Source of the DNA: an uncultured Methanosarcinales archaeon
GTDB taxonomy: Archaea; Nanobdellota; Nanobdellia; Woesearchaeales; JAGWAF01
DNA: 64,000 bases
Direction of reading: 5' to 3'
Assembly: GCA_964359785.1 (NCBI GenBank)
Contig: CAYHWL010000001.1
Location: 2,422-66,421, forward strand
Shown: one piece after another, positions 1 to 64,000 of the stretch
How the letters are laid out: each line of letters begins with the position of its first letter
Position numbering within the stretch: position 1 is the first letter of the stretch
Notes under the pieces: model-generated
Databases searched by the model: none
What the model saw: only the letters and a program-made list of their open reading frames with translations
Told to the model about the DNA's origin: nothing
Program-made: the position numbers and the translations under genes

Positions 1-130
1 TGGATTATCGTTTCGACAGGGACTTTTAGCATCACATACCACCTTTATTGAGGTGACACGGCTAGAATATTTAATTGTTTGGAAACGCGGTGGAATAACA
101 TTTATATAACCAGATGCCTGCAAGAATCTC

Positions 131-436
131 ATGCAAACAAGGGACTTAGGAGAATTGATAACTGTGGTCTTGTTAGTTTCATTTGTCTTGTCCATGCTCC
201 CGCAGTATTCGGGTGCCTACGCGGTCTCTATGAGCATCAGGGATCCTTTGAACGCTGATTCGAGAGGTATTACGACTAATTGCCTCACAGGTATCCAGCG
301 TACATACTGCACCGGCAGCATTCTATTCACAGATTGTTTAGACCAAAAAGAGGGCGTTGTGAAAAGATACTGCAAGGATGGTTGTTTCACAAATGGCATG
401 AGCCATTGCGGCAGATGGATTTCTGGTATCCAATGA
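131..436 (+). CDS. hypothetical small Cys-rich protein with N-terminal hydrophobic segment
   Basis: 101-aa ORF with an N-terminal hydrophobic helix (LITVVLLVSFVLSML) and a Cys-rich C-terminus. It is the only plus-strand ORF in a minus-strand array, so it may be spurious. Confidence 0.25.
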   Translation: MQTRDLGELITVVLLVSFVLSMLPQYSGAYAVSMSIRDPLNADSRGITTNCLTGIQRTYCTGSILFTDCLDQKEGVVKRYCKDGCFTNGMSHCGRWISGIQ

Positions 437-456
437 AGGTTTCCAAAGCAGGACTA

Positions 457-1575
457 TTAAGCTAACACCTTGATGTCCTGCGTGCTTGTTATGGTTTGTT
501 GTTGACTCATTATCTTTATCACAGCCTGATATGGTGGTCTTGGGGATTCCATTGTTCCTCTTGCGATATACTCGTCCGCATTGCTTTCAAGTGTATCGGC
601 ATTCTCGCATTTGTCTCCAAGGCATATCTGCGCAGTGAACTTGTCATATGGCACTTTGATCCTTGCGCGATAATCTGCTTTGTCTCCTTCTTTCAACGCG
701 AGCGCGGTGTTTCCCACTCCTGTGGAAGGCAGTCCATTGACCATAAATGAGGTTATCTCGATAGGCGCCGACGCTGGGATATACACTGCAAATGAGTACC
801 GGATAGGATCATTCTTGAGCACGCCTTTGACGTTGTGCGCATGGCTTGTTTTTGTCTCTACGCAAAAGGTGTAGACGCGGTCATCAGTGAGTGGATTGCC
901 CGTGCACGCGCCAAGCGTCCAGTGCAATCGGTCATTGTCTAGTGGGCCAATTATGTTGTTCACGCAGAGGCTAGGATCATTCCCGTTGCACTCATCTCTT
1001 ATTCTCTCTATGCCATCACTTATTGTCTTATAGTCCCCTATGTCATAATCTACCCTGATATGGAAATCATTTTCTCCAGACAATCTTCCTCTTTTGTCGG
1101 AATAGCTTATCACTATCCTATCATCGCTTGTCCCATAGACATCGAGCATGTCATTTTGCATCACGCTGACGTATTTGATTGGGATGATGGTCTCGGGATA
1201 TGACATCAGCAGAGGGTTCATGTTCTTGAGTATCAATTTGGATAATGTTTCAGCGGTTTTGGTGATGCATGTGCCTGGGCCATTGCTTTGCGTCGCGTAG
1301 ATTGGTATCCCTTGGTTCCAGCCGCAGGAGCTTGTTCCCATCATGGCCAAGTCGGATAGGGCATCCCTTACTGCCTCTTTGGCGGACAATTCGACGTAGT
1401 AGTGCGCATTATCAAGTTTCATCTGGGCAAGGAGAAGTTCGCTTTGTTCGTATCCTATCTGATTTGTCTGTCCTTGCAATTCCATTTTTTTCTCTGTGAT
1501 CACGAAATATGATTGCACTAGTAGCACGATAGTCAGCATGCATACCAATATGGTGAAGAGGAATCCTTTTTTCAT
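457..1575 (-). CDS. secreted or membrane-anchored hypothetical protein with a class III (pilin-like) signal peptide
   Basis: N-terminus is MKKGFLFTILVCMLTIVLLV (KKG followed by a hydrophobic helix). Its start overlaps the upstream gene stop (1572..1575), and it is the last gene of the tightly packed minus-strand array. Confidence 0.6.
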   Translation of the reverse strand: MKKGFLFTILVCMLTIVLLVQSYFVITEKKMELQGQTNQIGYEQSELLLAQMKLDNAHYYVELSAKEAVRDALSDLAMMGTSSCGWNQGIPIYATQSNGPGTCITKTAETLSKLILKNMNPLLMSYPETIIPIKYVSVMQNDMLDVYGTSDDRIVISYSDKRGRLSGENDFHIRVDYDIGDYKTISDGIERIRDECNGNDPSLCVNNIIGPLDNDRLHWTLGACTGNPLTDDRVYTFCVETKTSHAHNVKGVLKNDPIRYSFAVYIPASAPIEITSFMVNGLPSTGVGNTALALKEGDKADYRARIKVPYDKFTAQICLGDKCENADTLESNADEYIARGTMESPRPPYQAVIKIMSQQQTITSTQDIKVLA

Positions 1576-2180
1576 GGTGCCCTCTGGAGTGTCACTTTGG
1601 CGTTCTTACCATCGTACAATGGCACAAGGACGCTAGCGCTGTGCTCCTCTTGCACCACGATGGTCCTCCTTGTGCTTTTGAGTGTTGATCTTATCCCACC
1701 GTCTACACCTACATCGATGTGTACATCTGCGTATTCATCGTAAGGCGGATAGTCGACTGATATTGTCGCCCTGCCAGGGATGTGGACCGTGTCTTGTATC
1801 ATTGGTCCAAGAAAGTATGTCTGTGTCGCACGATCTAGATATCCGCCCATGTCTCCTTCATAGGGCATGGCAAGATTGGTGATGAGCATAGCGACATTCA
1901 CGCCTTCCCATATTTGGGGGTTCAAAGATAGTGTCCTGCCAAGTTTCTCATCAGTTTTTCTTAGCGTGACATCAATATCTGTTGACAATGGTGTCTTGAG
2001 CACAGCCATGAGGCTTTGGTGCGCTTCAAAATCAGTTATCTGACTGCTCAACATATTTGTCTCCACACCCGACAGATTTGTTGTGGCAAATAACACTGCA
2101 GCGAATACCAAAGCAAGGACAGTGATGACCACAGCAGTGAAATCCCCTACTGTGCTGGTGACAAAACCTAGTCGGTTCAT
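1572..2180 (-). CDS. pilin-like / FlaF-FlaG-like protein with an N-terminal TM helix
   Basis: N-terminus MNRLGFVTSTVGDFTAVVITVLALVFAAVLF. It has a 4-nt overlap with both neighbours. Confidence 0.5.
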   Translation of the reverse strand: MNRLGFVTSTVGDFTAVVITVLALVFAAVLFATTNLSGVETNMLSSQITDFEAHQSLMAVLKTPLSTDIDVTLRKTDEKLGRTLSLNPQIWEGVNVAMLITNLAMPYEGDMGGYLDRATQTYFLGPMIQDTVHIPGRATISVDYPPYDEYADVHIDVGVDGGIRSTLKSTRRTIVVQEEHSASVLVPLYDGKNAKVTLQRAP

Positions 2181-2656
2181 TGTTGCATCACCACTTCTAT
2201 TGTCACTTGGCTTGCACGGTCGCCAGGATCTTCATGTATGACCACAGGCATTGTGATTTTCTTGTAGGATGGCCCCCCCTTGATGTTTATCTGTTCTATC
2301 ATGTGTCTAAAATCATCCTTATGGTACCATCTTATCTTGTCTTCTACAGTCACTTTCACTCCCACTGTATTTGGCCGGGGATATGCCATGGCCTCATCCA
2401 TCATTGTGTCAGTCTCCTCATTTCCTAATTTGTCCCCATCAAGCACACCGGTCTGTGCGCGTAGGGTATAAGGGTCCACATAAGTGAGTTCATGTATGGC
2501 TCTTGCTGCGATTATGTCCATCCTGGTCTCTCCAAGTTCAATATTTGTGGGTGTGTTGAGCGCTATTATTCCAGCGATAGCGCTCACTACTGCGATGAGG
2601 AATATGATGCTCCATATCCATCCAATTGTCCAGCTTGCGATTGTTCCTTTGTTCAT
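2177..2656 (-). CDS. pilin-like protein (class III signal peptide-like N-terminus)
   Basis: N-terminus MNKGTIASWTIGWIWSIIFLIAVVSAIAGIIAL. Start and stop overlap neighbours by 4 nt. Confidence 0.5.
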   Translation of the reverse strand: MNKGTIASWTIGWIWSIIFLIAVVSAIAGIIALNTPTNIELGETRMDIIAARAIHELTYVDPYTLRAQTGVLDGDKLGNEETDTMMDEAMAYPRPNTVGVKVTVEDKIRWYHKDDFRHMIEQINIKGGPSYKKITMPVVIHEDPGDRASQVTIEVVMQQ

Positions 2657-3645
2657 GTCTCAAGTGTCATGCGGGTTATACGCAATGTTTTTTGGATTAG
2701 GTCTGTTGTTAGTGATGCGTCCAAGTTTATGCTTCCTATCTCGAGATACACTCCATTCTCTGCAAATTTTAGTATCTTTTTTGTGTCTTGGGCAAGATCA
2801 GGGTCGATTGGCATGGGGATGGCGTCTATCCCTTGCGCGCGTAGTGCGTTTGCGAGATGGCATGCCACGGCTGCATTCTTGGGAAAATGCAGGGATGTCC
2901 CGTCATAATCTATTATGGCTTTGTTGAGCAGATCCCCTGTGTGTATGCTCACAAGGGTTAAGCCGCTTGTTTTGATCGTTTCCTCTCTTTGGGTGGATGT
3001 GAGATATTGATCCTTCGAGAGACTTCTTGTAGTGGCAAATGTTCCCATCCCGGAGTCTAACGCGGCGGTCCTCAATATTTCAGCTTCAGTTTTTCCGGCA
3101 TTGACTTGGCCTGTGTCTACGCCGCTTGGGTTCGTCCACATCCCTCCATGTCCGATATCAAGGATGTATTTTTGGGATTCTAATTTTGGGCAGGTCAATG
3201 AGTCTAACAACATAGTAGGTTTAGTCGATATCATGCTTATTTGGTCGCCGTTTCGCATGAGCGTCATCCCTAAAGGTTTTAGCACATCCGTTGATGTGTA
3301 CTTGAGTTTCTTGCTGCCAAGATAAGGCGCACGCGTCTGTCCCACACTGGCGCGGCCGGAATTCATTGGGGTGGTCTCATATACTAGCACATCATCAGAT
3401 AGCCGGTAATTGAATTTTTCAAGTGATGGGGGGGTGTAGAAGAGCGCTGTGTTTTCCGCCAGGGGGATGACACTTAGCAATAACGCCAGATCGTTGGAGA
3501 GATATGTCTTTGCGAAGTAGGTGTTTTCTTGTATGGGTTTTAGGAATTGGCCGTATAGCACGACGCCTACCATCAGCACGAGCCCTATTTCGAAGAGCAC
3601 CATTGTGGTGTCGAAAAGTTCTGTCTGCGCCCGTCTGTTTAGCAT
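2653..3645 (-). CDS. pilin-like protein, start moved to internal ATG (MLNRRAQTELFDTTMVLFEIGLVLMVGVV)
   Basis: The internal Met at 3643..3645 gives a class III-like N-terminus RRAQ followed by a hydrophobic helix. The upstream gene's stop (TAA, 3639..3641) is 1 nt away. The longer 378-aa ORF in the track would overlap the upstream gene by 150 nt. Confidence 0.55.
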   Translation of the reverse strand: MLNRRAQTELFDTTMVLFEIGLVLMVGVVLYGQFLKPIQENTYFAKTYLSNDLALLLSVIPLAENTALFYTPPSLEKFNYRLSDDVLVYETTPMNSGRASVGQTRAPYLGSKKLKYTSTDVLKPLGMTLMRNGDQISMISTKPTMLLDSLTCPKLESQKYILDIGHGGMWTNPSGVDTGQVNAGKTEAEILRTAALDSGMGTFATTRSLSKDQYLTSTQREETIKTSGLTLVSIHTGDLLNKAIIDYDGTSLHFPKNAAVACHLANALRAQGIDAIPMPIDPDLAQDTKKILKFAENGVYLEIGSINLDASLTTDLIQKTLRITRMTLET

Positions 3646-5591
3646 TTTTCCCCCAGTTGGAAGTGCGAAGGATTCTTCTTGTTTTTTCCAAATCCGTTGT
3701 GGCACATCGACTCTTGTAGGACGGCAAGTGTTGTTTTCCCGATTGGTTCGACATCGACTGCGGTTCCAGCGCCATGTCCTGCAGAACAAGTAGGCATTGA
3801 TTCAGTGTGTCCTAGCAAGAATGATTTCTGCGCATTTTCTTGTGTTTGATATGCCAAAAGCACATTTAGCCCATAGCTTCCTGTGCTGCTTTGTTCTGCG
3901 GCTTTCGCGGAAAGGCTGCTTCTGGCGCCATTCAATGCCTTGACTAGTTCTGGGCTTCCCCGGCAGTCTTGCGCGTTGCAGTCGACTTCGATGTTCTTGA
4001 GTGCAGGTTGTGGACATTTGACTGCGGCTTGAGAGATCATCTTATCACTCAAGAGATCTTTGCACATCTTGAACACCTCATCATTGAGGATGTTTCTTGC
4101 GCATGCTTCTTCAATTATGTCTCTTATCTTGAGATTAGATGATTTATCAGTTAAGACAAGCGTGTTATCTATTCTAAGCGCGATTGCGTGATGAGTGATA
4201 GCCAAGACGGGCTTGTCTGTTCTTTGATATGACATCCCAAGGTATCCTTCTGCCAGGCCAAGATTGCCTGATTCCTTGTGCCGCGTCAGGTATTCTGTGA
4301 ATTTCGTGATCGCCAGTTTATAGTCGCCAGAATCAAACGCGCTTCTTGCTAGCAGCATATCCACGCTCTCGACTCCGCCAGGTAATCTCGTCACCTCACT
4401 TTCGACAGTTCTTATCAGATTTTGGAGTCGTGTCTGTGTCTGTGTATTTGGGGTTGCGAATCCTTTTGCGGTCCGCGCAAGCGTGCTTGCCCGTATCAAG
4501 GCATCTTTGCGGATATCTGTATTCTCGGTCTTGCTTGCCTCAAGGTAGAAACTTAACGCGTCCACAGAGACGAGCGCACTTGGTCTGTCAGCGTCTTGCA
4601 TTGGGACATTAGGGAACCCGAATTTGGGATAGAGATCGACTATGACAGCAGGTGGACTGCGCAGTGCGGCGGTTAGTGTATCTCCCGCGATTATCCTTGT
4701 CTTTGCGACGAATTCGGATTCATCGCCTCGTAGCTGCCAGACTAAGCGCAAGTCTTTGAAAAGTCTCTCATATGCTCTTTGCGCAAGTAGATTCTCAAGG
4801 TCACTGATGTCTGTCTGGTATTTGATGCGCAATGTCTCCGAACGTTTCCTCTCCTGGGCCCGATCGCTTCCAAAGAACATGTAGGTCTGTCCTTTGTGGA
4901 TCAATTTCTCGAGATACACTATACGAGTCATCGAGGGTACCGTTCCCGCCGCAGGATCACATGCTCCAAAGTAGACCAAATCGCTTGGTTGAGGTTGATA
5001 ATCAGGCACGGCGAAATTGATGAGTCCGGTATCCACGGCTCCACGATAATTGTCTACTTGCGGGTCGTCTAGGATTTTCCCGCTGTCTATCCTCTCAAAA
5101 GCGCCTTGCCGGTAATCGCTTGAGTATAGCACGTCTGCGTCTATTGTCCGGCATGCCGGGTTGCCTGTTGGGACCCTTTGTGAAGTGGTGGTGATCTTTA
5201 CGCGAGTGCCAGTGACTGTGTTTATGGTCTTTTGGGTATCATAAAGACAGACGCATGCCTTGCCATGCTTGCATCCGCTTGGTCTAGTGAGTATGAATTG
5301 TTCTCCGCAAGCTCCACTCACGGTCTCTTGATTCTTGCCAAATCCCACAAGCACTTTTTCAGGATCTACGAAATATGGTATGGTGGTCGTGCTTAACGTT
5401 TTCTTATCTAGTGTGAGTTCGGTCATTTTGGCGGCGAGCGTATTTAGGTTCATCTCGCTTGTCTCGCTTTGCGCTCCAAAGAAGATGTCATACACGCCTC
5501 CTCCAAATATGAAAAGTGTTGTGATGGTCGTGAGCATCAAGGCTAACACAGCCAGCTCCAATAATGATATGCTCGTGACCCCTCTTTCCAT
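3639..5591 (-). CDS. large (650 aa) pilin-like secreted protein
   Basis: N-terminus MERGVTSISLLELAVLALMLTTITTLFIF (RG followed by a hydrophobic helix). The rest is large and Cys-containing, with no recognised catalytic motifs. Confidence 0.6.
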   Translation of the reverse strand: MERGVTSISLLELAVLALMLTTITTLFIFGGGVYDIFFGAQSETSEMNLNTLAAKMTELTLDKKTLSTTTIPYFVDPEKVLVGFGKNQETVSGACGEQFILTRPSGCKHGKACVCLYDTQKTINTVTGTRVKITTTSQRVPTGNPACRTIDADVLYSSDYRQGAFERIDSGKILDDPQVDNYRGAVDTGLINFAVPDYQPQPSDLVYFGACDPAAGTVPSMTRIVYLEKLIHKGQTYMFFGSDRAQERKRSETLRIKYQTDISDLENLLAQRAYERLFKDLRLVWQLRGDESEFVAKTRIIAGDTLTAALRSPPAVIVDLYPKFGFPNVPMQDADRPSALVSVDALSFYLEASKTENTDIRKDALIRASTLARTAKGFATPNTQTQTRLQNLIRTVESEVTRLPGGVESVDMLLARSAFDSGDYKLAITKFTEYLTRHKESGNLGLAEGYLGMSYQRTDKPVLAITHHAIALRIDNTLVLTDKSSNLKIRDIIEEACARNILNDEVFKMCKDLLSDKMISQAAVKCPQPALKNIEVDCNAQDCRGSPELVKALNGARSSLSAKAAEQSSTGSYGLNVLLAYQTQENAQKSFLLGHTESMPTCSAGHGAGTAVDVEPIGKTTLAVLQESMCHNGFGKNKKNPSHFQLGEKC

Positions 5592-5647
5592 GCCAAAATC
5601 AATGCCGATTTTGATTTATAAACTATTCGACGAGAGAAACAATATCT

Positions 5648-6139
5648 TCAAGGGGGTGTTGGGGTGAGCACGAAAGCAGGGATCTTGCATGGAGGCATAT
5701 TTTGGATGGCGCCCTGCGACTCTTTGCACTTGCCTTTCATATCTCTTTGACAATAGCTATCCTTTGAGTTCCATGGGTCTACATCGCATGCGTCGGGCAT
5801 CCCATCTTTGTCATAATCACATTGGTTTGACCCTCTTGCCTGTCGCAATTTATCTCCGGTTGAACCTGCCCCTTTCTCGGCAAGGATGCAAAAGTCGCAT
5901 TTATCAGGTGCGCAGTCTCCGTCTTTGTCATCATCTGTTATTTTACATTGCTCGTTTTGCTTCACGCCAAATCCGACACAGCTCATATATTGTTGATGAT
6001 ATGTCAATGGTTGAGTGTTTGCGAGTATCACATTGCTCTCCTTTGAGAGGAATGGAATGATTATGATCATGAGAAAGGCGCCAAGTATGAAATATACTAT
6101 GCTTCCGACAGTCATCTCTACGCCGCGTCGATTCATCAT
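5648..6139 (-). CDS. Cys-rich pilin-like protein with DxDxDG (TSP3-like) Ca-binding motifs
   Basis: N-terminus MMNRRGVEMTVGSIVYFILGAFLMIIIIPFL. Motifs DDDKDGDCAPDKCDFC and DYDKDGMPDACD are present. Start ATGs at 6134..6139 overlap the upstream gene's TGA at 6136..6138. Confidence 0.55.
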   Translation of the reverse strand: MMNRRGVEMTVGSIVYFILGAFLMIIIIPFLSKESNVILANTQPLTYHQQYMSCVGFGVKQNEQCKITDDDKDGDCAPDKCDFCILAEKGAGSTGDKLRQARGSNQCDYDKDGMPDACDVDPWNSKDSYCQRDMKGKCKESQGAIQNMPPCKIPAFVLTPTPP

Positions 6140-6378
6140 TTTACAAGACAGCATTTTTGTTTTATTGAGGCGACATCAGGGCATACGAATTGTTTTGCGG
6201 GCACAGCGCAATCAGAGGTTTCTGCCATGCAGGCCCCGTTCTTCTGCTCGCAGCTATTCACGTTTGTTTGGAAGTTTCCTGTCTGTTTTGTGAGGATTAG
6301 CCCCAAAACAAGCAACACTAATAACACGAGCACTGCGATGACTATTGTCGATAATGCCAATTCTTGTCCTTTTCGCAT
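6136..6378 (-). CDS. small archaeal type IV pilin (class III signal peptide), candidate major pilin
   Basis: N-terminus MRKGQELALSTIVIAVLVLLVLLVLGLIL (KG|Q followed by a hydrophobic helix). 80 aa with a Cys-rich C-terminus (…KCCLVK). It is a paralog of the 8565..8846 gene. Confidence 0.7.
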   Translation of the reverse strand: MRKGQELALSTIVIAVLVLLVLLVLGLILTKQTGNFQTNVNSCEQKNGACMAETSDCAVPAKQFVCPDVASIKQKCCLVK

Positions 6379-6413
6379 ATGAATTCACTTCCAAAGTGGG
6401 TTTTTATGTCTTG

Positions 6414-6563
6414 CTATGGTTTGAGTTTGCTGATCATGTCCACCCCTCCTTGGGCCAAATTGTAGGGCTTCTGTCCGAATATGTACAACAAGATCACAAC
6501 GGCTACTAGCATCAAGATTATCTCGATTATATGATCCATGATGATATTGCCTTTCTTGTTCAT
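6414..6563 (-). CDS. 49-aa pilin-like mini-protein (not in the ORF track)
   Basis: Hand translation gives MNKKGNIIMDHIIEIILMLVAVVILLYIFGQKPYNLAQGGVDMISKLKP with stop TAG at 6414..6416. Its start ATG (6561..6563) overlaps the upstream gene's TGA in an ATGA arrangement. It is paralogous to the adjacent 49-aa gene. Confidence 0.45.
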   Translation of the reverse strand: MNKKGNIIMDHIIEIILMLVAVVILLYIFGQKPYNLAQGGVDMISKLKP

Positions 6564-6709
6564 GGCATAAGCCTCCATCCGGAGACAATCGTCTTGAATC
6601 CTCCTTGTTCATATGCGAGAATCATTAATAGCACTAGCAATAACACGGCCACAAGGATGAATTCGCCAAGGTGATCCATTACGATGCTTCCTTTATGGTT
6701 CCTTCCCAT
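6560..6709 (-). CDS. 49-aa pilin-like mini-protein (not in the ORF track)
   Basis: Hand translation gives MGRNHKGSIVMDHLGEFILVAVLLLVLLMILAYEQGGFKTIVSGWRLMP with stop TGA at 6560..6562. It shares the motif KGxIxMDHxxExIL with its tandem paralog. Confidence 0.45.
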   Translation of the reverse strand: MGRNHKGSIVMDHLGEFILVAVLLLVLLMILAYEQGGFKTIVSGWRLMP

Positions 6710-6744
6710 ACCTTTCCAATGAGATCCAATCTTCTTAATGATTT

Positions 6745-7659
6745 CTATTTAGTGCGCACTTCAGTGCATCCCATCCTCTCCAAAGAATTTCTTTCAAGCG
6801 GAACGAACCATACGCTTGAATACCATTGGAATTGGGTGCTCTTCACGTAGGTGCTTAGCACGGTGGGTATCATGCTTCCTAGGGCCAGCAGTCCTCCTTT
6901 GAACTGCAACGCTCCCCCAACAGCCACCCCCGTGTATTGCAACATTGCCACGCCTGTCCACGCACTTGCTGCGATGACAGCCCCTCCTGTATACATGACT
7001 CCAAGGCCCATGATAGCCCCAGCGGCAGGAATTAGCGCCGTCTGTAGTGTATCAGTGAATACATCAAGAGAATCTCTTCCTTTGGCATGATAGAATATGA
7101 CCGCGTATTGGTCTTGTTTTGTCGGATCTATATAGTCTGCTGTTTTATGTTTCTCGAGCTGGCTCAACACCTCATTGGAGAATGTGGCGACACCTGCAAG
7201 TGATTCAGCGTAAGTCTTGGTCGATCCTGGTATCTTGGTAGAGAATAGATAACTATTCATTCCCGCTAACGTATTTTTCTTGTCAGAGAAATCGACATAG
7301 TCGCAGATCTGGCAATAAGCGCCAGGTCCACCATACAGTTCCAGTTTTCCATTGCCAAATTGGTTAAAACAAGTCATCATCGACTGTGCTATCCGCGTTT
7401 TAGCCTCCCTCTGACTGCTTTCACTTGAAAGGTCCCCGATCTTCACATTTCGGACAGGACAGTTGAGTTTTGCAGGAAAATCATAGAGTTTGGTGTGGAA
7501 GCTTGCCGCGGTGTAGACGCTGTCCCTGCATTTCTCATAGGGTATCCTCTCGTCGATAGCTTGTTGGACGTTTGAGAAGTATATCATTGCCATCAGAAGT
7601 ATCACGACAGTGACGGCCAGAGCCACGACGCTAGGCATCGTTATGTCCCCTTTTCTCAT
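6745..7659 (-). CDS. pilin-like protein, start at internal ATG (MRKGDITMPSVVALAVTVVILLMAMIYF)
   Basis: The internal ATG at 7657..7659 overlaps the upstream stop TGA at 7656..7658 (ATGA). The N-terminus is a class III-like signal (RKGD followed by a hydrophobic helix). Confidence 0.55.
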   Translation of the reverse strand: MRKGDITMPSVVALAVTVVILLMAMIYFSNVQQAIDERIPYEKCRDSVYTAASFHTKLYDFPAKLNCPVRNVKIGDLSSESSQREAKTRIAQSMMTCFNQFGNGKLELYGGPGAYCQICDYVDFSDKKNTLAGMNSYLFSTKIPGSTKTYAESLAGVATFSNEVLSQLEKHKTADYIDPTKQDQYAVIFYHAKGRDSLDVFTDTLQTALIPAAGAIMGLGVMYTGGAVIAASAWTGVAMLQYTGVAVGGALQFKGGLLALGSMIPTVLSTYVKSTQFQWYSSVWFVPLERNSLERMGCTEVRTK

Positions 7660-8384
7660 TTTGGCTCCGTTGACAGTTGATAATATTCCTGACAAGCTAG
7701 ATTTGGTACGGTTTCAGTGGGTACAAACACGAGATGGCTCTGCGGTTTGTCATCCACTATCCTGCTTAGAAAGACGATCTCATGGGGTACTCCTTTTTGT
7801 ATGACACTCAAAGGTCGGACTGGCGCGTCCTGTCCAGGTAATGGGATATCGTTTAGCACCGGATTGAGGAACATATTTATGACAGAGAGTTTTCCAAACG
7901 AGGTGTCCAGATAATCTGAATATGTGATCTTGTCGTTTCCCAATAGTTTTGTCTTGGCAAGGTATTGTTTCATCTCTCCGACGGGTACGTCGCTCCCAAG
8001 TGTTATCCGTGAACAATCCAGACAATAGATTTCTCCGCTTCGCACCATCCGTGCCAGCTGATTCTTATTCCCATTCATCTTATCCCAGCAGTTGCGTAAT
8101 TCTTCGGCGATTTTTATCTTGAGTTCAAGATTCTCTCCATTGAGTGTCAATTTATTATAGGGGCAGTTGAGCACAGGCGGGTTGAATCCTTTCTTGAAGA
8201 GGCTCGATCCTGCTCCAGTGGGTTCGAGATAGTTGCTCCGCAGAACCACGCTTGTTTTGCACAATAAGGAGGGTGTGGCTTCATTCACAGATCCTTTATA
8301 CCATTGCGTCACGCCAGCTAGACCGATGATGACGACTAGCACGATTATCATCTCGACCAAAGTATACGCCTGTCCTTTCATCAC
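7656..8384 (-). CDS. pilin-like protein (MMKGQAYTLVEMIIVLVVIIGLAGV)
   Basis: The N-terminus has KG|QAYTLVEM followed by a hydrophobic helix, resembling type IV prepilins. It is the first gene of the lower array. The start is GTG at 8384 or ATG at 8381. Confidence 0.6.
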   Translation of the reverse strand: MMKGQAYTLVEMIIVLVVIIGLAGVTQWYKGSVNEATPSLLCKTSVVLRSNYLEPTGAGSSLFKKGFNPPVLNCPYNKLTLNGENLELKIKIAEELRNCWDKMNGNKNQLARMVRSGEIYCLDCSRITLGSDVPVGEMKQYLAKTKLLGNDKITYSDYLDTSFGKLSVINMFLNPVLNDIPLPGQDAPVRPLSVIQKGVPHEIVFLSRIVDDKPQSHLVFVPTETVPNLACQEYYQLSTEPK

Positions 8385-8564
8385 GGCCCCACTAGGATTT
8401 TCGAGAATATGAGCCCTATGATGATGATGACTATCGATGCTAATATCATCATGACTAGTGACATCGATCCGCCTTCAACGACTTCAGACATGGGCTATTG
8501 GGCGTTTTGTCGATATAAATATGTTTGCAGAAAAAATAGAGATGAAAAATATCAAAGAGAAGTT

Positions 8565-8846
8565 TCAGGCTTTCGATTTACAGCAACAGCGTGAGCCTTC
8601 CTGCACATCTGTGATGAATGCGCTTAGCTCATTTTCTCCGTCAAGACATGCCGTCCCTCTCACTGTCCCGCTCTCAAAATTTCGGGATTGACAGTTCGAT
8701 AAGCATGTGTTGGATTCGACTTTGGAGACCCCACCGCCGAATTTTGCTAGTTTTCCTGTGAATATCGCCACTAGGACCACTAGTACGATTAGCGCGATTG
8801 CCGCGACAACGATGACTGTGACTGATAATTCTTGTCCTTTTGCCAT
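8565..8846 (-). CDS. small archaeal type IV pilin (class III signal peptide)
   Basis: N-terminus MAKGQELSVTVIVVAAIALIVLVVLVAIF. 93 aa with a Cys-rich C-terminus (…RCCCKSKA). It is a paralog of 6136..6378. A TATA box lies about 25 nt upstream. Confidence 0.7.
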   Translation of the reverse strand: MAKGQELSVTVIVVAAIALIVLVVLVAIFTGKLAKFGGGVSKVESNTCLSNCQSRNFESGTVRGTACLDGENELSAFITDVQEGSRCCCKSKA

Positions 8847-8867
8847 ATTGGGGGATTCCGATATTCG

Positions 8868-8880
8868 ATTATATAAACAT
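8868..8880 (-). promoter_or_regulatory. TATA box (tttatataa on the minus strand) about 25-30 nt upstream of the pilin ATG; leaderless promoter
   Basis: Reverse complement of 8847..8900 reads …ggcgtaatgtTTATATAAtcgaatatcggaatcccccaatATG. Confidence 0.4.
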
Positions 8881-8891
8881 TACGCCTGCGC

Positions 8892-9353
8892 TCATCGCTT
8901 GTACGCCCAGTCAGCGGCTTGCGGGCTGGAGAGGAAATCATGCTCTTTTAGGGAGTCTATCACATAATGGGTCACTTTGTTGCGGATACCGTACTGTCTC
9001 TCCAATAGGTCAAAGAGATTTTCGACCTCTTTCACATTGGAGAATATCCCTTCGAAGAGGAAGTCATACCCATTGTTTATCCTCCATAGATTATTGACGT
9101 GGGGATGGCCCATCAAGAATTGTTTCACGTCCTCTTTGTCCTTTGCGCGCACTGATAGCAGCACATATGCCCTTGTGGAGAATCCTATCATGGAAAAATC
9201 AGGCACTGCGGTGAATTTCTTGATGAATTTCTGTTTTGTTAGCCTCTCGTATAGTGTCGACACAGGTATCCCTGTGAGCTTGCTCATCTCGGTGAGTTGT
9301 ATCCGGGCATTGTTGCGTAGATGGCATAGCATTATTAGGTCTTTTTTGTTCAT
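8892..9353 (-). CDS. lrp: Lrp/AsnC family transcriptional regulator
   Basis: 153 aa. N-terminal HTH (LTEMSKLTGIPVSTLYERL) and a C-terminal RAM-like domain (…YVLLSVRAKDKEDVKQFLMGHPHVNNLWRINNGYDFLFEG…). Confidence 0.85.
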   Translation of the reverse strand: MNKKDLIMLCHLRNNARIQLTEMSKLTGIPVSTLYERLTKQKFIKKFTAVPDFSMIGFSTRAYVLLSVRAKDKEDVKQFLMGHPHVNNLWRINNGYDFLFEGIFSNVKEVENLFDLLERQYGIRNKVTHYVIDSLKEHDFLSSPQAADWAYKR

Positions 9354-9401
9354 GGGAGCACCTCAAGTTCAGTCGGTGCTTTTGGACCTGATAATCCTTG
9401 G

Positions 9402-9427
9402 CCTTATACCTTATAAGATACCTTATA
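9402..9427. promoter_or_regulatory. three CCTTATA direct repeats in the divergent Lrp / PhoU-like promoter region
   Basis: Sequence gCCTTATACCTTATAagataCCTTATAcatatatat. It lies between the Lrp TATA box and the Lrp start, and upstream of the TATA box (9445..9456) of the AbrB-PhoU gene. Confidence 0.3.
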
Positions 9428-9475
9428 CATATATATTTCGAGAAAATTTATATACTTACAGGAAATTGAGCTCTC

Positions 9476-10402
9476 ATGCGTAGACATGCGATTCAATTGG
9501 CGAAGAATACTCTGGTGGTCTCTCTTCCTTCGGATTGGGTGAAGCAAAACGGCATCAAGAAAGGGGATTCCTTGAATATCGAGAGCAAAGGGAATCAGTT
9601 GATAATCGCTGGAGAGGGAAAAAAGGCGGTGACAAGCGTCCTGCTAGACACCAAAGGTTTGAATGAACGGAGCCTGCGATGGGCATTCTCCTCTCTGCAA
9701 AAACAAGGTGTTGATGAGATTGAGGTCAGACCTATCTCTCCATTGATAATCAAGCTCTCTCAAGAGATCGTGAGGGATCTCTTTGTCGGGTTTGCGATTG
9801 TGTCGCAAAAAGACAACTCTCTTCTGATCCGCAAGATCTCAAAGGACGCGGTGGATCAGTTCGGCGCCATCATGCGTAGGGCTTTTCTTGTCACTGTGTC
9901 TCTTGCCGAAGGGTTCGCTGATGCGCTTGAACGTGGGGATTTCGAAGAAGCCAGATCTCTGGGATATCTAGAGAAGACGAATAATCAGTTGACGAATTTC
10001 TGTCAGCGATTGATCAATCGGGGTGAAGCTGGTGTTGGATATTCTTCATTCTATTATGTCATTCTCTGGAACATGGAGAAGATAGCTGACGAATACAAAG
10101 CCATGAGTCTCCTCTTGCCAAAAAAGCCAAATATCAGTCCAGGTATGGCTAAGTCCCAAAAGGGGGTTGCAGCGCTGGTAAGGGGGTATTATGATGTTTT
10201 TTATGAAGGGGATGCAAGACAGCTCGGTTTGCTTTCTGAGAGGAAAGCGGCCCTGGAGCAGTCACTTCTCCTTCTGCTGGAGAGGCAGGACAAGACACAG
10301 AGATTGCTTGCGCATCATCTTCTTGATATTGTCTCAAGACTGCAGGATTTCTCCGCCAGTTTCATGACGGTTCGTGGTCTTTTTCAAGTTCAAGAGCTAT
10401 GA
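9476..10402 (+). CDS. phoU: archaeal PhoU-family regulator with an N-terminal SpoVT/AbrB swapped-hairpin domain
   Basis: The N-terminus LAKNTLVVSLPSDWVKQNGIKKGDSLNIE is AbrB-like. The central and C-terminal helices resemble the PhoU domain (…NMEKIADEYKAM…). Confidence 0.6.
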   Translation: MRRHAIQLAKNTLVVSLPSDWVKQNGIKKGDSLNIESKGNQLIIAGEGKKAVTSVLLDTKGLNERSLRWAFSSLQKQGVDEIEVRPISPLIIKLSQEIVRDLFVGFAIVSQKDNSLLIRKISKDAVDQFGAIMRRAFLVTVSLAEGFADALERGDFEEARSLGYLEKTNNQLTNFCQRLINRGEAGVGYSSFYYVILWNMEKIADEYKAMSLLLPKKPNISPGMAKSQKGVAALVRGYYDVFYEGDARQLGLLSERKAALEQSLLLLLERQDKTQRLLAHHLLDIVSRLQDFSASFMTVRGLFQVQEL

Positions 10403-13190
10403 CTTGGAGATTTCCGGCATACGCATCCTCATCGCTAATCATGGAGATGATTCTTGCCCCGTTATGCAGGACTTCTCTTCGTTTTGGCCGCATTGATTCG
10501 CGGTTTGGGCTGCTCCATGCTCCGCACAATGCGACTGCGCGATAATGTATAGCTCCTTGCAGTGATTGTAGGTAATCATCGCTCCTTATCTCGGGACAGA
10601 ACATCTCATGGTGGTTCTTCGCCGCGTCCATCACGATTTTATAGTCGATATCTTGATCAAAGAGAAGAAGATTTGCGATATCGCAAGTGGCAGGAAGCGT
10701 CTCGTATGCGTTTTGCATATCTATCTTCACCGGTTTTTCTCCCATGATGAAATTCATTGGATGTGCGTCTTGGTTTGGCGCGGGAGGACATTTCATCAAC
10801 TGCTCTATGATATAAGATGACATTCTCTTTGTCTGCGCATTGATATCCCGATTTATTTCAAGCCCATCTATCCTTCGATGATACGATTCCGATATATCCC
10901 TGGGTTTCACGCCAGGCACTGGCAATGAATGCAGTTCTGCCAAAAAGAGTGATATCCGATTGTACTCATCACCCACTTGCCTGGATTGTATCATCTCATA
11001 CATTGTCTTTCCATTCTCAAAATGCGTGAGCAGTAATGGTGATTTGCCTTGTATCACATTGATTGGACGGACGACTTTCCCATTCCGAAATTCATTATGA
11101 TGATAATGTTTAGACAGCATAAGCTCCCTGCATGCCTCATCCATGGATGCCATCTCCTTGAGCATGAACGACGCCCCTTTTTTGCTGGTATAGTGTGCCA
11201 CTCTATGGCTGCATTCACTTAGTGAATCGCAGGCGAATTCCGAATTGGCGGCTATCTTCACCGCTGCGATGCCCAGGAGAGTGTTCGAATATTGCTCGTC
11301 ATATTTTGCCATGACGGCGCCTTCGATCAGATATGCTTCGGTGCTATGCCCCATTAGAAGTATCAACTGATCCGTGTATTTTCTGATATCAGGCAGGCTA
11401 TTTCCCATGACAGCGGTGTATTGCGCGGCTAAAAGATTGTGCAGATCCGGTTTTCTAGCCAGGTTTATGCCCCTTCTATTTATCAAATTGAAGAATATAT
11501 CCGTAGTTTTGTTGACAAGAGTGGATCCGTCGAATCCATGCCTAAATGATCGTTCATACGCTTCTATATCTGGCAGTTCATTTGTGTCCGCGACGGTTTC
11601 AGTGAGATAAGGGCGCATCTCATCCGGGACATTCATAAGCTCATTGGATGTTGGGATTCCAGATTTATCCTTTTTGAAAGCGCGTTTCCATATATGGAGA
11701 AAGCTTGTCAATCTTGGTTTCCGGCAATTAGCTCCAAACATCAGCATAGGATGGATAAGATAAGCCCCGGCTAATCCATAAGCGAGGGCTGGAATAGTTA
11801 TCTCCAAAGCAAAAACAGGGCTTGCGCTTGAGATCTCAATAGCTCTACGGAATAGTCCAAGGCTGAGGTATCCTCCAAAACACAGAGCGCTTGTCAGGGG
11901 ATGGTCGGTTATCACATCGATAGGCAGACTCAATGTTCTCTCTAAACATTCTGCTGACAGAGCGTCTCTTGTATCCGCCCTCCGATTGGATCTCAATAGG
12001 TATCCAGCGGATAATGCTATCATTATTGTTGGCAGTATCTGTTTCCATGGAGGAGGGATCTTGACTGTCTTTGGAGTGAGTTGTGTATGTTTGCCATTGA
12101 CGATGTCTATGGAATAGATAAGTCCATCACGATTGTCTATGTGACTGCCGCACAATACCGCTAGGTTTCTCCCGTCTAACCACTTATAGGGCCTCTCATC
12201 ATGATGGAGGGGAGTGAGTCTTCTTATGGCCCCCTCATTTTCATAGATAAGGATCTCGTTCATGTGGGTATCCCATTTCTTGATCAAGACCACCGCGTCA
12301 TGGTTTATGGGATTGTGTAAGATTGAGAGGATTCTGCCAGGCAGATTCTCTCTTTTTATCGAGTCGCCTATCCGTTTTGCCAATACATTCTTTTCTGCAT
12401 ACCATATCTGCTTGCCGTCGCTAGATATGCTGGCGCATGCGGGTCTTGGAGAGATATTTTGCCTCATCTCTAATCCATTCGCGCAGATCTCATATACTGC
12501 CATAGAACTCTCCTTGGAAAATAGGGCGAATGATCGTGGGCCATGCCGGATGACATCTTCAAGTTTTCCGAGATTTGCACCTATCTGACGGGTGTGATTT
12601 GGCCCAAGTATAGCTATCGAGTCATCAGCATGCTGTGCCAAGAAAAGATCAGTCCCTATAAGGTAGGCATTGGAGATCTCTTTTGTCGAGCGCACAATCT
12701 CCCCGTCATCTAGTCGTATCAATCGGCCTTTTGCCCCATCGGTCTCATGTGAATTGAGAAGAAGGTATTTTTCAGAGAACACTTTGGATGATCCATCTGG
12801 ATTCTTGAGCTCCTTTCTTGTTCCTTTCTCTAGGTTTGACAATGCGCAAGAAGACCCGTCAAAGGATTGTGTGATTACTGATTTGCCATCTAAAGAGACC
12901 AAGGAGGCCATCTCTTCTATTCCTAGCGGAGTGATGTTTCTGATACCCGAATCAGTGAGCTCATAGACAGATCTCTTGCCGTGAGCATCTTCCATGGCGC
13001 ACAGATGTCTAGAAAGGTCACTGCTGTACAAAGATAGATTATTTGGCGTCTGTCTATACATCCTCAATGCGGCACTTCTCTTGGGATCACGGTCATTAGA
13101 CCCCCATGCCAAACCAGCCACAACCGCCCCAGATAATAGAGCGTCCCGAATTCCCCGTCTTGCCCCCCATACTTTCTCCCATAGGCTCAT
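10362..13190 (-). CDS. 942-aa membrane protein with an extracellular TolB/PD40-like beta-propeller and a C-terminal aminoglycoside-phosphotransferase / protein-kinase-like domain
   Basis: An N-terminal TM helix (DALLSGAVVAGLAWG) is followed by repeated TolB-like blades (…SVYELTDSGIRNITPL…SLDGKSVI…, …ILIYENEGAIRRLTPL…) and three TM helices. The C-terminal domain carries a kinase-like catalytic loop QDAHPMNFIM (compare HGDLHPGNIL) and KIDMQNAY (compare IDFE/DFG). It is the last gene of the pilin-like operon. Confidence 0.6.
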   Translation of the reverse strand: MSLWEKVWGARRGIRDALLSGAVVAGLAWGSNDRDPKRSAALRMYRQTPNNLSLYSSDLSRHLCAMEDAHGKRSVYELTDSGIRNITPLGIEEMASLVSLDGKSVITQSFDGSSCALSNLEKGTRKELKNPDGSSKVFSEKYLLLNSHETDGAKGRLIRLDDGEIVRSTKEISNAYLIGTDLFLAQHADDSIAILGPNHTRQIGANLGKLEDVIRHGPRSFALFSKESSMAVYEICANGLEMRQNISPRPACASISSDGKQIWYAEKNVLAKRIGDSIKRENLPGRILSILHNPINHDAVVLIKKWDTHMNEILIYENEGAIRRLTPLHHDERPYKWLDGRNLAVLCGSHIDNRDGLIYSIDIVNGKHTQLTPKTVKIPPPWKQILPTIMIALSAGYLLRSNRRADTRDALSAECLERTLSLPIDVITDHPLTSALCFGGYLSLGLFRRAIEISSASPVFALEITIPALAYGLAGAYLIHPMLMFGANCRKPRLTSFLHIWKRAFKKDKSGIPTSNELMNVPDEMRPYLTETVADTNELPDIEAYERSFRHGFDGSTLVNKTTDIFFNLINRRGINLARKPDLHNLLAAQYTAVMGNSLPDIRKYTDQLILLMGHSTEAYLIEGAVMAKYDEQYSNTLLGIAAVKIAANSEFACDSLSECSHRVAHYTSKKGASFMLKEMASMDEACRELMLSKHYHHNEFRNGKVVRPINVIQGKSPLLLTHFENGKTMYEMIQSRQVGDEYNRISLFLAELHSLPVPGVKPRDISESYHRRIDGLEINRDINAQTKRMSSYIIEQLMKCPPAPNQDAHPMNFIMGEKPVKIDMQNAYETLPATCDIANLLLFDQDIDYKIVMDAAKNHHEMFCPEIRSDDYLQSLQGAIHYRAVALCGAWSSPNRESMRPKRREVLHNGARIISMISDEDAYAGNLQVIALELEKDHEPS

Positions 13191-13228
13191 AGATGGAAAA
13201 AATCTGATTTAGCTTAAAAAGATGGACT

Positions 13229-13723
13229 TTAGGCGTCACAGATGTCAAGGGTCACTCTTATCGGGAGATTGCCCCCCAGTGACGCGGGGATTATCTGGCT
13301 CGCTTGGTCTTTTGTCCCTTTGCATTGTTTGCCAAGGGGTGTGTCTATGTCTCTTACGCCAGTTATTGTCAGATAGTACTGCTTGTTTTCTGGTACAAGT
13401 GCGATTTCTAGGACTTGTTTGTTTAGCACTGCGTTGATATATTGACAGCTGTTGTCCCCTCTGATATTCCCGATGTCGCTTGTGCATTTCGCCAATCGCT
13501 CACCTGCGCAGTCTTGCAGCAGTTGTCTAAATGTATTTTTTTGACAGCCTGTGGTGGTGCCAAGCATTGTGTTGAGGAAGCTTGCTGCGAGTCTTTTTTG
13601 TTCATATCCGTGCTGGATATTCTCTGTGGGTTTGTTGATGATAGAAAGCGCGAACAATACCCCCAGGCTCACGAGTATCACTATGATCGCAAGCCCCATT
13701 ATCTCCATCTGTCCCCTACGCAT
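13229..13723 (-). CDS. pilin-like protein (class III signal peptide MRRGQMEIMGLAIIVILVSLGVLFAL)
   Basis: N-terminal KRG|Q followed by a hydrophobic helix. It overlaps its upstream neighbour. Confidence 0.6.
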   Translation of the reverse strand: MRRGQMEIMGLAIIVILVSLGVLFALSIINKPTENIQHGYEQKRLAASFLNTMLGTTTGCQKNTFRQLLQDCAGERLAKCTSDIGNIRGDNSCQYINAVLNKQVLEIALVPENKQYYLTITGVRDIDTPLGKQCKGTKDQASQIIPASLGGNLPIRVTLDICDA

Positions 13724-14213
13724 AGATCCTCACCTTTAGTATTCCAAATGAGTATGTCTTCTTTGCGCTGTCCTGTATCAATACTGGGATGACGCTGGGT
13801 ATCACGGATGTGGCATTCGCCAGTTTGTTGTTGTATAATTGATAGGTATGCCTGTTGGGGTATATCTCTTCGATTGTGACATTCGTATTGCGAAAGACAG
13901 TGTAGTACTGTTCGCGTAAGGTAGCATTATTGTTCAATAACCATGTGAAATTGGCTATCTTGGCTTTATCAAAGCATCTCTCCACCTGTTCCCCTACCCT
14001 GATACAATCCAGTTCTGGGATAGTGCTTATTTTCTGCGAAAGCACTATTGTCTGCAATTGAAGCTCCCGTTCGTAGTCTTTTCCTGCCTGTGCTTTAGAT
14101 ATCAAAAAGTAGAATGAAAGCCCAAATGCGATGAGGAAAAAGAATATGATGAGGACTGCGATAGTCTCAAACATCTGTATCTGCCCTTTTCTTGTGGTTA
14201 TCACGGTTGCCAT
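13716..14213 (-). CDS. pilin-like protein (…TTRKGQIQMFETIAVLIIFFFLIAFGL)
   Basis: Class III-like signal peptide. 165 aa. Confidence 0.6.
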   Translation of the reverse strand: MATVITTRKGQIQMFETIAVLIIFFFLIAFGLSFYFLISKAQAGKDYERELQLQTIVLSQKISTIPELDCIRVGEQVERCFDKAKIANFTWLLNNNATLREQYYTVFRNTNVTIEEIYPNRHTYQLYNNKLANATSVIPSVIPVLIQDSAKKTYSFGILKVRIYA

Positions 14214-14214
14214 C

Positions 14215-15255
14215 TTAGTATATCTCCGGACAGCTTTTCCTGATGTATTCCAGTGACATGGTGGATAATTTGCTTATGTCTCCTGTGATATTGGTGGCGT
14301 CAGTGGCGACGCGCGCATGCCAAGCGAGTGTTTGCAGTGCGTTCACAGGCATGTCATAGTTCATGCCGCATAGATCTTTGTTATTGAATGATTCTGCTCG
14401 CATGGAATAGATATCTGCAAGTGATGCCAGCCGGATATACGCTTCTCTCATGTTGCATGCGTATTGTTTGAAATCTTCGGTGAATATCGCGGCCAGCAGA
14501 TCTCCATCGCTTGCGAATTGTCGGTTTCCTGCCGCGTTCCAGTTGCCGTATTTGTCTTTTGCGAACCAGTATACCGCCTTATGGTCCATATCTATATTGA
14601 GACAGCTGTAATCCTGTCCTTCAAGGGTTGCCATGGTGGGGATATCCTTTGTGCATCCGCCTTGTCCTTGCAACAAGAAGAACACCAGCCTCAATTTTCC
14701 ACCGTCATTGCGTATGTTCTTGGCTCGGTTTACGGCGTCAAGTCCCGTGGCGTTGGCTCTGTTGATGTTGTCTGGGATCATAGATAGTATCCTTCGTATT
14801 TCTGGTGTCAATACTGGTACGGCCATGACGTATTTCACACGTTGATTGGTGGCTATCAAGAAATTCGTCACGCGGAATGGCGCGGCCCAATCGACTGAAT
14901 AGAGCACCATGTTTGGTCCTGTGATTGTTTTGGGCCCAAAGATCAAGGTATCCCCAAACTCCTTTGTTATCGACCCGATGCGGTATCTGCAATCACAGTC
15001 TTCGCAGGAGAAATCGACATCGAGTTCTGGGAATTCGATGAGTTGCGCTGTCCCTTTGGCGGTCTGGGCTCCAGCGGCGATTGCGGAGAGGTCAGATATC
15101 AGGCTCTCTGCGCTTGATTGCTCACTTGCGGTTTTTTGTTTTTGTATGAATCCAAAGAAGGTGATTAGTATTATTCCCCCTGCGATCAGGATAAATACCC
15201 AGTTGATGGGTACTTCTAATTGCCCGGCTCGGTTATTCATTGTTCTTCTTGCCAT
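14215..15255 (-). CDS. pilin-like protein (MARRTMNNRAGQLEVPINWVFILIAGGIILITFF)
   Basis: RAG|Q followed by a hydrophobic helix. 346 aa, Cys-containing extracellular part. Confidence 0.55.
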   Translation of the reverse strand: MARRTMNNRAGQLEVPINWVFILIAGGIILITFFGFIQKQKTASEQSSAESLISDLSAIAAGAQTAKGTAQLIEFPELDVDFSCEDCDCRYRIGSITKEFGDTLIFGPKTITGPNMVLYSVDWAAPFRVTNFLIATNQRVKYVMAVPVLTPEIRRILSMIPDNINRANATGLDAVNRAKNIRNDGGKLRLVFFLLQGQGGCTKDIPTMATLEGQDYSCLNIDMDHKAVYWFAKDKYGNWNAAGNRQFASDGDLLAAIFTEDFKQYACNMREAYIRLASLADIYSMRAESFNNKDLCGMNYDMPVNALQTLAWHARVATDATNITGDISKLSTMSLEYIRKSCPEIY

Positions 15256-15791
15256 TTGCCAACTTGTGTGGTCTTTCCAAGTCCCTCCAGACGCAAAGAG
15301 ACTGTTGATGACTCTATATTGTCTATGCAGAAGAATCCTTGGTTCTCAAGGACTGTTAGTGGCCCCACACGGATCTGTGTCTCGCTTGCGGGTTTGAGGA
15401 ATATGTTCTGGTCGCTTCCGCTTCGTACGGCGTCAGCCATTAGCGCGCTTTGGTTTTCAGCCAGGAAATCTACGCGGGTCTTGTATGTGTTAGGGCCTGT
15501 CTGTATCTGGGAGTCTGTGTAGCTACTTCCCTGGAACATCCTGTTATCGACAAAGCATATGGTCTCAAAACCAGGGCATAGCGTCAAGTCCATCCTGCGC
15601 ACGGTCCCGACAGATGCGGTCACTCGTTCTATCTGATTTTTGAGCGTGTTTTGCGTTTCTATCACGCAGACTTGACTTTTCATCTCTCCAAGAGTGGAGA
15701 TAGACCGATATCCATAGAGGAGGATCATGGCGAATATTATCGCGCCTAATACAAACAGTAACGCTTGTCCTAGTATCTGGGCACGTCTCAT
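15237..15791 (-). CDS. pilin-like protein (MRRAQILGQALLFVLGAIIFAMILLYG)
   Basis: Class III-like N-terminus. Its start overlaps the giant gene's stop (15788..15791). Confidence 0.6.
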   Translation of the reverse strand: MRRAQILGQALLFVLGAIIFAMILLYGYRSISTLGEMKSQVCVIETQNTLKNQIERVTASVGTVRRMDLTLCPGFETICFVDNRMFQGSSYTDSQIQTGPNTYKTRVDFLAENQSALMADAVRSGSDQNIFLKPASETQIRVGPLTVLENQGFFCIDNIESSTVSLRLEGLGKTTQVGKWQEEQ

Positions 15792-18700
15792 TTTCTCCTC
15801 TTCACAGCTGGTTTCTTCCAGGTCTCAAATTGCTTTTGGATCAGGTCTTTGTTCTTTTCCCAATATGCCGCGGTGATCCGGAGTTTCTTGAATAGTTCTT
15901 CAAGGTCTTTCTTGCTTAACTTGCCTTTGCGTGCCAGATCCAATTTTTTCTTTAGCTCTTCACGTTCAGAATCGGTGAATCTCATCAAGGCCATGTTCTC
16001 CAGTGCCTGCATTTCAGGTGATAATGTGCTCTCTTCTCCTTTTGAGATGCCGCTAAAGCTTCTTAATTTACCAAATGCGCTTGTGTCAGGAGCGGCTTCT
16101 TTTTTGCCCAGTTTGCCTACAGCGATGTACTCCTCTTTTCCGGCGCCAGCCGTCCGTGTTGTCACGCTTGATTCGGGCAGGTTCTTTGCCATTCTTCCTG
16201 TTTCGGGTGGTGTTGTCATGCCAGAGCTAAGGTCCAGCTTTGGCATTTGCTCTTTTTTCTTCTCTTTATTCACTACATTTGAAGCGTTTTTAGTCCATAG
16301 GTAATAGAAGATGAATCCTCCTATGATGATTATGCTTGCTGTGAGTATCCATTTTGCCCAGTCGAAAGCTGGTGTGCTTGTGGCGTCGGTTGGATTGCTT
16401 CCCCCTATTATTTCTGCGCCATCGTGGTAGCCGTCTCCGTCTGTGTCAGAATTTGTGGGGTCCACAAATGATCCTGTCCTGTGGTAATAGTTGTATTCAT
16501 CCAGGTTTGTTGCGCCGTCTCCATCCGAGTCTTCCATAGCATCAGCGCTGTTCTTTGGATCAAATCCATATTTGCTCTCCCACCAATCAGGCACGCCATC
16601 TCCATCGGAATCAGGCGGTATGCTATTTGGGTCAGCTGGATTCGAGCCGGCAAGCACTTCTTCGCCATCTAGGTAGCTGTCTCCATCAGTGTCATTCTTG
16701 TGAGGATCCATATCTTGGCCGTTCTGGTTGAAGTGGTTGTATTCTTCCAGGTTTGTGAGACCGTCGCCGTCTGGATCTCCTGTCGCGTCATTAGGGTCGT
16801 TTGGATCAAGGTTATATTTTTTCTCCCACCAGTCAGGCATGCCATCCATATCTGTATCTTTGTCATCGCGTGGATAGCTTTTGCTGTCTGTCGGGTCTGT
16901 CCCGGCGTCGATCTCTGCCTTATCATTGAATCCATCCCCGTCGGTGTCAGCTTTGTTTGGGTCTATCTCTTTTCCGACCGTCTTAAGATACCTATACTCG
17001 GCGAAGTTACTTAGGCCGTCATTGTCATTGTCGAGATTTGCGTCCAAAGGATCGTTTGGATTGAGTCCATGCGCGCGTTCCCAATCATCGGGCATTCCGT
17101 CTCCATCGCTATCGACGTCGCTTGGTCTGCTGTTTGGGTCTATGGGGTTGGTGTTGGCTTTTACTTCAAGGCCATCAGGCGCCCCATCGCCATCGGTGTC
17201 CGCTTTTTTGGGGTTTATGTCTCTATTGTTGTCTTTGAAATAATTGTATTCTTCAAGATTGGTCATTCCATCCCCATCTGAATCCATACTTGCATCGCTG
17301 GCAGAATTAGGATTGAGGCCGTATTTTATCTCCCACCAATCAGGCATGCCATCTGCGTCCGAATCCTTGCCAGAGTCTTGGCAAGTGTGCGTGTCTGCTA
17401 TGGTTATCATGCATGCAAGTCCGCTGCCGCAATCGCTTGTTGTCTTGCATTGCAGGCCGTCTCCGCATTTTGTGGGGCACGCCCCTCCGCAATCAGTGTC
17501 GGTTTCTGTGCCATCTGTCGCATTATTCTCGCATCGGGGTGTCGCTTGACAGATGCCATAGGTGCATCGGCCGCCATTGCAGTCAGAGTCGTAGATACAG
17601 CTTGAGATATTGCGGCATTCGTCAAGGGTGCGGCAAGTGCGGTTTGGACGACTAGTGTCGTTGGATATCACAACAATTGTCCCATTTGACAGCACGATAG
17701 TGTTGTTATATGTCACAACAATTGTACCATTTGGCAGCACGGTAACAACAGGACACGCGCTGCAGCTTCCACCGCAATCTATTGCGGTTTCATCGCCGTT
17801 TCTTGCGCCATCTGTGCAGGAGACTGTCCTGCATATTCCGCCTAAGCATGAGGAGTTTAGACAATCCCAATTTACCGAACATCGCAAACCGTCTTTGCAC
17901 CCTAGGCAATTTCCGCCGCAATCAGTGGCTGTCTCTCTGCCGTCTGTTCGGTTATTGGAACACGTGAGTGGGCGTGAGGCGTTGTCTATTCTGACACCTG
18001 TTGACCGCATGATTGAGGAGTTTCTGCCAGCTCTATCTACTGCCTGCATCTCGAAGTAATAGCTCTCTGTGTTTCTAAGAGTTAGTCCTGTGACGACATT
18101 CGCGTGTTCAGGATTATTCTCACTCACTGGACCTCGTATGGCTGATCCGTTCTGGGCTCTTAGAGTATATGTATATCGGACTATTCCAGTATCCGGATCG
18201 CTTCCGTTATACCATAACGGCAGTCTGTCAAAGTCCGCGCTCACTTGAGAGTCTTCGAATTGTGTGCTGTCATTCACGATTAACATTGTGGGATCGCGCA
18301 AGTCGATCCAAAAATCAGTATTTACCTCTCCAGTCTCCGGTACTCCGCTTATCACGGTATTGCCTAGTGTCCTGCAGTTTGTCCGGGTGTTATGTCGTCC
18401 GCCGGAATTGACATCGAAATTGGTTGTGAGGTTGTGGACTTGGCTTCCGGCGCTCTCTGTGAGACGCACCACAGTGTCTATGGCAAATGAGCAGGTAGCG
18501 TCTTTATTAGATCCTATAGAGAATAATGCGGTGGGTATCCCAAATATCTTTCCGCTGGGAGTGTAATCAGTCAAGATGAACTGTCTGCCGGGGTCTACCC
18601 TAAATAGGATTGTGGCGCCAACTGATCCAAGACCTGATGCGCTCTTGCACGCGACCCGATAAGTATAGCTTCCTACATTTCCCACTGTCAGGTCTGTGAT

Positions 18701-21700
18701 GTGACTGTTGAGTGCCATGAAATTATATCCCGAAAATGTGTTTTCCATTTGGTCATAATTAGCGGTTGTATTGGAATATTTGCAGAATGTCTCTATATCC
18801 GTGCTGACTTTTAATGTGGTTGTGAGTGGTGATTGGATTATTGGGTTTGGGTCTGCGACCGCGCTGATTATCACAGGTGTCTGATCTTGCACTATTAGTG
18901 TGAAGTCCTGCCTTATGTCACGATTTTGTGCATCGACGCATCTGACAAGGAAATCAAACCGCCTGTTCCGATTCGATGGAAGAGGCGCGATCTCATTGAA
19001 ATTCGTTATCACATGCTGTGATGATATTGCGTCATTATCCATCTTTCTCCAATTCGCGAAATCAGGATATATGAATCCACCAGGATCGAATAAGAATCTG
19101 CATTTTGTGAGCGTGAGTGTCTCCACTCCAACATCAAAAGTGAAATTTGGCGCGGCTCCATATGGAGGCAGATAAAGCCTTATCGGACTTGCATGTGCGG
19201 TGACCATGAAGTCAGCTCGGCTTGAGATCTGGTTCAAGGCGTCATCTTCAGCTTGTAGAAGCAAAGTGTTTGGCCCATCATCAAGTGTCAGCGATAATCC
19301 GTATAGGTTGCCTTGGGTATTTTGGCGGCTTAGATTAGTTGTGATTTCCACAGGTTCTATCCTGCTGGAGAATTGGTTTATCGTAGTATGTACCAATGTG
19401 ACGTTCTTGAGTGTGACTGGTTCGGAGAATCTTAAGACTAGCATCCCTGCGCTAGTGTCTATATTCGCGCCATTCAAGGTTATCGCGTTTATGGTGGCGT
19501 TCACAGTTGGTGGGGTGAGGTCAACTATCAGTATAGTCTGGTCAGGTTGATCCATGGGTATGTTGGTATTGCCAATGGCTCGCATCCTGAATGTATATGT
19601 GCCCTCAAGCAGGTCTTCTATAGGGGAGAAACTGAAGTTATATTTTGGCACCATCACGGTTTGATCTGCTGCGATCACTCTTGTGGGCGTCCCAAATATT
19701 CTTTCTGTGACAGTTGATTCGACATTCATTCCGATTGTGATAATAGGCCGTCTATCCGATGTTCGGTAGGTGTCATTTGCTATTCTTTTTGCGTGAGAGA
19801 CATTCTTGCCTATAACAAGCGGCCCATAGCATCCCTTGCATGCGCGGAAAGTTAGCTCATTGATTATCTCAAGATTATGTGAAGGATCCTCTCCGAAGAA
19901 TCGAAGTGTGGTGTCTCCATCAAATAATGGTTGTGTCACCAATGAGCCGTCCACAAGTCCGGCCTCGCTAAAGGTCAATCTATCGGCAGTGGTTGTTTTA
20001 GAGGGGATGCATGGCGTGGCTCCAGGGGCATAGGTGCAGTATTTTGTGGGCGCGCTAAGTCCAGATATGATGTTCGCTGAATACAGCGCATTCACGCGGT
20101 CAAGTCTTGTGATTGAGACATAGTCTATTCTGGATGGGTTTGTGGTGCTCATTGGCACCATGCGCGTTTCGGGGGGGAAATAATCCATTTCACAGCTTCG
20201 TAGTTTTGCGTCTCCTGCTCCGTATGGGCAGTCGCGGAAGTCATTGTTTTGTTCTGCGCCATCCGCGTTTTTGGCGCATTTCTTGATGTCGTTCCACTGG
20301 CATACGCCTATATTGCACTGGTCCGTGCTGCGTATGAGTATCCTATTCGTATTTCGGTCTATTGTGATTCCTGGACCTGCGCAGTCTTCCCTTGTCTTGT
20401 AATCCAGACAGGTTGCGTTGATGCATGAGAAGCTGGATCCTGATCCTTGAGAATTGTAGAAGCAGGGGAATTGCGAGGTTGACAATGCGTCGCTTTTCGC
20501 TTTTGTGCAGGCATCAAAGATTTCATTGTAGGATCTATGAGGAGGTCGGTTATTGTCCGCTCCAAGCGTGCCCTTGGCATCGCAATAATAGCAATTGGTT
20601 TGGCTCGTGTCTATGCATACCCCTATTCCGATGGCTGGGAAGATGTCTTTCCATTGACAGTTTTTCACTCTGCAATTATCTTTTTCACATGCGTTTCTTG
20701 TCTTATAATCATAGCAAGCATTGGTAGGTTCGCATTGGAAGCAGTAATCGATCAAAGAAGCGCTTCTATCATAGAAGCAGTATCGGTAGTCCTTTGAATT
20801 TCCTTCGCATATATCGCTGGTGATGGATAACCCAAAATGAGGCGTGACATTGTGGCAAGTATCAAATGGCACACAGGCCGGCCCGGCAGATTGTATCGCG
20901 CAATAGCTGTTGGTTTGGCTGCAATCAAGATTGCTGACTAATTGATTCAATGGATTACAGCTATACGCTTTTTTGAATCGTCCAAAAAAAGAGTCTACTA
21001 CCCTCTGTTGGAAGTTCGAGGAGAATGCTGATTTGTCGACATTCGAGTATCCGTATGAAGTGAGATAAGTGGAGAACTGTTGATAGAACACTGGGCCATT
21101 GATGCAGAAGAGGGCATCGGTGGTTTTTCCTTGGCATTCGAGATCCCCCAGGTATGAGCTTGCGAATGTGGGATTTGATTCCTTGCCACCTTTGAATAGC
21201 ACTTTGACTTGGTAAGTGAAAGATTTGTTCCATATGAGGTCAGGACGGTTATCCAGAAATCCCGTCTCGTTTGCCGCGAGTATTGTGCTTGTCGTGAACA
21301 TTGTGGTGGCGCAATTGTCTCCCTGGCATCTGCTGACATTGAATCCGTTTATTTGTTCTGTGCAGTTTGATTTCCAGACTATCTGGAGGGATCGTTCTCC
21401 TCTGATAGGATGTATCCCCAAGTCGTATACTGGGGGCGTATAATCAGGATTTCCGCATTGATATGAGATGTTCACGAATGTGATGTTGACTTTAGTCTGG
21501 TTGCACACCACATAACAGATGTCCTTTAAGTCTATGGCTTGAGTTATTCCGAATATAGATGGGCTTGTTGGAGTGAAATTCTTTGAGGTATCGCATTCGC
21601 TCACTTGCAACATCGTCCCCTTTTGTGCTGTGCCATTCGAGTTACAGCAGCATACATTTGAACCGCTTTGAGGGCTCGCGCTTGGCAAGGTCACAATATA

Positions 21701-21757
21701 TAGTATAGCGCACGCTACAAAGAGCAACATGAATCCTCTTTTTTGGCGTTTTTCCAT
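15788..21757 (-). CDS. giant (1989 aa) Cys-rich surface protein with four thrombospondin-type-3 Ca-binding super-repeats, a C-terminal TM anchor and a Lys/Glu-rich cytoplasmic tail
   Basis: Sec-type signal peptide (MEKRQKRGFMLLFVACAILYIVTLPSA) and many N-x-S/T sequons. Three Cys modules of the form TDGxETxxDCGGxCxxC are present. There are four repeats of about 84 aa of the form DSDGDGMPDWWExKYGLNPN…DTDGDG. A TM segment (ILTASIIIIGGFIFYYLW) is followed by a KE-rich tail. Confidence 0.8.
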   Translation of the reverse strand: MEKRQKRGFMLLFVACAILYIVTLPSASPQSGSNVCCCNSNGTAQKGTMLQVSECDTSKNFTPTSPSIFGITQAIDLKDICYVVCNQTKVNITFVNISYQCGNPDYTPPVYDLGIHPIRGERSLQIVWKSNCTEQINGFNVSRCQGDNCATTMFTTSTILAANETGFLDNRPDLIWNKSFTYQVKVLFKGGKESNPTFASSYLGDLECQGKTTDALFCINGPVFYQQFSTYLTSYGYSNVDKSAFSSNFQQRVVDSFFGRFKKAYSCNPLNQLVSNLDCSQTNSYCAIQSAGPACVPFDTCHNVTPHFGLSITSDICEGNSKDYRYCFYDRSASLIDYCFQCEPTNACYDYKTRNACEKDNCRVKNCQWKDIFPAIGIGVCIDTSQTNCYYCDAKGTLGADNNRPPHRSYNEIFDACTKAKSDALSTSQFPCFYNSQGSGSSFSCINATCLDYKTREDCAGPGITIDRNTNRILIRSTDQCNIGVCQWNDIKKCAKNADGAEQNNDFRDCPYGAGDAKLRSCEMDYFPPETRMVPMSTTNPSRIDYVSITRLDRVNALYSANIISGLSAPTKYCTYAPGATPCIPSKTTTADRLTFSEAGLVDGSLVTQPLFDGDTTLRFFGEDPSHNLEIINELTFRACKGCYGPLVIGKNVSHAKRIANDTYRTSDRRPIITIGMNVESTVTERIFGTPTRVIAADQTVMVPKYNFSFSPIEDLLEGTYTFRMRAIGNTNIPMDQPDQTILIVDLTPPTVNATINAITLNGANIDTSAGMLVLRFSEPVTLKNVTLVHTTINQFSSRIEPVEITTNLSRQNTQGNLYGLSLTLDDGPNTLLLQAEDDALNQISSRADFMVTAHASPIRLYLPPYGAAPNFTFDVGVETLTLTKCRFLFDPGGFIYPDFANWRKMDNDAISSQHVITNFNEIAPLPSNRNRRFDFLVRCVDAQNRDIRQDFTLIVQDQTPVIISAVADPNPIIQSPLTTTLKVSTDIETFCKYSNTTANYDQMENTFSGYNFMALNSHITDLTVGNVGSYTYRVACKSASGLGSVGATILFRVDPGRQFILTDYTPSGKIFGIPTALFSIGSNKDATCSFAIDTVVRLTESAGSQVHNLTTNFDVNSGGRHNTRTNCRTLGNTVISGVPETGEVNTDFWIDLRDPTMLIVNDSTQFEDSQVSADFDRLPLWYNGSDPDTGIVRYTYTLRAQNGSAIRGPVSENNPEHANVVTGLTLRNTESYYFEMQAVDRAGRNSSIMRSTGVRIDNASRPLTCSNNRTDGRETATDCGGNCLGCKDGLRCSVNWDCLNSSCLGGICRTVSCTDGARNGDETAIDCGGSCSACPVVTVLPNGTIVVTYNNTIVLSNGTIVVISNDTSRPNRTCRTLDECRNISSCIYDSDCNGGRCTYGICQATPRCENNATDGTETDTDCGGACPTKCGDGLQCKTTSDCGSGLACMITIADTHTCQDSGKDSDADGMPDWWEIKYGLNPNSASDASMDSDGDGMTNLEEYNYFKDNNRDINPKKADTDGDGAPDGLEVKANTNPIDPNSRPSDVDSDGDGMPDDWERAHGLNPNDPLDANLDNDNDGLSNFAEYRYLKTVGKEIDPNKADTDGDGFNDKAEIDAGTDPTDSKSYPRDDKDTDMDGMPDWWEKKYNLDPNDPNDATGDPDGDGLTNLEEYNHFNQNGQDMDPHKNDTDGDSYLDGEEVLAGSNPADPNSIPPDSDGDGVPDWWESKYGFDPKNSADAMEDSDGDGATNLDEYNYYHRTGSFVDPTNSDTDGDGYHDGAEIIGGSNPTDATSTPAFDWAKWILTASIIIIGGFIFYYLWTKNASNVVNKEKKKEQMPKLDLSSGMTTPPETGRMAKNLPESSVTTRTAGAGKEEYIAVGKLGKKEAAPDTSAFGKLRSFSGISKGEESTLSPEMQALENMALMRFTDSEREELKKKLDLARKGKLSKKDLEELFKKLRITAAYWEKNKDLIQKQFETWKKPAVKRRK
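16200..17370 (-). repeat. four tandem coding super-repeats of about 250 nt (TSP3-like DxDxDG modules) inside the giant gene
   Basis: Recurring DNA motifs such as ccaatcaggcatgccatc (encoding DGMPDWW) appear at about 16590, 16830, 17080 and 17330 on the plus strand, a period of about 250 nt. Confidence 0.6.
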
Positions 21758-21761
21758 GGAT

Positions 21762-23156
21762 TTAACCTAATTTCTTGACGATTGCTGGGAATATAAGCGT
21801 TTGGCTGTCCGCCAATTCATCGTCGGTGACATTGACGCTAAAGACAAATCTCATAGATGGTTCCCTCGCCACAAACTCCACCATCAAGAAGGGGATGGGT
21901 TTTTCAGGGTTTGCAGGGTCCCTTGGTTCTGGGGCGACGCTTGGTTCAGGCAGCTCCATGGTGTACTCGAATCGCAATGGATTATCATCAGGATCTATCG
22001 CGTTTAAGGTGATGCATAATTGTTGGGGAGAGCATAATGGAGCATTCTTGATGCAAAACACTTGATTGACGATCCCGATTGTAGGCTCTATCTTGTTCCC
22101 CTCCTTATCTTCTGTTGCACAGACCACGAAATTATTGACTGCGTCACGGCGTGCGGAATCATTTAGGAGGAACAGCGCAGGCCTCCTGTTTTTTATCGCG
22201 AATCGGAATTCAAATGGACGCTCCAATATGTTGCTATATGGGTCTCTGACGATGTAGAGATAATCCAATCGGTTCACATTTGGCTTTCTGTCATAGGTCA
22301 GGTTTTCTACTTTGATCTCGCTGATATTTATCGAGAGATTGCTCACGTCTTGATCTAACAACTGGCTGGTGAATTCTATTATTTGCCCAAGCCTGACTGG
22401 ATAGTCTACCTCAAAATTTTCCAGTTTTGACTCGGCTTGTGTGACTGTATTGGATAGGTTGATTGGCCAATTGAGTTGGACCGTTACGTCGGCTAGATTG
22501 ACTGTGACTGTTGTGTTTGGGCCTGATTTGCGTATTCTTATATTGCCCTTGGATAGGTCCTGCCAGCGTACGCAAGTCTGCATCTTGTTTGTGATATATA
22601 CTTCCAACTGCTCCTGGATGCTTCTGGAGAATGTCTTGGTGAGATGGGTGAGTCTATTGTATCCTGCGAATGCCAATGTGTTGTATCCCGGGCTGCATGG
22701 TTGTGTTATGCATTGGGTCTCCGGAAAGCCCGCCCAGGGATATTCCGGAGGGCTGGATTTATAGAATCCAAATAGATCCCCCATAGGTCCTACGACTGCA
22801 TATGGCACGTCCTTGTCTTCATAGCGCAGGTATTCTTGCCCAAAACATGGAGGATAATCAGATACTCCAAAGCACACCTGATTAAATGATTTGGTGGGGC
22901 CGCCCTGTGTGTCGTATATCACCCCTCCTTGGTCCCCTAGTAATGCCAGTCCCTTGCGCGCCGCAAGATCCAGGCAATATTTCACTTCCTGTTTGATAGG
23001 AAGGATCTCTTCCGCTCCAAGCTGCGTCTTTGCTATGGTTTGGCTTGTGGTTTGCGCGATGAAGTTATTATAGATATAATAGAATGAGCTAAACAGAAAG
23101 ATCAGTACTATGCATATGATTAGGAATACTGTGACTTGTCCGGTCTTCTTTCGCAT
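21762..23156 (-). CDS. hypothetical secreted protein with a class III-like signal (MRKKTGQVTVFLIICIVLIFLF); start at internal ATG
   Basis: The internal Met (residue 36 of the tracked ORF) gives a KKTG|Q plus hydrophobic-helix N-terminus. The stop lies 4 nt upstream of the giant gene's start. Confidence 0.55.
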   Translation of the reverse strand: MRKKTGQVTVFLIICIVLIFLFSSFYYIYNNFIAQTTSQTIAKTQLGAEEILPIKQEVKYCLDLAARKGLALLGDQGGVIYDTQGGPTKSFNQVCFGVSDYPPCFGQEYLRYEDKDVPYAVVGPMGDLFGFYKSSPPEYPWAGFPETQCITQPCSPGYNTLAFAGYNRLTHLTKTFSRSIQEQLEVYITNKMQTCVRWQDLSKGNIRIRKSGPNTTVTVNLADVTVQLNWPINLSNTVTQAESKLENFEVDYPVRLGQIIEFTSQLLDQDVSNLSINISEIKVENLTYDRKPNVNRLDYLYIVRDPYSNILERPFEFRFAIKNRRPALFLLNDSARRDAVNNFVVCATEDKEGNKIEPTIGIVNQVFCIKNAPLCSPQQLCITLNAIDPDDNPLRFEYTMELPEPSVAPEPRDPANPEKPIPFLMVEFVAREPSMRFVFSVNVTDDELADSQTLIFPAIVKKLG

Positions 23157-23273
23157 TTTGTCCTCTATTTTCCCGAGCCCTTCCTGACGGCAAACATTTC
23201 GGCAAGGGTGATTCCCTCGTATGTCACTATATATAGTTTTGGATAGGCAAGATTGCATCAAAGAATAAGTGTC

Positions 23274-24083
23274 TTACTCGGTTCGGTTCATCTGTCCTAT
23301 CGCTGATTTACATATGCGTCTTGCTTCGTCATTTGGGATCATGTCACAGTAATTCACGTCTGTGAGATTTATCGCTAATTGTTGCGATGATTGCAGCTTG
23401 CATTCTTCTACCATGAATTCATATGGCAGTGACTGGCATGTCAAGGAATTCTTCGTGATTATAGCTGTTTGGATGGCTGATTTCACTTTCTCTCTCAATT
23501 GTTCCTGCGCTCCCGGATCCACTCTTGCAAGTATATCCAGCACGCAACGCGATTGCAGTGCAGGATCGTTCTTTGGACAGGCCGTTGGATCGACGTTCAT
23601 TCTTGCTTTGATCAATTGCATGAATGTCTCGCAATTTTGTCTGTTGTCTCCAAGGTTCGCACACAATGATGGATTGTCTGTCAAGGCGCCAAGCCCTATG
23701 GTGGCTTTCAATTTGGTGGATTCTTCATTCACGGCCTTAGCCAAGGCCTCTTTGAGTTTTGTCATGCATTCTTCTCTGGCATTTTTCTCGTCCATTCCAA
23801 GGCATTGGAATGGATCAAGGGCAATTATCGCTTGTTCTGTGATTATTTGCGCAAGGGAAGGGGCGGCTTGTCTTTGATATAGATAATATGTGGATCCAGC
23901 CAGCACAAGACATACCAATAAGAGCGCGTAAGCCGCGATCCTGTATCCTCTGACGTGGTCTGCGAGGAGGCCTACGATATCCGAGTACCCTTCATTGTGG
24001 AGTTCTCTTATGATCTCATCGCTAGAAAGTTTCTGTTTTCTTTTCGTGGAGATGAATTTCTCGATTGGAACTTGTTTGACCAT
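23274..24083 (-). CDS. single-pass membrane protein (about 50-aa cytoplasmic N-terminus, TM helix, Cys-rich extracellular domain)
   Basis: TM segment YALLLVCLVLAGSTYYLY. The C-terminal region has about 10 Cys residues. Confidence 0.55.
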   Translation of the reverse strand: MVKQVPIEKFISTKRKQKLSSDEIIRELHNEGYSDIVGLLADHVRGYRIAAYALLLVCLVLAGSTYYLYQRQAAPSLAQIITEQAIIALDPFQCLGMDEKNAREECMTKLKEALAKAVNEESTKLKATIGLGALTDNPSLCANLGDNRQNCETFMQLIKARMNVDPTACPKNDPALQSRCVLDILARVDPGAQEQLREKVKSAIQTAIITKNSLTCQSLPYEFMVEECKLQSSQQLAINLTDVNYCDMIPNDEARRICKSAIGQMNRTE

Positions 24084-24137
24084 AGGATTGGGATGTATAT
24101 CGGCTTATTATATGTTTTGTGCATTACAGTGAGGTGT

Positions 24138-26225
24138 CTACCTTAGTTTCGCGCTAAAGTCTCTCCATACATCCTTGAGATTGCCCCATGAGCTGGTTGT
24201 GAATGCTGCGAATTTCAGGGTATTCCCGCTTTGTGTGCAGTCCCTTGGCAGGTCGGTCCTTAGGTTGTTGTTTAGAAGATCGCACCCGGTCATCCCAGTT
24301 GGGTCGGTGATATTGATATTGACATATCGCGCCGCAGTGTAATCTACTTTGCTTCCATTGAGGTATCTTTGTCTTTGGATGAAGCTAAAGAGGTCTTTTG
24401 GAGTCTTTCGGTTATAATATATCGCGTCAAATACTGTGGTGCTGGACAACGTGCTTTGCATATCCGCAAGAGTGGGTTTTCCAGCATAATTGACAAGATC
24501 CGCGAATCGGGTGGCGAGTGCTGGCCATCTTCTGGTTTCCACCTCATTTGGCCCAATTGAGCTTATCGCGCCATAAGGCGTGTAGATCAAAGTGTTAAGT
24601 CCCGGATTATAGGATATCCCGTTTCCGCATGGATGGAACAGACTGTCGCCTATGGCAAGCGCGTTATCACATGAATGTATACTCTTCCCAAGTGCGGGCA
24701 GGAAGCTTTGCATGCTGTCATTCACTGCCACATTCAGGCTGGTGCCAAAAGCCGCTCCCTTGGTGCTTGTGAGTACACAGAACTGGTTCACACAAGAAGT
24801 CTTTGTCCCTCTGATGACGCAAGGTTTCTCTAAGTAGCTCCTTACAGGCCCTGCGTTTGGAAGCGCTTCATAGTCGATGAAATTGAGGGTCTCGTTGAAA
24901 TAATCGCAGAATATGGAGTAATTGTTCACCGAGTTTATCTCTGCGTAATCCACTAGGTACATGGCAAGAAGTTTGGTCCTGCTTGACCAGTTTCCGGATG
25001 CGCAATAATACTGTTGGATTGAGGTCTTGTCATTTATGCAGGCTGGTTGTTTGGTTGTGTAAAAAGAGTCCGGATCATCCGCTAAGGATATGTTGCCTGC
25101 GGGATTGACAAGACACTGTGTCATATTGGGGCAGTATCCCTTATTTTGGTCATTCCAAGTGTACTTTACAGGCTGGTACACCCAGTCTCCAGCTATACAT
25201 CGATAGCCTCCGCTTGTGGTCGGTCTTGTTTCAAAGGTTTGGTCGGCTATGCAGGAGATGCCATTCCAGCAGCCTGTCTCTGGGCAGCATTCGACATTGT
25301 TTGCTGAATTGTTGAGTGGGTATAGAAGTTGGTTTCTCACTTCTGGGATCACATATTTTGGTTTGAGTTTGTTTTGTTTTGTTGTGAGTGTCCATGTCCC
25401 GTTGAATGAGCAATAGTAATTGACATTGACTGCGCGCGTGGCATTGTACGCCAAAGTGCAACGGTTTGTATCGTTGATGAGGGGTTTGCCATTATGTGAA
25501 TCCTTCATGGTCAATAGATTTGGATTTGTCTCGTTTAGTTGGCATCCGAAGAATTGGCCAAGTATGGTGAGCACGCTTCCGTTTGTGTTGTTCACGGTAT
25601 ATCCATTCGCCGCGAATCTGCTTTTGAAACATGCTCCGCTTTCATCGTCTTTATAGTCAGGTGGATTTGGGTCTTGGTATGATTCATTTGGCCAATCGTA
25701 TTTCTCGCCGCAACATTTCTTGCCTGTCCATCGTAGATTTGCGAGTTTGCAGGTTAACGGATCTTTGTTGTCAAGGTCCTGTGCCCATTCAGCGTCTTTT
25801 GCGCAGTAGAAAGTAGGGCTTGACGGATTTTCGCTGATGCTGATGGTGATTGGGCTTGCTGCTGATATTGAGCCAGGCGGTCCAGTATTGATATACATCT
25901 CTATGGCTTTTATTGCCACAAAACCAGTCCTCCCGATTTTTTGGCTATCCAATTCACAGCTCATAGTTGAGGCATCAGAATCATAATCCAAGATGATAGT
26001 ATGGTCCGAATTAGGCGCCCATGAGGAGACATCAAATACAGTTTCTACCCTGCCTGCCCCTTTGACATTCTTGCAGATGATTTTCGTGTCAACCTTTTCG
26101 ATCGATAGGTAGGCATCAGGCGCTTCCTTGGCATGGAAGAGCACCCTATTGAGGTTCTCCTTGCCTTCCCATGTGTTATGGATTGAGAGCACGATGTGTC
26201 CTCTTGTTGAATTGTAATTTGCCAA
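24138..26225 (-). CDS. C-terminal 695-aa part of a secreted Cys/N-glycosylation-sequon-rich protein (in frame with the 26343..27056 ORF; separated by a single TGA)
   Basis: The tracked ORF starts at a TTG codon and has no signal peptide of its own. It carries many NxS/T sequons and Cys residues typical of an extracellular protein. It is in the same frame as the upstream ORF. Confidence 0.55.
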   Translation of the reverse strand: MANYNSTRGHIVLSIHNTWEGKENLNRVLFHAKEAPDAYLSIEKVDTKIICKNVKGAGRVETVFDVSSWAPNSDHTIILDYDSDASTMSCELDSQKIGRTGFVAIKAIEMYINTGPPGSISAASPITISISENPSSPTFYCAKDAEWAQDLDNKDPLTCKLANLRWTGKKCCGEKYDWPNESYQDPNPPDYKDDESGACFKSRFAANGYTVNNTNGSVLTILGQFFGCQLNETNPNLLTMKDSHNGKPLINDTNRCTLAYNATRAVNVNYYCSFNGTWTLTTKQNKLKPKYVIPEVRNQLLYPLNNSANNVECCPETGCWNGISCIADQTFETRPTTSGGYRCIAGDWVYQPVKYTWNDQNKGYCPNMTQCLVNPAGNISLADDPDSFYTTKQPACINDKTSIQQYYCASGNWSSRTKLLAMYLVDYAEINSVNNYSIFCDYFNETLNFIDYEALPNAGPVRSYLEKPCVIRGTKTSCVNQFCVLTSTKGAAFGTSLNVAVNDSMQSFLPALGKSIHSCDNALAIGDSLFHPCGNGISYNPGLNTLIYTPYGAISSIGPNEVETRRWPALATRFADLVNYAGKPTLADMQSTLSSTTVFDAIYYNRKTPKDLFSFIQRQRYLNGSKVDYTAARYVNINITDPTGMTGCDLLNNNLRTDLPRDCTQSGNTLKFAAFTTSSWGNLKDVWRDFSAKLR

Positions 26226-26342
26226 GGTTCCAGTACGTACCGATTCGGTGGCAAGAAGGCTTGCCGCATAGAGTTCTCCGGCGGTATGGCTTTCTCCGAT
26301 CTGTGCGACCCTTCCATCTTGGGTGTCATATGCTGGATCGTC

Positions 26343-27056
26343 TCAGGAGCATTCCAGGATGTTCCTATAGCTGTCATTGTTGCTGGGGGTGTCTTCCGCG
26401 CAAAGATATGAATGGGAGGGTTTGTCGCCCACCCCTGTCTTGGTCATGTTCATCAAAGTGAACGTCTTATATGTATTCACGCTGCCTAACCCTATGCCGC
26501 ACAGATAAAAATCATTTCCATCGCTAAGGATTTGCGCTTGGGCGCATTGGAGATTGAATATGTCTGCTTTGTTCGAGATTAATTTTGCCCATTTCCAGGT
26601 TTCGGGGCCTATCGAGGGATTCACGCATGCTTCGCTGCCTATGCGCATCCCGCAGTTGTCCGTCGGATGAGCGCCGCAGCATTTGGAATTAGCAGTGGAC
26701 CAGTTCACGGTCTTGTTCGCGAAGCATACGGGAAGTGTGAGGTAATTGTTTCCTCTGCAATATGTGGAGGTATCCCACGAGACGGCATGCGTGTTTAGTT
26801 CCGCGTAATTCGCCTGATCATTTCCGCCGACGGTGAATTTGAGTTTGTACTGTCCCTCTTGAGAGCATACTTTGGCCACATCTTGTATCGGAAGCTTACA
26901 TTCTCCATTTCCTTCGCATGTGTTTGTCTCCATCGCCACAGAGGCATCCGGTGCTAGAAGCTGCAGTTTGCTTGATTGCGCGGACACAGCTATCGAGAAG
27001 ATTATACAGACAGCTAAATAGAACACGATAACCAGGTTTCTCCTGTCGATATGCAT
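26343..27056 (-). CDS. N-terminal 237-aa part (with signal peptide) of the same secreted protein; ends at an in-frame TGA
   Basis: N-terminus MHIDRRNLVIVFYLAVCIIFSIAVSAQS (signal peptide). A TATA box (ctttatatata) lies about 25 nt upstream of the ATG at 27054..27056. The stop TGA at 26343..26345 is followed in frame by DDPAYDTQDG…. Confidence 0.6.
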   Translation of the reverse strand: MHIDRRNLVIVFYLAVCIIFSIAVSAQSSKLQLLAPDASVAMETNTCEGNGECKLPIQDVAKVCSQEGQYKLKFTVGGNDQANYAELNTHAVSWDTSTYCRGNNYLTLPVCFANKTVNWSTANSKCCGAHPTDNCGMRIGSEACVNPSIGPETWKWAKLISNKADIFNLQCAQAQILSDGNDFYLCGIGLGSVNTYKTFTLMNMTKTGVGDKPSHSYLCAEDTPSNNDSYRNILECS

Positions 27057-27119
27057 GCTATAAAACCCGTTCTCCGTATATATAAAGGTAATCGCTCGCC
27101 AGTTCGATTATCTTGTTCG

Positions 27120-27281
27120 TTGTCAAAAGTTCGCACCCACCACCGTGATCGCACTCCGGCGCTCAACACAGGTGGCATGCTCGGTCTGAGGACCTCGGGG
27201 TGCTCACGACGCGAACTTTTGACTACCGAATGGAACCGGTTGCGAACCACCGGTGAGCACACCGGTGGAATGACTGTATTC
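27120..27281 (+). repeat. copy 1 of a structured repeat element of about 160 nt (candidate small RNA or promoter-associated element)
   Basis: About 90% identical to 47361..47516. It contains a 13-bp long-range inverted repeat (gtcaaaagttcgc … gcgaacttttgac) and a perfect 9-bp hairpin (ccaccggtg agca caccggtgg). It ends about 15 nt upstream of a TATA box. Confidence 0.7.
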
Positions 27282-27328
27282 GATTGTCTTCGCAATCCTT
27301 ATATCCACAAGATGATTTCGTGGAAAGT

Positions 27329-28006
27329 ATGAGATTCGCGCTCCGTTTTGATGCAGTCCAGTCTGTCAATAAGGACTTTGCGGCATTGATCGATCTATTG
27401 ATCGAGAAGAAGATTGCGGCCACTTACGCTGTGATCCCTTCTTTGATCGATCACCAATCCACTAGTTTACTCTCTGAAAAGGCGCGGAGCCATCCCAGAT
27501 TGGTGAGTATCGTCCCTTATGGTTGGTCTGGTTCAAATTATGGATCGGGCGCAAGGCCCGGCGAATTCGGGGAGTTCCGTTCAAGGGCGCAGCAATGGGA
27601 GGATATCAAGAGGTCTATCGAAAGGATGGACCGGCTTTTCATGCATCGCTGGTCTAGGGTCTTTGTTCTGCCATTCAACAATTATGATCATATCACCCAG
27701 GAGATTCTCAAAAGCAATATGTTTATGGCCTTTAGCGCAAGGTGCTCCCCTTATCAAAAACATCTCTTGCCCGATGTGGGAGCGAGCATCGTTCTTGGTA
27801 AGCCGACGCTGGCCAAGTCTATCGTGTCTGAATGCCAGTTCTTGCTTAATGCCAGGGAAGGCATCGTGATCGCGATTAGGCCAGAGGCGCTAGCGGGGGT
27901 TTATGTCGAGGAGATAAAGAAGGCCGCGCTGGTCTTGGTGGCCAGGAATGCCCGGCCTGTGATCTTATCAGAGCTAGCAGGTGTTTCTCTAGAAAAGGTT
28001 ATATAA
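27329..28006 (+). CDS. hypothetical protein, possibly polysaccharide-deacetylase-like (DUF2334-like)
   Basis: Start moved to ATG 27329 (MRFALRFDAVQSV…). A TATA box (ccttatatcc) lies about 25 nt upstream. The RFDAV motif weakly resembles NodB/DUF2334 motif 1. Function is low confidence. Confidence 0.45.
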   Translation: MRFALRFDAVQSVNKDFAALIDLLIEKKIAATYAVIPSLIDHQSTSLLSEKARSHPRLVSIVPYGWSGSNYGSGARPGEFGEFRSRAQQWEDIKRSIERMDRLFMHRWSRVFVLPFNNYDHITQEILKSNMFMAFSARCSPYQKHLLPDVGASIVLGKPTLAKSIVSECQFLLNAREGIVIAIRPEALAGVYVEEIKKAALVLVARNARPVILSELAGVSLEKVI

Positions 28007-28028
28007 TCAGCTGCGCATTCTATATACT

Positions 28029-28349
28029 ATGGAAGGTGTAGAGGTCTTCTCCGATGGATTATGCCACACTATTGAGATAGACTCTTCTTTTTTCGATAAG
28101 GAGGTGGTGATGACCACGGCGTATTCTTTTATGGATCGTTTCTATGTGAAGATTAGCGGGGATCCATTGGGGAGCATCTTGGTGTCGTTGCTGCCCAAAG
28201 GCCAGGATATTGACTCGGGATCCATTGAAGGGGAGTTTGGCAATGCCCTTCTTGCGTATGCACAGCATCAAATGATGGCAAAAGGTTCAAAACAGGTGAG
28301 AGAGATGATTGTCTACAGCGCGCTGATGGCAGGTGAACGGCATGGTTGA
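28029..28349 (+). CDS. hypothetical 106-aa protein (candidate precursor or accessory protein for the downstream radical SAM enzyme)
   Basis: Small ORF overlapping the next ORF by 17 nt. No recognisable domain. Confidence 0.35.
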   Translation: MEGVEVFSDGLCHTIEIDSSFFDKEVVMTTAYSFMDRFYVKISGDPLGSILVSLLPKGQDIDSGSIEGEFGNALLAYAQHQMMAKGSKQVREMIVYSALMAGERHG

Positions 28350-28518
28350 TTTTTTACTGCTCAACTCTGATTTCTATGATCTTGGGAAGATCGAGGATTT
28401 CATACATGCAAAAGATGAAGGGCCAAGATTTTACAGGCAGGATGGCATCTTGCGGGTTGAAGGTGAAAGGCAAGAGCTCTTGATGATCGCAAATGCCGCG
28501 TTGCATCTTTCGAGGTGA
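28333..28518 (+). CDS. hypothetical 61-aa protein (candidate precursor peptide or chaperone)
   Basis: Small ORF overlapping both neighbours, consistent with translational coupling. Confidence 0.3.
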   Translation: MNGMVDFLLLNSDFYDLGKIEDFIHAKDEGPRFYRQDGILRVEGERQELLMIANAALHLSR

Positions 28519-29893
28519 GATTATGCGCAGCAACATCTTAAGATGGCGCAAGGTAGGGGGAAGGATCCTTCTTGTTTCCGACTCTGGCGCATGGATATTT
28601 CTTGATCCTCTAGAGTTTGAGGGGTTCATGGCAGATGAGATCTCACATGGACTGCATTCCAAGCTAAAGGCCAACCGTATCATTCTTGATCAAGATAATG
28701 AGTCAGCTGAGATTGCGGCGTACAAAGCGAAAAAAGATTTCGTGCGGCAAGGCACTTCTTTGCATATCATGATCCCCACTCTAAGATGCAATCAAAGATG
28801 CGTCTATTGCCACGCATCTTCAAGACCTATGGATGCTAAAGGAGTGGACATGGATAAAGACACGGCAAATAAGGCGATCGAGTTCATATTGCAGTCTCCG
28901 GCGGGTTCTATCGAGATTGAATTTCAGGGTGGGGAGCCTCTTGTGGATTTTGGGATGGTCAAGCACATCTGCAAGACCGCTAAGGTTGCGGCGTTGGAGA
29001 CTGGTAAAATGATTAGGTTCTCGATGACCAGCAACCTTCTGTTGATGGACCAGGAGAAGCTGGATTTCCTGATTGATCATGATGTGGCCGTCTGCACTAG
29101 TCTTGACGGCCCAAGAGATGTGCATGATAAGAGCAGAGGCCATTATGACGAGCTTATTTCTAAGATCCATTTTGTCAATTCAGTCTATCAACAAAAAGGG
29201 TTGCCAAATAGGCTTGGGGCTCTTTTCACACTCACAAGGACCGCGTTGTCATGCCCTAAAGACATCATCGATGAATATATCCGGCTTGGTATGGATCAGA
29301 TCCATATCAGATGGCTCAACCCTCTTGGATCTGCGCAAGACGCGTTTGACGAAGTTGGCTGCACACCGCAAGAATATATAGAGTTCTGGAAGGCTTCCAT
29401 GGAGTATATTTTGGAGAAGAACCGGACTGGCACTCGGTTCATCGAGCGGCAGGCGCGTATCATGCTCCACAAGATACTAAGATCCACCGATCCCAATTAC
29501 CTTGAGATGCGCTCGCCTTGCGGCGCGGTCACAGGCCAGCTTGCCTACGGACCGGATGGGAAGATATATACTTGTGATGAAGGCAGGATGATCGGTGAAG
29601 GTCTCTTTTGTGTTGGCGATGCGAAGATGGATTCTTACAAGGAGGTCCTTGAGAGCCCCACTTCACTCTCTATGATCAATGCATCTATAACTGATTCCCT
29701 TTTCTGTGACACTTGCGCTTATAAGCCATGGTGTGGGGTATGTCCTGTCATGAATTATGCCGAACAAGGCTCCTTGATTGGTGACATTGTAAATACTCCA
29801 AGGCACAAGATCTTCCTCGCTCAATTCGATTGGATATTTATGCGCCTCCAGATAGAAGAGGATGCGCAGATATTAAAGTCATGGGTCAAATAG
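28493..29893 (+). CDS. radical SAM / SPASM-domain enzyme (peptide- or protein-modifying maturase family)
   Basis: CNQRCVYCHA (Cx3Cx2C) is preceded by an N-terminal extension of about 95 aa. The C-terminus has a 7-Cys SPASM-like motif (…SPCG…YTCDE…LFCVG…FCDTCAYKPWCGVCP). Confidence 0.85.
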   Translation: MPRCIFRGEIMRSNILRWRKVGGRILLVSDSGAWIFLDPLEFEGFMADEISHGLHSKLKANRIILDQDNESAEIAAYKAKKDFVRQGTSLHIMIPTLRCNQRCVYCHASSRPMDAKGVDMDKDTANKAIEFILQSPAGSIEIEFQGGEPLVDFGMVKHICKTAKVAALETGKMIRFSMTSNLLLMDQEKLDFLIDHDVAVCTSLDGPRDVHDKSRGHYDELISKIHFVNSVYQQKGLPNRLGALFTLTRTALSCPKDIIDEYIRLGMDQIHIRWLNPLGSAQDAFDEVGCTPQEYIEFWKASMEYILEKNRTGTRFIERQARIMLHKILRSTDPNYLEMRSPCGAVTGQLAYGPDGKIYTCDEGRMIGEGLFCVGDAKMDSYKEVLESPTSLSMINASITDSLFCDTCAYKPWCGVCPVMNYAEQGSLIGDIVNTPRHKIFLAQFDWIFMRLQIEEDAQILKSWVK

Positions 29894-29964
29894 CCGCACT
29901 TCGGGGCCAGGATCGAGATGTTAAAGTAGGTTTTTTATATTCGAATATCGCTCTTTCTCTCATG

Positions 29965-31182
29965 TTAAAGCAGGAGCTTAGGTCATTCTTGTTGGAAGAA
30001 TCAGGCGCAGTTGACAAAGATGTGATCCTAAGGGCTGGTTCTATGATCATCGCAAGCGCCATCGCCTCTGGCATCGCACACGCCCAGACAGCAGGGACTA
30101 CTGAAGCGGCGGCAAACACACATACTGTCGTCCTTCCTGATGGTAGCCTCACTACTGTGCCTTGGTACTTGAGCATTGAGAACAATCAATGGGTGTGCCG
30201 TCCTGAAGGCAAGAATGTCACTTGTCCTTCAGAGGCGAATATTACTGCGGGTAATGCGGAGCTTGCCAGGCAGACATCATTAGCGGCAGCTGTGGCCGCG
30301 ACTGGTTGTCCTTCTTGCCAGACGGGTTGTGGTCAGCCCGCTTGTCATGCCAATTGCGCGGATATCCACACTGATGCTGTGAACTATATTGGTCAGCATA
30401 CCCATCGGATTGAGCCAAGCGGTCCTTGTCCTCCGCCGCTGCCTGCGGGAGGTGACGACGGTGGATGGATCATGGACGCTATTGGCACGGCATATGCGCC
30501 AGGGATTCATAATAATGGCGAAGTGTTCGGAGCTTTGATTATTGAAGCCAGCAAGAAAGATAAATCTTTTTTGGTTGATTGCTATCATGCGAGTGGTGTG
30601 ATCTTCAGGATCAAAGGCATCAAACATATCCAAAAAGGGGGTATGGCAGATAGATTGCGCAGATGGATCGCGCCAAAGCATGATCTTGCCAAGGACGACT
30701 GGTGGGCGAAACCCTTGCTGACCGCGAGCGCACGCTTCGGATGGATCCACGGCAGAACAATGCTCACTGCCACGGCAAAAGATGGTTTGCTTGCTCCTAT
30801 CACGATGAGATATCTAGAGAATATGGATGTTTCGATGGAATGGCCTGACCATGTCAAACGATTGAACGCGCTTGTTGGCGGATTGGAAAGAGGTGACGAC
30901 AAAGCTGGTCTCGCGATGGTATTGGGACACAAAAATTATCTCAAGCTAAAAAAAGACGCTATAAATTATAGGGTATCCACTGATACGACCAATCATATCG
31001 GAAGCCGCGATGGATCTATCTTATTGCCAAATCAGGTCACGGTCAGATGGCAAGAAAAATTCTGGGATCTTGTCCTTCGAAGCTGTGGATTGAGTTTATT
31101 GACAAAAATGGTCTACAACATCCAGTTTAAGCGCGCATGCGGCCATTGTCTGGACCCAAGAAGCACCCCAAACATTGCTTGA
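29965..31182 (+). CDS. secreted Cys-rich hypothetical protein
   Basis: Signal-peptide-like N-terminus …MIIASAIASGIAHAQTAG. Cys cluster CPSCQTGCGQPACHANC. The start is uncertain: 29830, 29965 or 30046. Confidence 0.5.
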   Translation, partial: LKQELRSFLLEESGAVDKDVILRAGSMIIASAIASGIAHAQTAGTTEAAANTHTVVLPDGSLTTVPWYLSIENNQWVCRPEGKNVTCPSEANITAGNAELARQTSLAAAVAATGCPSCQTGCGQPACHANCADIHTDAVNYIGQHTHRIEPSGPCPPPLPAGGDDGGWIMDAIGTAYAPGIHNNGEVFGALIIEASKKDKSFLVDCYHASGVIFRIKGIKHIQKGGMADRLRRWIAPKHDLAKDDWWAKPLLTASARFGWIHGRTMLTATAKDGLLAPITMRYLENMDVSMEWPDHVKRLNALVGGLERGDDKAGLAMVLGHKNYLKLKKDAINYRVSTDTTNHIGSRDGSILLPNQVTVRWQEKFWDLVLRSCGLSLLTKMVYNIQFKRACGHCLDPRSTPNIA

Positions 31183-31220
31183 ATTTTTGACCGAATCTTC
31201 CTTTGCATAGCATTCTCAGT

Positions 31221-31934
31221 CTATCCTAGCAAGGGATAAATTACGACAAGGATCGCCCCCAGAAATAGGAATGGCGCAAAGGCGATTTCTTGGTCCTTCT
31301 TTGATTGCATCACGAGTCTAGTCATCATCACTATCACGCTGCTGGAGACTGCGACGATCGCGATTTGTTTGTCGAAGCCTTTAAGATATAATCCCAAGAC
31401 TAGCATGGCAAAATATAGGCCCATCTGATGATTAAAAGGTAATCTTCCGATGATATAGGCTATTGCTAAGACTAGGGCTACTGATGGGAAAAATGCTAGT
31501 CCCAATGAGTTCACGAGAAATGAGTTTGCGATGACAGATAATGCCACAAGCAGTATGTCTCTTCTTCCCAGATGCGCAAGATTGACTCTTCGGTGATTGA
31601 ATATGATGATGGACAGATAACCGGAAAGGGCTGTCACGATACAAAAGAGTATCACGTTTTCCAGATTGAGCCAGGTCATCCCGATAATAGCGTAGGTTAA
31701 CGCAAGTTTCCCATCGCCTGCCCCTATCCACCTGCATCTATACATGAGAAACATGAGCAATATGATGCCCACAAGCCAGCCCCATTGCGCAAAGGATATC
31801 ATTCCGAAGATAAGAGTATTGATTATCCCGATTATCGCAAAGAATGCCACAAGGCTATTTGGTATCTTGTGGGTCTTGATATCTTGATAACTAGAGCACA
31901 ATCCCAATCCTATCAATAGGAGGAGATTTATCAT
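31221..31934 (-). CDS. archaeal prepilin / preflagellin peptidase (A24 family, PibD/FlaK-like)
   Basis: Polytopic membrane protein with the two catalytic Asp motifs: SYQDIKTHKIPN near the N-terminus and WIGAGDGKLALTY. Confidence 0.8.
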   Translation of the reverse strand: MINLLLLIGLGLCSSYQDIKTHKIPNSLVAFFAIIGIINTLIFGMISFAQWGWLVGIILLMFLMYRCRWIGAGDGKLALTYAIIGMTWLNLENVILFCIVTALSGYLSIIIFNHRRVNLAHLGRRDILLVALSVIANSFLVNSLGLAFFPSVALVLAIAYIIGRLPFNHQMGLYFAMLVLGLYLKGFDKQIAIVAVSSSVIVMMTRLVMQSKKDQEIAFAPFLFLGAILVVIYPLLG

Positions 31935-32524
31935 TTCTCCAGTATCCTGCCCACATGCAGGATGGATCTCTTTGCCTGTGATGTATTCATGCCAAATGCG
32001 AGATAAGTCCTTTGAAGGTCATGTGGGCTTCTCAGGTGATATGGGTTTGTGGCCATGCTCACAATCGCTGTATCGACGCCATATTTTTCGCATAATCCAA
32101 AATTCTGTCTCATCCGTCCAAGTATGACTCCCCTTCTGGATACCTCAAGCCCAAGTATGGTCTCAAACGGGAATGCCAGTCCTATTTTCTTCTTGACCAT
32201 GATATTACAATAGATATGGTTTAGTCCGCTTTGTCTTTGGTGCATGGAATCATGTTTTTGTTTCTTTTCTATGTCATAGAGCAGTTGGAACCCTCCTGCT
32301 TCGATTGTGTCCCTATCATCTCCTTTGCTCTCTTTGATGATCAGGTTCGCGTGGGAATCGCTTGGGGACGCGTGATAGATGGGCATTTTCGATTTTACTC
32401 CACCCAAACGGAGAGCATCCGGCTTATTAGGATAGAAGAAACATAGACCATCCCATCCCAGAGTTTGCGCCATCTGGATGTATTCCTCTTCGTTTTTTTG
32501 GGGTATGACAATGTCGATATGCAT
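31931..32524 (-). CDS. rnp3: RNase P protein subunit Rpp30 (Rnp3)
   Basis: Start moved to MHIDIVIP…. The C-terminal region GLAFPFETILG…RRGVILGRMRQNFGLCEKYGVDTAIVSMATNPYHLRSPHDLQ…FGMNTSQAKRSI aligns with human RPP30 (GLAFELVYS…VIISSAAERPLEIRGPYDVANLGLLFGLSESDAKAAV). Confidence 0.75.
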   Translation of the reverse strand: MHIDIVIPQKNEEEYIQMAQTLGWDGLCFFYPNKPDALRLGGVKSKMPIYHASPSDSHANLIIKESKGDDRDTIEAGGFQLLYDIEKKQKHDSMHQRQSGLNHIYCNIMVKKKIGLAFPFETILGLEVSRRGVILGRMRQNFGLCEKYGVDTAIVSMATNPYHLRSPHDLQRTYLAFGMNTSQAKRSILHVGRILEK

Positions 32525-32547
32525 GCTTCGGGTCCAAGAAGCATGAT

Positions 32548-33471
32548 TTATATTACTTTGCAGCCACACCCCACACCACACATGCGTCCTGCGCCATTTT
32601 GCGCCTTACTAAGGATCATGCAGGTCTTGCACAGTTTGTTGCTTGCGGGTTCTCCGCATCCAAAACAGGCGCCTATTTTCTCCAGACTGGCGTTGATCTC
32701 ACGCAATCGCGGCAATACTCTCAAAAACTCCTCTACCATCTTCAGTTTTGTCCCTGGTTTTGTGTTTTCGATTGAATCAAGGTATGACCGTATATGTCTT
32801 CTCATGGCATCATCGCCGCACGGACACAAGTTATATGCGACTGGGAATCCTTTGATTCTTGCGTATTTCTCTATCTCAAGATTTGATAGGTAATACAATG
32901 GTTTCACTCTTGGGATGAAACGCGAGTCTTCTATCGCTCCTACCATAGGCCCCATCCTGGCGCTTAATTGAAGATTGTTGCGGAGGAAATTCATCACTAT
33001 TGATTGGCATTCATCGTCAAGATTGTGTCCTGTGACTACCACATCTGCCCCCATACTTCGGGTGTATTTGTTCAGTAGGTATCTGCGCGGCACCCCGCAC
33101 ACTGTGCAGCTCTTGATATTTAGTCCAGCTTCCTTCATTGCTTCGTGCAGGTATTGCACTGAATACCCGAATTCATCATGGAAGTCTATCACCTTTAGAG
33201 GTATGTTGTTCTCCTTGCAATAGCTTTTCACGTTGAGTAAGTTCTCCTTTGTGTAGCATCCGATATGAGTGTCCACAGTAAGGGCGCAAAAGTCATATCC
33301 TAGCCTTTTGAGGAGGTGCATCACGGTTGTGCTATCTTTGCCTCCACTCGCGGCGACTACAAGATTCGTCCTTCCGGCAAGCAGTTTATGTGCTGCTATA
33401 GTCTGTTTTACCCTCTTCTCAAAAGCGTTTGAGAATTCCTTGCCATTTTTTGGGAGCCTTCCAAATTTCAT
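32548..33471 (-). CDS. TtuA/Ncs6-type PP-loop ATPase (tRNA 2-thiolation family)
   Basis: PP-loop SGGKDS, with Cys motifs CTVCGV, GH and CPCG, plus a C-terminal zinc ribbon (CFGCG…CKTC). Confidence 0.8.
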   Translation of the reverse strand: MKFGRLPKNGKEFSNAFEKRVKQTIAAHKLLAGRTNLVVAASGGKDSTTVMHLLKRLGYDFCALTVDTHIGCYTKENLLNVKSYCKENNIPLKVIDFHDEFGYSVQYLHEAMKEAGLNIKSCTVCGVPRRYLLNKYTRSMGADVVVTGHNLDDECQSIVMNFLRNNLQLSARMGPMVGAIEDSRFIPRVKPLYYLSNLEIEKYARIKGFPVAYNLCPCGDDAMRRHIRSYLDSIENTKPGTKLKMVEEFLRVLPRLREINASLEKIGACFGCGEPASNKLCKTCMILSKAQNGAGRMCGVGCGCKVI

Positions 33472-34271
33472 AAATACTCACTCTTTAAGGTCTCTATCTC
33501 ATTTTCTAAAAATCCCACAAGCGGATTTAATACTACAAGCCCGGGGAATGTTTCTCGCTGGGTGCAGACGCATGCCTGCAGATCCAGTCGGATTATCTCT
33601 TCTTTGTTCACCTCATTTATGCACAATGGAAGACTTCCATGATATCTTGCCAAAGGAGATAGGTCTAGGCCTGCAGGGTTTAACACCATCAAGTTGCATC
33701 CTCTTTTCATCATCATTATGCCAGCTAGAATGTCGATTTGCGTGTCTAGCACAAGCAATGCCTTCCCCTGGCTTCCGACCGGATATCCGCCATGGCCTTT
33801 GAGTTTTGAGTCAAATACATATGCCATCTTATTCACTAATTCTACTCCTATCTCTAGATCATACGCTGACAAATCGACTTTTGCGCCGCTTTTCTCCACG
33901 ACATATGCCCCAAGTTCAATGTCTACATCCCTGCTTCGCAATGTGATGGCCTTGTCTATCCTCTTTGCGCTTATCCTGAATTTTGTGTTTGTGTTCATCA
34001 GCTGTATTATCGGATCAGCTGCTTTTTTGATGTCAGTGATTGTGGCAGGGCATATCTGCGCGTATGAATATGTGCATATCCCAAAGATGTCTCCAAACCA
34101 TGCAGGCCTCTCTTCCGTCTCAATTATGAGCCTCCCATGGGTCTTTCTTATTTTTGGTTTGGGACGGCCATATTTTACGAAAAACATCTCTATGGACTTC
34201 GCTAATTGCCGTATGAATTGGTCTTGGTTTTGTCCCTTGAGCGCAATCTCATCATATCGTACCAGTATCAT
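33468..34271 (-). CDS. ThiI-like THUMP-domain protein with a degenerate PP-loop (truncated ThiI)
   Basis: Aligns with E. coli ThiI residues 1..~230: MILVRY…FRISAKR…GYPVGSQGKALLVLDTQIDILAGIMMMKRGCNLMVLN versus [32 protein letters not shown]. The SGGFDS PP-loop is replaced by LDTQID, and the protein ends about 70 aa later. Confidence 0.8.
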   Translation of the reverse strand: MILVRYDEIALKGQNQDQFIRQLAKSIEMFFVKYGRPKPKIRKTHGRLIIETEERPAWFGDIFGICTYSYAQICPATITDIKKAADPIIQLMNTNTKFRISAKRIDKAITLRSRDVDIELGAYVVEKSGAKVDLSAYDLEIGVELVNKMAYVFDSKLKGHGGYPVGSQGKALLVLDTQIDILAGIMMMKRGCNLMVLNPAGLDLSPLARYHGSLPLCINEVNKEEIIRLDLQACVCTQRETFPGLVVLNPLVGFLENEIETLKSEYL

Positions 34272-34337
34272 GTGTATGTTTGTTTTCTCGACATATTTAA
34301 ATATGGACGTGGAAGGGATTTCGCAAGAGGTGATTAG

Positions 34338-34652
34338 GTGATAGATAGGTGTTTAGAGTGCGGTCTTGCTCTTTCACATCCGCTGTGCCATTCTTGTCTT
34401 GCTGATGAATCTGTCCACTTCTTATTGGATCACAAGCCTAAATTGATTCCCTCTCTAAAAAAAGTGCATGGGATTGAGCTTCCCGGCATTGATAGCTCCG
34501 TATCCTGTGTGTCTTGCAAGGATTCTGTTATTGTTTGCCCCAGTTGTTTCAACAGGCATGTTGCGATATGGCTCTTTAGGGAGAATGCCATTCTTGCGAG
34601 ATTATTTAAGCAGCAGATGGGTTTATCTAATCCTCTTGGAGATTCTAAGTAG
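34338..34652 (+). CDS. small zinc-ribbon protein (two CxxC…CxxC pairs)
   Basis: CLECG…CHSC and CVSCKD…CPSC. It fills the 350-nt gap between the ThiI-like gene and the cysteine desulfurase gene on the opposite strand. Low confidence. Confidence 0.35.
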   Translation: MIDRCLECGLALSHPLCHSCLADESVHFLLDHKPKLIPSLKKVHGIELPGIDSSVSCVSCKDSVIVCPSCFNRHVAIWLFRENAILARLFKQQMGLSNPLGDSK

Positions 34653-35741
34653 ATTTGAGTGCGATTCGATTATTTTATCTGCGGCATATTCTATCTCAGA
34701 TAGCGTGTTTTGTCTGCCAAAGCTCAAACGTATCGTTTCTTGGCTTGCTATCCTGCTTTTCCCTATTGCGCTAAGCACATGACTTGATTCCTTGCTCTTC
34801 GAGTCGCATGCCGCTCCGGCGCTTGCGTATATCTTCTTTAAGTTCAGATGTGCAAGCATTGTCTCTGCTTCTACTCCGGGGAATCGCACGCTAAGTATTG
34901 TAGGAAGCCCATTAGCAGGGCCGTTGATTTCCATAGTGGGAATTCCTGATAAAAGTTTTGAGGCCATCTTTTTTCTTAGATTGGACACCCTCAAGATCTC
35001 TTTTGGGGTATATTCTTGCGCGGCGCATGCCATTCCGGCTATAGCTGGCACATTTTGTGTTCCTCCCCGCTTGCCATTCTCCTGCTCTCCGCAGATTATT
35101 GGCCCAATATCGACCCCTTCTCGGACAAATAATGCTCCCGCCCCTAATGGTCCATGGATCTTGTGTGAGCATATGCTCATCATATCCACATAGGTGAGAT
35201 CTATTGGGGCCTTGCAAAATGATTGGCATGCATCGATATGGAGTATTATCCCTTTGTCTTTGCATATTTTTCCAAGGAGATTTATGTCTTGTATCGTGCC
35301 CACTTCATTATTCCCATGGATGATGCTTACCATCCCTACGTGTGGATCAAGGGATTCCATGAAAACCTTCATCAAGATCATCCCGTCTTTATCCACGGGG
35401 ATCTCATGGATTACAATCCCATTAGCTTCAAGTTCTTTGGCATATTTCCGGATACTGTTGTGTTCGATTGCGCTTATCACCAGATTTTTTTGAGGGAGAT
35501 TACGCATGAGATTTAGGGCCATCGAATTTGACTCGCTTCCTCCGCTTGTGAAGATTACCTCACAAGGTCGGGCCCCGATCTTAGCCGCGATGATGCCTCG
35601 CGCTTCCTCCATGGCATCTTTTGCTAGATGTCCTAACCTGTGTTCGCTTGAAGCATTGCCATAAGACATAGCTTTCCTCATCGCGGCATGCGCCGCCTTC
35701 GATATCGAGGTGGTCGCGGCATTGTCTAAGTAGCATTCCAT
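34623..35741 (-). CDS. cysteine desulfurase (class V aminotransferase, IscS/NifS-like)
   Basis: PLP Lys region (ICSHKIHGPLGAG) and the active-site Cys motif SAGAACDS. Confidence 0.9.
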   Translation of the reverse strand: MECYLDNAATTSISKAAHAAMRKAMSYGNASSEHRLGHLAKDAMEEARGIIAAKIGARPCEVIFTSGGSESNSMALNLMRNLPQKNLVISAIEHNSIRKYAKELEANGIVIHEIPVDKDGMILMKVFMESLDPHVGMVSIIHGNNEVGTIQDINLLGKICKDKGIILHIDACQSFCKAPIDLTYVDMMSICSHKIHGPLGAGALFVREGVDIGPIICGEQENGKRGGTQNVPAIAGMACAAQEYTPKEILRVSNLRKKMASKLLSGIPTMEINGPANGLPTILSVRFPGVEAETMLAHLNLKKIYASAGAACDSKSKESSHVLSAIGKSRIASQETIRLSFGRQNTLSEIEYAADKIIESHSNLLRISKRIR

Positions 35742-35794
35742 ATGCCTTTTCAGACCCTAAACCTTTATAAACCCGTCCCAGCTCCCATGCGACT

Positions 35795-36058
35795 ATGGTT
35801 CGTGGAAATCAAAAATCAAGGACATTCATCAGGGTTAAACGCAGGACTCCAGGGGCAAAGACTGTGCTCCGTTACATCAGGCGTAAACCCGCTAAATCGA
35901 CGTGCGGCAAGTGCGGTGTCAATCTTATGGGAGTTCCACGTAAGTTGCCTCGGGAGCTTAGCCGTGTGGCAAAGACCAAAAGGAGGCCCCAGCGCATGTT
36001 TGGTGGCGTTCTTTGTGTCAGATGTTCCCGTCGCGAGATCATAAACAGGTCACGATAG
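35795..36058 (+). CDS. rpl34e: 50S ribosomal protein L34e
   Basis: MVRGNQKSRTFIRVKRRTPG…CGKCG zinc-ribbon L34e signature. Confidence 0.85.
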   Translation: MVRGNQKSRTFIRVKRRTPGAKTVLRYIRRKPAKSTCGKCGVNLMGVPRKLPRELSRVAKTKRRPQRMFGGVLCVRCSRREIINRSR

Positions 36059-36119
36059 ATCACAATCAAATCTCTTGCAGGAAAGCGGTGACGCCCTGCT
36101 TGGATAGGAGGTTGCAAAA

Positions 36120-36467
36120 ATGCTAGATATAGGAAGAGTTTGTATAAAGATCGCAGGCAGGGATTCTGGAGAACGCTGTGTCATTGTTGATGTGATTGAC
36201 CATAATTTTGTCCAGATAGATGGCGCTACGCGAAGGCGTAGATGCAATATTTTACATCTTGAGCCTATGCCAGAGACATTGGATTTGAAGAAGGGCGCTT
36301 CACATGAAGAGGTTGCTCAAGCTTTCAAAGCCAAGAGTTGGGGATTCATGACAACAAAGCCTAAGGCAAAAGCCCAAAAACCAGCACGCGTCCGCAGAAG
36401 CGGTGCACAATCTGACAAGAAGGTAAAACCAAGCAAGCTTACGCCAAAGGCAGATGCCAAGAAGTGA
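36120..36467 (+). CDS. rpl14e: 50S ribosomal protein L14e
   Basis: KOW motif GRVCIKIAGRDSGERCVIVDVID. Lys-rich C-terminal tail. Confidence 0.85.
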   Translation: MLDIGRVCIKIAGRDSGERCVIVDVIDHNFVQIDGATRRRRCNILHLEPMPETLDLKKGASHEEVAQAFKAKSWGFMTTKPKAKAQKPARVRRSGAQSDKKVKPSKLTPKADAKK

Positions 36468-36499
36468 AGCATATTCTTTGTTTTGTATTTATCTATTCC

Positions 36500-38155
36500 C
36501 TATTTTAAAGGTTTATCCTTCTTTCTTATTAATGCTCCCAGGTTCAATTCTCCTCCGATAGTGGGTGTTCGGAGTTCAAAGTTATCAAGCACAATCGGGT
36601 TTATCTCGCCAACTGTTCCTACTTGTTCGCCGTCTACTATCACATCCGCGCTTCGGCCGTTGATAAAAGAGGGATTTTTGCTTGGGGTTAATTCATATTT
36701 GAGGTCGATGCCTCTCATATACGCGTCCAAGACCTGTTGCGCGTTCACATAGGCGGCATCTGATTCTATGTGTGCGAATGCGATATGCTCGGATTCGCTA
36801 ATCGATTTGCCTTTTCTTCCGGCGACTTCCCCGCACTCGAATATTTTTTGAGGGTAATCATTATGTTTATTTTGTGATAGTATGTCGAGCAATGCGGGAA
36901 GTATCCAGCTACGCAGCACGGAATATCGGAGCGTGGCATATTCCAGCAATTCGACTGTTCCGATATCTGGATGGTTCATCTTGTTGTAGAGGATCTCTTT
37001 TGCGCTCAAGATGGCATTTAGAGTCTCTTGGTATCCCATCCCTACGAATATGTCTCTTGAGGCGTCGATTATCTCTATGCTTGGTTTAGTGGATCCCCGC
37101 GTGTAGGTGGAGAGCGCAAGATCAGGCACCTGGTTATATCCGTGGCTGATTAGGACATCTTCTGCTATGTCGACTGGATGCATTATATCATCTCTATAAC
37201 AGGGGATTATGATGTTGTTTCCGCTTATTCCATATCTCATCTTGCCAAGCAATTGTATCGTTCTTGTTTTCCCCAGTGTTAGACCTGTGAGTGATTCGAT
37301 GTGCTTGATGTCAAGCTTGATTTTCTGTTCACAGAAGGTTGGTGTGCTTCTTTTTTTGTTACCTTGGATACTTACGCTTCGTATTGTCCAACCCCTGTCG
37401 GCGAATGCGCAGGCTAGGATGTTGCAAGATAAGTCCACTGCGCTTTGGTCTGTTCCTGTGAATTCCACCAGCAGTTCCGTGTCTCCAGGTTCTATTTTTC
37501 CTAGGTGATCGCTGTTTATTATTGGAGGAAAGCTTAACACAGCTCCAACAGCATCCATGAGGAGGGGATATTTTTTGTGCCCTTGCAGGATGCTTGCGAA
37601 TTTTTTTCCTGTGTCATGCGTCTCTAGGATCTCAGAGAGGTTGTATTCCTTGCTATGGCCAAGGGGGGTGAATTTCACGCTAGTGGGGCCTACCGCTTTG
37701 TATTCGACAGGCCACTTGATGTCGCCATATTTGTAGATTCCAATGCTCACTTTCTTGCGTTTCATCCCAAAGCCATCGCAGAGTTTCTCTTGGAATTGGA
37801 TGAGTGTCTTGATGAAGTTATCATCGATGGCTGGCCCTTTGGCTGAGAACGCGGCTATGCATGGTCGGATTTTATCTAGTTCCCTGTCGACTTTTATTAT
37901 GTCCTTGGTGGGCATTGATTTGTACACGGCAAGGCCTTTCTCTACATCCAACTGGCCTCGAAATACCCTGGCTATCCCTTCTGTGCTCCATAGATATGGA
38001 AGATTCGTGTCCTCAAGTTTGATGCGTATTGTGTCGCCGTCTTGACTCTCTATCTCGGCTTTCACATATTCAAGCAATTCTTCGATTGCTTTGATGGAAA
38101 GTTTCCGCCGGATGAGTTTGCATAGATCCTCGACAGAGCAGTCGATCGTGACCAT
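36500..38155 (-). CDS. pheT: phenylalanyl-tRNA synthetase beta subunit (archaeal type)
   Basis: 551 aa with archaeal PheT architecture, immediately downstream of pheS. Confidence 0.9.
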   Translation of the reverse strand: MVTIDCSVEDLCKLIRRKLSIKAIEELLEYVKAEIESQDGDTIRIKLEDTNLPYLWSTEGIARVFRGQLDVEKGLAVYKSMPTKDIIKVDRELDKIRPCIAAFSAKGPAIDDNFIKTLIQFQEKLCDGFGMKRKKVSIGIYKYGDIKWPVEYKAVGPTSVKFTPLGHSKEYNLSEILETHDTGKKFASILQGHKKYPLLMDAVGAVLSFPPIINSDHLGKIEPGDTELLVEFTGTDQSAVDLSCNILACAFADRGWTIRSVSIQGNKKRSTPTFCEQKIKLDIKHIESLTGLTLGKTRTIQLLGKMRYGISGNNIIIPCYRDDIMHPVDIAEDVLISHGYNQVPDLALSTYTRGSTKPSIEIIDASRDIFVGMGYQETLNAILSAKEILYNKMNHPDIGTVELLEYATLRYSVLRSWILPALLDILSQNKHNDYPQKIFECGEVAGRKGKSISESEHIAFAHIESDAAYVNAQQVLDAYMRGIDLKYELTPSKNPSFINGRSADVIVDGEQVGTVGEINPIVLDNFELRTPTIGGELNLGALIRKKDKPLK

Positions 38156-39691
38156 CTAGATCACCTTGATGTTGCGCAGGAACGCGAGGTCTGTTGAGTA
38201 TAGGTTTCTGATGTCTTTGATTCCCATGTTGAACATGCCGATCCGGTCTATGCCAAGTCCCCATGCGATTACTGGCGCGTCTACTCCCAGTGGTTTGGTG
38301 AGTTCTGGGCGGAATATGCCTGCTCCTCCAAGTTCTATCCATCCTAGTTCTGGATGTTTTGCGAAGAGCTCGCAGCTTGGTTCCGTGAATGGGAAATATC
38401 CTGGTTTGATCCGGATATGGTCTGTCTTGGCGAATTCTTTTGCGAATTCCAACAGCAGTCCTTTTAGGTGTCGGAAGTTCAATCCTTCCTCTACGATGAT
38501 TCCTTCTGTCTGGAAGAAATCAGGCAGATGTGTGGCGTCGATCACGTCATATCTGAAATTCTTTGCGATAGCGAAATATTTTCCAGGGATCTTCAGATCC
38601 TTGCTGGCCAATTTCCGGGCGGAACAAGCGGTGGTCTGCGTCCGCAATAATAGTCTTTTTGTCCGCTCTACATCGAAGTTGTATCGCCATCCCTTGCTTC
38701 CCGTGTCTGCTCCATTCTCATGTGCGGCTTTCACTTTCCGCAATACTGCTTCATCGACTTCTCCATGGGTTGGCTCTTTGATATAATATGCTTGATGGAT
38801 GTCTCGCGCTGAATGGAATTGCGGCATGTATAGCGCATCCATGTCCCAGAAATCTGTTTCCACAAGTGGTCCGCCTATCTCCGCGAAGCCCATGGATACG
38901 AATCTTTTGCGGACTTCATCCAGGAATGCCCTGTAATGATGTTTCCTTCCGATGTGGAAGGGTTTGCTTGGTATTTTCACGTCGTAGCTGCGGAAGGCTT
39001 TGCCTTTCCATGAACCTTGGGCTAGCATCTCTGGTGTGAGGGTGTCGATCACGTCCCCTACTTTGATCCCGCTTTCTATTGCTTGCTTGCCAAGGCCGCT
39101 TAATTGGAATGAGATCGTCTTTACTATCTTGGTCTTGATCATCTGTTTGCGCTTGCGTAACATCTCATAAGCATGTTTTTCTTGGGGCTCAAGGCTGGCT
39201 AGATCGATCTCTTTTGATTTGCTTAATTTTTTCAGGAATGCGTCTTCGAGCCTCTCTTTGGATAATGCGTCACGTCCTTGATTTGTGAGTTCGATCCTTT
39301 TGTCAGGTAAGAAGTTTATCAGCACAGCTCCTCGGAGTACGCCAAGTCCTGCTTGTATCTCTTGGACATCCATCCCAGTGGATTTCGCCACATCCGCTAT
39401 GCTTTTTGCCTTGTCAGCAAGCGCCTGGATTATCACGCGTTCAGGAAGGCCTCGATTGGCGTATTTCTCTCCATTGACATCCAAAAGGACAAACTCCGCA
39501 AGGTCTGTCTTGGTGCAGATGATCCCCTTTGCTTCTAGCCACTGGATGGCGCGGTAGCATTCGGCTTCCTGCATTCCGCTTGCGTCAATTATCTGTGTTA
39601 GTGTATGTTTGGTGGACAGCAGCGGAAATATCGCTCTCTCTAGAGGATGAAGGCTCGATACTAGCTCCTTTATGTCCATAATGACTCCCAA
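38156..39691 (-). CDS. pheS: phenylalanyl-tRNA synthetase alpha subunit (archaeal type)
   Basis: Class II aaRS motif 3 near the C-terminus (…GAGIFRPEL…WGLGIDRI). Confidence 0.9.
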   Translation of the reverse strand: MGVIMDIKELVSSLHPLERAIFPLLSTKHTLTQIIDASGMQEAECYRAIQWLEAKGIICTKTDLAEFVLLDVNGEKYANRGLPERVIIQALADKAKSIADVAKSTGMDVQEIQAGLGVLRGAVLINFLPDKRIELTNQGRDALSKERLEDAFLKKLSKSKEIDLASLEPQEKHAYEMLRKRKQMIKTKIVKTISFQLSGLGKQAIESGIKVGDVIDTLTPEMLAQGSWKGKAFRSYDVKIPSKPFHIGRKHHYRAFLDEVRKRFVSMGFAEIGGPLVETDFWDMDALYMPQFHSARDIHQAYYIKEPTHGEVDEAVLRKVKAAHENGADTGSKGWRYNFDVERTKRLLLRTQTTACSARKLASKDLKIPGKYFAIAKNFRYDVIDATHLPDFFQTEGIIVEEGLNFRHLKGLLLEFAKEFAKTDHIRIKPGYFPFTEPSCELFAKHPELGWIELGGAGIFRPELTKPLGVDAPVIAWGLGIDRIGMFNMGIKDIRNLYSTDLAFLRNIKVI

Positions 39692-39821
39692 GAGATGGTG
39701 TCCTTAAAAATCTTTAGAAAAAAAGTAACCATTCAGTGTTCTGATACTGTTCGTCGATAATTGATTTATATTCTGTAGTGGCGATATCTTTATATCCTAG
39801 TGTAGTTACATTGTAACTACA

Positions 39822-39959
39822 ATGAAATCGTTGATCGAAATGAAAATGAATGGATTTGAGGCCATTGAGAAAATCGCTCAAGCTGGCGGAAATAGTGCTC
39901 GGGTCTATGTGCCTAAGCATTGGCAAGGGAAAAAAGTCAAAGTGGTGTTGATAGAATGA
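39822..39959 (+). CDS. 45-aa transposon-associated small protein (DUF2080-like, AbrB/SpoVT-like hairpin)
   Basis: Translation MKSLIEMKMNGFEAIEKIAQAGGNSARVYVPKHWQGKKVKVVLIE. Its stop overlaps the transposase ATG (ATGA). Confidence 0.5.
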   Translation: MKSLIEMKMNGFEAIEKIAQAGGNSARVYVPKHWQGKKVKVVLIE

Positions 39960-41311
39960 ACACAACTGAAGAAGGACTTCGCAAAAGGATTCGCGAGTTG
40001 GAGCGTGAGCTCCAACAAACAAAGGAGGAGAAGCAGCGTATTGAGGATGCGAAAAAGAAAATTGAGAAAGAGTTTGAAGAGTTCCGAGCAAAATATGCAT
40101 GTACTGTAGACAATCTGAAGATTGCATTGAAGATTAAGGGCGATGTTTCAAATTCTGCAGAACCTGGTGCAAGAAAAGGGCATGTTGGTCATGGGCGTAA
40201 AGCGCCGGAGCATGTTGACAAGAATGAGGAGATTCGACTTGATAATTGTCCTTATTGTAAGACTCACCTTCGAGGAAAAACTATCAGCACGCGTCATCGT
40301 ATTGTCACGACGATAAAAATCATCAATCCTGCACAAGTCATCCGTTATTTGCTTCATCGCAAGTGGTGTCCGACTTGTGAGAAACTGGTAGAACCCGAAG
40401 TGCCAGGTGTGCTTCCAAATGCGCGATTCAGCCTAAATATCATGCTTTTAGTCATGTATTTGCATCTGGCACTGCGTGTGCCTGGCGCGAAGGTGCGCGA
40501 ATATTTTCAGACTGTGCACAATGTCAATATCAGCACGGGTGAGATCCCGCACATGCTCACGCAACTCGCACGAGAATACGGAGACCATTACGCCAGTTTA
40601 GAAAAACTCGTGCGAGCTGCACGAGTCAAACACACTGATAGTACAAGTTGGCGCATAAGCGGTAAAAACTATGCCGCATGGGTATTTGTCATTCAAGGAG
40701 TCGTGCTCTACAAAATCAGTAAAAGTACAAGTCACAAACTACCACTCAAAGTGCTTGGCAGAATCGGCAAAAACATCACACTTGTCGTAGATAGACACTC
40801 TGCATTCCGCACCCTCGCACAAAAAGCAGGATATCTACTCCAATTATGCTGGTCACACATACTCCAAGACAGCAAGGAACTAGCCAAAAATTTCGGCGCC
40901 GAAGGACGCTACGTCCACCGCCACCTCAAAGAAATCTACGCACAAGCCAAATCCCTAAACCACCAAGCCACACAAGAACAAGTAGACGCACTCAAATGCG
41001 AAATACTCCAACTCACCTACAGACATTACAAAAGCCACGCCATACGCCGATTCGTCGACAATCTCGCATACCGCGACCTAGACAACCTATTCCGATTCAC
41101 AACAGACCCCACAATCGACCCGACCAACAACATAAGCGAAAGAGAACTACGACACTTAGTCATGATACGACGCATCAGCCACGGCAGCAGAAGCCGCCGC
41201 GGCGCCAATGCCATGACCCAACTTCTAAGCATCATTCAAACACTACGACTAAACCAACAAAACCCCCTCGAAGGACTACAAAACATACTCAACCCCCTAT
41301 CAATCAACTGA
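39956..41311 (+). CDS. IS66-family transposase (TnpC-like)
   Basis: N-terminal coiled coil (ELERELQQTKEEKQRIEDAKKKIEKEFEE). Zinc finger CPYCKTH…CPTCEKL. DDE core. IS66-type C-terminus NNISERELRHLVMIRRISHGSRSRRGANAMTQLLSIIQT. Confidence 0.85.
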   Translation: MNTTEEGLRKRIRELERELQQTKEEKQRIEDAKKKIEKEFEEFRAKYACTVDNLKIALKIKGDVSNSAEPGARKGHVGHGRKAPEHVDKNEEIRLDNCPYCKTHLRGKTISTRHRIVTTIKIINPAQVIRYLLHRKWCPTCEKLVEPEVPGVLPNARFSLNIMLLVMYLHLALRVPGAKVREYFQTVHNVNISTGEIPHMLTQLAREYGDHYASLEKLVRAARVKHTDSTSWRISGKNYAAWVFVIQGVVLYKISKSTSHKLPLKVLGRIGKNITLVVDRHSAFRTLAQKAGYLLQLCWSHILQDSKELAKNFGAEGRYVHRHLKEIYAQAKSLNHQATQEQVDALKCEILQLTYRHYKSHAIRRFVDNLAYRDLDNLFRFTTDPTIDPTNNISERELRHLVMIRRISHGSRSRRGANAMTQLLSIIQTLRLNQQNPLEGLQNILNPLSIN

Positions 41312-41344
41312 ACGATTACGAAAAAAAGATGATAAAAGAAAAAA

Positions 41345-42151
41345 TTACTTTCCAATTGGTTTCATGCCTTTCCATGCGGTGTCAAAGAGGCTCTCTACCG
41401 CGCTGGCGAAGAATGGCGTGTTGACCCAGACTCCTATGTCATAGATTGGGTGCACGTCCTTGTCATCAAGGACCATGAATACCATCTGTTTGCCATCGAC
41501 TATGGCGAAGCGTGCTCGGCTGTCGGTCTCGCGGATCTCTGCATATGGCGCGATTTCGCTCACAGCCGCCCTGGTGTCTTTGTTGCTAGGTGAGGCGATC
41601 CTGATTTTGACCCCTTTCTTTTTGAGTTTCTCAAACACGGGTTTCAAGGAATCCGCTTTTCGGATGAGTCCTTGGGCAGTCGTCATCAGTGTGACTGATT
41701 TCTCCGCATTTTTGATCGCGAGTTCAAGATGCGCGTAAAGGTTCTGTCTTCCTCGCAGTGATCCTGACAGTTCGGTAGGGTCGATCATCTCGACGCCTTG
41801 ATTGTGCAATGCGCTTAATTCCTCTAAGACATCTGTGCTTTTTAGGTCTTCAAGCCTTCGCACTCGCTCTTCGGCTTCCACTTTGGTGTTTTTCTTGACA
41901 CGTTCAACCACTTCAGTGGGTGCGACTGCGATATACTTGATAGGTTTTCCAAGTTTCATGACGACATATCCACGTTTCTCTAATGATTCAAGGACATCGT
42001 ATGCTCGACTTCTTGGCACGTCGGCCAAGTCAGATAGTTCTCCTGCGGTCGCGACACCACGTGACAGCAACGCGGCCCATATTTTCACTTCGTATAGGTT
42101 CAAATTGAAGAGCCTTCGCAATTTCGATAAGAATTCGTCTTTTACGAGCAT
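41345..42151 (-). CDS. TrmB family transcriptional regulator
   Basis: N-terminal wHTH (LYEVKIWAALLSRGVATAGELSDLADVPRSRAYDVLESLEKRGYV) plus a C-terminal TrmB domain. It is a paralog of 60279..61058. Confidence 0.85.
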   Translation of the reverse strand: MLVKDEFLSKLRRLFNLNLYEVKIWAALLSRGVATAGELSDLADVPRSRAYDVLESLEKRGYVVMKLGKPIKYIAVAPTEVVERVKKNTKVEAEERVRRLEDLKSTDVLEELSALHNQGVEMIDPTELSGSLRGRQNLYAHLELAIKNAEKSVTLMTTAQGLIRKADSLKPVFEKLKKKGVKIRIASPSNKDTRAAVSEIAPYAEIRETDSRARFAIVDGKQMVFMVLDDKDVHPIYDIGVWVNTPFFASAVESLFDTAWKGMKPIGK

Positions 42152-42374
42152 GTTTTGTTCCCCCCTCTTTTCCGTCGTGACGGTCCGGTATTATTAATAC
42201 GTTTTGTTTTCGCGGTGTTTTTTTACCTTTCTGGAGTTAAACACTGCCAATCCCACTAAAGAGTAATATCAAAATGCACCTATATAAGCGTTGTCATGGA
42301 AAATATTTTATCGTCGATATCTTTCCTGTTTCATTGTAGCTGAGTAACATATTATTGTTTTCCTGGTTGTTTTT

Positions 42375-43406
42375 CTAGTTCAGTTTATACCTTAATATCG
42401 CCCCTATGCCTCCAAGCCCCCAGAGTTTCCTGCCCCCGTCATTGTCTTCCGAGATGATTCGGATATCGCCCTCCATCCGGTCGACATCTTTCATCATCGT
42501 GTCGATCTCGATATATTTCTTGGCGGCTCGCTTCTCTTTTATCAGTCTCTCGCACACAAGCAGGATCTTTACCGCTCCGCTCTCGATAGCGGTTTTTGTC
42601 TGGCGTATCCCATAGGCGTAATTCCCGTCCTTGGATATCTCTTTTAGCAATTCCTCTACGATTCTCAATTCATCAGCGGATTTATGGGCCAAAAGCGCCG
42701 TCTTGGTCTCATCACGTTTAAGTGTTTCATCAATCCCGTTCTTGCCCACGGAGCCTATGGTGGCATAGATTAATCTGGATTTCATCTCTTTGGATAATGC
42801 TTTTGCCAGGTCTTCTTTGAAGAATGCGGGGCTTGCGAGTATGATACGTGTGGGTTTATATCGTTCATCATATTGTTCTAGGACTTTTTTGATCTCTAAG
42901 TAGAAATCTTTGCCAGAGGGATTGTCTTTTTTGATTGGCTCTCCTTCAAGATGAACTAGGATATCGTACCCCGTACGTGTCATCTTGGCGATGAACGCTT
43001 CTTCCCGGTCGTGGACTACGATTAGCACCTGCGCAGGGCCGCCTGCGCATGCTTCATCGACTTTTTCCAATTGATGACGAAGCCACTCCTTGCGTATTGT
43101 GATTTCTTCATGCAGCCGCAATTTGATCGAGTGATGCGACCCTCTGGTCAGTTCTTCGCTGCCTCCGATGATGATTCCAGCGACCCGCAGCTCGTCGCCT
43201 GTGAGTTCGCATTCGTCCGCTTTAATGATCGCGAATACTGGGATCTTGATGGCATCCCCTTCTTCTGTGGCTTTTACTTTGCGTACTGTGCGGGCGGCCA
43301 CGCTATCCCCCTCATCGATTATTGTGGATAGATACCATAAGTCTTCCTTGGAATCGCACGCGAGTGTCATCTCGCCCAGTTTCATGTTTTTCTTGATGAT
43401 TCTCAT
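42375..43406 (-). CDS. pelA: Pelota (archaeal Dom34 homolog, mRNA surveillance)
   Basis: eRF1-like domains. The N-terminus is taken at MRIIKKNMKLGEM…. Confidence 0.85.
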   Translation of the reverse strand: MRIIKKNMKLGEMTLACDSKEDLWYLSTIIDEGDSVAARTVRKVKATEEGDAIKIPVFAIIKADECELTGDELRVAGIIIGGSEELTRGSHHSIKLRLHEEITIRKEWLRHQLEKVDEACAGGPAQVLIVVHDREEAFIAKMTRTGYDILVHLEGEPIKKDNPSGKDFYLEIKKVLEQYDERYKPTRIILASPAFFKEDLAKALSKEMKSRLIYATIGSVGKNGIDETLKRDETKTALLAHKSADELRIVEELLKEISKDGNYAYGIRQTKTAIESGAVKILLVCERLIKEKRAAKKYIEIDTMMKDVDRMEGDIRIISEDNDGGRKLWGLGGIGAILRYKLN

Positions 43407-43491
43407 TGTGTTCCTTCTCGTGCATATATCATCCAAACATTTATATATTCTCCTAAGGAGGATTTGTATCTATATATAGGCGGTGATGGAA

Positions 43492-44664
43492 ATGCGTCGT
43501 GGTCAGTCTGGTAATGAGGCTTGGGTGGTGATAGGGCTAATAACCTTGCTCTTGATTTTCTATATTCTTTTCTTGCCGCCGGCGGAAAGGCAAAAACTTC
43601 TGGATGACTCCACAACCTATGATTCCACTACAGATGGTAGTATTAGCGTCGCGAATAACACTCTTCTAAAAGAGAGGGTTGGCACTCTTGAGGCTCATGA
43701 GCCAATCATCACTCATTCTCTCCCAGCATCAAGGATCTATGAGTCGAAGAAGGCTGTTGTTTTTGATGAACCAAATGCGTTTTATGTGAAGCGAGGATGG
43801 TTTTCGCGTAAAGATAATATTATAGACTTTGGAGTTCCTGACCTTGCCAACAGCGATAATATCATGCTCGCTTATGACACGACTGTGAGGACTGGGATTT
43901 TGACAGTCACACTAAATGAGAAGGTCATCTTTGAAGGCCAGATCCCAAGATCTCCTGCGCCTATCAGGTTGAGGAAGGATCTTCTTCAAAAGGATAATAC
44001 TCTCAGATTCAGTGTCAATAATGTAGGATTCGCGTTCTGGTCATCCAATGAGATTGATTTTACAAATGTCAAGATCATAGGTGATGTCTCTGATGTCACA
44101 AGGCAAAAGGCGCAGAATGTCTTTGCTGTTTCGCCGGTAGAGAAGAACAATGTTGTCACGGCGACCCTGGAATATACTGCCGAATGTGATGAGGCTTCTG
44201 CTGGGCCCTTGTCTATCATGATCAACGACCAAAGGGTTTACCAGGGGGTTCCGGATTGTGGAGGCAAGAACCGTGCGGAGATTAACTCTGCCGCGCTCCA
44301 AGAGGGATCAAATGCGCTTTTCTTCGAGACGACAAAAGGGGATTATTATCTAAGCGGGATGAAGCTAACGACGCTTCTGAAAAAGACCCGGTCTTTCATT
44401 GGGTACTTCGATGTTTCAGATGCGGTCGTCCAACGCGCGAAGGACAACACTGCCCGGGTGATGCTGGAGATTGATTTTGTGGATGACAAGCTTCCCAAAC
44501 GTGCGCAAGTGAACGTGAATGGCCATCTTACTTTCATCGATCAGGTAGAACCGTTCTATGCCAAGAACCTCAACGCGTTTGTCCTGTCTGGTCCAAGGAA
44601 CTATATCGAGGTGATTCCAGAGTCTTCGATTGGTATTCCAGAGCTTCGCGTTGTGGTCAAGTAG
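43492..44664 (+). CDS. secreted hypothetical protein with a class III-like signal peptide (MRRGQSGNEAWVVIGLITLLLIFYILFL)
   Basis: RRG|Q followed by a hydrophobic helix. A TATA box (ctatatatag) lies about 25 nt upstream, consistent with a leaderless transcript. Confidence 0.55.
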   Translation: MRRGQSGNEAWVVIGLITLLLIFYILFLPPAERQKLLDDSTTYDSTTDGSISVANNTLLKERVGTLEAHEPIITHSLPASRIYESKKAVVFDEPNAFYVKRGWFSRKDNIIDFGVPDLANSDNIMLAYDTTVRTGILTVTLNEKVIFEGQIPRSPAPIRLRKDLLQKDNTLRFSVNNVGFAFWSSNEIDFTNVKIIGDVSDVTRQKAQNVFAVSPVEKNNVVTATLEYTAECDEASAGPLSIMINDQRVYQGVPDCGGKNRAEINSAALQEGSNALFFETTKGDYYLSGMKLTTLLKKTRSFIGYFDVSDAVVQRAKDNTARVMLEIDFVDDKLPKRAQVNVNGHLTFIDQVEPFYAKNLNAFVLSGPRNYIEVIPESSIGIPELRVVVK

Positions 44665-44675
44665 GTGATGATGAT

Positions 44676-46367
44676 ATGGTAGAAGGTTCAACACTGCCTG
44701 TCACTCCTTCTTCTCAGCCACTGCTGATTTTTTTGTTTGTGACTGCGGCAGTGGTCACTGGAGCGATTTATGGATTCCCTTTTGAGGTCATTCTTGCGCT
44801 CGCAGGCATTGGACTAGCGATCACCCTATTTCTTGGTAACAAAGATTATTTTATTCTAGGGTGCGCTATCCTCCTCCATTTTGTGGATTCGGTATTCGGA
44901 TTCAACCGTACCGTCTACTTCGGCGTCTTTGCGATGTTGTATATCTTGATGGCTATGGCAGCGATTATGGTATTTGTCTTTGGCGCGGACAATCATAAGA
45001 ATTTAGGCAGTCAGGCTGTCGCTTTCTTTGGTATATCAGTGCTTTCATTTGGACTTCCCTATATCAAGGAATTATTGAAAGGGGCTCTAAGCAGGATATT
45101 TCCTAGTTTCTTCACTGTCTACTTTGACGGACTTGTTCTCTTCGCCCCGTTCTGGGTAATCTTTTTGCTTGTTAGAGACCCGGCTTTAAGGCAAGCAGGT
45201 TCACTATACTTGATGTTCTGGATGGTCATGTTCAGCATAAATATAGCTTATGTCTCATCAACGCAAGGTATGGATGTTTTTGGTAGATTGGGTCTATCTG
45301 CTGATGTCATAAACGTGTACACTCCAGCAAGACAGATGTGGGATAATACGCTCAAGTCTTTCAAGTATCTCTGGAGCAGGACTTACTCTATGATCACAGG
45401 CATCCAGGAGCAGGTAGGCTCTGGTTTTGAGGCGCAAATTGATGAGGCGATTAACGGCAAACAGGAGCAGATTAAGAAGTTCGTGGGCCTTGATGTCATG
45501 AATTTCCAGCCTATCGATTCGAGTTTCAAGGAAGGCGAGCCTGTCACAATCGAAGGGCAGATCAAGGCTGGCGCGTTGGATGTGGAGATTCCAGTCAAGT
45601 TCATCTGCGATGCCAAAAAAGAGGACCAGACTAAGTCTACCTCGGCAGATCTGCTGACACCAGACCATATGACAGTCTATGAATCAGACGAACGATTGCT
45701 TGATTGCAAATTCGACTCACTTGAGAAGGGTTCTTATCAGATCAAACTGACGGCGGAATACGATTTTGGCACTAAAGGTGAGGTCTCTCACTATACGATA
45801 AAATCTGACTTGTTCAATGCCCTTTTGGATACCGCAAGAAAACAAGGTGGAGACGCATACAATCTGTTCTATTCACAATATGGACTCTCGCCAAATGGGG
45901 AGTCTCTCTCTTCTCCAGGCCCGGTGACTGTGGCTCTATCAGCTGGAAAGGATGTGTTGGTGATCAATCCTGCATCACCCACGGATATTATTCTGAAGAT
46001 CACCTTGAAGAATTCATGGGAGGGGCTAATAGGTGATGTGAGATCGCTCACGATGGTCATTCCCAAGGGTTTTGGCATCAAAGATGTCGCTGGCAAGGAT
46101 CCAAAAGAGCAAGTCAAGCAGATCCGTTGCGAGGAGATGCCAGGGAACCGTGATGTCTCCGCTGGCTGCGACAATGCAAAACATAATGTTTATGTCATCC
46201 CGATGAAAAAGGAGCCGATCCAGCTCCTTAGAAATATCCGGGCTTATCTTTCTCTAGACGATCCAGATTCGGTTGTGGGTAAGGCTCTCTACAATGTCCA
46301 GACTTTCAAGCTCTTTGCTGATTACACTTACAGGATAGAGAGGCAAGCCGAGGTGAGGGTGCAATGA
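44676..46367 (+). CDS. polytopic membrane protein with a C-terminal soluble domain
   Basis: About 7 predicted TM helices in the first 220 aa. It overlaps the downstream lipoprotein gene by 4 nt. Confidence 0.6.
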   Translation: MVEGSTLPVTPSSQPLLIFLFVTAAVVTGAIYGFPFEVILALAGIGLAITLFLGNKDYFILGCAILLHFVDSVFGFNRTVYFGVFAMLYILMAMAAIMVFVFGADNHKNLGSQAVAFFGISVLSFGLPYIKELLKGALSRIFPSFFTVYFDGLVLFAPFWVIFLLVRDPALRQAGSLYLMFWMVMFSINIAYVSSTQGMDVFGRLGLSADVINVYTPARQMWDNTLKSFKYLWSRTYSMITGIQEQVGSGFEAQIDEAINGKQEQIKKFVGLDVMNFQPIDSSFKEGEPVTIEGQIKAGALDVEIPVKFICDAKKEDQTKSTSADLLTPDHMTVYESDERLLDCKFDSLEKGSYQIKLTAEYDFGTKGEVSHYTIKSDLFNALLDTARKQGGDAYNLFYSQYGLSPNGESLSSPGPVTVALSAGKDVLVINPASPTDIILKITLKNSWEGLIGDVRSLTMVIPKGFGIKDVAGKDPKEQVKQIRCEEMPGNRDVSAGCDNAKHNVYVIPMKKEPIQLLRNIRAYLSLDDPDSVVGKALYNVQTFKLFADYTYRIERQAEVRVQ

Positions 46368-47311
46368 GACCGCATGAGTCACAGGTCATTTTGGCATGCG
46401 CTGTTTCCTTGATTCTAGTCATGGCCTGCGGCAACATCTATAACACTGGCGTAGCGAAGTCTCCCGATATCTACTTAGGGACAGATGGTCTCACTGCCAG
46501 TTTTATCGCGAACACTCCTCCAGGTCAGGTCCTGGAGAATTCAAATTTCGAGATGCTTCTTGATGTTGCCAATCAGGGTGCATATGATATTGACCAGGCA
46601 TTCTTTTCGATTAGCTCAAATCCCGAATACCTGGACATCACGACCACAGAAGGTCAAAGAGTGCTTACGCTTCCTGGCAGGTCAGTTGAGAATCCAAGAG
46701 GGGAAAAATCCCTTCTTAGCCTCAAAGCCCATGCGAATCGTGTTTCAAAGACTAGTGCAGTGAGCACTCCTGTCTCACTGACGTTTTGTTATGCTTATCA
46801 GACTCATGCTACGCCTATAGTCTGCATTGACACCGATCCTGCTAATCAAAAGACGCAGATGAAAGCCTGTTCATTAGATTCCTCTTCCTCGACATCTCTA
46901 GGGGGTGGGCAAGGTGGTCCAATGACAGTCACAAGGGTCGAGACAAGCATGCTTTCTCATGATGATCCAGACCGGCTTATTCCCGATGTGAAGGTATTTA
47001 TCGCAAACCAAGGTAATGGAGACATTATTGATACCAGTCAAGTTGAACAATATTGTGGGGGATCCCCTTCCAAGAACGCGTTTAATATAGTGAATGTGAA
47101 AGTGAAATTACAGGAGGATTTCCTTTTGTGCAATAAGGAGGCGCTCACTTTAAAGACGCAAGATTCTAGCGAGAACTATATTGAATGTCAGTATCCGCAG
47201 GGCATAAACAAGAAGATCCCATCGTATTTGGCTCCGCTCTCTGTCACAATCGATTATGGTTACACGTTTACTGTCACAAAGATGATTTCTATCCAGCCAA
47301 AGAGCCGTTAA
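46364..47311 (+). CDS. lipoprotein-like secreted protein, paralog 1 of 3
   Basis: Lipobox-like LILVMACGN. Shared family motifs: CYAYQT…VCIDTDP…KAC…GGGQGGPMTV. Confidence 0.6.
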   Translation: MRPHESQVILACAVSLILVMACGNIYNTGVAKSPDIYLGTDGLTASFIANTPPGQVLENSNFEMLLDVANQGAYDIDQAFFSISSNPEYLDITTTEGQRVLTLPGRSVENPRGEKSLLSLKAHANRVSKTSAVSTPVSLTFCYAYQTHATPIVCIDTDPANQKTQMKACSLDSSSSTSLGGGQGGPMTVTRVETSMLSHDDPDRLIPDVKVFIANQGNGDIIDTSQVEQYCGGSPSKNAFNIVNVKVKLQEDFLLCNKEALTLKTQDSSENYIECQYPQGINKKIPSYLAPLSVTIDYGYTFTVTKMISIQPKSR

Positions 47312-47360
47312 GCCCATCTGTGTATTACCTAGGAGATACTGACCGGGAGCGCCAGTGAGA

Positions 47361-47516
47361 TTGTCAAAAGTTCGCGCCACCGATGATCACGCTCCAGCGC
47401 TCAACACAGGTGGCATGCTCCTGAGGACCTCAGGGTGCTTACTAAGCGAACTTTTGACTACCGAATGGAACCGGTTGCGAACCACCGGTGAGCACACTGG
47501 TGGAATGACTGTATTC
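47361..47516 (+). repeat. copy 2 of the structured repeat element of about 160 nt
   Basis: About 90% identical to 27120..27281. The 13-bp long-range stem is retained. A C-to-T change in the 9-bp hairpin converts a G-C pair to a G-U wobble. It ends about 25 nt upstream of a TATA box (atatttatatacta). Confidence 0.7.
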
Positions 47517-47571
47517 ACCACAGCCTGATGCATGGCAATATTTATATACTATATCGTCGGGGTTTAAGACC

Positions 47572-48504
47572 ATGAGATGGCTTGCCATGACCCTTGTCCT
47601 TGTCCTCTTGGTAGGATGTGGTGGAACTTCTACAGCTGAAAATCGGGGCAATGCTAATTTCCGCACTGGGACGACAGGTATTCTCATGCAGTTCATGCCT
47701 AATCTTCCTCCAGTGAGACAATATGATGATCAAGAGTTCAACGTGCAGTTGAAAGTCTCCAATCTGGGCGCAAGCAATATCGGCTCGGCGAACGACCGTA
47801 TCTATCTGTCAGGTTTTGACCCAAGCATTATCACAGGTGTCTCAAGTTTTGGCGAGGCCATTCCTAAGTTGGAGGGCAAGACACAGTTCAATGTCCAGGG
47901 CACATATGGTTTTGTGAGCTTCAAGGGTGTGCCAAGATCTTTAGCTTCCAAGAAGATCGATAAATACCCATTTACTCTCATAGCTACAGCATGTTACAAT
48001 TATCAGACTATCGCCCAAGGCACTGTCTGTATTGATCCGGATCCTTTTTCGACCACACTAAAACAGAAGGCTTGCGTCCCGACGACAACGACTATGGGGG
48101 GCTCTCAAGGTGGTCCGATTGCGGTTAGCGGCACGACGGTAGAGCCTTCTCCAGGCCGGACAAGATTTCGCATAGATATCACAAACAGCGGAGGCGGTCT
48201 CGTGTATAAATTTGGGCCTGAATTCTCGCAGAAATGCTCGCCGTATGACCAGAAGGGATTGATGTATAACGAGATTGATGCTATTAGGTTGGACCGTGTC
48301 GAGATAGCGGGAACAAATATCCTGCCCAGCTGTAAACCTCTCGATCAAGGGTTTGTGAGACTATATAGTGGCAGGGGAAGTATCACCTGTGAATATGTCT
48401 CGCAAAGGACTGCGGCCGCTTTCGTGACCCCCCTCCTGGTGGAACTGTCGTATGGCTACCAACAGACTCTTCAGACTAGTGTTGAGATTGATTCCTCCAG
48501 GTAG
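47572..48504 (+). CDS. lipoprotein-like secreted protein, paralog 2 of 3
   Basis: LLVGCGG lipobox. Motifs CYNYQT…VCIDPDP…KAC…GGSQGGPIAV. Confidence 0.6.
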   Translation: MRWLAMTLVLVLLVGCGGTSTAENRGNANFRTGTTGILMQFMPNLPPVRQYDDQEFNVQLKVSNLGASNIGSANDRIYLSGFDPSIITGVSSFGEAIPKLEGKTQFNVQGTYGFVSFKGVPRSLASKKIDKYPFTLIATACYNYQTIAQGTVCIDPDPFSTTLKQKACVPTTTTMGGSQGGPIAVSGTTVEPSPGRTRFRIDITNSGGGLVYKFGPEFSQKCSPYDQKGLMYNEIDAIRLDRVEIAGTNILPSCKPLDQGFVRLYSGRGSITCEYVSQRTAAAFVTPLLVELSYGYQQTLQTSVEIDSSR

Positions 48505-48543
48505 ACCCTGGCGTTGGCATGAGAAACATTTTTATACGTCGAT

Positions 48544-49497
48544 TTGGCTTGTTCCTGCATGGATACTCGCCTATTGAATGTGTTATGTGTTGTCGCCATC
48601 ATATCCCTGGCTGGATGTACTACCCAGCAAGGTCCCTCGCCTTCTGCGGCATATATAGGTGGCCAGAATGGTTTTATGGTGGAGTTCCAGGCTGACGCTC
48701 CTCCAAAGGAGGTGTTTGATGGCGGAAGATATCCGTTCACCGCGGTTGTCAAGATTCAAAATGACGGCGAGTTTAGCGTCACAAAAGATAAGGTGAGAGT
48801 GACTCTCACTGGCGTCAAGGCGGAAGAGTTTTCAGTGACTCCAAATGACCTTACTAAATCCCCGACAGACGATATGACTGCTAAGAGGAAGGATGCGGCA
48901 GGCAATGTAATCCCAAGCAATCCTTTCTTTATGGAATTCAAGAACCTAAATCATGTCCAACCTATCGCAGGTTCTGCGCTAGAGTATCCGCTTAGGGCAG
49001 ATGTATGTTATAATTATGGGACCACCGGCACAGCCAAACTATGTAGCAGGTCCAGTATCCTCAATCCTGCGCCAAACGGGATCTGTGTCATCAATGAAGG
49101 TAAGTCCGTGAGCAATTCAGGCTCTCCAGTCCAGATAACCTCTTTGATTGAGACTCCAAGGGCGGCTGATAAGGTCGCTTTCACTTTCAAGGTCCAGCAT
49201 GTGGGCAAAGGCCTTCTCTATAGGAGAGGCACTTGGTGTGACAAATCCCAAGTGGTCAGGATCAATGAACAGAAAGTCTATGTGAAAGTCAGAGAGCCGC
49301 TAGGCGTTGAATGTGTTGGTTTATCCGGCACGACCCCAAGCGAGGGTGAAGTGACCCTCTTTGAAGGGCAGAACACTGTCACATGCACCGTGCCATTGGC
49401 AAGGCCGGGAGACTTTGAGTTCCCGGTTGTGATAGACCTTAACTATGATTATGAGGATAGCGTAAGCACTTCATTTGTGGTCAAACACGCTGAATGA
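48544..49497 (+). CDS. lipoprotein-like secreted protein, paralog 3 of 3
   Basis: ISLAGCTT lipobox. CYNYGT…LC…GICVINEG, a diverged member of the same family. Confidence 0.6.
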   Translation: MACSCMDTRLLNVLCVVAIISLAGCTTQQGPSPSAAYIGGQNGFMVEFQADAPPKEVFDGGRYPFTAVVKIQNDGEFSVTKDKVRVTLTGVKAEEFSVTPNDLTKSPTDDMTAKRKDAAGNVIPSNPFFMEFKNLNHVQPIAGSALEYPLRADVCYNYGTTGTAKLCSRSSILNPAPNGICVINEGKSVSNSGSPVQITSLIETPRAADKVAFTFKVQHVGKGLLYRRGTWCDKSQVVRINEQKVYVKVREPLGVECVGLSGTTPSEGEVTLFEGQNTVTCTVPLARPGDFEFPVVIDLNYDYEDSVSTSFVVKHAE

Positions 49498-49603
49498 AGG
49501 TTTTATTCTTTCTTCTTTTGTTTCTTTCCCCTCCAATTCCTTCTCAACGGTCATAGAAATTCCAATCCAAACGTTTAAATTGCGATCCTGTGTCCGGGTT
49601 ATT

Positions 49604-50563
49604 ATGGAGCTCTCTATATGGACTGAAAAGTACCGTCCAAAGGAATTTAGCGACGTGCACGGACAAGACGAGATCGTGCAGAAAGTGAAGGCTTTTGTGG
49701 AGCAGAAAAACATGCCTCACTTGCTTTTGGTAGGTCCCGCAGGTGTTGGCAAGACGTCGCTATCGCTAGTCATCGCAAAAAAACTCTTTGGTGATGCCTG
49801 GCGCGAAAATCTTTTGGAGCTCAACGCTTCTGATGAGCGTGGTATCGATGTGGTCAGGGTGAAAGTGAAAGACTTCGCAAGGACAAGAGCCATTGGCGAT
49901 GTCCCTTTCAAGATCATCCATATGGATGAATGTGACGCGCTCACAAGAGAAGCTCAGCAAGCCCTAAGGCGCACGATGGAAAACTACGCCCAGACTTGCA
50001 GGTTCATCCTTAGCGCGAACTATTCTTCAAAGATCCTTGATCCGATACAATCCAGATGCGCGGTTTTCAGGTTCAAGCCTCTAAAGAAAGAGGATATATT
50101 CAGTATTATGGATAAGGTGGCCTCACAAGAAGGCCTTTCCTTAGCTGGCGATGCCAAAGATGCCTTATTCGAAGTCTGCGATGGAGATTGCAGGCGTTTG
50201 GAGAATATCCTTCAGTCATGCGCCGCAATGAGCAAGACCATCACGGCAGAATCTGTCTTTTCCATGGCAAGTGTGGCTAGGCCTAAAGAGATCAGGGAAG
50301 TTTTGGACTTGGCCTTGGCAAACAAGTTCCAGGATGCCAAAAAACGCCTTCTCGAAGTCCTCCTCAACTATTCCTTGAGCGGCACAGATGCTATCAAGCA
50401 GATAGAGCAAAAGATCTGGGATCTGGATATTTCTGATAAGAAGAAGGTCCATCTCATCGATAGATGTGGTGAGATCGAGTTTAGGATGACTGAAGGATCT
50501 GACGAGATCTTGCAACTCGAAGCATTCCTAGCACAAGTGACCGCGGCAGGATTAAAGGACTAA
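49604..50563 (+). CDS. rfcS: replication factor C small subunit
   Basis: WTEKYRPKEFSDV…, Walker A GPAGVGKTS, DECD box and SRC motif. The start is taken at MELSIW. No intein. Confidence 0.9.
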   Translation: MELSIWTEKYRPKEFSDVHGQDEIVQKVKAFVEQKNMPHLLLVGPAGVGKTSLSLVIAKKLFGDAWRENLLELNASDERGIDVVRVKVKDFARTRAIGDVPFKIIHMDECDALTREAQQALRRTMENYAQTCRFILSANYSSKILDPIQSRCAVFRFKPLKKEDIFSIMDKVASQEGLSLAGDAKDALFEVCDGDCRRLENILQSCAAMSKTITAESVFSMASVARPKEIREVLDLALANKFQDAKKRLLEVLLNYSLSGTDAIKQIEQKIWDLDISDKKKVHLIDRCGEIEFRMTEGSDEILQLEAFLAQVTAAGLKD

Positions 50564-50593
50564 ATTAATAAGATATTACCTATTTCTCTGTCC

Positions 50594-51481
50594 ATGGGCG
50601 AACTCACTCTTGAGATCACGAACAACTGTCCGCTTTATTGCGTCCATTGTTCGACCAGAGCATCACGCCAAGGCGACGTCTACTGGTCACTAGAAGACGT
50701 GGAACATTACACCAAAAAATATGATCACCATCAAGATATCCGTCTCTCGGGGGGAGAACCTTTCCAGCATCCGCAATTAGAAGATATCGTCAAGTATCTC
50801 CACAACCAAGGCAAGTCAGTCACTATTCTCTCAAGTGGTGTGACCAATTTCGGTGAGAATGAACTCGGAGCAAGACCCTTAACCAAGACAACCCTAAGAA
50901 GAGTCAAGCCTTTTATCAAGGAGATTGTCTTCTCAATGCAAGGTCATTATGACTCCCATGATAGGATTGTCATATCAGATCATAACCCGTATAGGCATCC
51001 GCCCTATTGGGATATACTGCTAGACTCAACAGAGCCAGTCCAAGAGCTCAATATCCCATTCTCCTTCCACACCGTCTTGATGAAATCCAACATAGATTCC
51101 ATCCCTGATATCCTTCGTGATGTCGCTTTGTTCGGTTACCATCATGGAAGGTGTGTTCGCCTCATGCATCTTCACCTCCTAAGGTTCGTCAAGCAAGGGC
51201 GTGGAAAAAAGAATGACAAGGAAGCATTGGAGCCAAAAGACTTCCAAAGAGTGCAAAAAATGATAGATGATTTCCAAGAGACTATTGATTCAGGGCAGCA
51301 TTTTCTCTTTCAGCCTGGGAAATACATTTATGTCACCCAGACCAATTCTATTCACTCAAGCGGATGTGATTGTGGCACAGCCAAATCTGTGGTTACTTAC
51401 GATAAAGAGGAGATCCCTTGCAGTGCGATGAAGAGATTCAAGGGGGTTCCAAAACCGTTCATGTGCAGGCATAGACTCTAA
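50594..51481 (+). CDS. radical SAM domain protein (unassigned subfamily)
   Basis: CPLYCVHC (Cx3Cx2C) at residues 12-19 and a GGEP motif. 295 aa. Confidence 0.75.
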   Translation: MGELTLEITNNCPLYCVHCSTRASRQGDVYWSLEDVEHYTKKYDHHQDIRLSGGEPFQHPQLEDIVKYLHNQGKSVTILSSGVTNFGENELGARPLTKTTLRRVKPFIKEIVFSMQGHYDSHDRIVISDHNPYRHPPYWDILLDSTEPVQELNIPFSFHTVLMKSNIDSIPDILRDVALFGYHHGRCVRLMHLHLLRFVKQGRGKKNDKEALEPKDFQRVQKMIDDFQETIDSGQHFLFQPGKYIYVTQTNSIHSSGCDCGTAKSVVTYDKEEIPCSAMKRFKGVPKPFMCRHRL

Positions 51482-51522
51482 GAATAAATCAAGAAAAAAA
51501 CCAAGAGATAGGAAAAAAGGAT

Positions 51523-51786
51523 CTAGATGATATCTTCTTCAGAGATGACCATAAAGTCTCCGATTGCGATGACGGCTGAGAATGGGACAAGCAGATTTCC
51601 TTCTTTATCTTTCTCAAGCTCTAATTTCTCACAGTAATTTGTTGGATTGATAAGGACCATATGGATGAGTTCACCGCTTCTTGTCTCGAATATCACATCG
51701 CCTACTTCGCCGAATCTCTTTCCTGTCTTTGACACGATTGTTTTGCCGATGATCTGTTTTGAGAATTTTTTATCTTCTTCAGCCAT
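51523..51786 (-). CDS. PRC-barrel domain protein
   Basis: 87 aa. GKTIVSKTGKRFGEVGDVIFETRSGELIHMVL pattern. Confidence 0.6.
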   Translation of the reverse strand: MAEEDKKFSKQIIGKTIVSKTGKRFGEVGDVIFETRSGELIHMVLINPTNYCEKLELEKDKEGNLLVPFSAVIAIGDFMVISEEDII

Positions 51787-51963
51787 GCACTCTCGATGCT
51801 TGATTAGCGTATATAAACTTTTCTGTGTATAGCCTATTTAGGTTCACTGGATGGGGGTTACCAAAATCCATATTTCAGATGGATCTTGATGGCCTAACTA
51901 CTTATCCGTGACGCAGTGCGTATCTTCTTAAAGCCGATCTAGGCTTTGGCATAATCTTTATAA

Positions 51964-53127
51964 GTGACTGGCATGGGTAAAGTTTTGATGGCTACAAGGG
52001 AAGAGTACGACAAGATGATGTTCTCATATGGCCTTAATTTGCAGGATCTCGAAGAACAGAATAGATATCTCAAAGAGACTGTCGATAACCTGAAAGTTGA
52101 GATTGAGCGCTACAGGAAAAAACCATTGCTGGTCTGTAAGATCAAGGAGATCCACAATGGTGATGCGTTGGTCCGTCTTCCTAACGGGAACGAATTTCTG
52201 GTGGGCATCGCAGAGAGCCTCTTGAATCTTGAACCCGGTGATACCGTTCTTGCGGAGCAGAAGAATCTTACTATCCTCTCAAAGATCGAGGCGCCAAAGC
52301 GTTTTGAGGTCGAGAAATTTGTGATCATCGAGAAGCCGCAAGTGGATTGGACTAGCGTTGGCGGTCTTAAAGACCAAGAGCGAGAGCTAAAAGAAGTAAT
52401 TGAGCTTCCCCTCCTAAAGCCGGATCTGTTCAAGAAGGTCGGTATTCATCCTCCAAAAGGTGTCCTCTTGCATGGTCCACCTGGCACAGGAAAGACTCTC
52501 CTTGCCAAGGCCGTAGCTTCAAGCACAAAGTCTACTTTTATTGAGATTGTAGGGAGCGAATTGGTCCAGAAATTCATCGGTGAAGGGGCTAAGATGGTCA
52601 AGGAGGTCTTCGATCTTGCTAGGCAAAAAGCACCAAGCGTCATTTTCATCGATGAGATCGATGCTATCGCGGCGACTAGGATGGATGTTGGCACAAGCGG
52701 CGAGAGGGAAGTGCAAAGGACTTTCATGCAGCTTCTGGCGGAGATCGATGGTTTCAAATCTTTGGATAATGTCAAGATCATCGGTTGCACTAACAGGAGG
52801 GATATCTTGGACACTGCGATCATCAGGCCAGGCCGTCTAGACCGTCTCATCTATGTCCCTAATCCTACGATTGAAGGGAGGATGGAGATCCTGAATATCC
52901 ATACAAAGGATATGTCGCTTGACAAAGGTATCAGTCTAAATGAAGTTGCCGCCCAGACTGACAAATTCAGCGGAGCTGAGTTGAAAGCCATCTGCACGGA
53001 AGCAGGTTATTTCGCGATCAGAAAAAACAAGACTAAAGTCAACAAAGAGGATTTCAACAATGCGATTGAGAAGATCAAAGAGGACAAACGTATGGAGTCC
53101 ACCGAATACAAGAGCATGTTTGGTTGA
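51964..53127 (+). CDS. pan: proteasome-activating nucleotidase PAN (AAA+ ATPase)
   Basis: N-terminal coiled coil, Walker A GPPGTGKTLLAKAVA, Walker B and SRH motifs. Confidence 0.9.
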   Translation: MTGMGKVLMATREEYDKMMFSYGLNLQDLEEQNRYLKETVDNLKVEIERYRKKPLLVCKIKEIHNGDALVRLPNGNEFLVGIAESLLNLEPGDTVLAEQKNLTILSKIEAPKRFEVEKFVIIEKPQVDWTSVGGLKDQERELKEVIELPLLKPDLFKKVGIHPPKGVLLHGPPGTGKTLLAKAVASSTKSTFIEIVGSELVQKFIGEGAKMVKEVFDLARQKAPSVIFIDEIDAIAATRMDVGTSGEREVQRTFMQLLAEIDGFKSLDNVKIIGCTNRRDILDTAIIRPGRLDRLIYVPNPTIEGRMEILNIHTKDMSLDKGISLNEVAAQTDKFSGAELKAICTEAGYFAIRKNKTKVNKEDFNNAIEKIKEDKRMESTEYKSMFG

Positions 53128-53506
53128 GCCGTTTCTTGCACTACCTTTTTAACCTCCCTTCCCATCAGTTGTACGTGCACGATGACCGCGTGAACACCCG
53201 ATGAGGCGAGAGCCCGTGACTTACGGATGTAACTGGAGAGTGCACTTTCCTGATCCAAAGCAATATCAGAAGAGATTTATCGATTATGCCCGCTTGTGGC
53301 GTAACATATTAACAGGACAGGTTCGAGGCATCTGTATAATCCATTACAATCCCAATATGCGCAAGAGGGTGCTCACAGACTGGTTTGGGGATATCCCGAT
53401 AGAGTCCACATTAAAGAAAGCAGGTTACAAGATCAAGAACCTTCACCTGCCAAATAGCAGAGTATCGACTGTCTACGCCAAATATATTAATCCTTGTAAC
53501 CACTAT

Positions 53507-54337
53507 TCATTGACAAATCAAATCCACACACACCCTAAACACGTGTGGTTTGTATGCTCCGCATTTATAGACCCCAGTTGACTTGACAATTCTTCCAAGC
53601 CCTTTGCATATTTCGACAATCCGCGCAGCCTCCAAAGCAAATTCTTCTTCATGCGCAAATGAGTATAGATGTACGATTCCTCCTTTCTTGACTGCAGGAA
53701 GCCCGACATCCAGAAATTCAGGTGCATCCTTAGGTAGCGCCATTATCACTCGATCAAACGCTCCAAGTTTAGGCACAACCTTGCGTACGTCCCCCAGATG
53801 ATTTATGACATTGGAAAGTCGATTCAACTCCTTGTTAATTTCAGCGTACTTATGTCCGATAGCGTTCAACTCAACTCCTTCCACTATACACAGTTTCTGC
53901 GCCCGTCCAATCACCATCTGGTATGGTCCGCATCCAGAGAACATTACTAAGACCCGTTCTCCAGGCATGACCATTTTTGCGATCCGCAATCTTTCAGAGG
54001 ATAATCGCGGAGAGAAAAACACTTTCTCCGCGTGTAATCGTATCTTCACGCCGCTTTCAAAATAATCCGCTTCTTTCGTCCGTTTTCCGGCTATCACTTT
54101 GAGTTTCTGCGTCCGATATGTCCCGCCATGTATTCCATTTTTCATGCAGACAGTACGGACTCCAGGATGGGCAGAAAGTAACGTCTCTCCAATCAGTTTG
54201 GCCTTCTTCAATAGTGTCGAAGGCACCTCGATGATTATCAGGTTTCCAAGCCGATCATATGAAGTGATCAACTCACCCAGCTCTTTGGGATTTAATTTCC
54301 CGGCTAGGGCGCTTTTGAGATCCTGTGGTTTGTCCAT
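53507..54337 (-). CDS. Met-10+ family tRNA methyltransferase (Trm5 m1G37 / Taw2-like)
   Basis: SAM-binding region and FDRVIMALPKDAPEFL (the NLP/NPPY-type motif of Trm5). Start moved to MDKPQDL (1 nt after the FEN1 stop). Confidence 0.75.
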   Translation of the reverse strand: MDKPQDLKSALAGKLNPKELGELITSYDRLGNLIIIEVPSTLLKKAKLIGETLLSAHPGVRTVCMKNGIHGGTYRTQKLKVIAGKRTKEADYFESGVKIRLHAEKVFFSPRLSSERLRIAKMVMPGERVLVMFSGCGPYQMVIGRAQKLCIVEGVELNAIGHKYAEINKELNRLSNVINHLGDVRKVVPKLGAFDRVIMALPKDAPEFLDVGLPAVKKGGIVHLYSFAHEEEFALEAARIVEICKGLGRIVKSTGVYKCGAYKPHVFRVCVDLICQ

Positions 54338-54338
54338 T

Positions 54339-55370
54339 TTAGTAGTCAAACAAACTTTTCTGTTTGGTCGATTCATTTGCTTCGTTTAGGTCCGATATCG
54401 TCTTCTCTACTCTATCAGCTGAAAAATCATGTCTATCGATTAGCAGTTTGCGTATCTTCTCGCCATCAGTCATATCCCATTTCAATTTATAATCATCAGT
54501 CACAGGCATATCTTTGAAAGTGTCAAATATCTCTTTCCAGGTGTGTTCGCTATGTTTTTGGAAGTCCACGTCCTTGAATAGTTCAGGATAATGCTCCCCG
54601 TTCAATTTGACAAGACGATATGCTTTTTTGGGTCCTATTCCATGCACTCCCCCATAATTGTAGTCTGTCCCAACAAGTATGGCTAGAGCGATCAATTGGT
54701 CATTTGATAATCCCAGTCGTTTCAGGTTACTGGCAAGCTCGATCAATGTAGGTTGCACTATCACGGTTCCCAATTTGGCTGTTTTCTTTCGTCGGCCTGC
54801 CGCGGACAGATTCTGTATGAGTTTGGGGCATCCGTAGAGCAAGGAATCATAATCTTGCGATACTGACGCCCAGGCGTGTCCTTTCTTGACCATGTATGCG
54901 GCCTGGGCTTCTCCTTCGCTTGGGGCCTGCACCCATGGCAATCCCAAGGCGTCAAGCAATTCCTGGCTTTCCTTGATTATTTCAGGTGTAAGAGACACGA
55001 TCCGGGACCCATACTTTTTCATCGATGCTACGTCCTTCTCCTTGATAGCCTCTTCATATTTCACCAATGCCTCATCTTTCAAGCCTCGTCTGCGTGCTCT
55101 TTCAGCCTCTTTTATCTTGGGAGGTTTTCCGTCAAAGACAAAGGCCAATTTTATCCCTTTGCACATGAAGTTCGCGCATCTAGAATGCAGGCCTATTAGA
55201 TGGCTAGTCACATTCCCATGTGAATCTGTGAAGGCCGCTCCATCAGGTTGCCTTATGGTTGTCAAGAATTGATACAGCATATTGAATCCATCGACAACAA
55301 GGGTTTTTGAGCGTAGGTCATCTACTTTGATTTCCTTGCTTTCAAATAGCTCCTTTAGGTTTACTCCCAT
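54339..55370 (-). CDS. fen: flap endonuclease FEN1
   Basis: MGVNLKEL… N-terminus. XPG-N and XPG-I domains with conserved acidic residues. C-terminal PIP-like tail. Confidence 0.9.
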   Translation of the reverse strand: MGVNLKELFESKEIKVDDLRSKTLVVDGFNMLYQFLTTIRQPDGAAFTDSHGNVTSHLIGLHSRCANFMCKGIKLAFVFDGKPPKIKEAERARRRGLKDEALVKYEEAIKEKDVASMKKYGSRIVSLTPEIIKESQELLDALGLPWVQAPSEGEAQAAYMVKKGHAWASVSQDYDSLLYGCPKLIQNLSAAGRRKKTAKLGTVIVQPTLIELASNLKRLGLSNDQLIALAILVGTDYNYGGVHGIGPKKAYRLVKLNGEHYPELFKDVDFQKHSEHTWKEIFDTFKDMPVTDDYKLKWDMTDGEKIRKLLIDRHDFSADRVEKTISDLNEANESTKQKSLFDY

Positions 55371-55430
55371 AGATGATGCTATGGACCCTTTCTTTATATG
55401 TATTGTCCATAGGATGCTTGATCAATCTTC

Positions 55431-56483
55431 TTACTCCAAGGTCTTGATTATTATGCCTTTTAGTTCATTTGGCAGCATCTCGATGGCTTTTTTGGTGATC
55501 TCCCCACTAGTAATCATCAGACCAGGCAATTTATGATATTGCGCTTTGACAAGTAAAGTCGAAAGATCGCTTTCAGTCACTTTCTTCTTATTTTTTGCTT
55601 GGCAATAGAAAGTCACTGCTCCGACAGGACTTGGTACGAACAGGATATATTCATGGTCGGTATTTTTCTTTATCACAGTCTCTTTTTCCACTACGATTTT
55701 CTCGGCGATAAAGAATTGGGATAACGCCAAGGCGAAATCCGCCTTTGTTTCAGGTTTATGCTTAGGTTGCTCTTCCTTGCTTTTTTGAGGTTTTTCTGAT
55801 TTTATCTCCTTCTCTGATTCAACGTCATCGATTTTCACAGGAGGATTTTCTTTCTTTGATTTAGGTTTGGTGTCATGCGTCTCCGGCTTTGATAATTCAG
55901 CTTGTGTCTCTTTTTGGGTCCCCCCATTCTTGATATGCTCTTCTATTGGGATAGATCCTTGCGCCAGTTTGACAGGATTTGCCTCTTCCTTGATTGTCTG
56001 CGTTTCCGAATTTTGGGTTTCTTGCGCGGCTGGTTGGGTTTTGCCAATCAGCATCTCACGAATCTTCATTTCAGCATCATCATCATTTAGCAGGAACCAT
56101 TTATAGAAGATTTCAGAGGCACCCTCGACTCTTACAGTCAAAGGTATGGCGAAATCCCTTATCACTTTTAGGGTATATCGCGTCAAGGGATCAGAATGGC
56201 TCTCTCGGATGACGCCTTGCCCTTTTAGCCTTTCTACTGTGCGCTGTTCGTTCTTATCGAGATTCCCTATATAATTGAGCAGCATCTCCTCCTGTCCAGG
56301 AATATAGTACAAAGGCGACCCTCCGACTTTCACAGCGCTGACTTTGACTTTTCCTCGGCTGGAAAGTTCAGAGAGCACAGCGCCGCTCATGAGAAGGTTT
56401 TGCCCTATCTCCTTTGCGACATTCGCTGGTATGACTGGGCCTTTTTTCGCGATTATCTCAAGCACTGTGTCACTTATCACCAT
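55431..56483 (-). CDS. winged-helix protein with a Lys/Glu-rich linker and a C-terminal PD-(D/E)xK-like domain
   Basis: Two N-terminal wH-like segments. A low-complexity K/E/T/Q-rich spacer of about 90 aa. The C-terminal region DHEYILFVPSPVGAVTFYCQAKNKKK (D…E…QxK) resembles a restriction-endonuclease-like fold. Confidence 0.5.
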   Translation of the reverse strand: MVISDTVLEIIAKKGPVIPANVAKEIGQNLLMSGAVLSELSSRGKVKVSAVKVGGSPLYYIPGQEEMLLNYIGNLDKNEQRTVERLKGQGVIRESHSDPLTRYTLKVIRDFAIPLTVRVEGASEIFYKWFLLNDDDAEMKIREMLIGKTQPAAQETQNSETQTIKEEANPVKLAQGSIPIEEHIKNGGTQKETQAELSKPETHDTKPKSKKENPPVKIDDVESEKEIKSEKPQKSKEEQPKHKPETKADFALALSQFFIAEKIVVEKETVIKKNTDHEYILFVPSPVGAVTFYCQAKNKKKVTESDLSTLLVKAQYHKLPGLMITSGEITKKAIEMLPNELKGIIIKTLE

Positions 56484-56519
56484 TGATTAGAGTGGCGGAT
56501 ATGTATTATAAAAAGCATC

Positions 56520-57080
56520 CTATGGCCGGACCCATCTTATCTCATAATATGTGACATCGCCTTCGTCATCCACAACACCTATTAGCAGTCTTTTGCGTGT
56601 TGAATGGGCCACCCTGTTTTTGGCGGAGAACTCATGCCATGTGAGTATGCTTGCTTCATGCTGGGGGTACACGACCCATTTTGCATGGTCTTCTCCAGGT
56701 TTCACGCCGCGATCATAGACACGGAAATCAGCTCCGAATTTAAGGGCGGTCTTCACCACATAACCCCTGTCGCGTAGATCGCGGAACACGCAATATCTTG
56801 TCCAGAAATTTGGGTCGATCTTCTGGGCGATTTTCAAGAATGAATCGACGTTGAGCTTTTTTTTCCCGCTGCATAGATTTAGTCGTTTCTTCTCTAAAAG
56901 ATACATCGCTTCAGGCAATGATAGCTGTAATTTCCCGCTTTCAAGAAGTACGCCATAGCAGCTTGTGTTGGATAGCTCTCTGGCTGCATCTGATTCTTCT
57001 GCAAGGATCCTCTCGCGCAAGATGGCGGCGGATGCCATCTCTTTGGCGGGACCCGCCTTGTTTTCCATAGACGTGTCCAC
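56520..57080 (-). CDS. endA: tRNA-splicing endonuclease (EndA) catalytic subunit
   Basis: C-terminal catalytic domain KFGADFRVYDRGVKPGEDHAKWVVYP…AHSTRKRLLIGVVD (Tyr/His/Lys triad pattern). Confidence 0.8.
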   Translation of the reverse strand: MDTSMENKAGPAKEMASAAILRERILAEESDAARELSNTSCYGVLLESGKLQLSLPEAMYLLEKKRLNLCSGKKKLNVDSFLKIAQKIDPNFWTRYCVFRDLRDRGYVVKTALKFGADFRVYDRGVKPGEDHAKWVVYPQHEASILTWHEFSAKNRVAHSTRKRLLIGVVDDEGDVTYYEIRWVRP

Positions 57081-57100
57081 TCACCCAATGTTTATAAAGC

Positions 57101-58024
57101 TTGGCAGGCTCAATGTCGATTGGAATGGAGCTTACATTTTTAGGCACAAGCTGTATGGTCCCGACGAAACACAGGAATGTTTCGGGGATGTTCTTACAGT
57201 TTCGTGACCAAGGGATCCTCTTTGATTGCGGTGAGGGCACACAACGCCAGATGAATATCGCAGGGATCAAACGAACTTCTGTGACGAGGATACTTCTTAG
57301 CCATTGGCATGGGGATCATGTCTCTGGGCTAATTGGTCTAATCCAGACCCTTGGCCATGAGGAGAATGGCCCTACGCTCCATATATATGGTCCAGCACAG
57401 ACCAAACAAAGGATGTCGCATCTCTTCAACACTTGTATTTTTGGGAATAAGGTGGATATTGTGGTCCATGAAATGGATCCGGTGAAACTTGAGAGGATTG
57501 AGGATCAAGAGGAGTTTGAGATTTTCGCCGCGCCTTTGGATCACGAGGTCCCTTGTATAGGCTATCGTTTTGTGGAGAAGGACAGGCACAATATTGACAA
57601 AGACAAGATGCAAATTTTAGGTCTTAGATCTGGTCCTCATATGGCACAGCTAAAAGAAGGTAAATCTGTGGTTGTGAACAAGAAGAAGATATCTCCAAAG
57701 GATATTATCACTGTGATCAAAGGCAGATCTTTGGCCTATGTCCCTGATACTGTCTTGTGTAAAGGAGCCATGGATCTGGCCGAAGATGCGGATTTGCTGG
57801 TCAGCGAAGCTACATATGGTCATGATGAAGAGGAGAAGGCGGATAAGCATTTCCATCTTACGGCAAGGCAAGCTGCTCAATTAGCTAGCCAAAGCGGAGC
57901 GAAAAAATTGTTCCTCACACACTTCTCACAACGATACGCTGACGTGAGCAAGATTGAGGATGATGCTAAGATGGTTTTCCCAAATACTATTTGCGCCCAG
58001 GATTTCATGCGGATAAATGTATAA
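57101..58024 (+). CDS. rnz: ribonuclease Z (tRNA 3'-processing metallo-beta-lactamase)
   Basis: HxHxDH motif (LSHWHGDHVSG). N-terminal LTFLGTS. About 300 aa, the short archaeal form. Confidence 0.85.
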   Translation: MAGSMSIGMELTFLGTSCMVPTKHRNVSGMFLQFRDQGILFDCGEGTQRQMNIAGIKRTSVTRILLSHWHGDHVSGLIGLIQTLGHEENGPTLHIYGPAQTKQRMSHLFNTCIFGNKVDIVVHEMDPVKLERIEDQEEFEIFAAPLDHEVPCIGYRFVEKDRHNIDKDKMQILGLRSGPHMAQLKEGKSVVVNKKKISPKDIITVIKGRSLAYVPDTVLCKGAMDLAEDADLLVSEATYGHDEEEKADKHFHLTARQAAQLASQSGAKKLFLTHFSQRYADVSKIEDDAKMVFPNTICAQDFMRINV

Positions 58025-58066
58025 GAAAGGCAAACATATTTCTAGTACCAAAAAATTGATCTGCTT

Positions 58067-58453
58067 ATGAATAAGAAAGCCAAGGGTACGAATGCCGAAA
58101 GGGAGCTTATCCATAAGTTCTGGGCAGTGGATTGGGTTGCTGCAAGGGTGGCAGGCTCTGGATCTATGCAATACCCTTCTCCCGATATCATTGCGGCCAA
58201 GCACCCCAGATCATTGGTGATAGAGTCTAAAGTCACCGCAGGAGACCGGCAATATTTCGAGAGGCAGGCCATTGAGGACCTTAAGCATTTCGCCAAAGGA
58301 TTGAATGCGGAGACGTATGTCGCAGTTAAATTCAATCATGTTGGTTGGTATTTCTTTACTTTGGAGGACCTAAAAGATTCTGGGAAAAACCTTGTTATCA
58401 GTATGGATGATGCCAAAATTAGGGGTATCATCTTCGAGGAGCTCGTGCGTTGA
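58067..58453 (+). CDS. hjc: Holliday junction resolvase Hjc
   Basis: KGTNAERELIHKFW…SGS…PDIIAAK…VIESK, the PD-(D/E)xK Hjc signature. Confidence 0.85.
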   Translation: MNKKAKGTNAERELIHKFWAVDWVAARVAGSGSMQYPSPDIIAAKHPRSLVIESKVTAGDRQYFERQAIEDLKHFAKGLNAETYVAVKFNHVGWYFFTLEDLKDSGKNLVISMDDAKIRGIIFEELVR

Positions 58454-58507
58454 GCCGGTTTACATGATGGATAAGGTTTATAAAGCTCTATATGGTATTT
58501 ATAAATA

Positions 58508-59020
58508 ATGGCGACGAGCATCAAACTGACACCTAAGATGATTGAATCAGTCATATCTGAAGTGTCAGGTAAAGATACCATCAAGCTCTATAAGGCGCTC
58601 AAAGGCAAGAAGAATGTCTCTGAATTCAAGTTGGCAGATGATATTGATGAGGAGATAAACACGACAAGAAACATGCTCTATCGCCTCCATAACGCTAATC
58701 TGGTGAGTTTCACAAGGAAAAAAGACAAACAGAAAGGTTGGTACATCTATTACTGGACTTTCAATATCAATCGCATCAAAGACCTTATGTGTGATTTGAA
58801 GAAAAAACGCTTGGAGATGCTAAGGGATCGTCTTGAAAGAGAGAAGATGAGCCACTTTTTTGCGTGTCCTGACCGTTGCATCCGTCTGGATTTTGAGCAG
58901 GCCACTGATTTTGGTTATAAATGTCCGGAATGTGGTCAATTGCTCAACCAAGAAGATAACACAAAGATTATCAAGGATTTAGAGACGGAGATTGATTCGT
59001 TGAAGAAATCTAAACAATAG
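58508..59020 (+). CDS. tfe: transcription factor E (TFE alpha / TFIIE-alpha homolog)
   Basis: N-terminal winged helix plus zinc ribbon CPDRC…CPECG. Confidence 0.8.
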   Translation: MATSIKLTPKMIESVISEVSGKDTIKLYKALKGKKNVSEFKLADDIDEEINTTRNMLYRLHNANLVSFTRKKDKQKGWYIYYWTFNINRIKDLMCDLKKKRLEMLRDRLEREKMSHFFACPDRCIRLDFEQATDFGYKCPECGQLLNQEDNTKIIKDLETEIDSLKKSKQ

Positions 59021-59026
59021 ATATGC

Positions 59027-59938
59027 TTATTTTATTCTAGTCCTCGAATTGATCCATGGATACTCTTTTTGTATCTCATAGATGAAATTCGTATGTTTAT
59101 GCACCCCAAGTTCACTTATTATTCCTTTTATGAGTGATGGGTTGATCATCTCAAAAGCGGGATTGACGATTTCGACCCCTCTGGGAGCGGCATCCCACAC
59201 TTCTTTTGGGTCTCTATCTTCGATTGGTGTCTGGTTTCCATGTAATGATCTTGGATCGAATTTCAATGAATGTGTGACGATATAAATGGGTTTGCCAAAC
59301 CTATACGCGCACTCGCAAGCTAATTCTGACCCTATCTTATTTATCACCGCAGTTGGAGTGATAGCATCGCATCCGATAAGCACATAATCACATTCCTTTA
59401 TCGCCAGTCTCATGGCGCTGTCTACATGATGTTTGACAGGTATGCCATGTTTCGCCAGCTCTGCGGCCGTGATTCTTCCCTGGAATAAAGGTCGAGTCTC
59501 GGTGTTATACACAGAGATCGACTTTCCTTTGTTCTTGGCGTCGATCAATGCTCTAGTGACCGTCCCGCTGTGGCAATGTGTATAGATTGTGCAAGGACTT
59601 TTGAGTGTTCCATAAGTCATATGAGAGATATATTCCTTATGTGTCTCAAGTTTATTTTTCAATTCCAAGATCCGTGATAAGATATGGTTCTTATATGTGC
59701 TAATAGTCCCAGACGGCTCCTCTGCCAGCACGTAATTGCACAGGTTGAATAACATGGGCTCTGTCGGACGAGCTCCTAGAAGCTTGTGTGATTCGATTAA
59801 CAATTCTGTGCTCAAAAGATTCGCGCTCTTGACTTTGCTCTTCAAAGCCGTCTCTTTTAGATGCGCCAAACCGGCAGTGGCTATTTTTTCTGCGCCCTGG
59901 ATCTTTATTTGTGAGATCCGCTCTATGGTGTTTTTCAT
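59027..59938 (-). CDS. eIF-2B alpha/beta/delta family protein (ribose-1,5-bisphosphate isomerase-like)
   Basis: 303 aa with the conserved eIF-2B family core (…VLIGCDAI…). Confidence 0.75.
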   Translation of the reverse strand: MKNTIERISQIKIQGAEKIATAGLAHLKETALKSKVKSANLLSTELLIESHKLLGARPTEPMLFNLCNYVLAEEPSGTISTYKNHILSRILELKNKLETHKEYISHMTYGTLKSPCTIYTHCHSGTVTRALIDAKNKGKSISVYNTETRPLFQGRITAAELAKHGIPVKHHVDSAMRLAIKECDYVLIGCDAITPTAVINKIGSELACECAYRFGKPIYIVTHSLKFDPRSLHGNQTPIEDRDPKEVWDAAPRGVEIVNPAFEMINPSLIKGIISELGVHKHTNFIYEIQKEYPWINSRTRIK

Positions 59939-60145
59939 CTATCGCTTTCGCTTCTTGGACACTGAGCGCTCGATGCGCACTTCCTCACGCAATATTCGTT
60001 CAGTGATCTTCTCGACATGCATCTCCATCCTTGCGACTCGCCGCTCCATGAGCACAAGTACGCGTAACGAGTACACAATTGCCAAGAGCGTGCCTATGAT
60101 TACAGCCAAAGTCAATCGTAATATGTTTTCATTGTAGTCTACCAT
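59939..60145 (-). CDS. small single-TM protein (68 aa)
   Basis: TM helix LTLAVIIGTLLAIVYSLRVLVL followed by a charged, Arg/Glu-rich tail. The stop abuts the start of the downstream gene. Confidence 0.4.
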   Translation of the reverse strand: MVDYNENILRLTLAVIIGTLLAIVYSLRVLVLMERRVARMEMHVEKITERILREEVRIERSVSKKRKR

Positions 60146-60278
60146 TCCATCTCACCTCGATTTGTCGTCTGGGGTTATCCATTTGACCCGGTAACCATGT
60201 ATTTAAATGTTGGTTTTACGAAAATTCCAAAATTGATGTGGAAAGATAGAAAAAATATGGATGGGGAACTATCCAGAT

Positions 60279-61058
60279 TCAGTACTTCAAAAATGATTTC
60301 TCGAGAGATTGCGCAAAGTATGGGCTATTGACCCAAATCCCCACATCATAGCTTGGATGGGTCGTTTTATCAGACATTAGCATAAAAAGCACTTCTTTGC
60401 CATCCACGATCAAATATCTTCCCAATAGTTCTGATGTGTTTTTGACATTCGCGAATTCTCGGAGTGTTTCGACAGATTTTTGCGTGTGTTTGTTCACTGG
60501 CGCAAGGACTGTGATTGATACCCCTTTGTTTTTAGATTTGGAAAAGACGCCTTTTAGAGTTTCTGACTTTCGATTGATGCCATCTTCAGTGGTCACCAGG
60601 ATGACTGATTTCTCTGCATGCTTTAGCATGCTTTCTATATGATCGATTATATTTGACCTTCCTTTGATTGCACCTGTAAGTTCAGCAGGTTCAACCATCT
60701 CAATGCCCTTAGAATGGAGTAATTGAAGTTCTGAGAGGATATCTGACCCTTTTAATCCTTCGATTAGTTTGGATTGTTTCTGGGCGTCTTCAATCACTTT
60801 TTTTTGCACTCTTTCTATGACCGCGCTTGGAGGCACTGCGATATATTTGATTGGTTTGCCCAATTTTGTGATGATAAAACCTTTTCTTTCAAGGCTTTCG
60901 AGGACATCGTATGATCTTGATCTTGGGACATTGGCTATATCTGATAATTCCCCTGCACTTGATACTCCTCGTGAGAGCAATGCGGTCCAGAGTTTACTTT
61001 CGTAGCTGTTAAGGCCAAAATCTTTGAGTTTGTGCAAGAATTCTTTCTGAACAATCAT
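60279..61058 (-). CDS. TrmB family transcriptional regulator (paralog of 41345..42151)
   Basis: Start moved to MIVQKEFLHK, with a GGAGGA SD 7 nt upstream. About 55% identity to the other TrmB paralog across the wHTH and C-terminal domain. Confidence 0.8.
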   Translation of the reverse strand: MIVQKEFLHKLKDFGLNSYESKLWTALLSRGVSSAGELSDIANVPRSRSYDVLESLERKGFIITKLGKPIKYIAVPPSAVIERVQKKVIEDAQKQSKLIEGLKGSDILSELQLLHSKGIEMVEPAELTGAIKGRSNIIDHIESMLKHAEKSVILVTTEDGINRKSETLKGVFSKSKNKGVSITVLAPVNKHTQKSVETLREFANVKNTSELLGRYLIVDGKEVLFMLMSDKTTHPSYDVGIWVNSPYFAQSLEKSFLKY

Positions 61059-61159
61059 GATTTTTCCTCCATTTGTGGGCTGTCGTGGGGAAAGGCGAAT
61101 AGTATATAAATATGAGCGAAAGTTGTTATTAGAGAGTAGCAAAAACATCATAAGCAATG

Positions 61160-61503
61160 GATCTGCCACCCCTTCATTTCCTCTGCAAACCCACCCACAT
61201 CCAAATCACAGATTTCATACGTTTCTTGATGAAAACTAAGAGATTCCTTATTTTAAAGAAAAGAGTTAGGCACTATTTATTTATTATTATATAGAAAAGA
61301 TATATATATAATATAATATATCGTCAATATCCAATAGAAATCCCAAAAAACGCCTATATCGCGTTCTTTTAGCCAAAATTTCAATCCACCCGTTCGAAAA
61401 ACCCATTTTCCATCGGAAACGATGGGGTCTCCCTTTCAAACTCTCAAAACGAAATACATTAAAACCTCCTCTTCACTTGGAACTGTATTAGAGGGGTGGA
61501 TAG
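61160..61503. other. probable replication origin (oriC): ORB element, mini-ORB and AT-rich DUE upstream of orc1/cdc6
   Basis: ORB at 61408..61432 reads tTTCCAtcGGAAACGAtgGGGTctcc (dyad plus G-string). An inverted mini-ORB at 61166..61186 reads, on the minus strand, gcagaGGAAAtGAaGGGGTgg. An AT-rich stretch lies at 61270..61330. Confidence 0.6.
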
Positions 61504-62715
61504 ATGGCAAAATCAGTAGATAATATCTTCGAGCAATTCTTAGCAAGCAAATCTCTGTTCAAGAATAAGAGGGTGCTGCAGGCTAATTATACTCCCACTA
61601 CAATCGCTCATAGGGAAGATGAGATCTCATTGATAGCAAAGACGCTTGCTCCTGCGTTGAAATGTGATCGGCCCTCAAATCTCTTCATCTATGGTAAGAC
61701 TGGGACAGGCAAGACCGTCTCTGTTAGATACGTCGTCAACTCTCTCAAGCAGATTGCCCAGGAGAAGAATATTCCGCTAAAGCCAATATACATCAATTGC
61801 AAACTCAAGAAAGTGGCAGACACAGAGTATCGTATCATCGCGCAGATCGCGCGGGAATTTGGTAAGGATATTCCTGCCACAGGTTTGCCTACAGAGGAGA
61901 TCTACAATATCTTCTATCAAGTCTTAGACGAGAAAGCGCAGATAGTCCTTCTCGTATTAGATGAGATTGATCAGCTGGTCCAAAAGACAGGTGATGAGAT
62001 CCTCTACAATCTGACCAGGCTAAATACCGAATTGCATCAGGCGCAGATCTGCCTTGTGGGGATCTCAAATGATGTGACATTCACCGATACTCTTGATCCA
62101 AGAGTGAAGTCCAGCTTGAGTGAGGAGGAGATGATTTTTCCGCCATATAACGCGACTCAGCTTCAGAAGATTCTTGAGAATCGTGCGAAGGATGCTTTCA
62201 ATGACGACTCTATTGAGAATGGCGTTTTGGAGAAATGCGCCGCCTTCGCAGCGCGTGAGCATGGCGATGCCCGTAGGGCTCTTGAGCTTCTTCGAGTCGC
62301 TGGAGAATTGGCTGAAAGAGATAATGTGCCAAAAGTGGCGGTTAGCCATCTTGATCTTGCGGAGGATAAGATCGAACGTGATCGTATTGTGGATATTGTA
62401 GCTGCGCAACCTAAGCAATTCCAGGTCGCTTTATTTGTCATTTTGAGACTCTATGAGAGGCGCAAGGAGATGCTGTTCACAGGCGAGGTCTATGAGAATT
62501 ACAAGAATCTTTGTCAGAAAGTGCAATTGCGTCCTCTCACTCAAAGAAGGATATCTGATATCATCCAGGAGATGGATATGCTTGGTATCATTAATGCAAA
62601 GATAGTCTCTAAAGGAAGATATGGCAGGTCAAGAGATATCAAGGTCTCTCTTCCTATTTCAGTAGTGGAGAATATTCTTACCACCCTTGATGAGAAACTG
62701 GGGGTGGAACTATAA
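61504..62715 (+). CDS. cdc6: Orc1/Cdc6 replication initiator
   Basis: AAA+ Walker A GKTGTGKT, Walker B DEID, and a C-terminal winged helix. Confidence 0.9.
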   Translation: MAKSVDNIFEQFLASKSLFKNKRVLQANYTPTTIAHREDEISLIAKTLAPALKCDRPSNLFIYGKTGTGKTVSVRYVVNSLKQIAQEKNIPLKPIYINCKLKKVADTEYRIIAQIAREFGKDIPATGLPTEEIYNIFYQVLDEKAQIVLLVLDEIDQLVQKTGDEILYNLTRLNTELHQAQICLVGISNDVTFTDTLDPRVKSSLSEEEMIFPPYNATQLQKILENRAKDAFNDDSIENGVLEKCAAFAAREHGDARRALELLRVAGELAERDNVPKVAVSHLDLAEDKIERDRIVDIVAAQPKQFQVALFVILRLYERRKEMLFTGEVYENYKNLCQKVQLRPLTQRRISDIIQEMDMLGIINAKIVSKGRYGRSRDIKVSLPISVVENILTTLDEKLGVEL

Positions 62716-62756
62716 CTGATGTGATCGCTAGCAAAAAATTGATTGTGGAGTATTGT

Positions 62757-64000
62757 ATGCGCAATAGCATTCTGCTTCCTTTTGATACTTTCGAGGCCCT
62801 CGAAGAAGGTGAGGTAGTGTCCTTGAGAAGCGCGACTCTGGCGCCGCCTTCGACTTTTCAGGAGCGTCTTGCTTCGATTCTAGGTGAACGCTCCCAAAGG
62901 TTGGCTAGGCTCTCCTCTCCTCTTATCCAGCCAAAGATGGAGGGTGTCAAGGTGTTATCGACTTATCAGGAGGAGCCAAAGAAAAGGTCCTATCAGGATT
63001 TTGTCGCTTTCTTCAATAGCAGGTATTATGCTTTGGAGAAGATCCTTCGTAACCGTCAGGAGCTTTCAGGTGTCATCAGTATTGGTAGGGTAGCAGGCAA
63101 GAAAGATCGTGAGAACGTTGCTATCATTGGCATAATCTCCAGTAAATCCACTACAAAAAATGGCAATATCATCCTCAAATTGGAGGATCCTACCGGTGAG
63201 ATCAATGTTTTATTCTCTCTTAAGCGTGTTGATATGTTCGCGTTAGCCAAGGATCTCGTATTGGATGAGGTTATCGGCATCACAGGTCAATTCTCCGAGT
63301 CGCCCGAATCAAAGGGCAAGTGGGTTATGGCAAATAACGTCTTGTTCCCTGATATCCCTCTGACAAAAGAGCTCAAAAAATCTCCGGAGGAGGGTTATGC
63401 TATTTTTCTCTCGGATCTTCATATAGGCTCTAAAGAATTTTTGGAGGAGAATTTCATAAAGATGATCAAGTGGATAGCCGGTGAGCTTGGCAGCGAATCT
63501 CAAAAGGATATAGCCAAGAGGATCAAGTATGTTTTCATCGCAGGTGATTTGGTTGAAGGCATTGGGATCTATCAAGGTCAGGAGAATTCTCTTGCGATTC
63601 GGGATATTTTCAAGCAGTATGATCGTTGCGCGGAGCTCCTCTCAAATATCCCTGATCATATCCCTTTAGTGATCTGTCCTGGCAATCATGATGCTTTGAG
63701 GATCACTGAGCCTCAGCCTGCTTTGTATAAGGATTTCTCCAAGGCGATGTGGGATCTCAAGAATGTCTATCTTCTCTCGAATCCTTGCATGGTGAATATC
63801 GACTCAAGTGATGTGTTTCCAGGTTTTGACGTGCTGATGTATCATGGCTATAGCTTCGATTACTATGCCGCAAATGTGGACTCCATCCGTCAGAATGGGG
63901 GTTATGACCGTGCTGATCTTATCATGAAATTCCTCCTTCAGAGGAGGCACTTGGCTCCGACTCATACTAGTACGCAGTATCTGCCTGATACTAGGAGGGA
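62757..64000 (+). CDS. DNA polymerase II (PolD) small subunit DP1, truncated by the window edge
   Basis: OB-fold region followed by calcineurin-like phosphoesterase motifs (…DLHIG…, GDLVEG, ICPGNHD, GYSFDYY). Not in the ORF track because it has no stop within the window. Confidence 0.85.
   Translation, partial: MRNSILLPFDTFEALEEGEVVSLRSATLAPPSTFQERLASILGERSQRLARLSSPLIQPKMEGVKVLSTYQEEPKKRSYQDFVAFFNSRYYALEKILRNRQELSGVISIGRVAGKKDRENVAIIGIISSKSTTKNGNIILKLEDPTGEINVLFSLKRVDMFALAKDLVLDEVIGITGQFSESPESKGKWVMANNVLFPDIPLTKELKKSPEEGYAIFLSDLHIGSKEFLEENFIKMIKWIAGELGSESQKDIAKRIKYVFIAGDLVEGIGIYQGQENSLAIRDIFKQYDRCAELLSNIPDHIPLVICPGNHDALRITEPQPALYKDFSKAMWDLKNVYLLSNPCMVNIDSSDVFPGFDVLMYHGYSFDYYAANVDSIRQNGGYDRADLIMKFLLQRRHLAPTHTSTQYLPDTRR

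What the first reader, a model, noticed from the sequence alone, without database searches (positions are those of the whole stretch)
27329..31182. Radical SAM/SPASM maturase-like gene with overlapping small upstream ORFs and a secreted Cys-rich neighbour: candidate archaeal RiPP-like locus
The 466-aa protein (28493..29893) has the CNQRCVYCHA radical-SAM cluster motif after an N-terminal extension of about 95 aa, which could be an RRE-like peptide-binding domain. Its C-terminus has a 7-Cys SPASM-type twin-cluster motif, the architecture of sactisynthase/PqqE/anSME-type peptide- or protein-modifying enzymes. Two small ORFs (106 and 61 aa) overlap each other and the enzyme's start by 17-26 nt, consistent with coupled translation of substrate or chaperone genes. 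A secreted Cys-rich protein follows. RiPP-type radical SAM systems are scarcely characterised in archaea.
Basis: partly seen in the sequence, partly recalled or inferred. Interest (0 to 1): 0.6.

Follow-up and report, generated by a model that had tools for sequence, protein, structure and literature searches.

The report
Archaeal one-enzyme His-Xaa-Ser maturation cassette
This is a DPANN-archaeal version of the His-Xaa-Ser (Hxs) protein-maturation system, recently shown in E. coli to block phage DNA entry; here it has one radical SAM enzyme instead of two, a neighbouring prepilin-type peptidase, and a target protein that has lost the His-Xaa-Ser repeats.

Summary
The 466-aa ORF is HxsB (TIGR03978, 416.7 bits against a cutoff of 370; more likely start 28523, 456 aa). 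The 106-aa ORF is HxsD. The 61-aa ORF sits where 60-85-aa "HxsD-like" genes sit in relatives, but it is degenerate. The "secreted Cys-rich neighbour" (more likely start 29962) carries the HxsA3-type leader, so it is the likely substrate; the small ORFs are not.

There is no HxsC in the 64 kb and no His-Xaa-Ser repeats. The core is CPSCxTGCGQPACHANCA…GQHTHRIE…CPPP, followed by a 240-aa domain found in only about five proteins among 1.84 billion representatives.

Across 80 genome loci and 80 metagenome loci, archaeal Hxs cassettes are A24-peptidase–HxsD–HxsD-like–HxsB–HxsA. An A24 gene lies within 4 kb in 18 of 24 archaeal loci and 2 of 55 bacterial loci. In the reverse test, 35 of 41 A24-like loci carry HxsB. 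The window has an A24 gene at 31221-31934.

Verdict: a new variant of a known, barely characterised kind. The chemistry and biological role remain unknown. Interest is moderate.

The parts
28000..28008 (+). TATA-like box (TTATATAA) about 21 nt upstream of the hxsD ATG; a putative promoter for hxsD, the hxsD-like ORF and hxsB
   Evidence: Read directly from the sequence. This is an inference only; no transcript data are available.
28029..28349 (+). hxsD (106 aa), a small accessory protein
   Evidence: TIGR03976 E=7e-12, 45.6 bits, just under the cutoff of 50. It scores 87.2 bits (E=2.8e-26) against an HMM of 69 HxsD proteins from other loci, built without the window sequence. It occupies the same position in L001, L003 and L004, where Pfam PF27806 HxsD is on record.
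28342..28518 (+). Small ORF (58 aa from ATG 28342; 61 aa from GTG 28333): a degenerate HxsD-like paralogue
   Evidence: It fills the hxsD-hxsB gap exactly as the 60-85-aa NF038315 'HxsD-like' genes do in relatives (L003 57.6 bits, L004 51.5 bits; alignment). Only the N-terminal LNxxFYDxxxIE motif is kept (hhalign E=7e-4 over 22 columns; BLASTP against L001 E=0.005). A leave-one-out HMM gives no hit, and the conserved EFCNYVLGLMKN motif is absent.
28523..29893 (+). hxsB (456 aa; the longest ORF starts at 28493): radical SAM/SPASM maturase with an N-terminal RRE-like domain
   Evidence: TIGR03978 416.7 bits against a cutoff of 370, matched end to end. More than 4,600 homologues, the best from Woese-, Pace- and Nanoarchaeota and named HxsB by NCBI and JGI. 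AF2 pLDDT 89.8; the best PDB match is CteB 5wgg.
28523..28756 (+). RRE-like N-terminal domain of HxsB (about residues 1-78)
   Evidence: The model shows strands 6-11, 14-19 and 24-27, then helices 29-36, 42-50 and 60-70. The alignment to CteB is about 85 columns longer than the alignment to anSME. That CteB has an RRE and anSME lacks one is from my own knowledge.
28787..28810 (+). CNQRCVYC radical SAM cluster motif (residues 89-96)
   Evidence: C89, C93 and C96 are invariant in 30 of 30 aligned sequences.
29519..29806 (+). SPASM auxiliary-cluster region: C333, C351, C395, C398, C404, C407 and H428
   Evidence: The six Cys are invariant in 30 of 30 sequences. Position 428 is Cys in 28 of 30 and His in the window and its nearest relative P0002 (the HxsB of L001). 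His recurs at this position in other lineages that have ordinary HxS substrates.
29931..29941 (+). TATA-like box (TTTTTATATT) about 21 nt upstream of ATG 29962; a putative separate promoter for the hxsA-like gene
   Evidence: Read directly from the sequence. Inference only.
29962..31182 (+). hxsA-like gene (406 aa): the probable substrate/effector. It comprises leader, 73-aa spacer, Cys/His core, Gly-rich linker and a C-terminal domain.
   Evidence: Leader and core match the 102-aa gene that follows hxsB in L001 (E=2e-9 and 1e-11). A leader HMM built without the window or L001 scores 20.2 bits. NF038309 HxsA3 gives E=0.011-0.025, below its cutoff. A full-length homologue, P0122, shares 34% identity. 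Only 5 proteins among 1.84e9 representatives match the profile.
29962..30087 (+). Leader/signal, residues 1-42: the FLLEESGAVDK recognition-type motif, Gly26, the hydrophobic segment SMIIASAIASGIA, and an AHA|Q site
   Evidence: Alignment with HxsA3/A4-type leaders of consensus LPKIKKKISSFLxxEEGKISKxxLLKxG plus a hydrophobic segment. Gly at this position occurs in 47 of 51 A24-linked leaders and 16 of 34 unlinked leaders. The hydrophobicity maximum is at residues 21-40.
30307..30438 (+). Conserved Cys/His core CPSCQTGCGQPACHANCADIHTDAVNYIGQHTHRIEPSGPCPPP (residues 116-159): the likely site of modification
   Evidence: Nearly identical in P0122 (which is 34% identical overall), and also present in P0123 and L001. 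P0124 has GQHSHHASHAN at the position of GQHTHRIE, followed by the same C-terminal domain. This ties the core to the His-Xaa-Ser region of ordinary HxsA proteins.
30454..31179 (+). C-terminal domain of about 240 aa, function unknown
   Evidence: No Pfam or NCBIfam hit. Shared only with P0122, P0123 and P0124. The AF2 model is all-alpha but unreliable (pLDDT 54.6).
31221..31934 (-). Peptidase A24 (prepilin/preflagellin-type aspartyl peptidase, 237 aa), convergent with hxsA-like: a candidate leader peptidase
   Evidence: Pfam PF01478 37.4 bits against a cutoff of 26.5. Both catalytic-type motifs are present (SSYQD…, GAGDGKL). A 237-aa homologue (E=4e-12 over the full length) lies in one operon with hxsD, a small ORF and hxsB in L087. 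A24-like genes are adjacent in 18 of 24 archaeal Hxs loci. In the window its start overlaps, by 4 nt, the end of the upstream RNase P p30 gene, so it may also be a housekeeping enzyme.
27284..28006 (+). Deacetylase-like gene (240 aa; ATG at 27329). It lies inside the finding's coordinates but is not part of the conserved cassette.
   Evidence: Polysacc_deac_1 scores 21.2 bits, below its cutoff. No similar protein was found in the other Hxs loci held at that point (L001-L084).

Best explanation
The locus is a DPANN-archaeal, single-enzyme variant of the His-Xaa-Ser (Hxs) protein-maturation system. Its genes are hxsD (28029-28349), a degenerate hxsD-like ORF (28342-28518), hxsB (28523-29893), and a divergent hxsA-like substrate/effector gene (29962-31182). 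An A24 aspartyl peptidase gene (31221-31934) lies next to it.

Proposed mechanism:
1. SHOWN by homology: the hxsA-like protein is made with a 42-residue N-terminal leader of the HxsA3 type.
2. INFERRED from RiPP precedent and from the E. coli HxsC-HxsD complex: the leader's FLxxEEGxIxK-type motif is held by the RRE-like domain of HxsB, helped by HxsD and the HxsD-like protein.
3. The enzyme class is SHOWN; the chemistry is UNKNOWN: HxsB cleaves SAM at its CX3CX2C cluster, and the resulting radical modifies a residue in the conserved Cys/His core (CPSC…CHANC…GQHTHRIE). That core replaces the usual HxS repeats.
4. INFERRED: the hydrophobic segment takes the protein across the membrane. The leader is then removed either after Gly26 by the adjacent A24 peptidase or after AHA41 by signal peptidase I.
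5. SPECULATIVE: the mature protein, carrying the modified module and a 240-aa C-terminal domain, acts at the cell surface. By analogy with E. coli HXS it might act as an antiviral barrier.
For: - HxsB: TIGR03978 416.7 bits against a cutoff of 370, full length. HxsD: E=7e-12.
- The nearest homologues are DPANN proteins already named HxsB.
- The window is archaeal: it has an RNase P p30 gene and an archaeal-type PheRS.
- The conserved order HxsD, small ORF, HxsB, leader-bearing peptide appears in L001, L003 and L004 and across 24 archaeal loci.
- The window's downstream protein shares its leader and core with the gene after hxsB in L001, and it is hit by a leader HMM built without it.
- P0124 links GQHTHRIE to a true HxS stretch and sits beside an A24-HxsD-small ORF-HxsB operon.
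- RRE-like fold and CteB-like architecture.
- A24 association: 18 of 24 archaeal loci against 2 of 55 bacterial loci (Fisher p=8e-11). In the reverse test, 35 of 41 A24-like loci with at least 2.5 kb of sequence downstream carry HxsD and HxsB, and 28 are colinear with a gap under 300 nt.
- Gly before the hydrophobic segment: 47 of 51 A24-linked leaders against 16 of 34 unlinked leaders.
- Function of the bacterial system: PMC13128918.
Against: - There is no HxsC anywhere in the 64 kb. The only other radical SAM gene, 50594-51481, scores 28.9 bits on TIGR03977. In E. coli, HxsC is essential and is the partner of HxsD.
- There are no His-Xaa-Ser repeats. The single H-x-[ST] in the 406 aa lies outside the core.
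- The HxsD-like ORF is not detected by NF038315 or by a leave-one-out HMM.
- HxsD and the HxsA3 leader both score below NCBIfam's curated cutoffs.
- In L085 the full-length homologue of the substrate has no hxsB upstream; a DoxX gene is there instead.
- The window's A24 gene is the short canonical type and overlaps the upstream RNase P p30 gene by 4 nt, so its adjacency here could be housekeeping synteny.
- The loci compared are phylogenetically related, so the counts overstate independence.
- No modification has been observed.
Confidence: 0.75

Rival explanations
1. The cassette is the same, but the enzyme has been repurposed as a thioether (ranthipeptide or sactipeptide-like) cross-linker acting on the six Cys of the CPSC…CHANC…CPPP core, and not on His or Ser.
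For: After HxsB, the next-best HMM hits are PapB (132.7 bits) and the SCIFF maturase (105.7 bits). The best structural match is the sactipeptide thioether-bond enzyme CteB. The core is Cys-rich and gives a faint SCIFF hit at E=0.6. This lineage has lost the HxS repeats and shows a degenerate HxsD-like protein.
Against: Those hits are far below their cutoffs of 340 and 425, while the HxsB cutoff is passed. Most substrates of this enzyme family have no Cys at all. P0124 has the same C-terminal domain and an HxS-type stretch but lacks the CPSC motif. The Cys428-to-His change in SPASM is not specific to Cys-rich substrates.
Confidence: 0.2
2. The A24 peptidase is an unrelated housekeeping prepilin peptidase in the window. 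The leader is an ordinary Sec signal with a long n-region and is removed by signal peptidase I at AHA|Q.
For: A hydrophobic segment followed by small residues at -3 and -1 (AxA-like) appears in most archaeal HxsA leaders. The window's A24 overlaps the upstream RNase P p30 gene by 4 nt; that gene follows the PP-loop ATPase and THUMP genes on the same strand. It scores only 24 bits against the Hxs-linked A24 subfamily. Leader positions -2 and -3 do not fit the canonical [KR]-[GA] class III motif (the motif itself is from my own knowledge).
Against: A24 genes adjoin Hxs genes in three different arrangements: upstream in the same operon, downstream convergent, and in L087 a short 237-aa type within the operon. 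The A24-like subfamily is largely dedicated to Hxs, with 35 of 41 loci carrying it. Gly before the hydrophobic segment tracks the presence of A24.
Confidence: 0.35
3. The cassette is decaying. HxsC is lost, the HxsD-like ORF is degenerate, and the HxsA-like protein has lost its repeats and now works without modification.
For: The small ORF has lost the conserved C-terminal motif. There are no HxS repeats. In L085 the homologous protein stands without hxsD or hxsB upstream.
Against: HxsB keeps every invariant cluster ligand and 53% identity to its syntenic orthologue. HxsD is intact. The leader, which is useless without a maturase, and the core are the best-conserved parts of proteins that are only 34% identical overall. 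Single-enzyme cassettes without HxsC are the rule in DPANN loci, not an exception.
Confidence: 0.1
4. The enzyme is an anaerobic sulfatase-maturating enzyme (anSME), or a PqqE-type enzyme, with a target elsewhere.
For: It shares the radical SAM plus SPASM architecture. anSME is the second-best structural match.
Against: TIGR03942 scores 77.6 bits against a cutoff of 349.45, and PqqE is not among the best 25 families. The RRE-like domain aligns to CteB over about 85 more columns than to anSME. No protein scanned in the window gave a sulfatase hit; only 24 of the 47 ORFs of 180 aa or more were scanned.
Confidence: 0.02

Closest known systems
E. coli/Klebsiella HXS antiphage system, HxsD-HxsB-HxsC-HxsA (Li et al., Nat Commun 2026, PMC13128918; families defined by Haft & Basu 2011: TIGR03976-03979)
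   Same: It has HxsB (above the curated cutoff) and HxsD. hxsD lies upstream of hxsB and the substrate gene downstream. The substrate has an N-terminal export/processing region, a short modified module and a C-terminal domain.
   Different: - No HxsC, which is essential in E. coli and is the partner of HxsD.
- An extra HxsD-like ORF.
- An adjacent A24 peptidase.
- A different leader family (HxsA3-type, not TIGR03979).
- No HxS repeats and no peptidoglycan-binding domain.
- An archaeal host without peptidoglycan or a periplasm. The paper reports 99.7% of HXS systems in Pseudomonadota.
NCBIfam 'HxsA3/HxsA4 + HxsD-like' subtype (NF038309, NF038313, NF038315), as annotated in DPANN and CPR metagenome-assembled genomes
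   Same: The gene order HxsD, HxsD-like, HxsB, leader-bearing peptide is the same. The leader motif is the same, and HxsB is 43-53% identical.
   Different: The window's substrate is 406 aa, not 70-130 aa. Its HxS array is reduced to GQHTHRIE and preceded by a CPSC…CHANC motif, and a 240-aa C-terminal domain is added. The HxsD-like ORF falls below detection. I found no publication on this subtype or on its A24 linkage.
CteB / SCIFF and PapB ranthipeptide maturases (RRE + radical SAM + SPASM)
   Same: It has the same three-domain architecture. CteB is the best structural match, and these are the next-best HMM hits.
   Different: The scores are far below the family cutoffs. Most substrates of the HxsB family are Cys-free His/Ser repeats. 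The auxiliary proteins HxsD and HxsD-like have no counterpart in those systems.
Archaeal class III (type IV pilin-like) signal peptides processed by FlaK/PibD/EppA (peptidase A24)
   Same: An A24 (plus Arc_PepC) peptidase is encoded beside a protein with a charged N-region, an invariant Gly and then a hydrophobic segment.
   Different: The N-region is about 26-35 aa, much longer than in pilins. Lys sits at -3 and not at -2. The hydrophobic segment is short and is followed by an AxA-like signal peptidase I site. No pilus assembly genes were seen in the loci.

Membership tests
His-Xaa-Ser (Hxs) system | HxsB radical SAM/SPASM maturase (TIGR03978, cutoff 370 bits) | tested here: met
   416.7 bits, E=1.2e-124, residues 16-465 matched to model positions 4-466 of 466.
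His-Xaa-Ser (Hxs) system | HxsD small protein (TIGR03976, cutoff 50 bits) adjacent to HxsB | tested here: inconclusive
   45.6 bits, E=7e-12, just below the curated cutoff. It scores 87.2 bits against a leave-one-out HMM of 69 locus-linked HxsD proteins and is in the conserved position. I accept it as HxsD.
His-Xaa-Ser (Hxs) system | Second radical SAM enzyme HxsC (TIGR03977) next to HxsB | tested here: not met
   No second CX3CX2C protein lies near the locus. The only other radical SAM gene in the 64 kb (50594-51481) scores 28.9 bits against a cutoff of 267.9. The rest of the genome was not available.
His-Xaa-Ser (Hxs) system | HxsA substrate with tandem His-Xaa-Ser repeats | tested here: not met
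   No ORF in the window has a credible HxS array. The downstream protein has one H-x-[ST] in 406 aa, outside the core. Homology to the HxS region survives only as GQHTHRIE, shown through P0124.
DPANN/CPR HxsA3-type subtype (NF038309 / NF038315) | HxsA3-type leader on the gene downstream of hxsB | tested here: inconclusive
   NF038309 gives 14.4-15.5 bits (E=0.011-0.025) against a cutoff of 65. My own leader HMM, built without the window, gives 20.2 bits. BLASTP of the leader against L001 gives 2e-9.
DPANN/CPR HxsA3-type subtype (NF038309 / NF038315) | HxsD-like (NF038315) ORF between hxsD and hxsB | tested here: inconclusive
   An ORF of the right size and position is present. There is no NF038315 hit and no leave-one-out HMM hit. 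Only the N-terminal motif matches (hhalign E=7e-4).
DPANN/CPR HxsA3-type subtype (NF038309 / NF038315) | Adjacent A24-family peptidase. This feature was proposed here; it is not part of any curated definition. | tested here: met
   PF01478 37.4 bits at 31221-31934.
RRE-dependent radical SAM/SPASM RiPP maturases (CteB-like class) | N-terminal RRE fold, CX3CX2C cluster and SPASM twin-cluster domain | tested here: met
   The AF2 model (pLDDT 89.8) shows three strands followed by three helices at residues 6-70. CteB 5wgg is the top hit at E=9e-23 over 471 columns. The Cys ligands are conserved, with His replacing the last Cys. Peptide binding was not tested.
Anaerobic sulfatase-maturating enzymes (anSME) | TIGR03942 (cutoff 349.45) or NF010321 (cutoff 441) | tested here: not met
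   77.6 and 55.4 bits.
SCIFF / ranthipeptide maturases | TIGR03974 (cutoff 425) or NF047865 PapB (cutoff 340) | tested here: not met
   105.7 and 132.7 bits.
HXS as an antiphage defence system | Protection against virus infection through a matured, exported HxsA | not testable with these tools
   Known only for E. coli (PMC13128918). PADLOC 2023 has no Hxs model, and only weak viperin-type radical SAM hits were seen.

The most novel reading that the evidence does not exclude
DPANN archaea (and, with other partners, CPR bacteria) run a minimal Hxs pathway in which HxsB alone installs the modification. A dedicated A24 aspartyl peptidase would then be the leader protease, the component still unidentified in the E. 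coli system. It would cut after the invariant Gly and leave a pilin-like hydrophobic N-terminus that anchors or polymerises the modified protein at the cell surface. In the window's small clade the His-Xaa-Ser array has been exchanged for a Cys/His module fused to a new 240-aa domain, which would make it a new class of radical-SAM-matured surface effector in episymbiotic archaea.
Probability: 0.2. Interest if true: 0.75.

Novelty: new variant of a known kind. Interest (0 to 1): 0.5.

Why it matters
- The Hxs system was assigned a function only in 2026: blocking phage DNA entry in E. coli. Its chemistry (+8 Da), the separate roles of HxsB and HxsC, and the protease that processes HxsA are all unsolved.
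- The archaeal cassettes found here are a natural minimal version with HxsB only, so they separate HxsB's contribution from HxsC's.
- They nominate a specific candidate leader peptidase, the A24 family.
- They show that the same leader can deliver very different cores: HxS arrays, Cys/His modules, and fused domains.
- They extend Hxs well beyond the Pseudomonadota, where the paper places 99.7% of systems, into DPANN archaea and CPR bacteria. These are small-genome organisms that depend on cell-surface interactions with hosts.
- The window's own substrate family is extremely rare, with about five proteins among 1.84 billion representatives.

Tried and rejected
1. I asked whether the loss of two SPASM-region Cys in the window lineage (C410 to Met, C428 to His) co-evolved with the Cys-rich substrate, as with the open auxiliary-cluster site that I recall for CteB. 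Rejected. Position 410 varies across the family, and His428 recurs in lineages with ordinary HxS substrates (L034, L057, L058, L066, L082, L083).

2. I asked whether the C-terminal half of the 450-aa ORF is a frameshift fusion with the hydantoinase-like gene that follows the precursor in L001. Rejected. There is no similarity, and the full-length homologues P0122 and P0123 have the same architecture.

3. Structure prediction of the C-terminal domain gave pLDDT 54.6 with only four sequences. The model is unusable, so I ran no fold search on it.

4. I looked for HxsC elsewhere in the window and found none.

5. The deacetylase-like gene upstream is not conserved with Hxs.

6. tRNA and Rfam scans of the window, run to identify the organism, found nothing.

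7. PADLOC has no Hxs model.

8. The sigma-70 promoter and terminator scan was uninformative for an archaeon.

9. Literature searches for the archaeal subtype, HxsA3, or a link between A24 and radical SAM found nothing relevant.

10. An exact-sequence look-up of the window's own protein P0121 found no record, so the source genome was not retrieved.

Full report
**1. Observation**

Pfam finds Radical_SAM (4e-14), Fer4_12 and a weak SPASM domain in the 466-aa protein.

The window is archaeal. It has an RNase P p30 subunit at 31931-32581(-) and archaeal-type PheRS subunits. No tRNA or Rfam family was found.

The coordinates need refining. The more likely hxsB start is ATG 28523, which has AGGTGA 5 nt upstream and matches the identical database protein P0001 of 456 aa. 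The small ORF most likely starts at ATG 28342, overlapping the hxsD stop as ATGgtTGA. The downstream gene starts at ATG 29962, as in its homologues. The genes remain tightly packed, but the 17-nt and 26-nt overlaps come from taking the longest ORFs.

TATA-like boxes lie about 21 nt upstream of ATG 28029 and ATG 29962. They suggest two transcription units. This is inference only.

**2. Identity**

NCBIfam places the enzyme in TIGR03978, "His-Xaa-Ser system radical SAM maturase HxsB", with 416.7 bits against a cutoff of 370, matched end to end. The next-best families are all far below their cutoffs: PapB 132.7, SCIFF maturase 105.7 and anSME 77.6.

The 106-aa protein is HxsD. TIGR03976 gives E=7e-12 and 45.6 bits against a cutoff of 50. 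A leave-one-out HMM of 69 HxsD proteins from other loci gives 87.2 bits.

The closest HxsB homologues (43-53% identity) come from Woese-, Pace- and Nanoarchaeota metagenome-assembled genomes and are already annotated as HxsB.

**3. What is known about Hxs**

Li et al. (Nat Commun 2026, PMC13128918) showed the following for E. coli HxsD-HxsB-HxsC-HxsA:
- It is an antiphage system that blocks DNA entry.
- HxsC binds HxsD.
- The protease and the chemistry are unknown.
- 99.7% of the systems they counted are in Pseudomonadota, in the order D-B-C-A.

I found no paper on an archaeal form.

**4. Anatomy of the archaeal form**

Three contexts of close homologues (L001, L003, L004) show the order HxsD, a 72-77-aa ORF, HxsB, and then a small protein. 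The small ORFs of L003 and L004 pass NF038315 "HxsD-like protein" (57.6 and 51.5 bits). The small downstream protein of L004 ends in HGNHSSHSQHGSHSSY and hits HxsA3 and HxsA4.

I fetched 80 genome loci with an HxsB alignment and annotated them with my own HMMs. Of the 24 archaeal loci:
- 23 have HxsD.
- 17 have the HxsD-like ORF.
- 18 have an A24-family peptidase-like gene within 4 kb, and in 15 of these it lies directly upstream on the same strand.
- Two of the six without an A24 gene end less than 1.1 kb upstream of HxsB, so they cannot be scored.

Only 2 of 55 bacterial or CPR loci have an A24 gene (Fisher p=8e-11). Those loci usually carry further radical SAM genes instead.

The Hxs-linked peptidases are 340-380 aa, combining A24 with the archaeal Arc_PepC domain. 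They fall mostly below Pfam thresholds and have no NCBIfam model.

For the reverse test I fetched 80 metagenome loci using only the peptidase alignment. Of 41 loci with at least 2.5 kb of sequence downstream, 35 carry HxsD and HxsB, 34 carry the HxsD-like ORF, 31 carry a leader-bearing ORF, and 28 are colinear with a gap under 300 nt. This peptidase subfamily is therefore largely dedicated to Hxs cassettes. The loci are related, so these counts are not independent events. However, the flanking genes differ between loci.

**5. The substrate**

Leader-bearing proteins downstream of HxsB share the consensus LPKIKKKISSFLxxEEGKISKxxLLKxG. This is followed by a hydrophobic segment of about 15 residues, an AxA-like site, and a variable spacer. 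Archaeal versions typically then end in (A/G)THxHHxSH…SSY.

The window's protein begins MLKQELRSFLLEESGAVDKDVILRAG-SMIIASAIASGIAHAQ. Several results tie it to this family:
- A leader HMM built without the window or L001 scores 20.2 bits.
- BLASTP of the leader against the 102-aa gene after hxsB in L001 gives 2e-9, and of the core 1e-11.
- NF038309 (HxsA3) gives only E=0.011-0.025.

The protein has no HxS repeats. After a 73-residue spacer comes CPSCQTGCGQPACHANCADIHTDAVNYIGQHTHRIEPSGPCPPP. This stretch is almost identical in P0122, which is only 34% identical overall, and is also present in P0123 and L001.

A profile search of 1.84 billion representatives finds only five proteins. One of them, P0124, has a canonical leader, then GVGQHSHHASHAN, then the same Gly-rich linker and C-terminal domain (GGGWLFDCLGT…). 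Its gene lies convergent with an operon of A24 (237 aa), HxsD, a 67-aa ORF and HxsB. P0124 therefore links the window's GQHTHRIE to the His-Xaa-Ser region. It also links the short, canonical A24 type found in the window (E=4e-12 over the full length) to Hxs.

The C-terminal domain of about 240 aa has no family hit. Its AF2 model is unreliable (pLDDT 54.6). Long HxsA forms with other C-terminal domains also occur in CPR bacteria (L045, L079), as in E. coli HxsA.

**6. The enzyme**

The AF2 model (pLDDT 89.8) shows an N-terminal domain of three strands followed by three helices (beta-beta-beta-alpha-alpha-alpha), then the radical SAM barrel and the SPASM domain. Foldseek ranks CteB (5wgg, sactipeptide thioether-bond enzyme) first, over 471 columns. 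anSME aligns over only about 385 columns. From my own knowledge, CteB has an N-terminal RRE and anSME does not.

C89, C93, C96, C333, C351, C395, C398, C404 and C407 are invariant in 30 of 30 sequences. The last SPASM Cys is His428 in the window and its nearest relative P0002, the HxsB of L001. The same substitution recurs in lineages with normal HxS substrates, so it is not tied to the Cys-rich core.

**7. The small ORF**

The small ORF fills the hxsD-hxsB gap exactly, as in relatives. It keeps only the N-terminal LNxxFYDxxxIE motif (hhalign E=7e-4; against L001 E=0.005). It lacks the EFCNYVLGLMKN motif. I treat it as a real but degenerate HxsD-like gene. A chance open frame of this length is not negligible; by my own estimate it is roughly 0.06 per frame.

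**8. Mechanism and its limits**

The best reading is a leader-guided, HxsB-catalysed radical modification of the Cys/His core, assisted by HxsD and the HxsD-like protein, followed by export and leader removal.

For the peptidase step, Gly immediately before the hydrophobic segment is found in 47 of 51 A24-linked leaders and in 16 of 34 unlinked ones. This fits A24-type cleavage. The AxA-like site fits signal peptidase I equally well.

In the window, the A24 gene's start overlaps the end of the upstream RNase P p30 gene by 4 nt. That gene in turn follows the PP-loop ATPase and THUMP genes on the same strand.

The following remain against full membership of the canonical system, or against function:
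- There is no HxsC in the 64 kb.
- HxS repeats are absent.
- The L085 homologue lacks an upstream hxsB.

The chemistry and the biological role are not established. An antiviral role, by analogy with E. coli, is speculation; a host-interaction or metal-binding role is my own conjecture and rests on nothing found here. The host also lacks peptidoglycan and a periplasm.

**9. Verdict**

The locus is a new variant of a known but barely characterised kind. PGAP already names these archaeal proteins HxsB, and NCBIfam already models HxsA3 and the HxsD-like protein.

I did not find the following described anywhere:
- the single-enzyme archaeal architecture;
- its strong, reciprocal link to A24 peptidases;
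- this window's repeat-less Cys/His substrate with a very rare C-terminal domain.

Interest is moderate (0.5).

Noticed in passing
window 15788-27056 (- strand): A run of large proteins: 1989, 499, 269, 695 and 237 aa. The four I scanned against Pfam (499, 269, 695 and 237 aa) gave no real hit. The 695-aa and 237-aa proteins are Cys-rich and look secreted. The syntenic 1943-aa protein in L001 has a TSP3_bac hit. This may be a surface-protein island next to the Hxs cassette.
   Followed up: partly
window 31221-34271 (- strand): The start of the A24 peptidase gene overlaps the end of the upstream RNase P p30 gene by 4 nt. Upstream of that, on the same strand, lie a PP-loop ATPase gene and a THUMP/ThiI-ferredoxin gene, each overlapping the next. 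This is an odd pairing of a membrane peptidase with tRNA-processing genes. The A24-p30 pairing is repeated in L001 and L085.
   Followed up: partly
L001 8829-10490 (-): The positional orthologue of the window's A24 gene is 553 aa. It has an A24-like N-terminus (E=2e-7 against the window's A24) fused to a region with squalene-cyclase-like repeat hits (PF13243, AstC-like_C).
   Followed up: no
L045 3311-4825 and L079 9679-11244 (CPR bacteria): HxsA proteins of 504 and 521 aa. Each has the standard leader, a very long HxS array and a shared C-terminal domain of about 330 aa. L022 10019-10669 has the same leader on a 216-aa Cys/Asp/Tyr-rich core. The leader therefore delivers very different cargoes.
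   Followed up: no
L005 9420-11108 and L006 5676-7361; L008 8421-9254: Some archaeal loci do carry HxsC-like radical SAM genes. A 562-aa protein has HxsC4 (NF038332) as its best hit, at 121 bits, far below the cutoff. A 277-aa protein scores 178.8 bits on TIGR03977. It lies in L008, one of the few archaeal loci without an A24 gene or an HxsD-like ORF.
   Followed up: partly
HxsB residue 428 (window 29804-29806): The last SPASM Cys is replaced by His in the window, L001, L087 and several unrelated lineages (L034, L057, L058, L066, L082, L083). This is a recurrent Cys-to-His swap of a presumed auxiliary-cluster ligand.
   Followed up: yes
window 27284-28006 (+): A weak polysaccharide-deacetylase/DUF2334-like gene ends 22 nt before hxsD. 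No similar protein was found in the other Hxs loci held at that point (L001-L084). L003 has a clear Polysacc_deac_1 gene about 4 kb downstream of its hxsB, which is probably coincidence.
   Followed up: partly
L085 1-3802: P0122, the full-length homologue of the window's HxsA-like protein, lies between a DoxX gene and an A24-like gene plus RNase P p30, with no hxsD or hxsB upstream. Either the maturase is encoded elsewhere in that genome or the protein works unmodified there.
   Followed up: no
window 50594-51481 (+): A second radical SAM protein of 295 aa. It is neither HxsC nor any named family (best hit TIGR04053, 49.7 bits against a cutoff of 395).
   Followed up: partly

Follow-up and report, generated by a model that had tools for sequence, protein, structure and literature searches.

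Strand-asymmetric base composition anchored at the right end of an archaeal IS66-family insertion sequence

The window, which here means the whole 64-kb stretch of DNA that was analysed, comes from a DPANN-type archaeon and carries a complete insertion sequence (IS) of the IS66 family, whose neighbours are the archaeal genes pheS, pheT, a TrmB-family regulator, and pelota. The features of the locus, in window coordinates, are the following.

39717 to 39724, strand not applicable: left copy of the target-site duplication, GAAAAAAA; the identical octamer lies at 41320 to 41327.
39725 to 41319, plus strand: complete IS66-family insertion sequence, 1595 bp, its ends taken from identical copies with differing flanks.
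39725 to 39744, plus strand: left inverted repeat, GTAACCATTCAGTGTTCTGA, which matches the reverse complement of the right end, GTAATCGTTCAGTTGATTGA.
39822 to 39959, plus strand: ORF of 45 amino acids, DUF2080 transposase-associated (Pfam PF09853, E = 2e-5; NCBIfam NF033496, 57.6 bits).
39956 to 41311, plus strand: gene of the IS66-family DDE transposase, 451 amino acids (PF03050, E = 1.5e-26; NF033517, 210.9 bits).
40562 to 40801, plus strand: zone of intermediate skew, codons 203 to 282, with 71% A or C at third positions in a two-change-point maximum-likelihood fit.
40802 to 41311, plus strand: zone of extreme skew, codons 283 to 451, with 93% A or C, 3% G, and 4% T at third positions.
40846 to 41424, plus strand: alternative-frame ORF of 192 amino acids, a by-product of T-poor third positions and not a gene.
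41300 to 41319, minus strand: right inverted repeat, which holds the transposase stop codon (41309 to 41311).
41320 to 41327, strand not applicable: right copy of the target-site duplication, GAAAAAAA, directly outside the right inverted repeat.

The terminal inverted repeats begin with 5'-GTAA (GTAACCATTCAGTG and GTAATCGTTCAGTT), a start that is typical of IS66. The left repeat reads GTAA...TTCAG..., with the complement at the right end, as delimited by the identical copies of relatives in differing flanks. It matches the reverse-complemented right end at 11 of the first 13 bases and at 14 of 20 overall, and the inverted-repeat pattern occurs without mismatch at the two IS ends only. The target-site duplication is a perfect 8 bp, and duplications of 8 bp are likewise present in two sets of relatives (loci L078 and L060/L061). 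Within the element, the stop codon of the DUF2080 ORF overlaps the transposase start (ATGA), and this small ORF is kept in relatives. Both NCBIfam scores lie above their cut-offs, which are 22 bits for NF033496 and 180 bits for the equivalog NF033517, and the PF03050 (DDE_Tnp_IS66) match covers transposase residues 159 to 418. The canonical IS66 genes tnpA and tnpB are absent upstream, where just the 45-amino-acid DUF2080 ORF precedes the transposase. A total of 775 transposase homologues were recovered; the closest named one is a Woesearchaeota/Nanoarchaeota IS66 transposase, and the named relatives come from Woesearchaeota/Nanoarchaeota MAGs. We therefore assign the element to the IS66-like groups with a single transposase, of which it is a new member.

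No further copy of the IS is present within the 64-kb window. A second copy (L119), which shares 99.65% identity over 1423 nt, comes from an independent Hainich groundwater contig; its right flank is unrelated to that of the window copy, and the similarity stops exactly after ...GATTAC. Identical IS pairs with different flanks are found among the relatives too. The inverted repeats, the target duplication, and the second copy in another context indicate that the IS is real and mobile. The window IS and L119 differ at five positions, four of which fall within one tetranucleotide, and the differences are therefore uninformative on the mutation spectrum.

The coding strand between 40790 and 41311 has an A+C content of 0.70 by base count (A.362, C.341, G.149, T.148), against a mean of 0.464 (sd 0.045) for 300-bp windows over the 64 kb, and T falls to.135 over 40861 to 41311. 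These counts agree with the values of about 70% A+C and about 14% T that the earlier note had given from the letters alone. The peak A+C of the 64 kb, 0.72, is at 40851, and the top 14 of the 300-bp windows (0.59 to 0.72, starts 40551 to 41201) all lie in the 3' part of the transposase gene; the highest outside this gene reaches 0.59, at 61151. In the skewed part, the GC skew goes down to about -0.4 and the AT skew up to about +0.5. Third positions are A or C in 37% of codons 1 to 202, 71% of codons 203 to 282, and 93% (157/169) of codons 283 to 451, as expected from the same note's remark that codons here end almost solely in A or C. Over codons 300 to 451, the third positions are A.41, C.53, G.03, and T.04, and over codons 1 to 290 they are 48% A or C. 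The maximum for any 150-codon window of host genes in the 64 kb is 0.733, and the binomial probability of the A and C third positions of codons 283 to 451 is 8e-11 against this most extreme host window and 6e-28 against the host mean.

The onset of the skew, described in the earlier note as a single abrupt shift, resolves into two steps, which a two-change-point maximum-likelihood fit on third positions places at codon 203 (nt 40562) and codon 283 (nt 40802). That note also placed the boundary inside the gene and away from the IS edge. This applies to the onset; the other border of the skewed segment is the right end of the IS, because the transposase stop codon at 41309 to 41311 lies inside the right inverted repeat, which ends at 41319.

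The same skew recurs in related elements. We fetched 116 related loci, mapped their codons onto the window transposase, and scored 103 near-full-length genes. The tail third-position A/C of these 103 genes is continuous from 0.39 to 0.95, with 24 genes at or above 0.75, one group near 0.45 to 0.50, and a broad group from 0.65 to 0.95. About half of the roughly 100 related DPANN-archaeal elements share the 3'-anchored skew, and in all skewed elements the bias strengthens toward the 3' end. A bias along the entire length of the relatives, which the earlier note had envisaged as the mark of a family property, was not seen; the relatives are biased in the same 3' region only. In addition, the 3' skew gradient is absent in ISH10 and in the IS66 members of E. 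coli, Vibrio, and Nostoc, which rules out a family-wide IS66 property. The single change points of skewed elements range from codon about 140 to about 345, and a change point at codon 281 to 287 recurs in at least four separate lineages. No internal copy of the terminal repeat was found near the codon 281 step. Other strongly skewed stretches in the related loci proved to be ordinary membrane-protein or Lys/Glu-rich genes.

In a tree built from transposase residues 31 to 290 only, which is the unskewed part, the strongly skewed elements occupy several separate branches (L080; L084/L115; L106; L114; L011; L025/L003; and the clade of the window element), adjoining unskewed ones. By protein identity, the skewed tails are nearest to the tails of unskewed neighbours and not to one another. 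The nearest other relatives of the window element, L117 and L118, have 81% nucleotide identity with it and 93 to 95% A/C at their last 150 third positions, and the divergence of the window gene from them is even along the gene. Skew in separate branches whose nearest tails are often unskewed points to repeated independent origin. The head-based tree, the nearest neighbours of the tails, and the uniform divergence rule out a recombining skewed-tail module, and together they indicate a trait that arose repeatedly and does not spread in this way.

The skew was followed along the gene by S = A/(A+G) + C/(C+T) - 1 at third positions, a measure that is independent of G+C content. In the tail of the window gene, A/(A+G) is 0.94, C/(C+T) is 0.93, and S is +0.87, which means that G and T are both depleted, and this depletion is likewise present in AT-rich and GC-richer relatives. 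The values of S for codons 1 to 105, 106 to 200, 201 to 299, and 300 to 451, in this order, are as follows.

Window element: -0.36; -0.18; +0.49; +0.87.
L011: -0.48; -0.37; +0.16; +0.87.
Average of the skewed group: -0.15; +0.05; +0.25; +0.65.
Average of the unskewed group: +0.09; 0; -0.07; -0.06.

In the most skewed elements, the sign of the skew flips near the IS centre, and in phylogenetically independent contrasts, the left skew is negatively correlated with the tail skew (r = -0.49, p = 7e-7); 60 of the 92 contrasts are opposite in sign. A sign change near the IS centre would be expected of a two-ended DNA process and not of an mRNA property. The left effect is weaker than the right one and shows no growth toward the left terminus: skewed and unskewed lineages are at -0.14 and -0.08, respectively, in the third-position S of the small DUF2080 ORF, and they hardly differ at the non-coding left end. 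This weak mirror effect counts against the two-ended reading. The top strand of the host chromosome has an S of about -0.18, an ordinary strand skew of opposite sign to that of the IS tail. Since A/(A+G) and C/(C+T) both shift in the tail, it carries the same amino/keto signature as the host replication strand skew. The strand skew of the host flanks has no significant relation to that of the IS (rho 0.30, p = 0.13), in a test made weak by short flanks, and this lack of prediction counts against a DNA process as well.

The divergence among skewed elements bears on the nature of the force. At the fourfold sites of the window element, L011, and L025, the identity in the head is 0.26 to 0.28, compared with 0.23 to 0.27 expected by chance, which means saturation, and despite this, the three tails are each at least 90% A or C. 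Of the 58 fourfold differences among these tails, 48 are exchanges between A and C, and the tail identity equals the compositional expectation. The skew has thus been kept although the silent sites are saturated, which indicates an ongoing force without site-specific constraint and rules out a one-off hypermutation event. Because the choice between A and C is free, neither a specific sequence element nor a structured RNA nor a second reading frame can be the source of the skew. A structured RNA in the 3' end, of the omega-RNA-like kind for example, is further excluded by the lack of an Rfam match to the tail at E <= 1; no tRNAs were found either.

Two-state rate estimates on clade trees, expressed as tail-to-head ratios, give 0.63x for A>G, 1.24x for G>A, 0.64x for C>T, and 2.3x for T>C in the clade of the window element. 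In an unskewed control clade, the ratios are 0.66 to 0.93 throughout, with T>C at 0.68. Pairwise estimates agree with those from the clade trees, and the transversion flux in the tail is relatively raised. The pyrimidine rates look mutation-like and the purine rates selection- or conversion-like, in a test blurred by heterogeneity among sites and lineages. The picture is mixed, in that lowered A>G and C>T with a barely raised G>A are predicted by selection or biased conversion and not by pure mutation pressure. In addition, a rate bias of at least 15-fold within about 500 bp is large for spontaneous chemistry, which counts against a mutational reading. The directional spectrum of non-synonymous changes was set aside, since it is confounded by shared ancestry.

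The reading best supported by these observations, with a probability of roughly 0.5, is a continuing strand-asymmetric process at the DNA level that is tied to the right end of the element. The force, continuing and purely compositional, would act on the DNA of the element, not on its protein, codons, or RNA. The force is most likely non-adaptive, and the skew is probably a footprint of the copying or repair of the element. An unusual mutational history, such as strand-specific deamination, had been proposed in the earlier note and stays the leading class of explanation, but as a continuing process at the level of lineages, seen in many relatives, and not as an event in this copy. Under the DNA-level reading, the coding strand, whose 3' end is the right terminus, would be driven to near-exclusive A and C wherever the protein permits, and this drive would gain strength in steps on the way to the right end. 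G and T are enriched on the strand that has its 5' end at the nearer terminus, and at each transposition, or at each linked recombinational repair, this strand may be left single-stranded or newly made.

Two routes could then lead in the observed direction. Deamination of C and A in single-stranded DNA makes the exposed strand richer in T and G, an enrichment established for the mitochondrial heavy strand and for bacterial replication skew. By the first route, deamination of C and A on the exposed strand would raise its G+T content and the A+C content of the opposite strand. By the second, a mismatch system would act in the same direction if it cleaved G/T, G/G, and T/T mismatches and left A/C, A/A, and C/C alone. 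The archaeal EndoMS/NucS enzyme cuts G/T, G/G, and T/T mismatches and not A/C, A/A, or C/C (PMC4838380). If the same strand were always in heteroduplex or in new synthesis, for example as a 3' tail invading another IS copy, NucS would favour A and C on it, and a route of this type would yield selection-like kinetics as well.

The sign of the skew would fit the lagging-strand template of a fork that enters from the end, as in replicative or copy-out transposition, and also a strand that is primed by a flank 3'-OH, extends inward, and stays unpaired, as in SDSA- or BIR-like gap repair. It would not fit the 5'-to-3' resection of an excised linear element. No established transposition pathway is known for the IS66 family, and nothing relevant to its mechanism was found in the literature. 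The skew, its persistence, its recurrence in separate lineages, and its anchoring at the right end are observed; the link to transposition intermediates and the chemistry are inferred. It is a tentative proposal, somewhat short of even odds, that transposition or linked repair writes strand-coordinated changes inward from the ends, through a long-lived single strand or through heteroduplex processing of the EndoMS/NucS type. The recurrent step at codon 281 to 287 is not explained by the deamination, fork, gap-repair, or NucS routes, and it does not obviously follow from a purely distance-dependent stochastic process.

Among the alternatives, selection for a strand poor in G and T survives best, and we regard it as unlikely while giving it appreciable weight. 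It holds that the 3' 500 nt of the mRNA, or the 3'-ending DNA strand of an intermediate, must stay unpaired; in a variant that is judged jointly with it, the strand must be kept free of T-rich or G-rich signals, for example start codons or the oligo-T terminators of archaea. An A+C sequence is without self-pairing and without palindromes, and the folding energy of the tail RNA is about half that of a head segment of the same length (-67.5 versus -127 kcal/mol). The purine rates, a lowered A>G and a scarcely raised G>A, fit as well, as do the sharp and recurrent boundary at codon 281 to 287 and the persistence of the skew at saturated divergence. However, the native tail is not less structured than its dinucleotide shuffles and if anything more so (z = -1.7), so that an RNA more unstructured than its composition dictates is not supported. 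Selection would also have to maintain about 150 sites of an IS, each of them weak on its own. About half of the related and apparently functional elements are without the skew, and every intermediate degree is present. Furthermore, the opposite skew at the 5' side is not predicted for an mRNA property, and the position of the onset differs among lineages.

Antisense transcription from the right end is an improbable alternative. Transcription of this kind, perhaps with self-reinforcing R-loops, would displace the bottom strand and expose it to transcription-associated deamination. The sign would be right, the bottom strand being the non-template strand of leftward transcription, and the antisense RNA would be G-rich, which makes R-loop self-reinforcement possible; such feedback could account for the step-like borders and for values that are extreme and distributed in a roughly bimodal way. 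Against this, no conserved TATA-like inward promoter was seen by eye at the right ends compared, and the flanks differ for each copy, so that transcription reading in from them would not be inherited along with the IS.

Selection on codon usage, with the tail tuned for fast or for deliberately slow translation, has very little left to recommend it. Codons ending in A or C form Watson-Crick pairs with G34 and U34 tRNAs, and a match of this kind would favour them. However, every codon family in the tail takes both A- and C-ending codons, at about equal frequency, and ATA, CTA, and CGA are frequent among them. Leu codons shift from TTR/CTK to CTM, and the A+C content of first positions rises from 0.53 to 0.68. 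The use of both endings, the Leu shift, and the first-position shift point to pressure on bases and not on tRNA choice or decoding. On a CAI-like index of codon adaptation, the tail scores 0.748, which is unremarkable beside the host value of 0.78 (sd 0.03, range 0.706 to 0.848), and no host gene in the window approaches 93% A/C. Codon optimisation and rare-codon slowing are therefore both ruled out.

The 192-amino-acid ORF at 40846 to 41424 exists as described in the earlier note and is spurious, as was also said there. That a +2-frame gene encoding this Pro/Arg/Thr/Gln-rich product constrains the third positions is scarcely credible. The frame is open over 192 codons, with its ATG at conserved Leu-Cys codons near the step, but it is open in just 2 of the 94 relatives compared (only the window element and L025). 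In the other 92, the number of +2-frame stops is about that predicted from T at third positions, and this includes the strongly skewed L011, L061, L040, and L106, which have 1 to 9 stops, close to this expectation. The ORF ends inside the neighbouring gene, 105 nt outside the IS, and has no Pfam match, its first codon positions show no conservation of A versus C, and stop avoidance does not demand the avoidance of G.

A chimeric or recombinant copy with a foreign tail from a strongly skewed genome, or a sequencing, assembly, or engineering artefact, was suggested in the earlier note by the composition boundary internal to the gene, and it is equally hard to credit given the intact inverted repeats and perfect 8-bp target duplication, the 99.65% identical copy in an independent assembly, the same skew in independent projects (JGI, ENA, Logan, and GenBank MAGs), the even divergence from L117 and L118, the closeness of skewed tails to the unskewed tails of their own neighbours, and the retention of the skew after silent-site saturation.

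The phenomenon is strong and recurrent, and no earlier description of it was found: a search of the literature, with incomplete coverage, gave no report of an end-anchored amino/keto gradient in insertion sequences. The sign of the footprint, that is, the strand affected relative to the end, constrains the IS66 transposition pathway from sequence alone; it fits replication or repair synthesis that proceeds inward from the flanks and argues against the simple resection of an excised element. If the skew is mutational or repair-driven, its depth could read out how often an IS lineage has moved, and the mobile element would evolve under a mutation regime unlike that of the host chromosome. If transposition-linked changes are indeed written inward from the end, the gradient would be a heritable record of the mechanism and activity of transposition and a prokaryotic counterpart, on a mobile element, of mitochondrial strand asymmetry or kataegis. 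In practice, skewed tails give rise to long spurious ORFs and to segments of atypical composition within genuine genes, which gene callers and detectors of horizontal transfer will misread.

The element resembles the single-transposase IS66 groups (ISH10-like and ISBst12-like) in its DDE_Tnp_IS66 domain, 8-bp target duplication, GTAA inverted repeats, CW(S/A)H motif after the second Asp, and upstream DUF2080 ORF. Its transposase is just 25% identical to that of ISH10, which is without the 3' skew gradient, and in contrast to canonical IS66 elements, it lacks tnpA and tnpB. The skew itself resembles prokaryotic replication skew (chirochores) in being an amino/keto skew that changes sign at a defined point. 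However, the skew of the IS tail (S about +0.87) exceeds the host replication skew about fivefold and is opposite in sign to its surroundings, and therefore it does not come from host replication at the site. The specificity of EndoMS/NucS follows the same amino/keto line and could give a gain of A+C on one strand; no link of this enzyme to transposons has been described in the literature.

In kataegis and in BIR/SDSA, known from yeast and cancer genomes, strand-coordinated transitions arise near DNA ends, with a strand switch across the initiating lesion, and a process of this kind would yield the antisymmetric left and right skew of the IS. Kataegis consists of single clustered events, whereas the IS shows an equilibrium composition over saturated divergence, and simple 5'-to-3' resection of the excised element predicts the wrong sign. 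In vertebrate mtDNA, the light strand is A+C-rich, graded with the time spent single-stranded. The likeness here lies in the depletion of G and T at the silent sites of one strand and in similar extremes; the rise toward the right end recalls the mtDNA gradient but takes place in steps. The IS skew differs from that of mtDNA in that no single-stranded intermediate is known for it, in that it differs between sister lineages and has step-like borders, and in that it occupies about 500 to 750 bp of a chromosomal insertion sequence, anchored at the end of the element.

The steepest step in third-position bias within the transposase gene lies at about window 40796-40814 (codons 281 to 287), directly 3' of the conserved VVDR motif. 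The codons of the step coincide in the window and in the related loci L117, L118, L011, L025, and L080, that is, in at least four separate lineages. At the step site itself, nothing recognizable was found, with neither a repeat-like site nor an RNA family.

The host chromosome also shows a marked amino/keto strand skew over window 1-64000. Across this stretch, third-position A+C ranges from about 0.37 to 0.53 in plus-strand genes and from about 0.48 to 0.68 in minus-strand genes, as exemplified by the genes at 9476-10402 (+) versus 14215-15255 (-). The top-strand S value (the G+C-independent strand-skew index at third codon positions), pooled from 17,961 codons of the window, is -0.18. The A+C-rich strand carries the majority of the window genes.

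The IS inserted into an A-rich target, GAAAAAAA, with the insertion point (window 39681-39725) about 45 bp 5' of the pheS start and the stop of a TrmB-family gene about 25 bp away on the opposite side; therefore, it is located within or adjoining the pheS/pheT promoter region. Within the element, two conserved TATA-like motifs, GATTTATATTC and ATCTTTATATCC, are found about 25 to 50 nt 5' of the ATG of the transposase-associated DUF2080 ORF (window 39770-39822). Visual inspection revealed nothing resembling a Shine-Dalgarno sequence upstream of this ORF, which suggests that the IS transcript is leaderless and bicistronic, with translation of the transposase coupled through the ATGA overlap.

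Several large contigs contain related elements as the C-terminal or right-end part only, and these relics are internal fragments rather than truncations at a contig edge. Examples, besides similar loci, are as follows:
L026:3001-3468, right-end relic
L027:1123-1515, right-end relic
L036:1147-1377, right-end relic
The apparent surplus of such relics may be an ascertainment effect, because the search patterns used to find relatives are located in the tail, the skewed 3' part of the transposase gene. The bins of several IS relatives are bacterial MAGs (Patescibacteria, Chryseobacterium, and Vicingus).

The window copy and the second copy, in L119, are 99.65% identical and show five differences in all, four of which belong to one tetranucleotide replacement:
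Window 40691-40702, ATTC, encoding Ile-Gln
L119:794-805, GCCA, encoding Ala-Lys
This replacement is a multibase event or a microconversion, not a set of independent point mutations. The gene to the right of the second copy on this Hainich H52 contig (L119:1486-2751) contains sigma-70 regions 2, 3, and 4 and is of bacterial type beside an archaeal-type IS copy. Such a neighbor could reflect lateral acquisition, insertion of the IS into a bacterial genome, or misassembly.

Follow-up and report, generated by a model that had tools for sequence, protein, structure and literature searches.

Origins built from origin recognition boxes (ORBs) next to an orc1 gene are textbook knowledge in the archaea. 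In co-crystal structures, the winged helix of the initiator sits on the TTCCA..GAAA dyad of the box while the initiator-specific motif of its AAA+ domain sits on the GGGGT string. A review of the field describes the archaeal origin as an AT-rich duplex unwinding element (DUE) with ORBs on its flanks (PMC5333045). At Sulfolobus oriC1, one Orc1-1 monomer binds each ORB with a fixed orientation; the AT-rich DUE lies between ORB2 and ORB3, which are inverted relative to each other, and origin activity is lost when either box is mutated. Orc1-1 bound there in its ATP form brings MCM to the DUE, and the hexamers are placed with their N-terminal tiers toward one another (PMC12141716). In Pyrococcus (P. 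abyssi), the genes and the origin follow the order oriC, cdc6, dp1 (PMC1904270). Genomes of the phylum concerned here have been rotated to the ORC1/Cdc6 gene in work that does not describe ORBs (bioRxiv 10.64898/2026.05.13.725050), and our search of the literature returned no paper that mentions "origin recognition box" together with DPANN.

The window, by which we mean the whole 64-kb stretch of DNA that was analyzed, has its largest non-coding gap, of 445 bp, between a TrmB-family gene on the minus strand and orc1/cdc6 on the plus strand. The interval from about 61160 to 61435 within this gap is very probably the chromosomal oriC, of the canonical Orc1-1/ORB type, of a DPANN (Woesearchaeota-like) archaeon. 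The parts of the locus on which this reading depends are the following.

60279 to 61058, minus strand: gene for a TrmB-family HTH regulator of 259 aa (Pfam TrmB, 7.3e-20; Regulator_TrmB, 2.4e-07)
61168 to 61189, minus strand: ORB-L, TTTGCAGAGGAAATGAAGGGGT, 22 nt, a match to the 14-mer described below; 22.3 bits with the matrix made from other genomes
61222 to 61361, no strand: AT-rich region by GC content and stability, with a putative duplex unwinding element and helicase-loading zone in its core at 61272-61331
61330 to 61341, plus strand: candidate mini-ORB, TCCAATAGAAAT, a dyad without a G-string at the right edge of the AT-rich core, oriented as ORB-R
61407 to 61428, plus strand: ORB-R, TTTCCATCGGAAACGATGGGGT, 22 nt, 23.8 bits with the same matrix and the top site in the window
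61504 to 62715, plus strand: orc1/cdc6, encoding an Orc1-1-type initiator of 403 aa (Pfam Cdc6_C, Cdc6_lid and AAA_22)
62721 to 64000, plus strand: gene for DP1, the PolD small subunit, which runs past the window end (Pfam DNA_pol_E_B, Metallophos and OB fold)

The original prediction had placed the origin directly upstream of orc1/cdc6, with PolD DP1 after that gene, and both gene assignments were borne out. In addition to its Pfam domains, the Orc1 protein scored 526.4 bits against the NCBIfam ORC1-type equivalog, for which the cutoff is 501. Its best solved relatives were S. solfataricus Orc1-1 (2qby_A, 2.5e-102) and A. pernix ORC1 (2v1u_A, 1.4e-96), to both of which it aligned from end to end, including the GRYG(R/K) wing of the winged helix, whereas matches to Orc1-3 (2.3e-45) and ORC2 (1.2e-19) were far weaker. 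No second orc1 paralogue was found in the 64-kb window. DP1 begins six bases past the orc1 stop codon and, besides its Pfam matches, was recognized by the NCBIfam model for the DNA polymerase II small subunit (4e-104). On the other side, the TrmB-family gene is divergent from orc1 and forms the left flank of the origin gap; its product aligned from end to end with the TrmBL2 and TrmBL1 profiles, at scores far under their cutoffs. Genes further left encode a tRNA-splicing endonuclease, an RNase Z-like protein, Hjc, TFE and a member of the IF-2B family. Rfam and tRNA scans of the whole window gave no matches.

When both strands of the 64 kb were searched for the 14-mer GGAAAYGANGGGGT with at most one mismatch, we found two matches, ORB-L and ORB-R, compared to 0.11 expected from shuffles. 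ORB-L carries a single mismatch, which falls in the outer dyad arm (TTGCA, not TTCCA). The weight matrix derived from relatives separated the same two sites from everything else, as the next best score in the window was 10.1 bits. An ORB had been claimed at 61408-61432; the corresponding 26-mer, tTTCCAtcGGAAACGAtgGGGTctcc, is present, but its true start is one base to the left, giving 61407-61432. The left element had been taken for an inverted partial box or mini-ORB. An inverted ORB copy does lie at 61168-61189, but it is a near-full ORB and not a mini-ORB, since its G-string is present: the minus strand reads GGAAATGAAGGGGT over 61168-61181 and, in the extended reading from 61189 down to 61168, the full box listed above. 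The two boxes are identical at 17 of 22 positions. They are arranged as an inverted pair, with their dyad halves toward the AT-rich core and their G-strings outward, that of ORB-R pointing toward orc1. Their inner ends are 217 bp apart; the orc1 start lies 76 nt past ORB-R, and ORB-L is 315 nt upstream of orc1. Judged from their sequences, and from the full-length likeness of the Orc1 protein, wing included, to 2qby_A and 2v1u_A, both of which are ORB-bound structures, ORB-L and ORB-R are predicted Orc1 binding sites, each expected to take up one monomer.

The DNA between the boxes proved to be as AT-rich as had been proposed. The string quoted for it corresponds to 61274-61321, contains four G and no C in 48 nt, and falls inside the least stable DNA of the window. 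The surrounding region, 61222-61361, is the sole part of the 64-kb window in which the GC content over 80 nt is 22% or less (window mean 46%), and in the core it is 12-13% per 60 nt. Nearest-neighbor energies single out the same place: the least stable 60-mer of the window is 61272-61331 at -54.5 kcal/mol (z 5.6), set against a mean of -80.6 kcal/mol with a standard deviation of 4.6 for 60-mers of the window and -61.8 kcal/mol for the second least stable. Because the core is 170-230 nt from the start codons on both sides, it is not simply a shared core promoter.

Related loci were collected by means of the Orc1 protein. A one-genome-per-species collection yielded 21 loci, with labels that include Woesearchaeota, Pacearchaeota, Nanoarchaeota, Aenigmatarchaeota, Nanosalinarum, Archaeoglobaceae, Thermoplasmatales and Methanobacteriota. 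The closest genome match to Orc1 was a groundwater Woesearchaeota MAG (L001) at 71% identity, and the best metagenomic match reached 61%; with 71% as the best identity, the window comes from a DPANN archaeon that has no near relative among sequenced genomes, and no gene on record encodes exactly the same Orc1 product. We searched the genome loci with the right half of the box only, GAAAY-N-A-N-GGGGT, and the matches clustered immediately upstream of orc1. At the correct distance to the left of these matches we observed TTCCA or CTCCA, though this arm was absent from the search pattern. A weight matrix was made from 29 orc1-upstream sites of the 21 related genomes, with the window left out, and its consensus is TTCCA-N3-GAAAY-N3-GGGGT. 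We applied this matrix, with a match threshold of 13 bits, to a second set of 34 usable independent metagenomic loci, none of which had been used in the matrix. ORB density in these loci was 4.9/kb in the 600 bp upstream of orc1 and 0.08/kb elsewhere, an ∼60-fold difference. Moreover, a (-)...(+) ORB pair in the order of the window was found in 22 of the 30 metagenomic loci that have at least 350 bp of upstream sequence.

At the base level, the layout that recurs in relatives runs ORB(-), AT-rich DNA, ORB(+), sometimes extra plus-strand boxes, and then orc1. In most relatives, plus-strand ORBs are found 30-200 nt ahead of orc1, minus-strand ORBs occupy the same relative position as in the window in most related loci, and the GC minimum falls between or beside the ORBs. 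The gene order is shared as well. In L002, whose Orc1 is 57% identical, Hjc, TFE, TrmB, the gap, orc1 and DP1 follow one another as in the window; the gap measures 441 bp there and 445 bp here, and the boxes stand at corresponding places. Linkage of orc1 to DP1 is common to L001, L002, L004, L005, L009, L012 and L014. We assessed conservation at the motif level because the intergenic DNA can be aligned only over the orc1 promoter block, as was seen with L001, whose contig ends inside the gap. Each part of the oriC interpretation that can be tested from sequence alone holds, and the layout recurs upstream of orc1 in most of the related loci.

Set beside Sulfolobus/Saccharolobus oriC1, the locus shows the same plan, with inverted ORBs flanking an AT-rich DUE beside an orc1-1 gene and an initiator of the Orc1-1 class. 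It differs in having two strong ORBs where Sulfolobus oriC1 has three, and in its dimensions: 217 bp lie between the ORBs here, whereas the whole ORB3-DUE-ORB2 core of S. islandicus spans 130 bp. The conserved box is 21-22 nt here, compared to the 36 bp described for the Sulfolobus ORB (PMC1904270). The ucm element of Sulfolobus, ATTATACAAAC, which is essential there, is absent from the gap; with up to two mismatches allowed, it matched the window 22 times against 17 expected, and none of these matches was in the origin gap.

The likeness to Pyrococcus and the Thermococcales lies in the order of origin, cdc6/orc1 and dp1 and in an ORB pair that forms an inverted repeat. The box itself resembles P. 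furiosus ORB1, in which TTCCA-N3-GAAAT-GAA is followed by a G-string (the reverse complement of the printed oligo is TTCCAGTGGAAATGAAACTCTGGGGGG; PMC1904270), except that five extra nucleotides (ACTCT) stand between GAA and the G-string in that 34-bp ORB. The description of the locus as a Pyrococcus-type arrangement was therefore right as to the oriC, cdc6, dp1 order given in PMC1904270 but needs qualification, as the ORBs are 5 nt shorter and the visible dp1 holds no ORB cluster. Pyrococcus has a second cluster inside dp1, whereas none occurs in the 1.28 kb of dp1 visible here: over 62721-64000, no matrix match of at least 8 bits was found, and the dyads there all carry one mismatch and occur at background density. 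Pyrococcus oriC also contains many 13-bp mini-ORBs, compared to at most one exact mini-ORB in our locus. With two strong ORBs, the locus has fewer than either Pyrococcus or Sulfolobus oriC1.

The ORB of A. pernix has a TCCA-N3-GAAAC-N3-GGGGT-like sequence. As at A. pernix oriC1, the box in our window is short, being ∼22 bp there (length according to PMC1904270); oriC1 of that species differs in having four ORBs and ucm, neither of which the window contains. The locus agrees in both sequence and layout with ORB clusters beside orc1 in MAGs of other DPANN and of Thermoplasmatales, Methanobacteriota and Archaeoglobaceae (L001-L060), which combine TTCCA-N3-GAAAY-N3-GGGGT boxes with the sequence ORB(-), AT-rich, ORB(+), orc1. 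Many related loci, mostly labelled Aenigmatarchaeota, carry the palindrome ATAACAnTGTTAT in the AT-rich core, whereas it was not found in the window. Many Aenigmatarchaeota-labelled loci also have a second ORB cluster ∼3.5-4 kb downstream; the equivalent position here is beyond the window end.

By analogy with Sulfolobus oriC1, one Orc1 monomer made from the adjacent gene would bind each ORB with a fixed polarity. Since each box of the inverted pair turns its dyad half inward, the two bound initiators would face each other across the 217 bp that hold the AT-rich core. The ATP-bound Orc1 pair may then recruit MCM hexamers onto the DNA between the ORBs, and melting and the start of bidirectional replication would be expected between the boxes, in or next to 61272-61331. 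We infer these steps, namely Orc1 binding, MCM loading and unwinding at the AT-rich core, from the studied systems, together with the possible autoregulation considered below. Coding bases left of the origin gap are 66% on the minus strand, a bias that fits a leftward fork and is weakly suggestive of one. Cumulative GC skew across the window showed no extreme at 61.3 kb, a position with only 2.7 kb of sequence to its right.

The gap also contains smaller elements close to the two start codons, most of them at the orc1 end.

61104 to 61111, minus strand: TATA-like TTTATATA, 46-53 nt before the start codon of the TrmB-family gene, assigned by eye
61441 to 61467, plus strand: block CTCTCAAAACGAAATACATTAAAACCT kept in the closest relative, L001 (14 identical columns in a row, then CATTAA)
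61444 to 61455, within this block: one-mismatch dyad TCAAAACGAAAT from the dyad scan
61456 to 61464, plus strand: TATA-like ACATTAAAA, within the same block
61462 to 61482, minus strand: weak ORB-like TTCCAAGTGAAGAGGAGGTTT, 8.6 bits, between the TATA-like box and the orc1 start
61491 to 61499, plus strand: Shine-Dalgarno-like GAGGGGTGG, of presumed function, 5 nt before the orc1 ATG; L001 has GGGGTGGA

On sequence grounds, the block at 61441-61467 with ACATTAAAA is probably the orc1 core promoter, and TTTATATA, which lies outside the ORB pair, is probably the core promoter of the TrmB-family gene. The 8.6 bits of TTCCAAGTGAAGAGGAGGTTT are under the mean shuffle maximum, and alone this score is not significant. 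Comparable minus-strand ORB-like elements occur near the orc1 start in L002, L014, L021, L026, L039 and L040. Because relatives have such elements at this place, the degenerate ORB-like sites at the orc1 promoter are possibly sites of Orc1 autoregulation, through which Orc1 may also repress its own gene.

The same elements lend some color to an alternative in which ORB-L and ORB-R are real Orc1 sites but serve mainly as operators for orc1, and perhaps also for the TrmB-family gene, while the origin is dormant or dispensable and replication starts elsewhere or by recombination. ORB-R is just upstream of the putative orc1 promoter, the weak ORB-like elements at 61444-61455 and 61462-61482 overlap that promoter, and the six relatives named above have their own minus-strand elements by the orc1 start. 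In addition, T. kodakarensis is reported to dispense with both Cdc6 and its origin when it replicates (PMC5663688). Since an ORB-bearing origin beside cdc6 is dispensable in that organism, we regard firing at the predicted origin as likely but not certain. We nevertheless consider the operator explanation improbable. Autoregulation leaves unexplained why a box should stand as far upstream of orc1 as ORB-L does, and also why a conserved inverted pair should surround an exceptionally unstable AT-rich core; moreover, the only Orc1 of the window is of the Orc1-1 class, the one by which the conserved origin is defined. To our knowledge, such Orc1 sites serve both roles, as origin and in autoregulation, in all studied cases.

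Archaeal extrachromosomal and integrated elements commonly carry additional orc1/cdc6 genes with an origin beside them, and the multireplicon Haloferax is a case in point (PMC1868953). The origin might have arrived with such an element, whether a plasmid, a virus or another integrated mobile element with its own orc1, and would then not be chromosomal. We think this very improbable. The neighbors are core housekeeping genes of a chromosomal kind, which argue for a chromosome over a mobile element, and distant relatives keep both the linkage of orc1 to DP1 and the order Hjc-TFE-TrmB-orc1-DP1. The Orc1 protein, for its part, is over the ORC1-type equivalog cutoff and nearest to Orc1-1, and the regional GC content of 40-45% is near the window mean.

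A third reading takes the AT-rich stretch for nothing more than the shared promoter of two divergent genes and the boxes for chance matches. In its favor, the DNA between divergent genes is usually rich in A and T, and the gap does contain TATA-like boxes. This reading nevertheless retains hardly any probability, being effectively refuted by the uniqueness of ORB-L and ORB-R in the 64 kb, by their matrix scores and by the metagenomic conservation: box and layout recur in dozens of loci in which the remaining intergenic DNA cannot be aligned. Moreover, each putative TATA box is placed outside the ORB pair, ∼55 nt or less from its own start codon and well apart from the core.

Read as a chromosomal oriC, the locus allows the origin of a Woesearchaeota-like DPANN genome to be annotated base by base. 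It leaves the understanding of archaeal replication initiation unchanged. A defined origin helps to set the coordinates of complete genomes and helps growth-rate estimates from metagenomic read-depth gradients. The comparison further shows that DPANN and several euryarchaeal lineages share a conserved Orc1-1/ORB recognition code, TTCCA-N3-GAAAY-N3-GGGGT. A more specific and rather doubtful proposal, which we offer tentatively, is that this DPANN lineage without a close sequenced relative has a stripped-down two-ORB origin that dispenses with an accessory DUE motif (ucm or ATAACAnTGTTAT) and tolerates an unusually wide spacing of 217 bp, and that the degenerate ORB between the TATA box and the orc1 start couples initiator dosage to origin occupancy. 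If true, the locus would be a minimal natural template on which to reconstitute archaeal helicase loading.

Several further sequence features were considered. A string noticed by eye in the AT-rich cores of the window, L023, L024 and L026, TATAGAAA(A), with ATAGAAG in L025, showed no excess when k-mers were counted against shuffles. The direct repeat CCACCCCTTC / CCACCCGTTC (family D3) was judged to be a chance match, its second copy being without the dyad. With one mismatch allowed, the relaxed dyad pattern was no denser in the origin kilobase than in the other kilobases of the window. Exact matches to T[TC]CA-N3-GAA[AG][CT] numbered seven on both strands of the 64 kb, two of them inside the origin gap, and TCCAATAGAAAT, at 61330-61341, is by its sequence a candidate mini-ORB, weak on its own.

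The palindrome ATAACAnTGTTAT was observed inside the putative duplex unwinding element of many of the orc1-bearing loci from other archaea (L001-L060), often in two copies, as in L010 at 2734-2746 and 2831-2843. In addition to L010, we found it in L003, L008, L011, L013, L016, L017, L018, L021, L027, L030, L037, L038, and others, and several of the loci that bear it are labeled Aenigmatarchaeota. The AT-rich core containing the palindrome lies 90-270 nt upstream of orc1. Upon analysis of 44 distinct AT-rich cores, the 7-mer TATAACA was present in 17, compared with a maximum of 13 across 200 shuffles. When we looked for the palindrome in the window, it was not found. In the other loci it may serve as an accessory site particular to the lineage, comparable to the ucm motif of Sulfolobus.

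By eye, we also noted a string, TATAGAAA(A), followed by (AT/AAT) runs, that the window shares with three of the other loci; in each it lies within the AT-rich core, as listed here.

Occurrences of the string in AT-rich cores
Window, 61290-61300: TATAGAAA(A)
L026, about -427 to -417: TATAGAAA(A)
L024, about -163 to -153: TATAGAAA(A)
L023, about -372 to -362: TATAGAAA(A)
L025, about -275: ATAGAAG only

Since a k-mer comparison with shuffled sequences did not single out this string, which was spotted visually, its recurrence may be due to chance in AT-rich DNA.

In several of the other loci, two or three strong origin recognition boxes (ORBs) form a second cluster about 3.5-4 kb downstream of orc1. 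These boxes score 22-29 bits against the ORB weight matrix and are almost throughout on the minus strand.

Second ORB clusters in other loci
L006, 3771-3885
L007, 6543-6657
L011, 6600-6726
L013, 6435-6549
L018, 4139-4230
L030, L033, L035, and L037, at +3.5 to +4.0 kb, counted from the start of orc1

The cluster is flanked by a gene for a membrane protein of ~420 aa and by the 3′ end of another gene, whose product resembles a family B DNA polymerase at its C-terminus. This arrangement recalls the Thermococcales, where a second ORB cluster lies in dp1. The window ends short of the equivalent position.

Genes and reading frames of the window
60279-61058, minus strand: TrmB-family gene adjoining the origin
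41384-42151, minus strand: its paralogue, 19 kb off, 52% identity
59939-60145, minus strand: small open reading frame, 68 aa
15788-21757, minus strand: very long open reading frame, 1989 aa

The origin-side TrmB-family gene can be aligned to the TrmBL2 profile from one end to the other, at a score of 68 bits that is far under the cutoff of 530, and the linkage of TrmB, origin, and orc1 is common to the window and L002. Since the TrmBL2 of Thermococcales is a chromatin protein, a link between this gene and origin chromatin is conceivable. Over all 64 kb, ARAGORN returned no tRNA gene and Rfam no family at its gathering score. The 68-aa reading frame, which is hydrophobic over an N-terminal stretch and ends in a basic tail, occupies the gap between an IF-2B-family gene and the TrmB-family gene.
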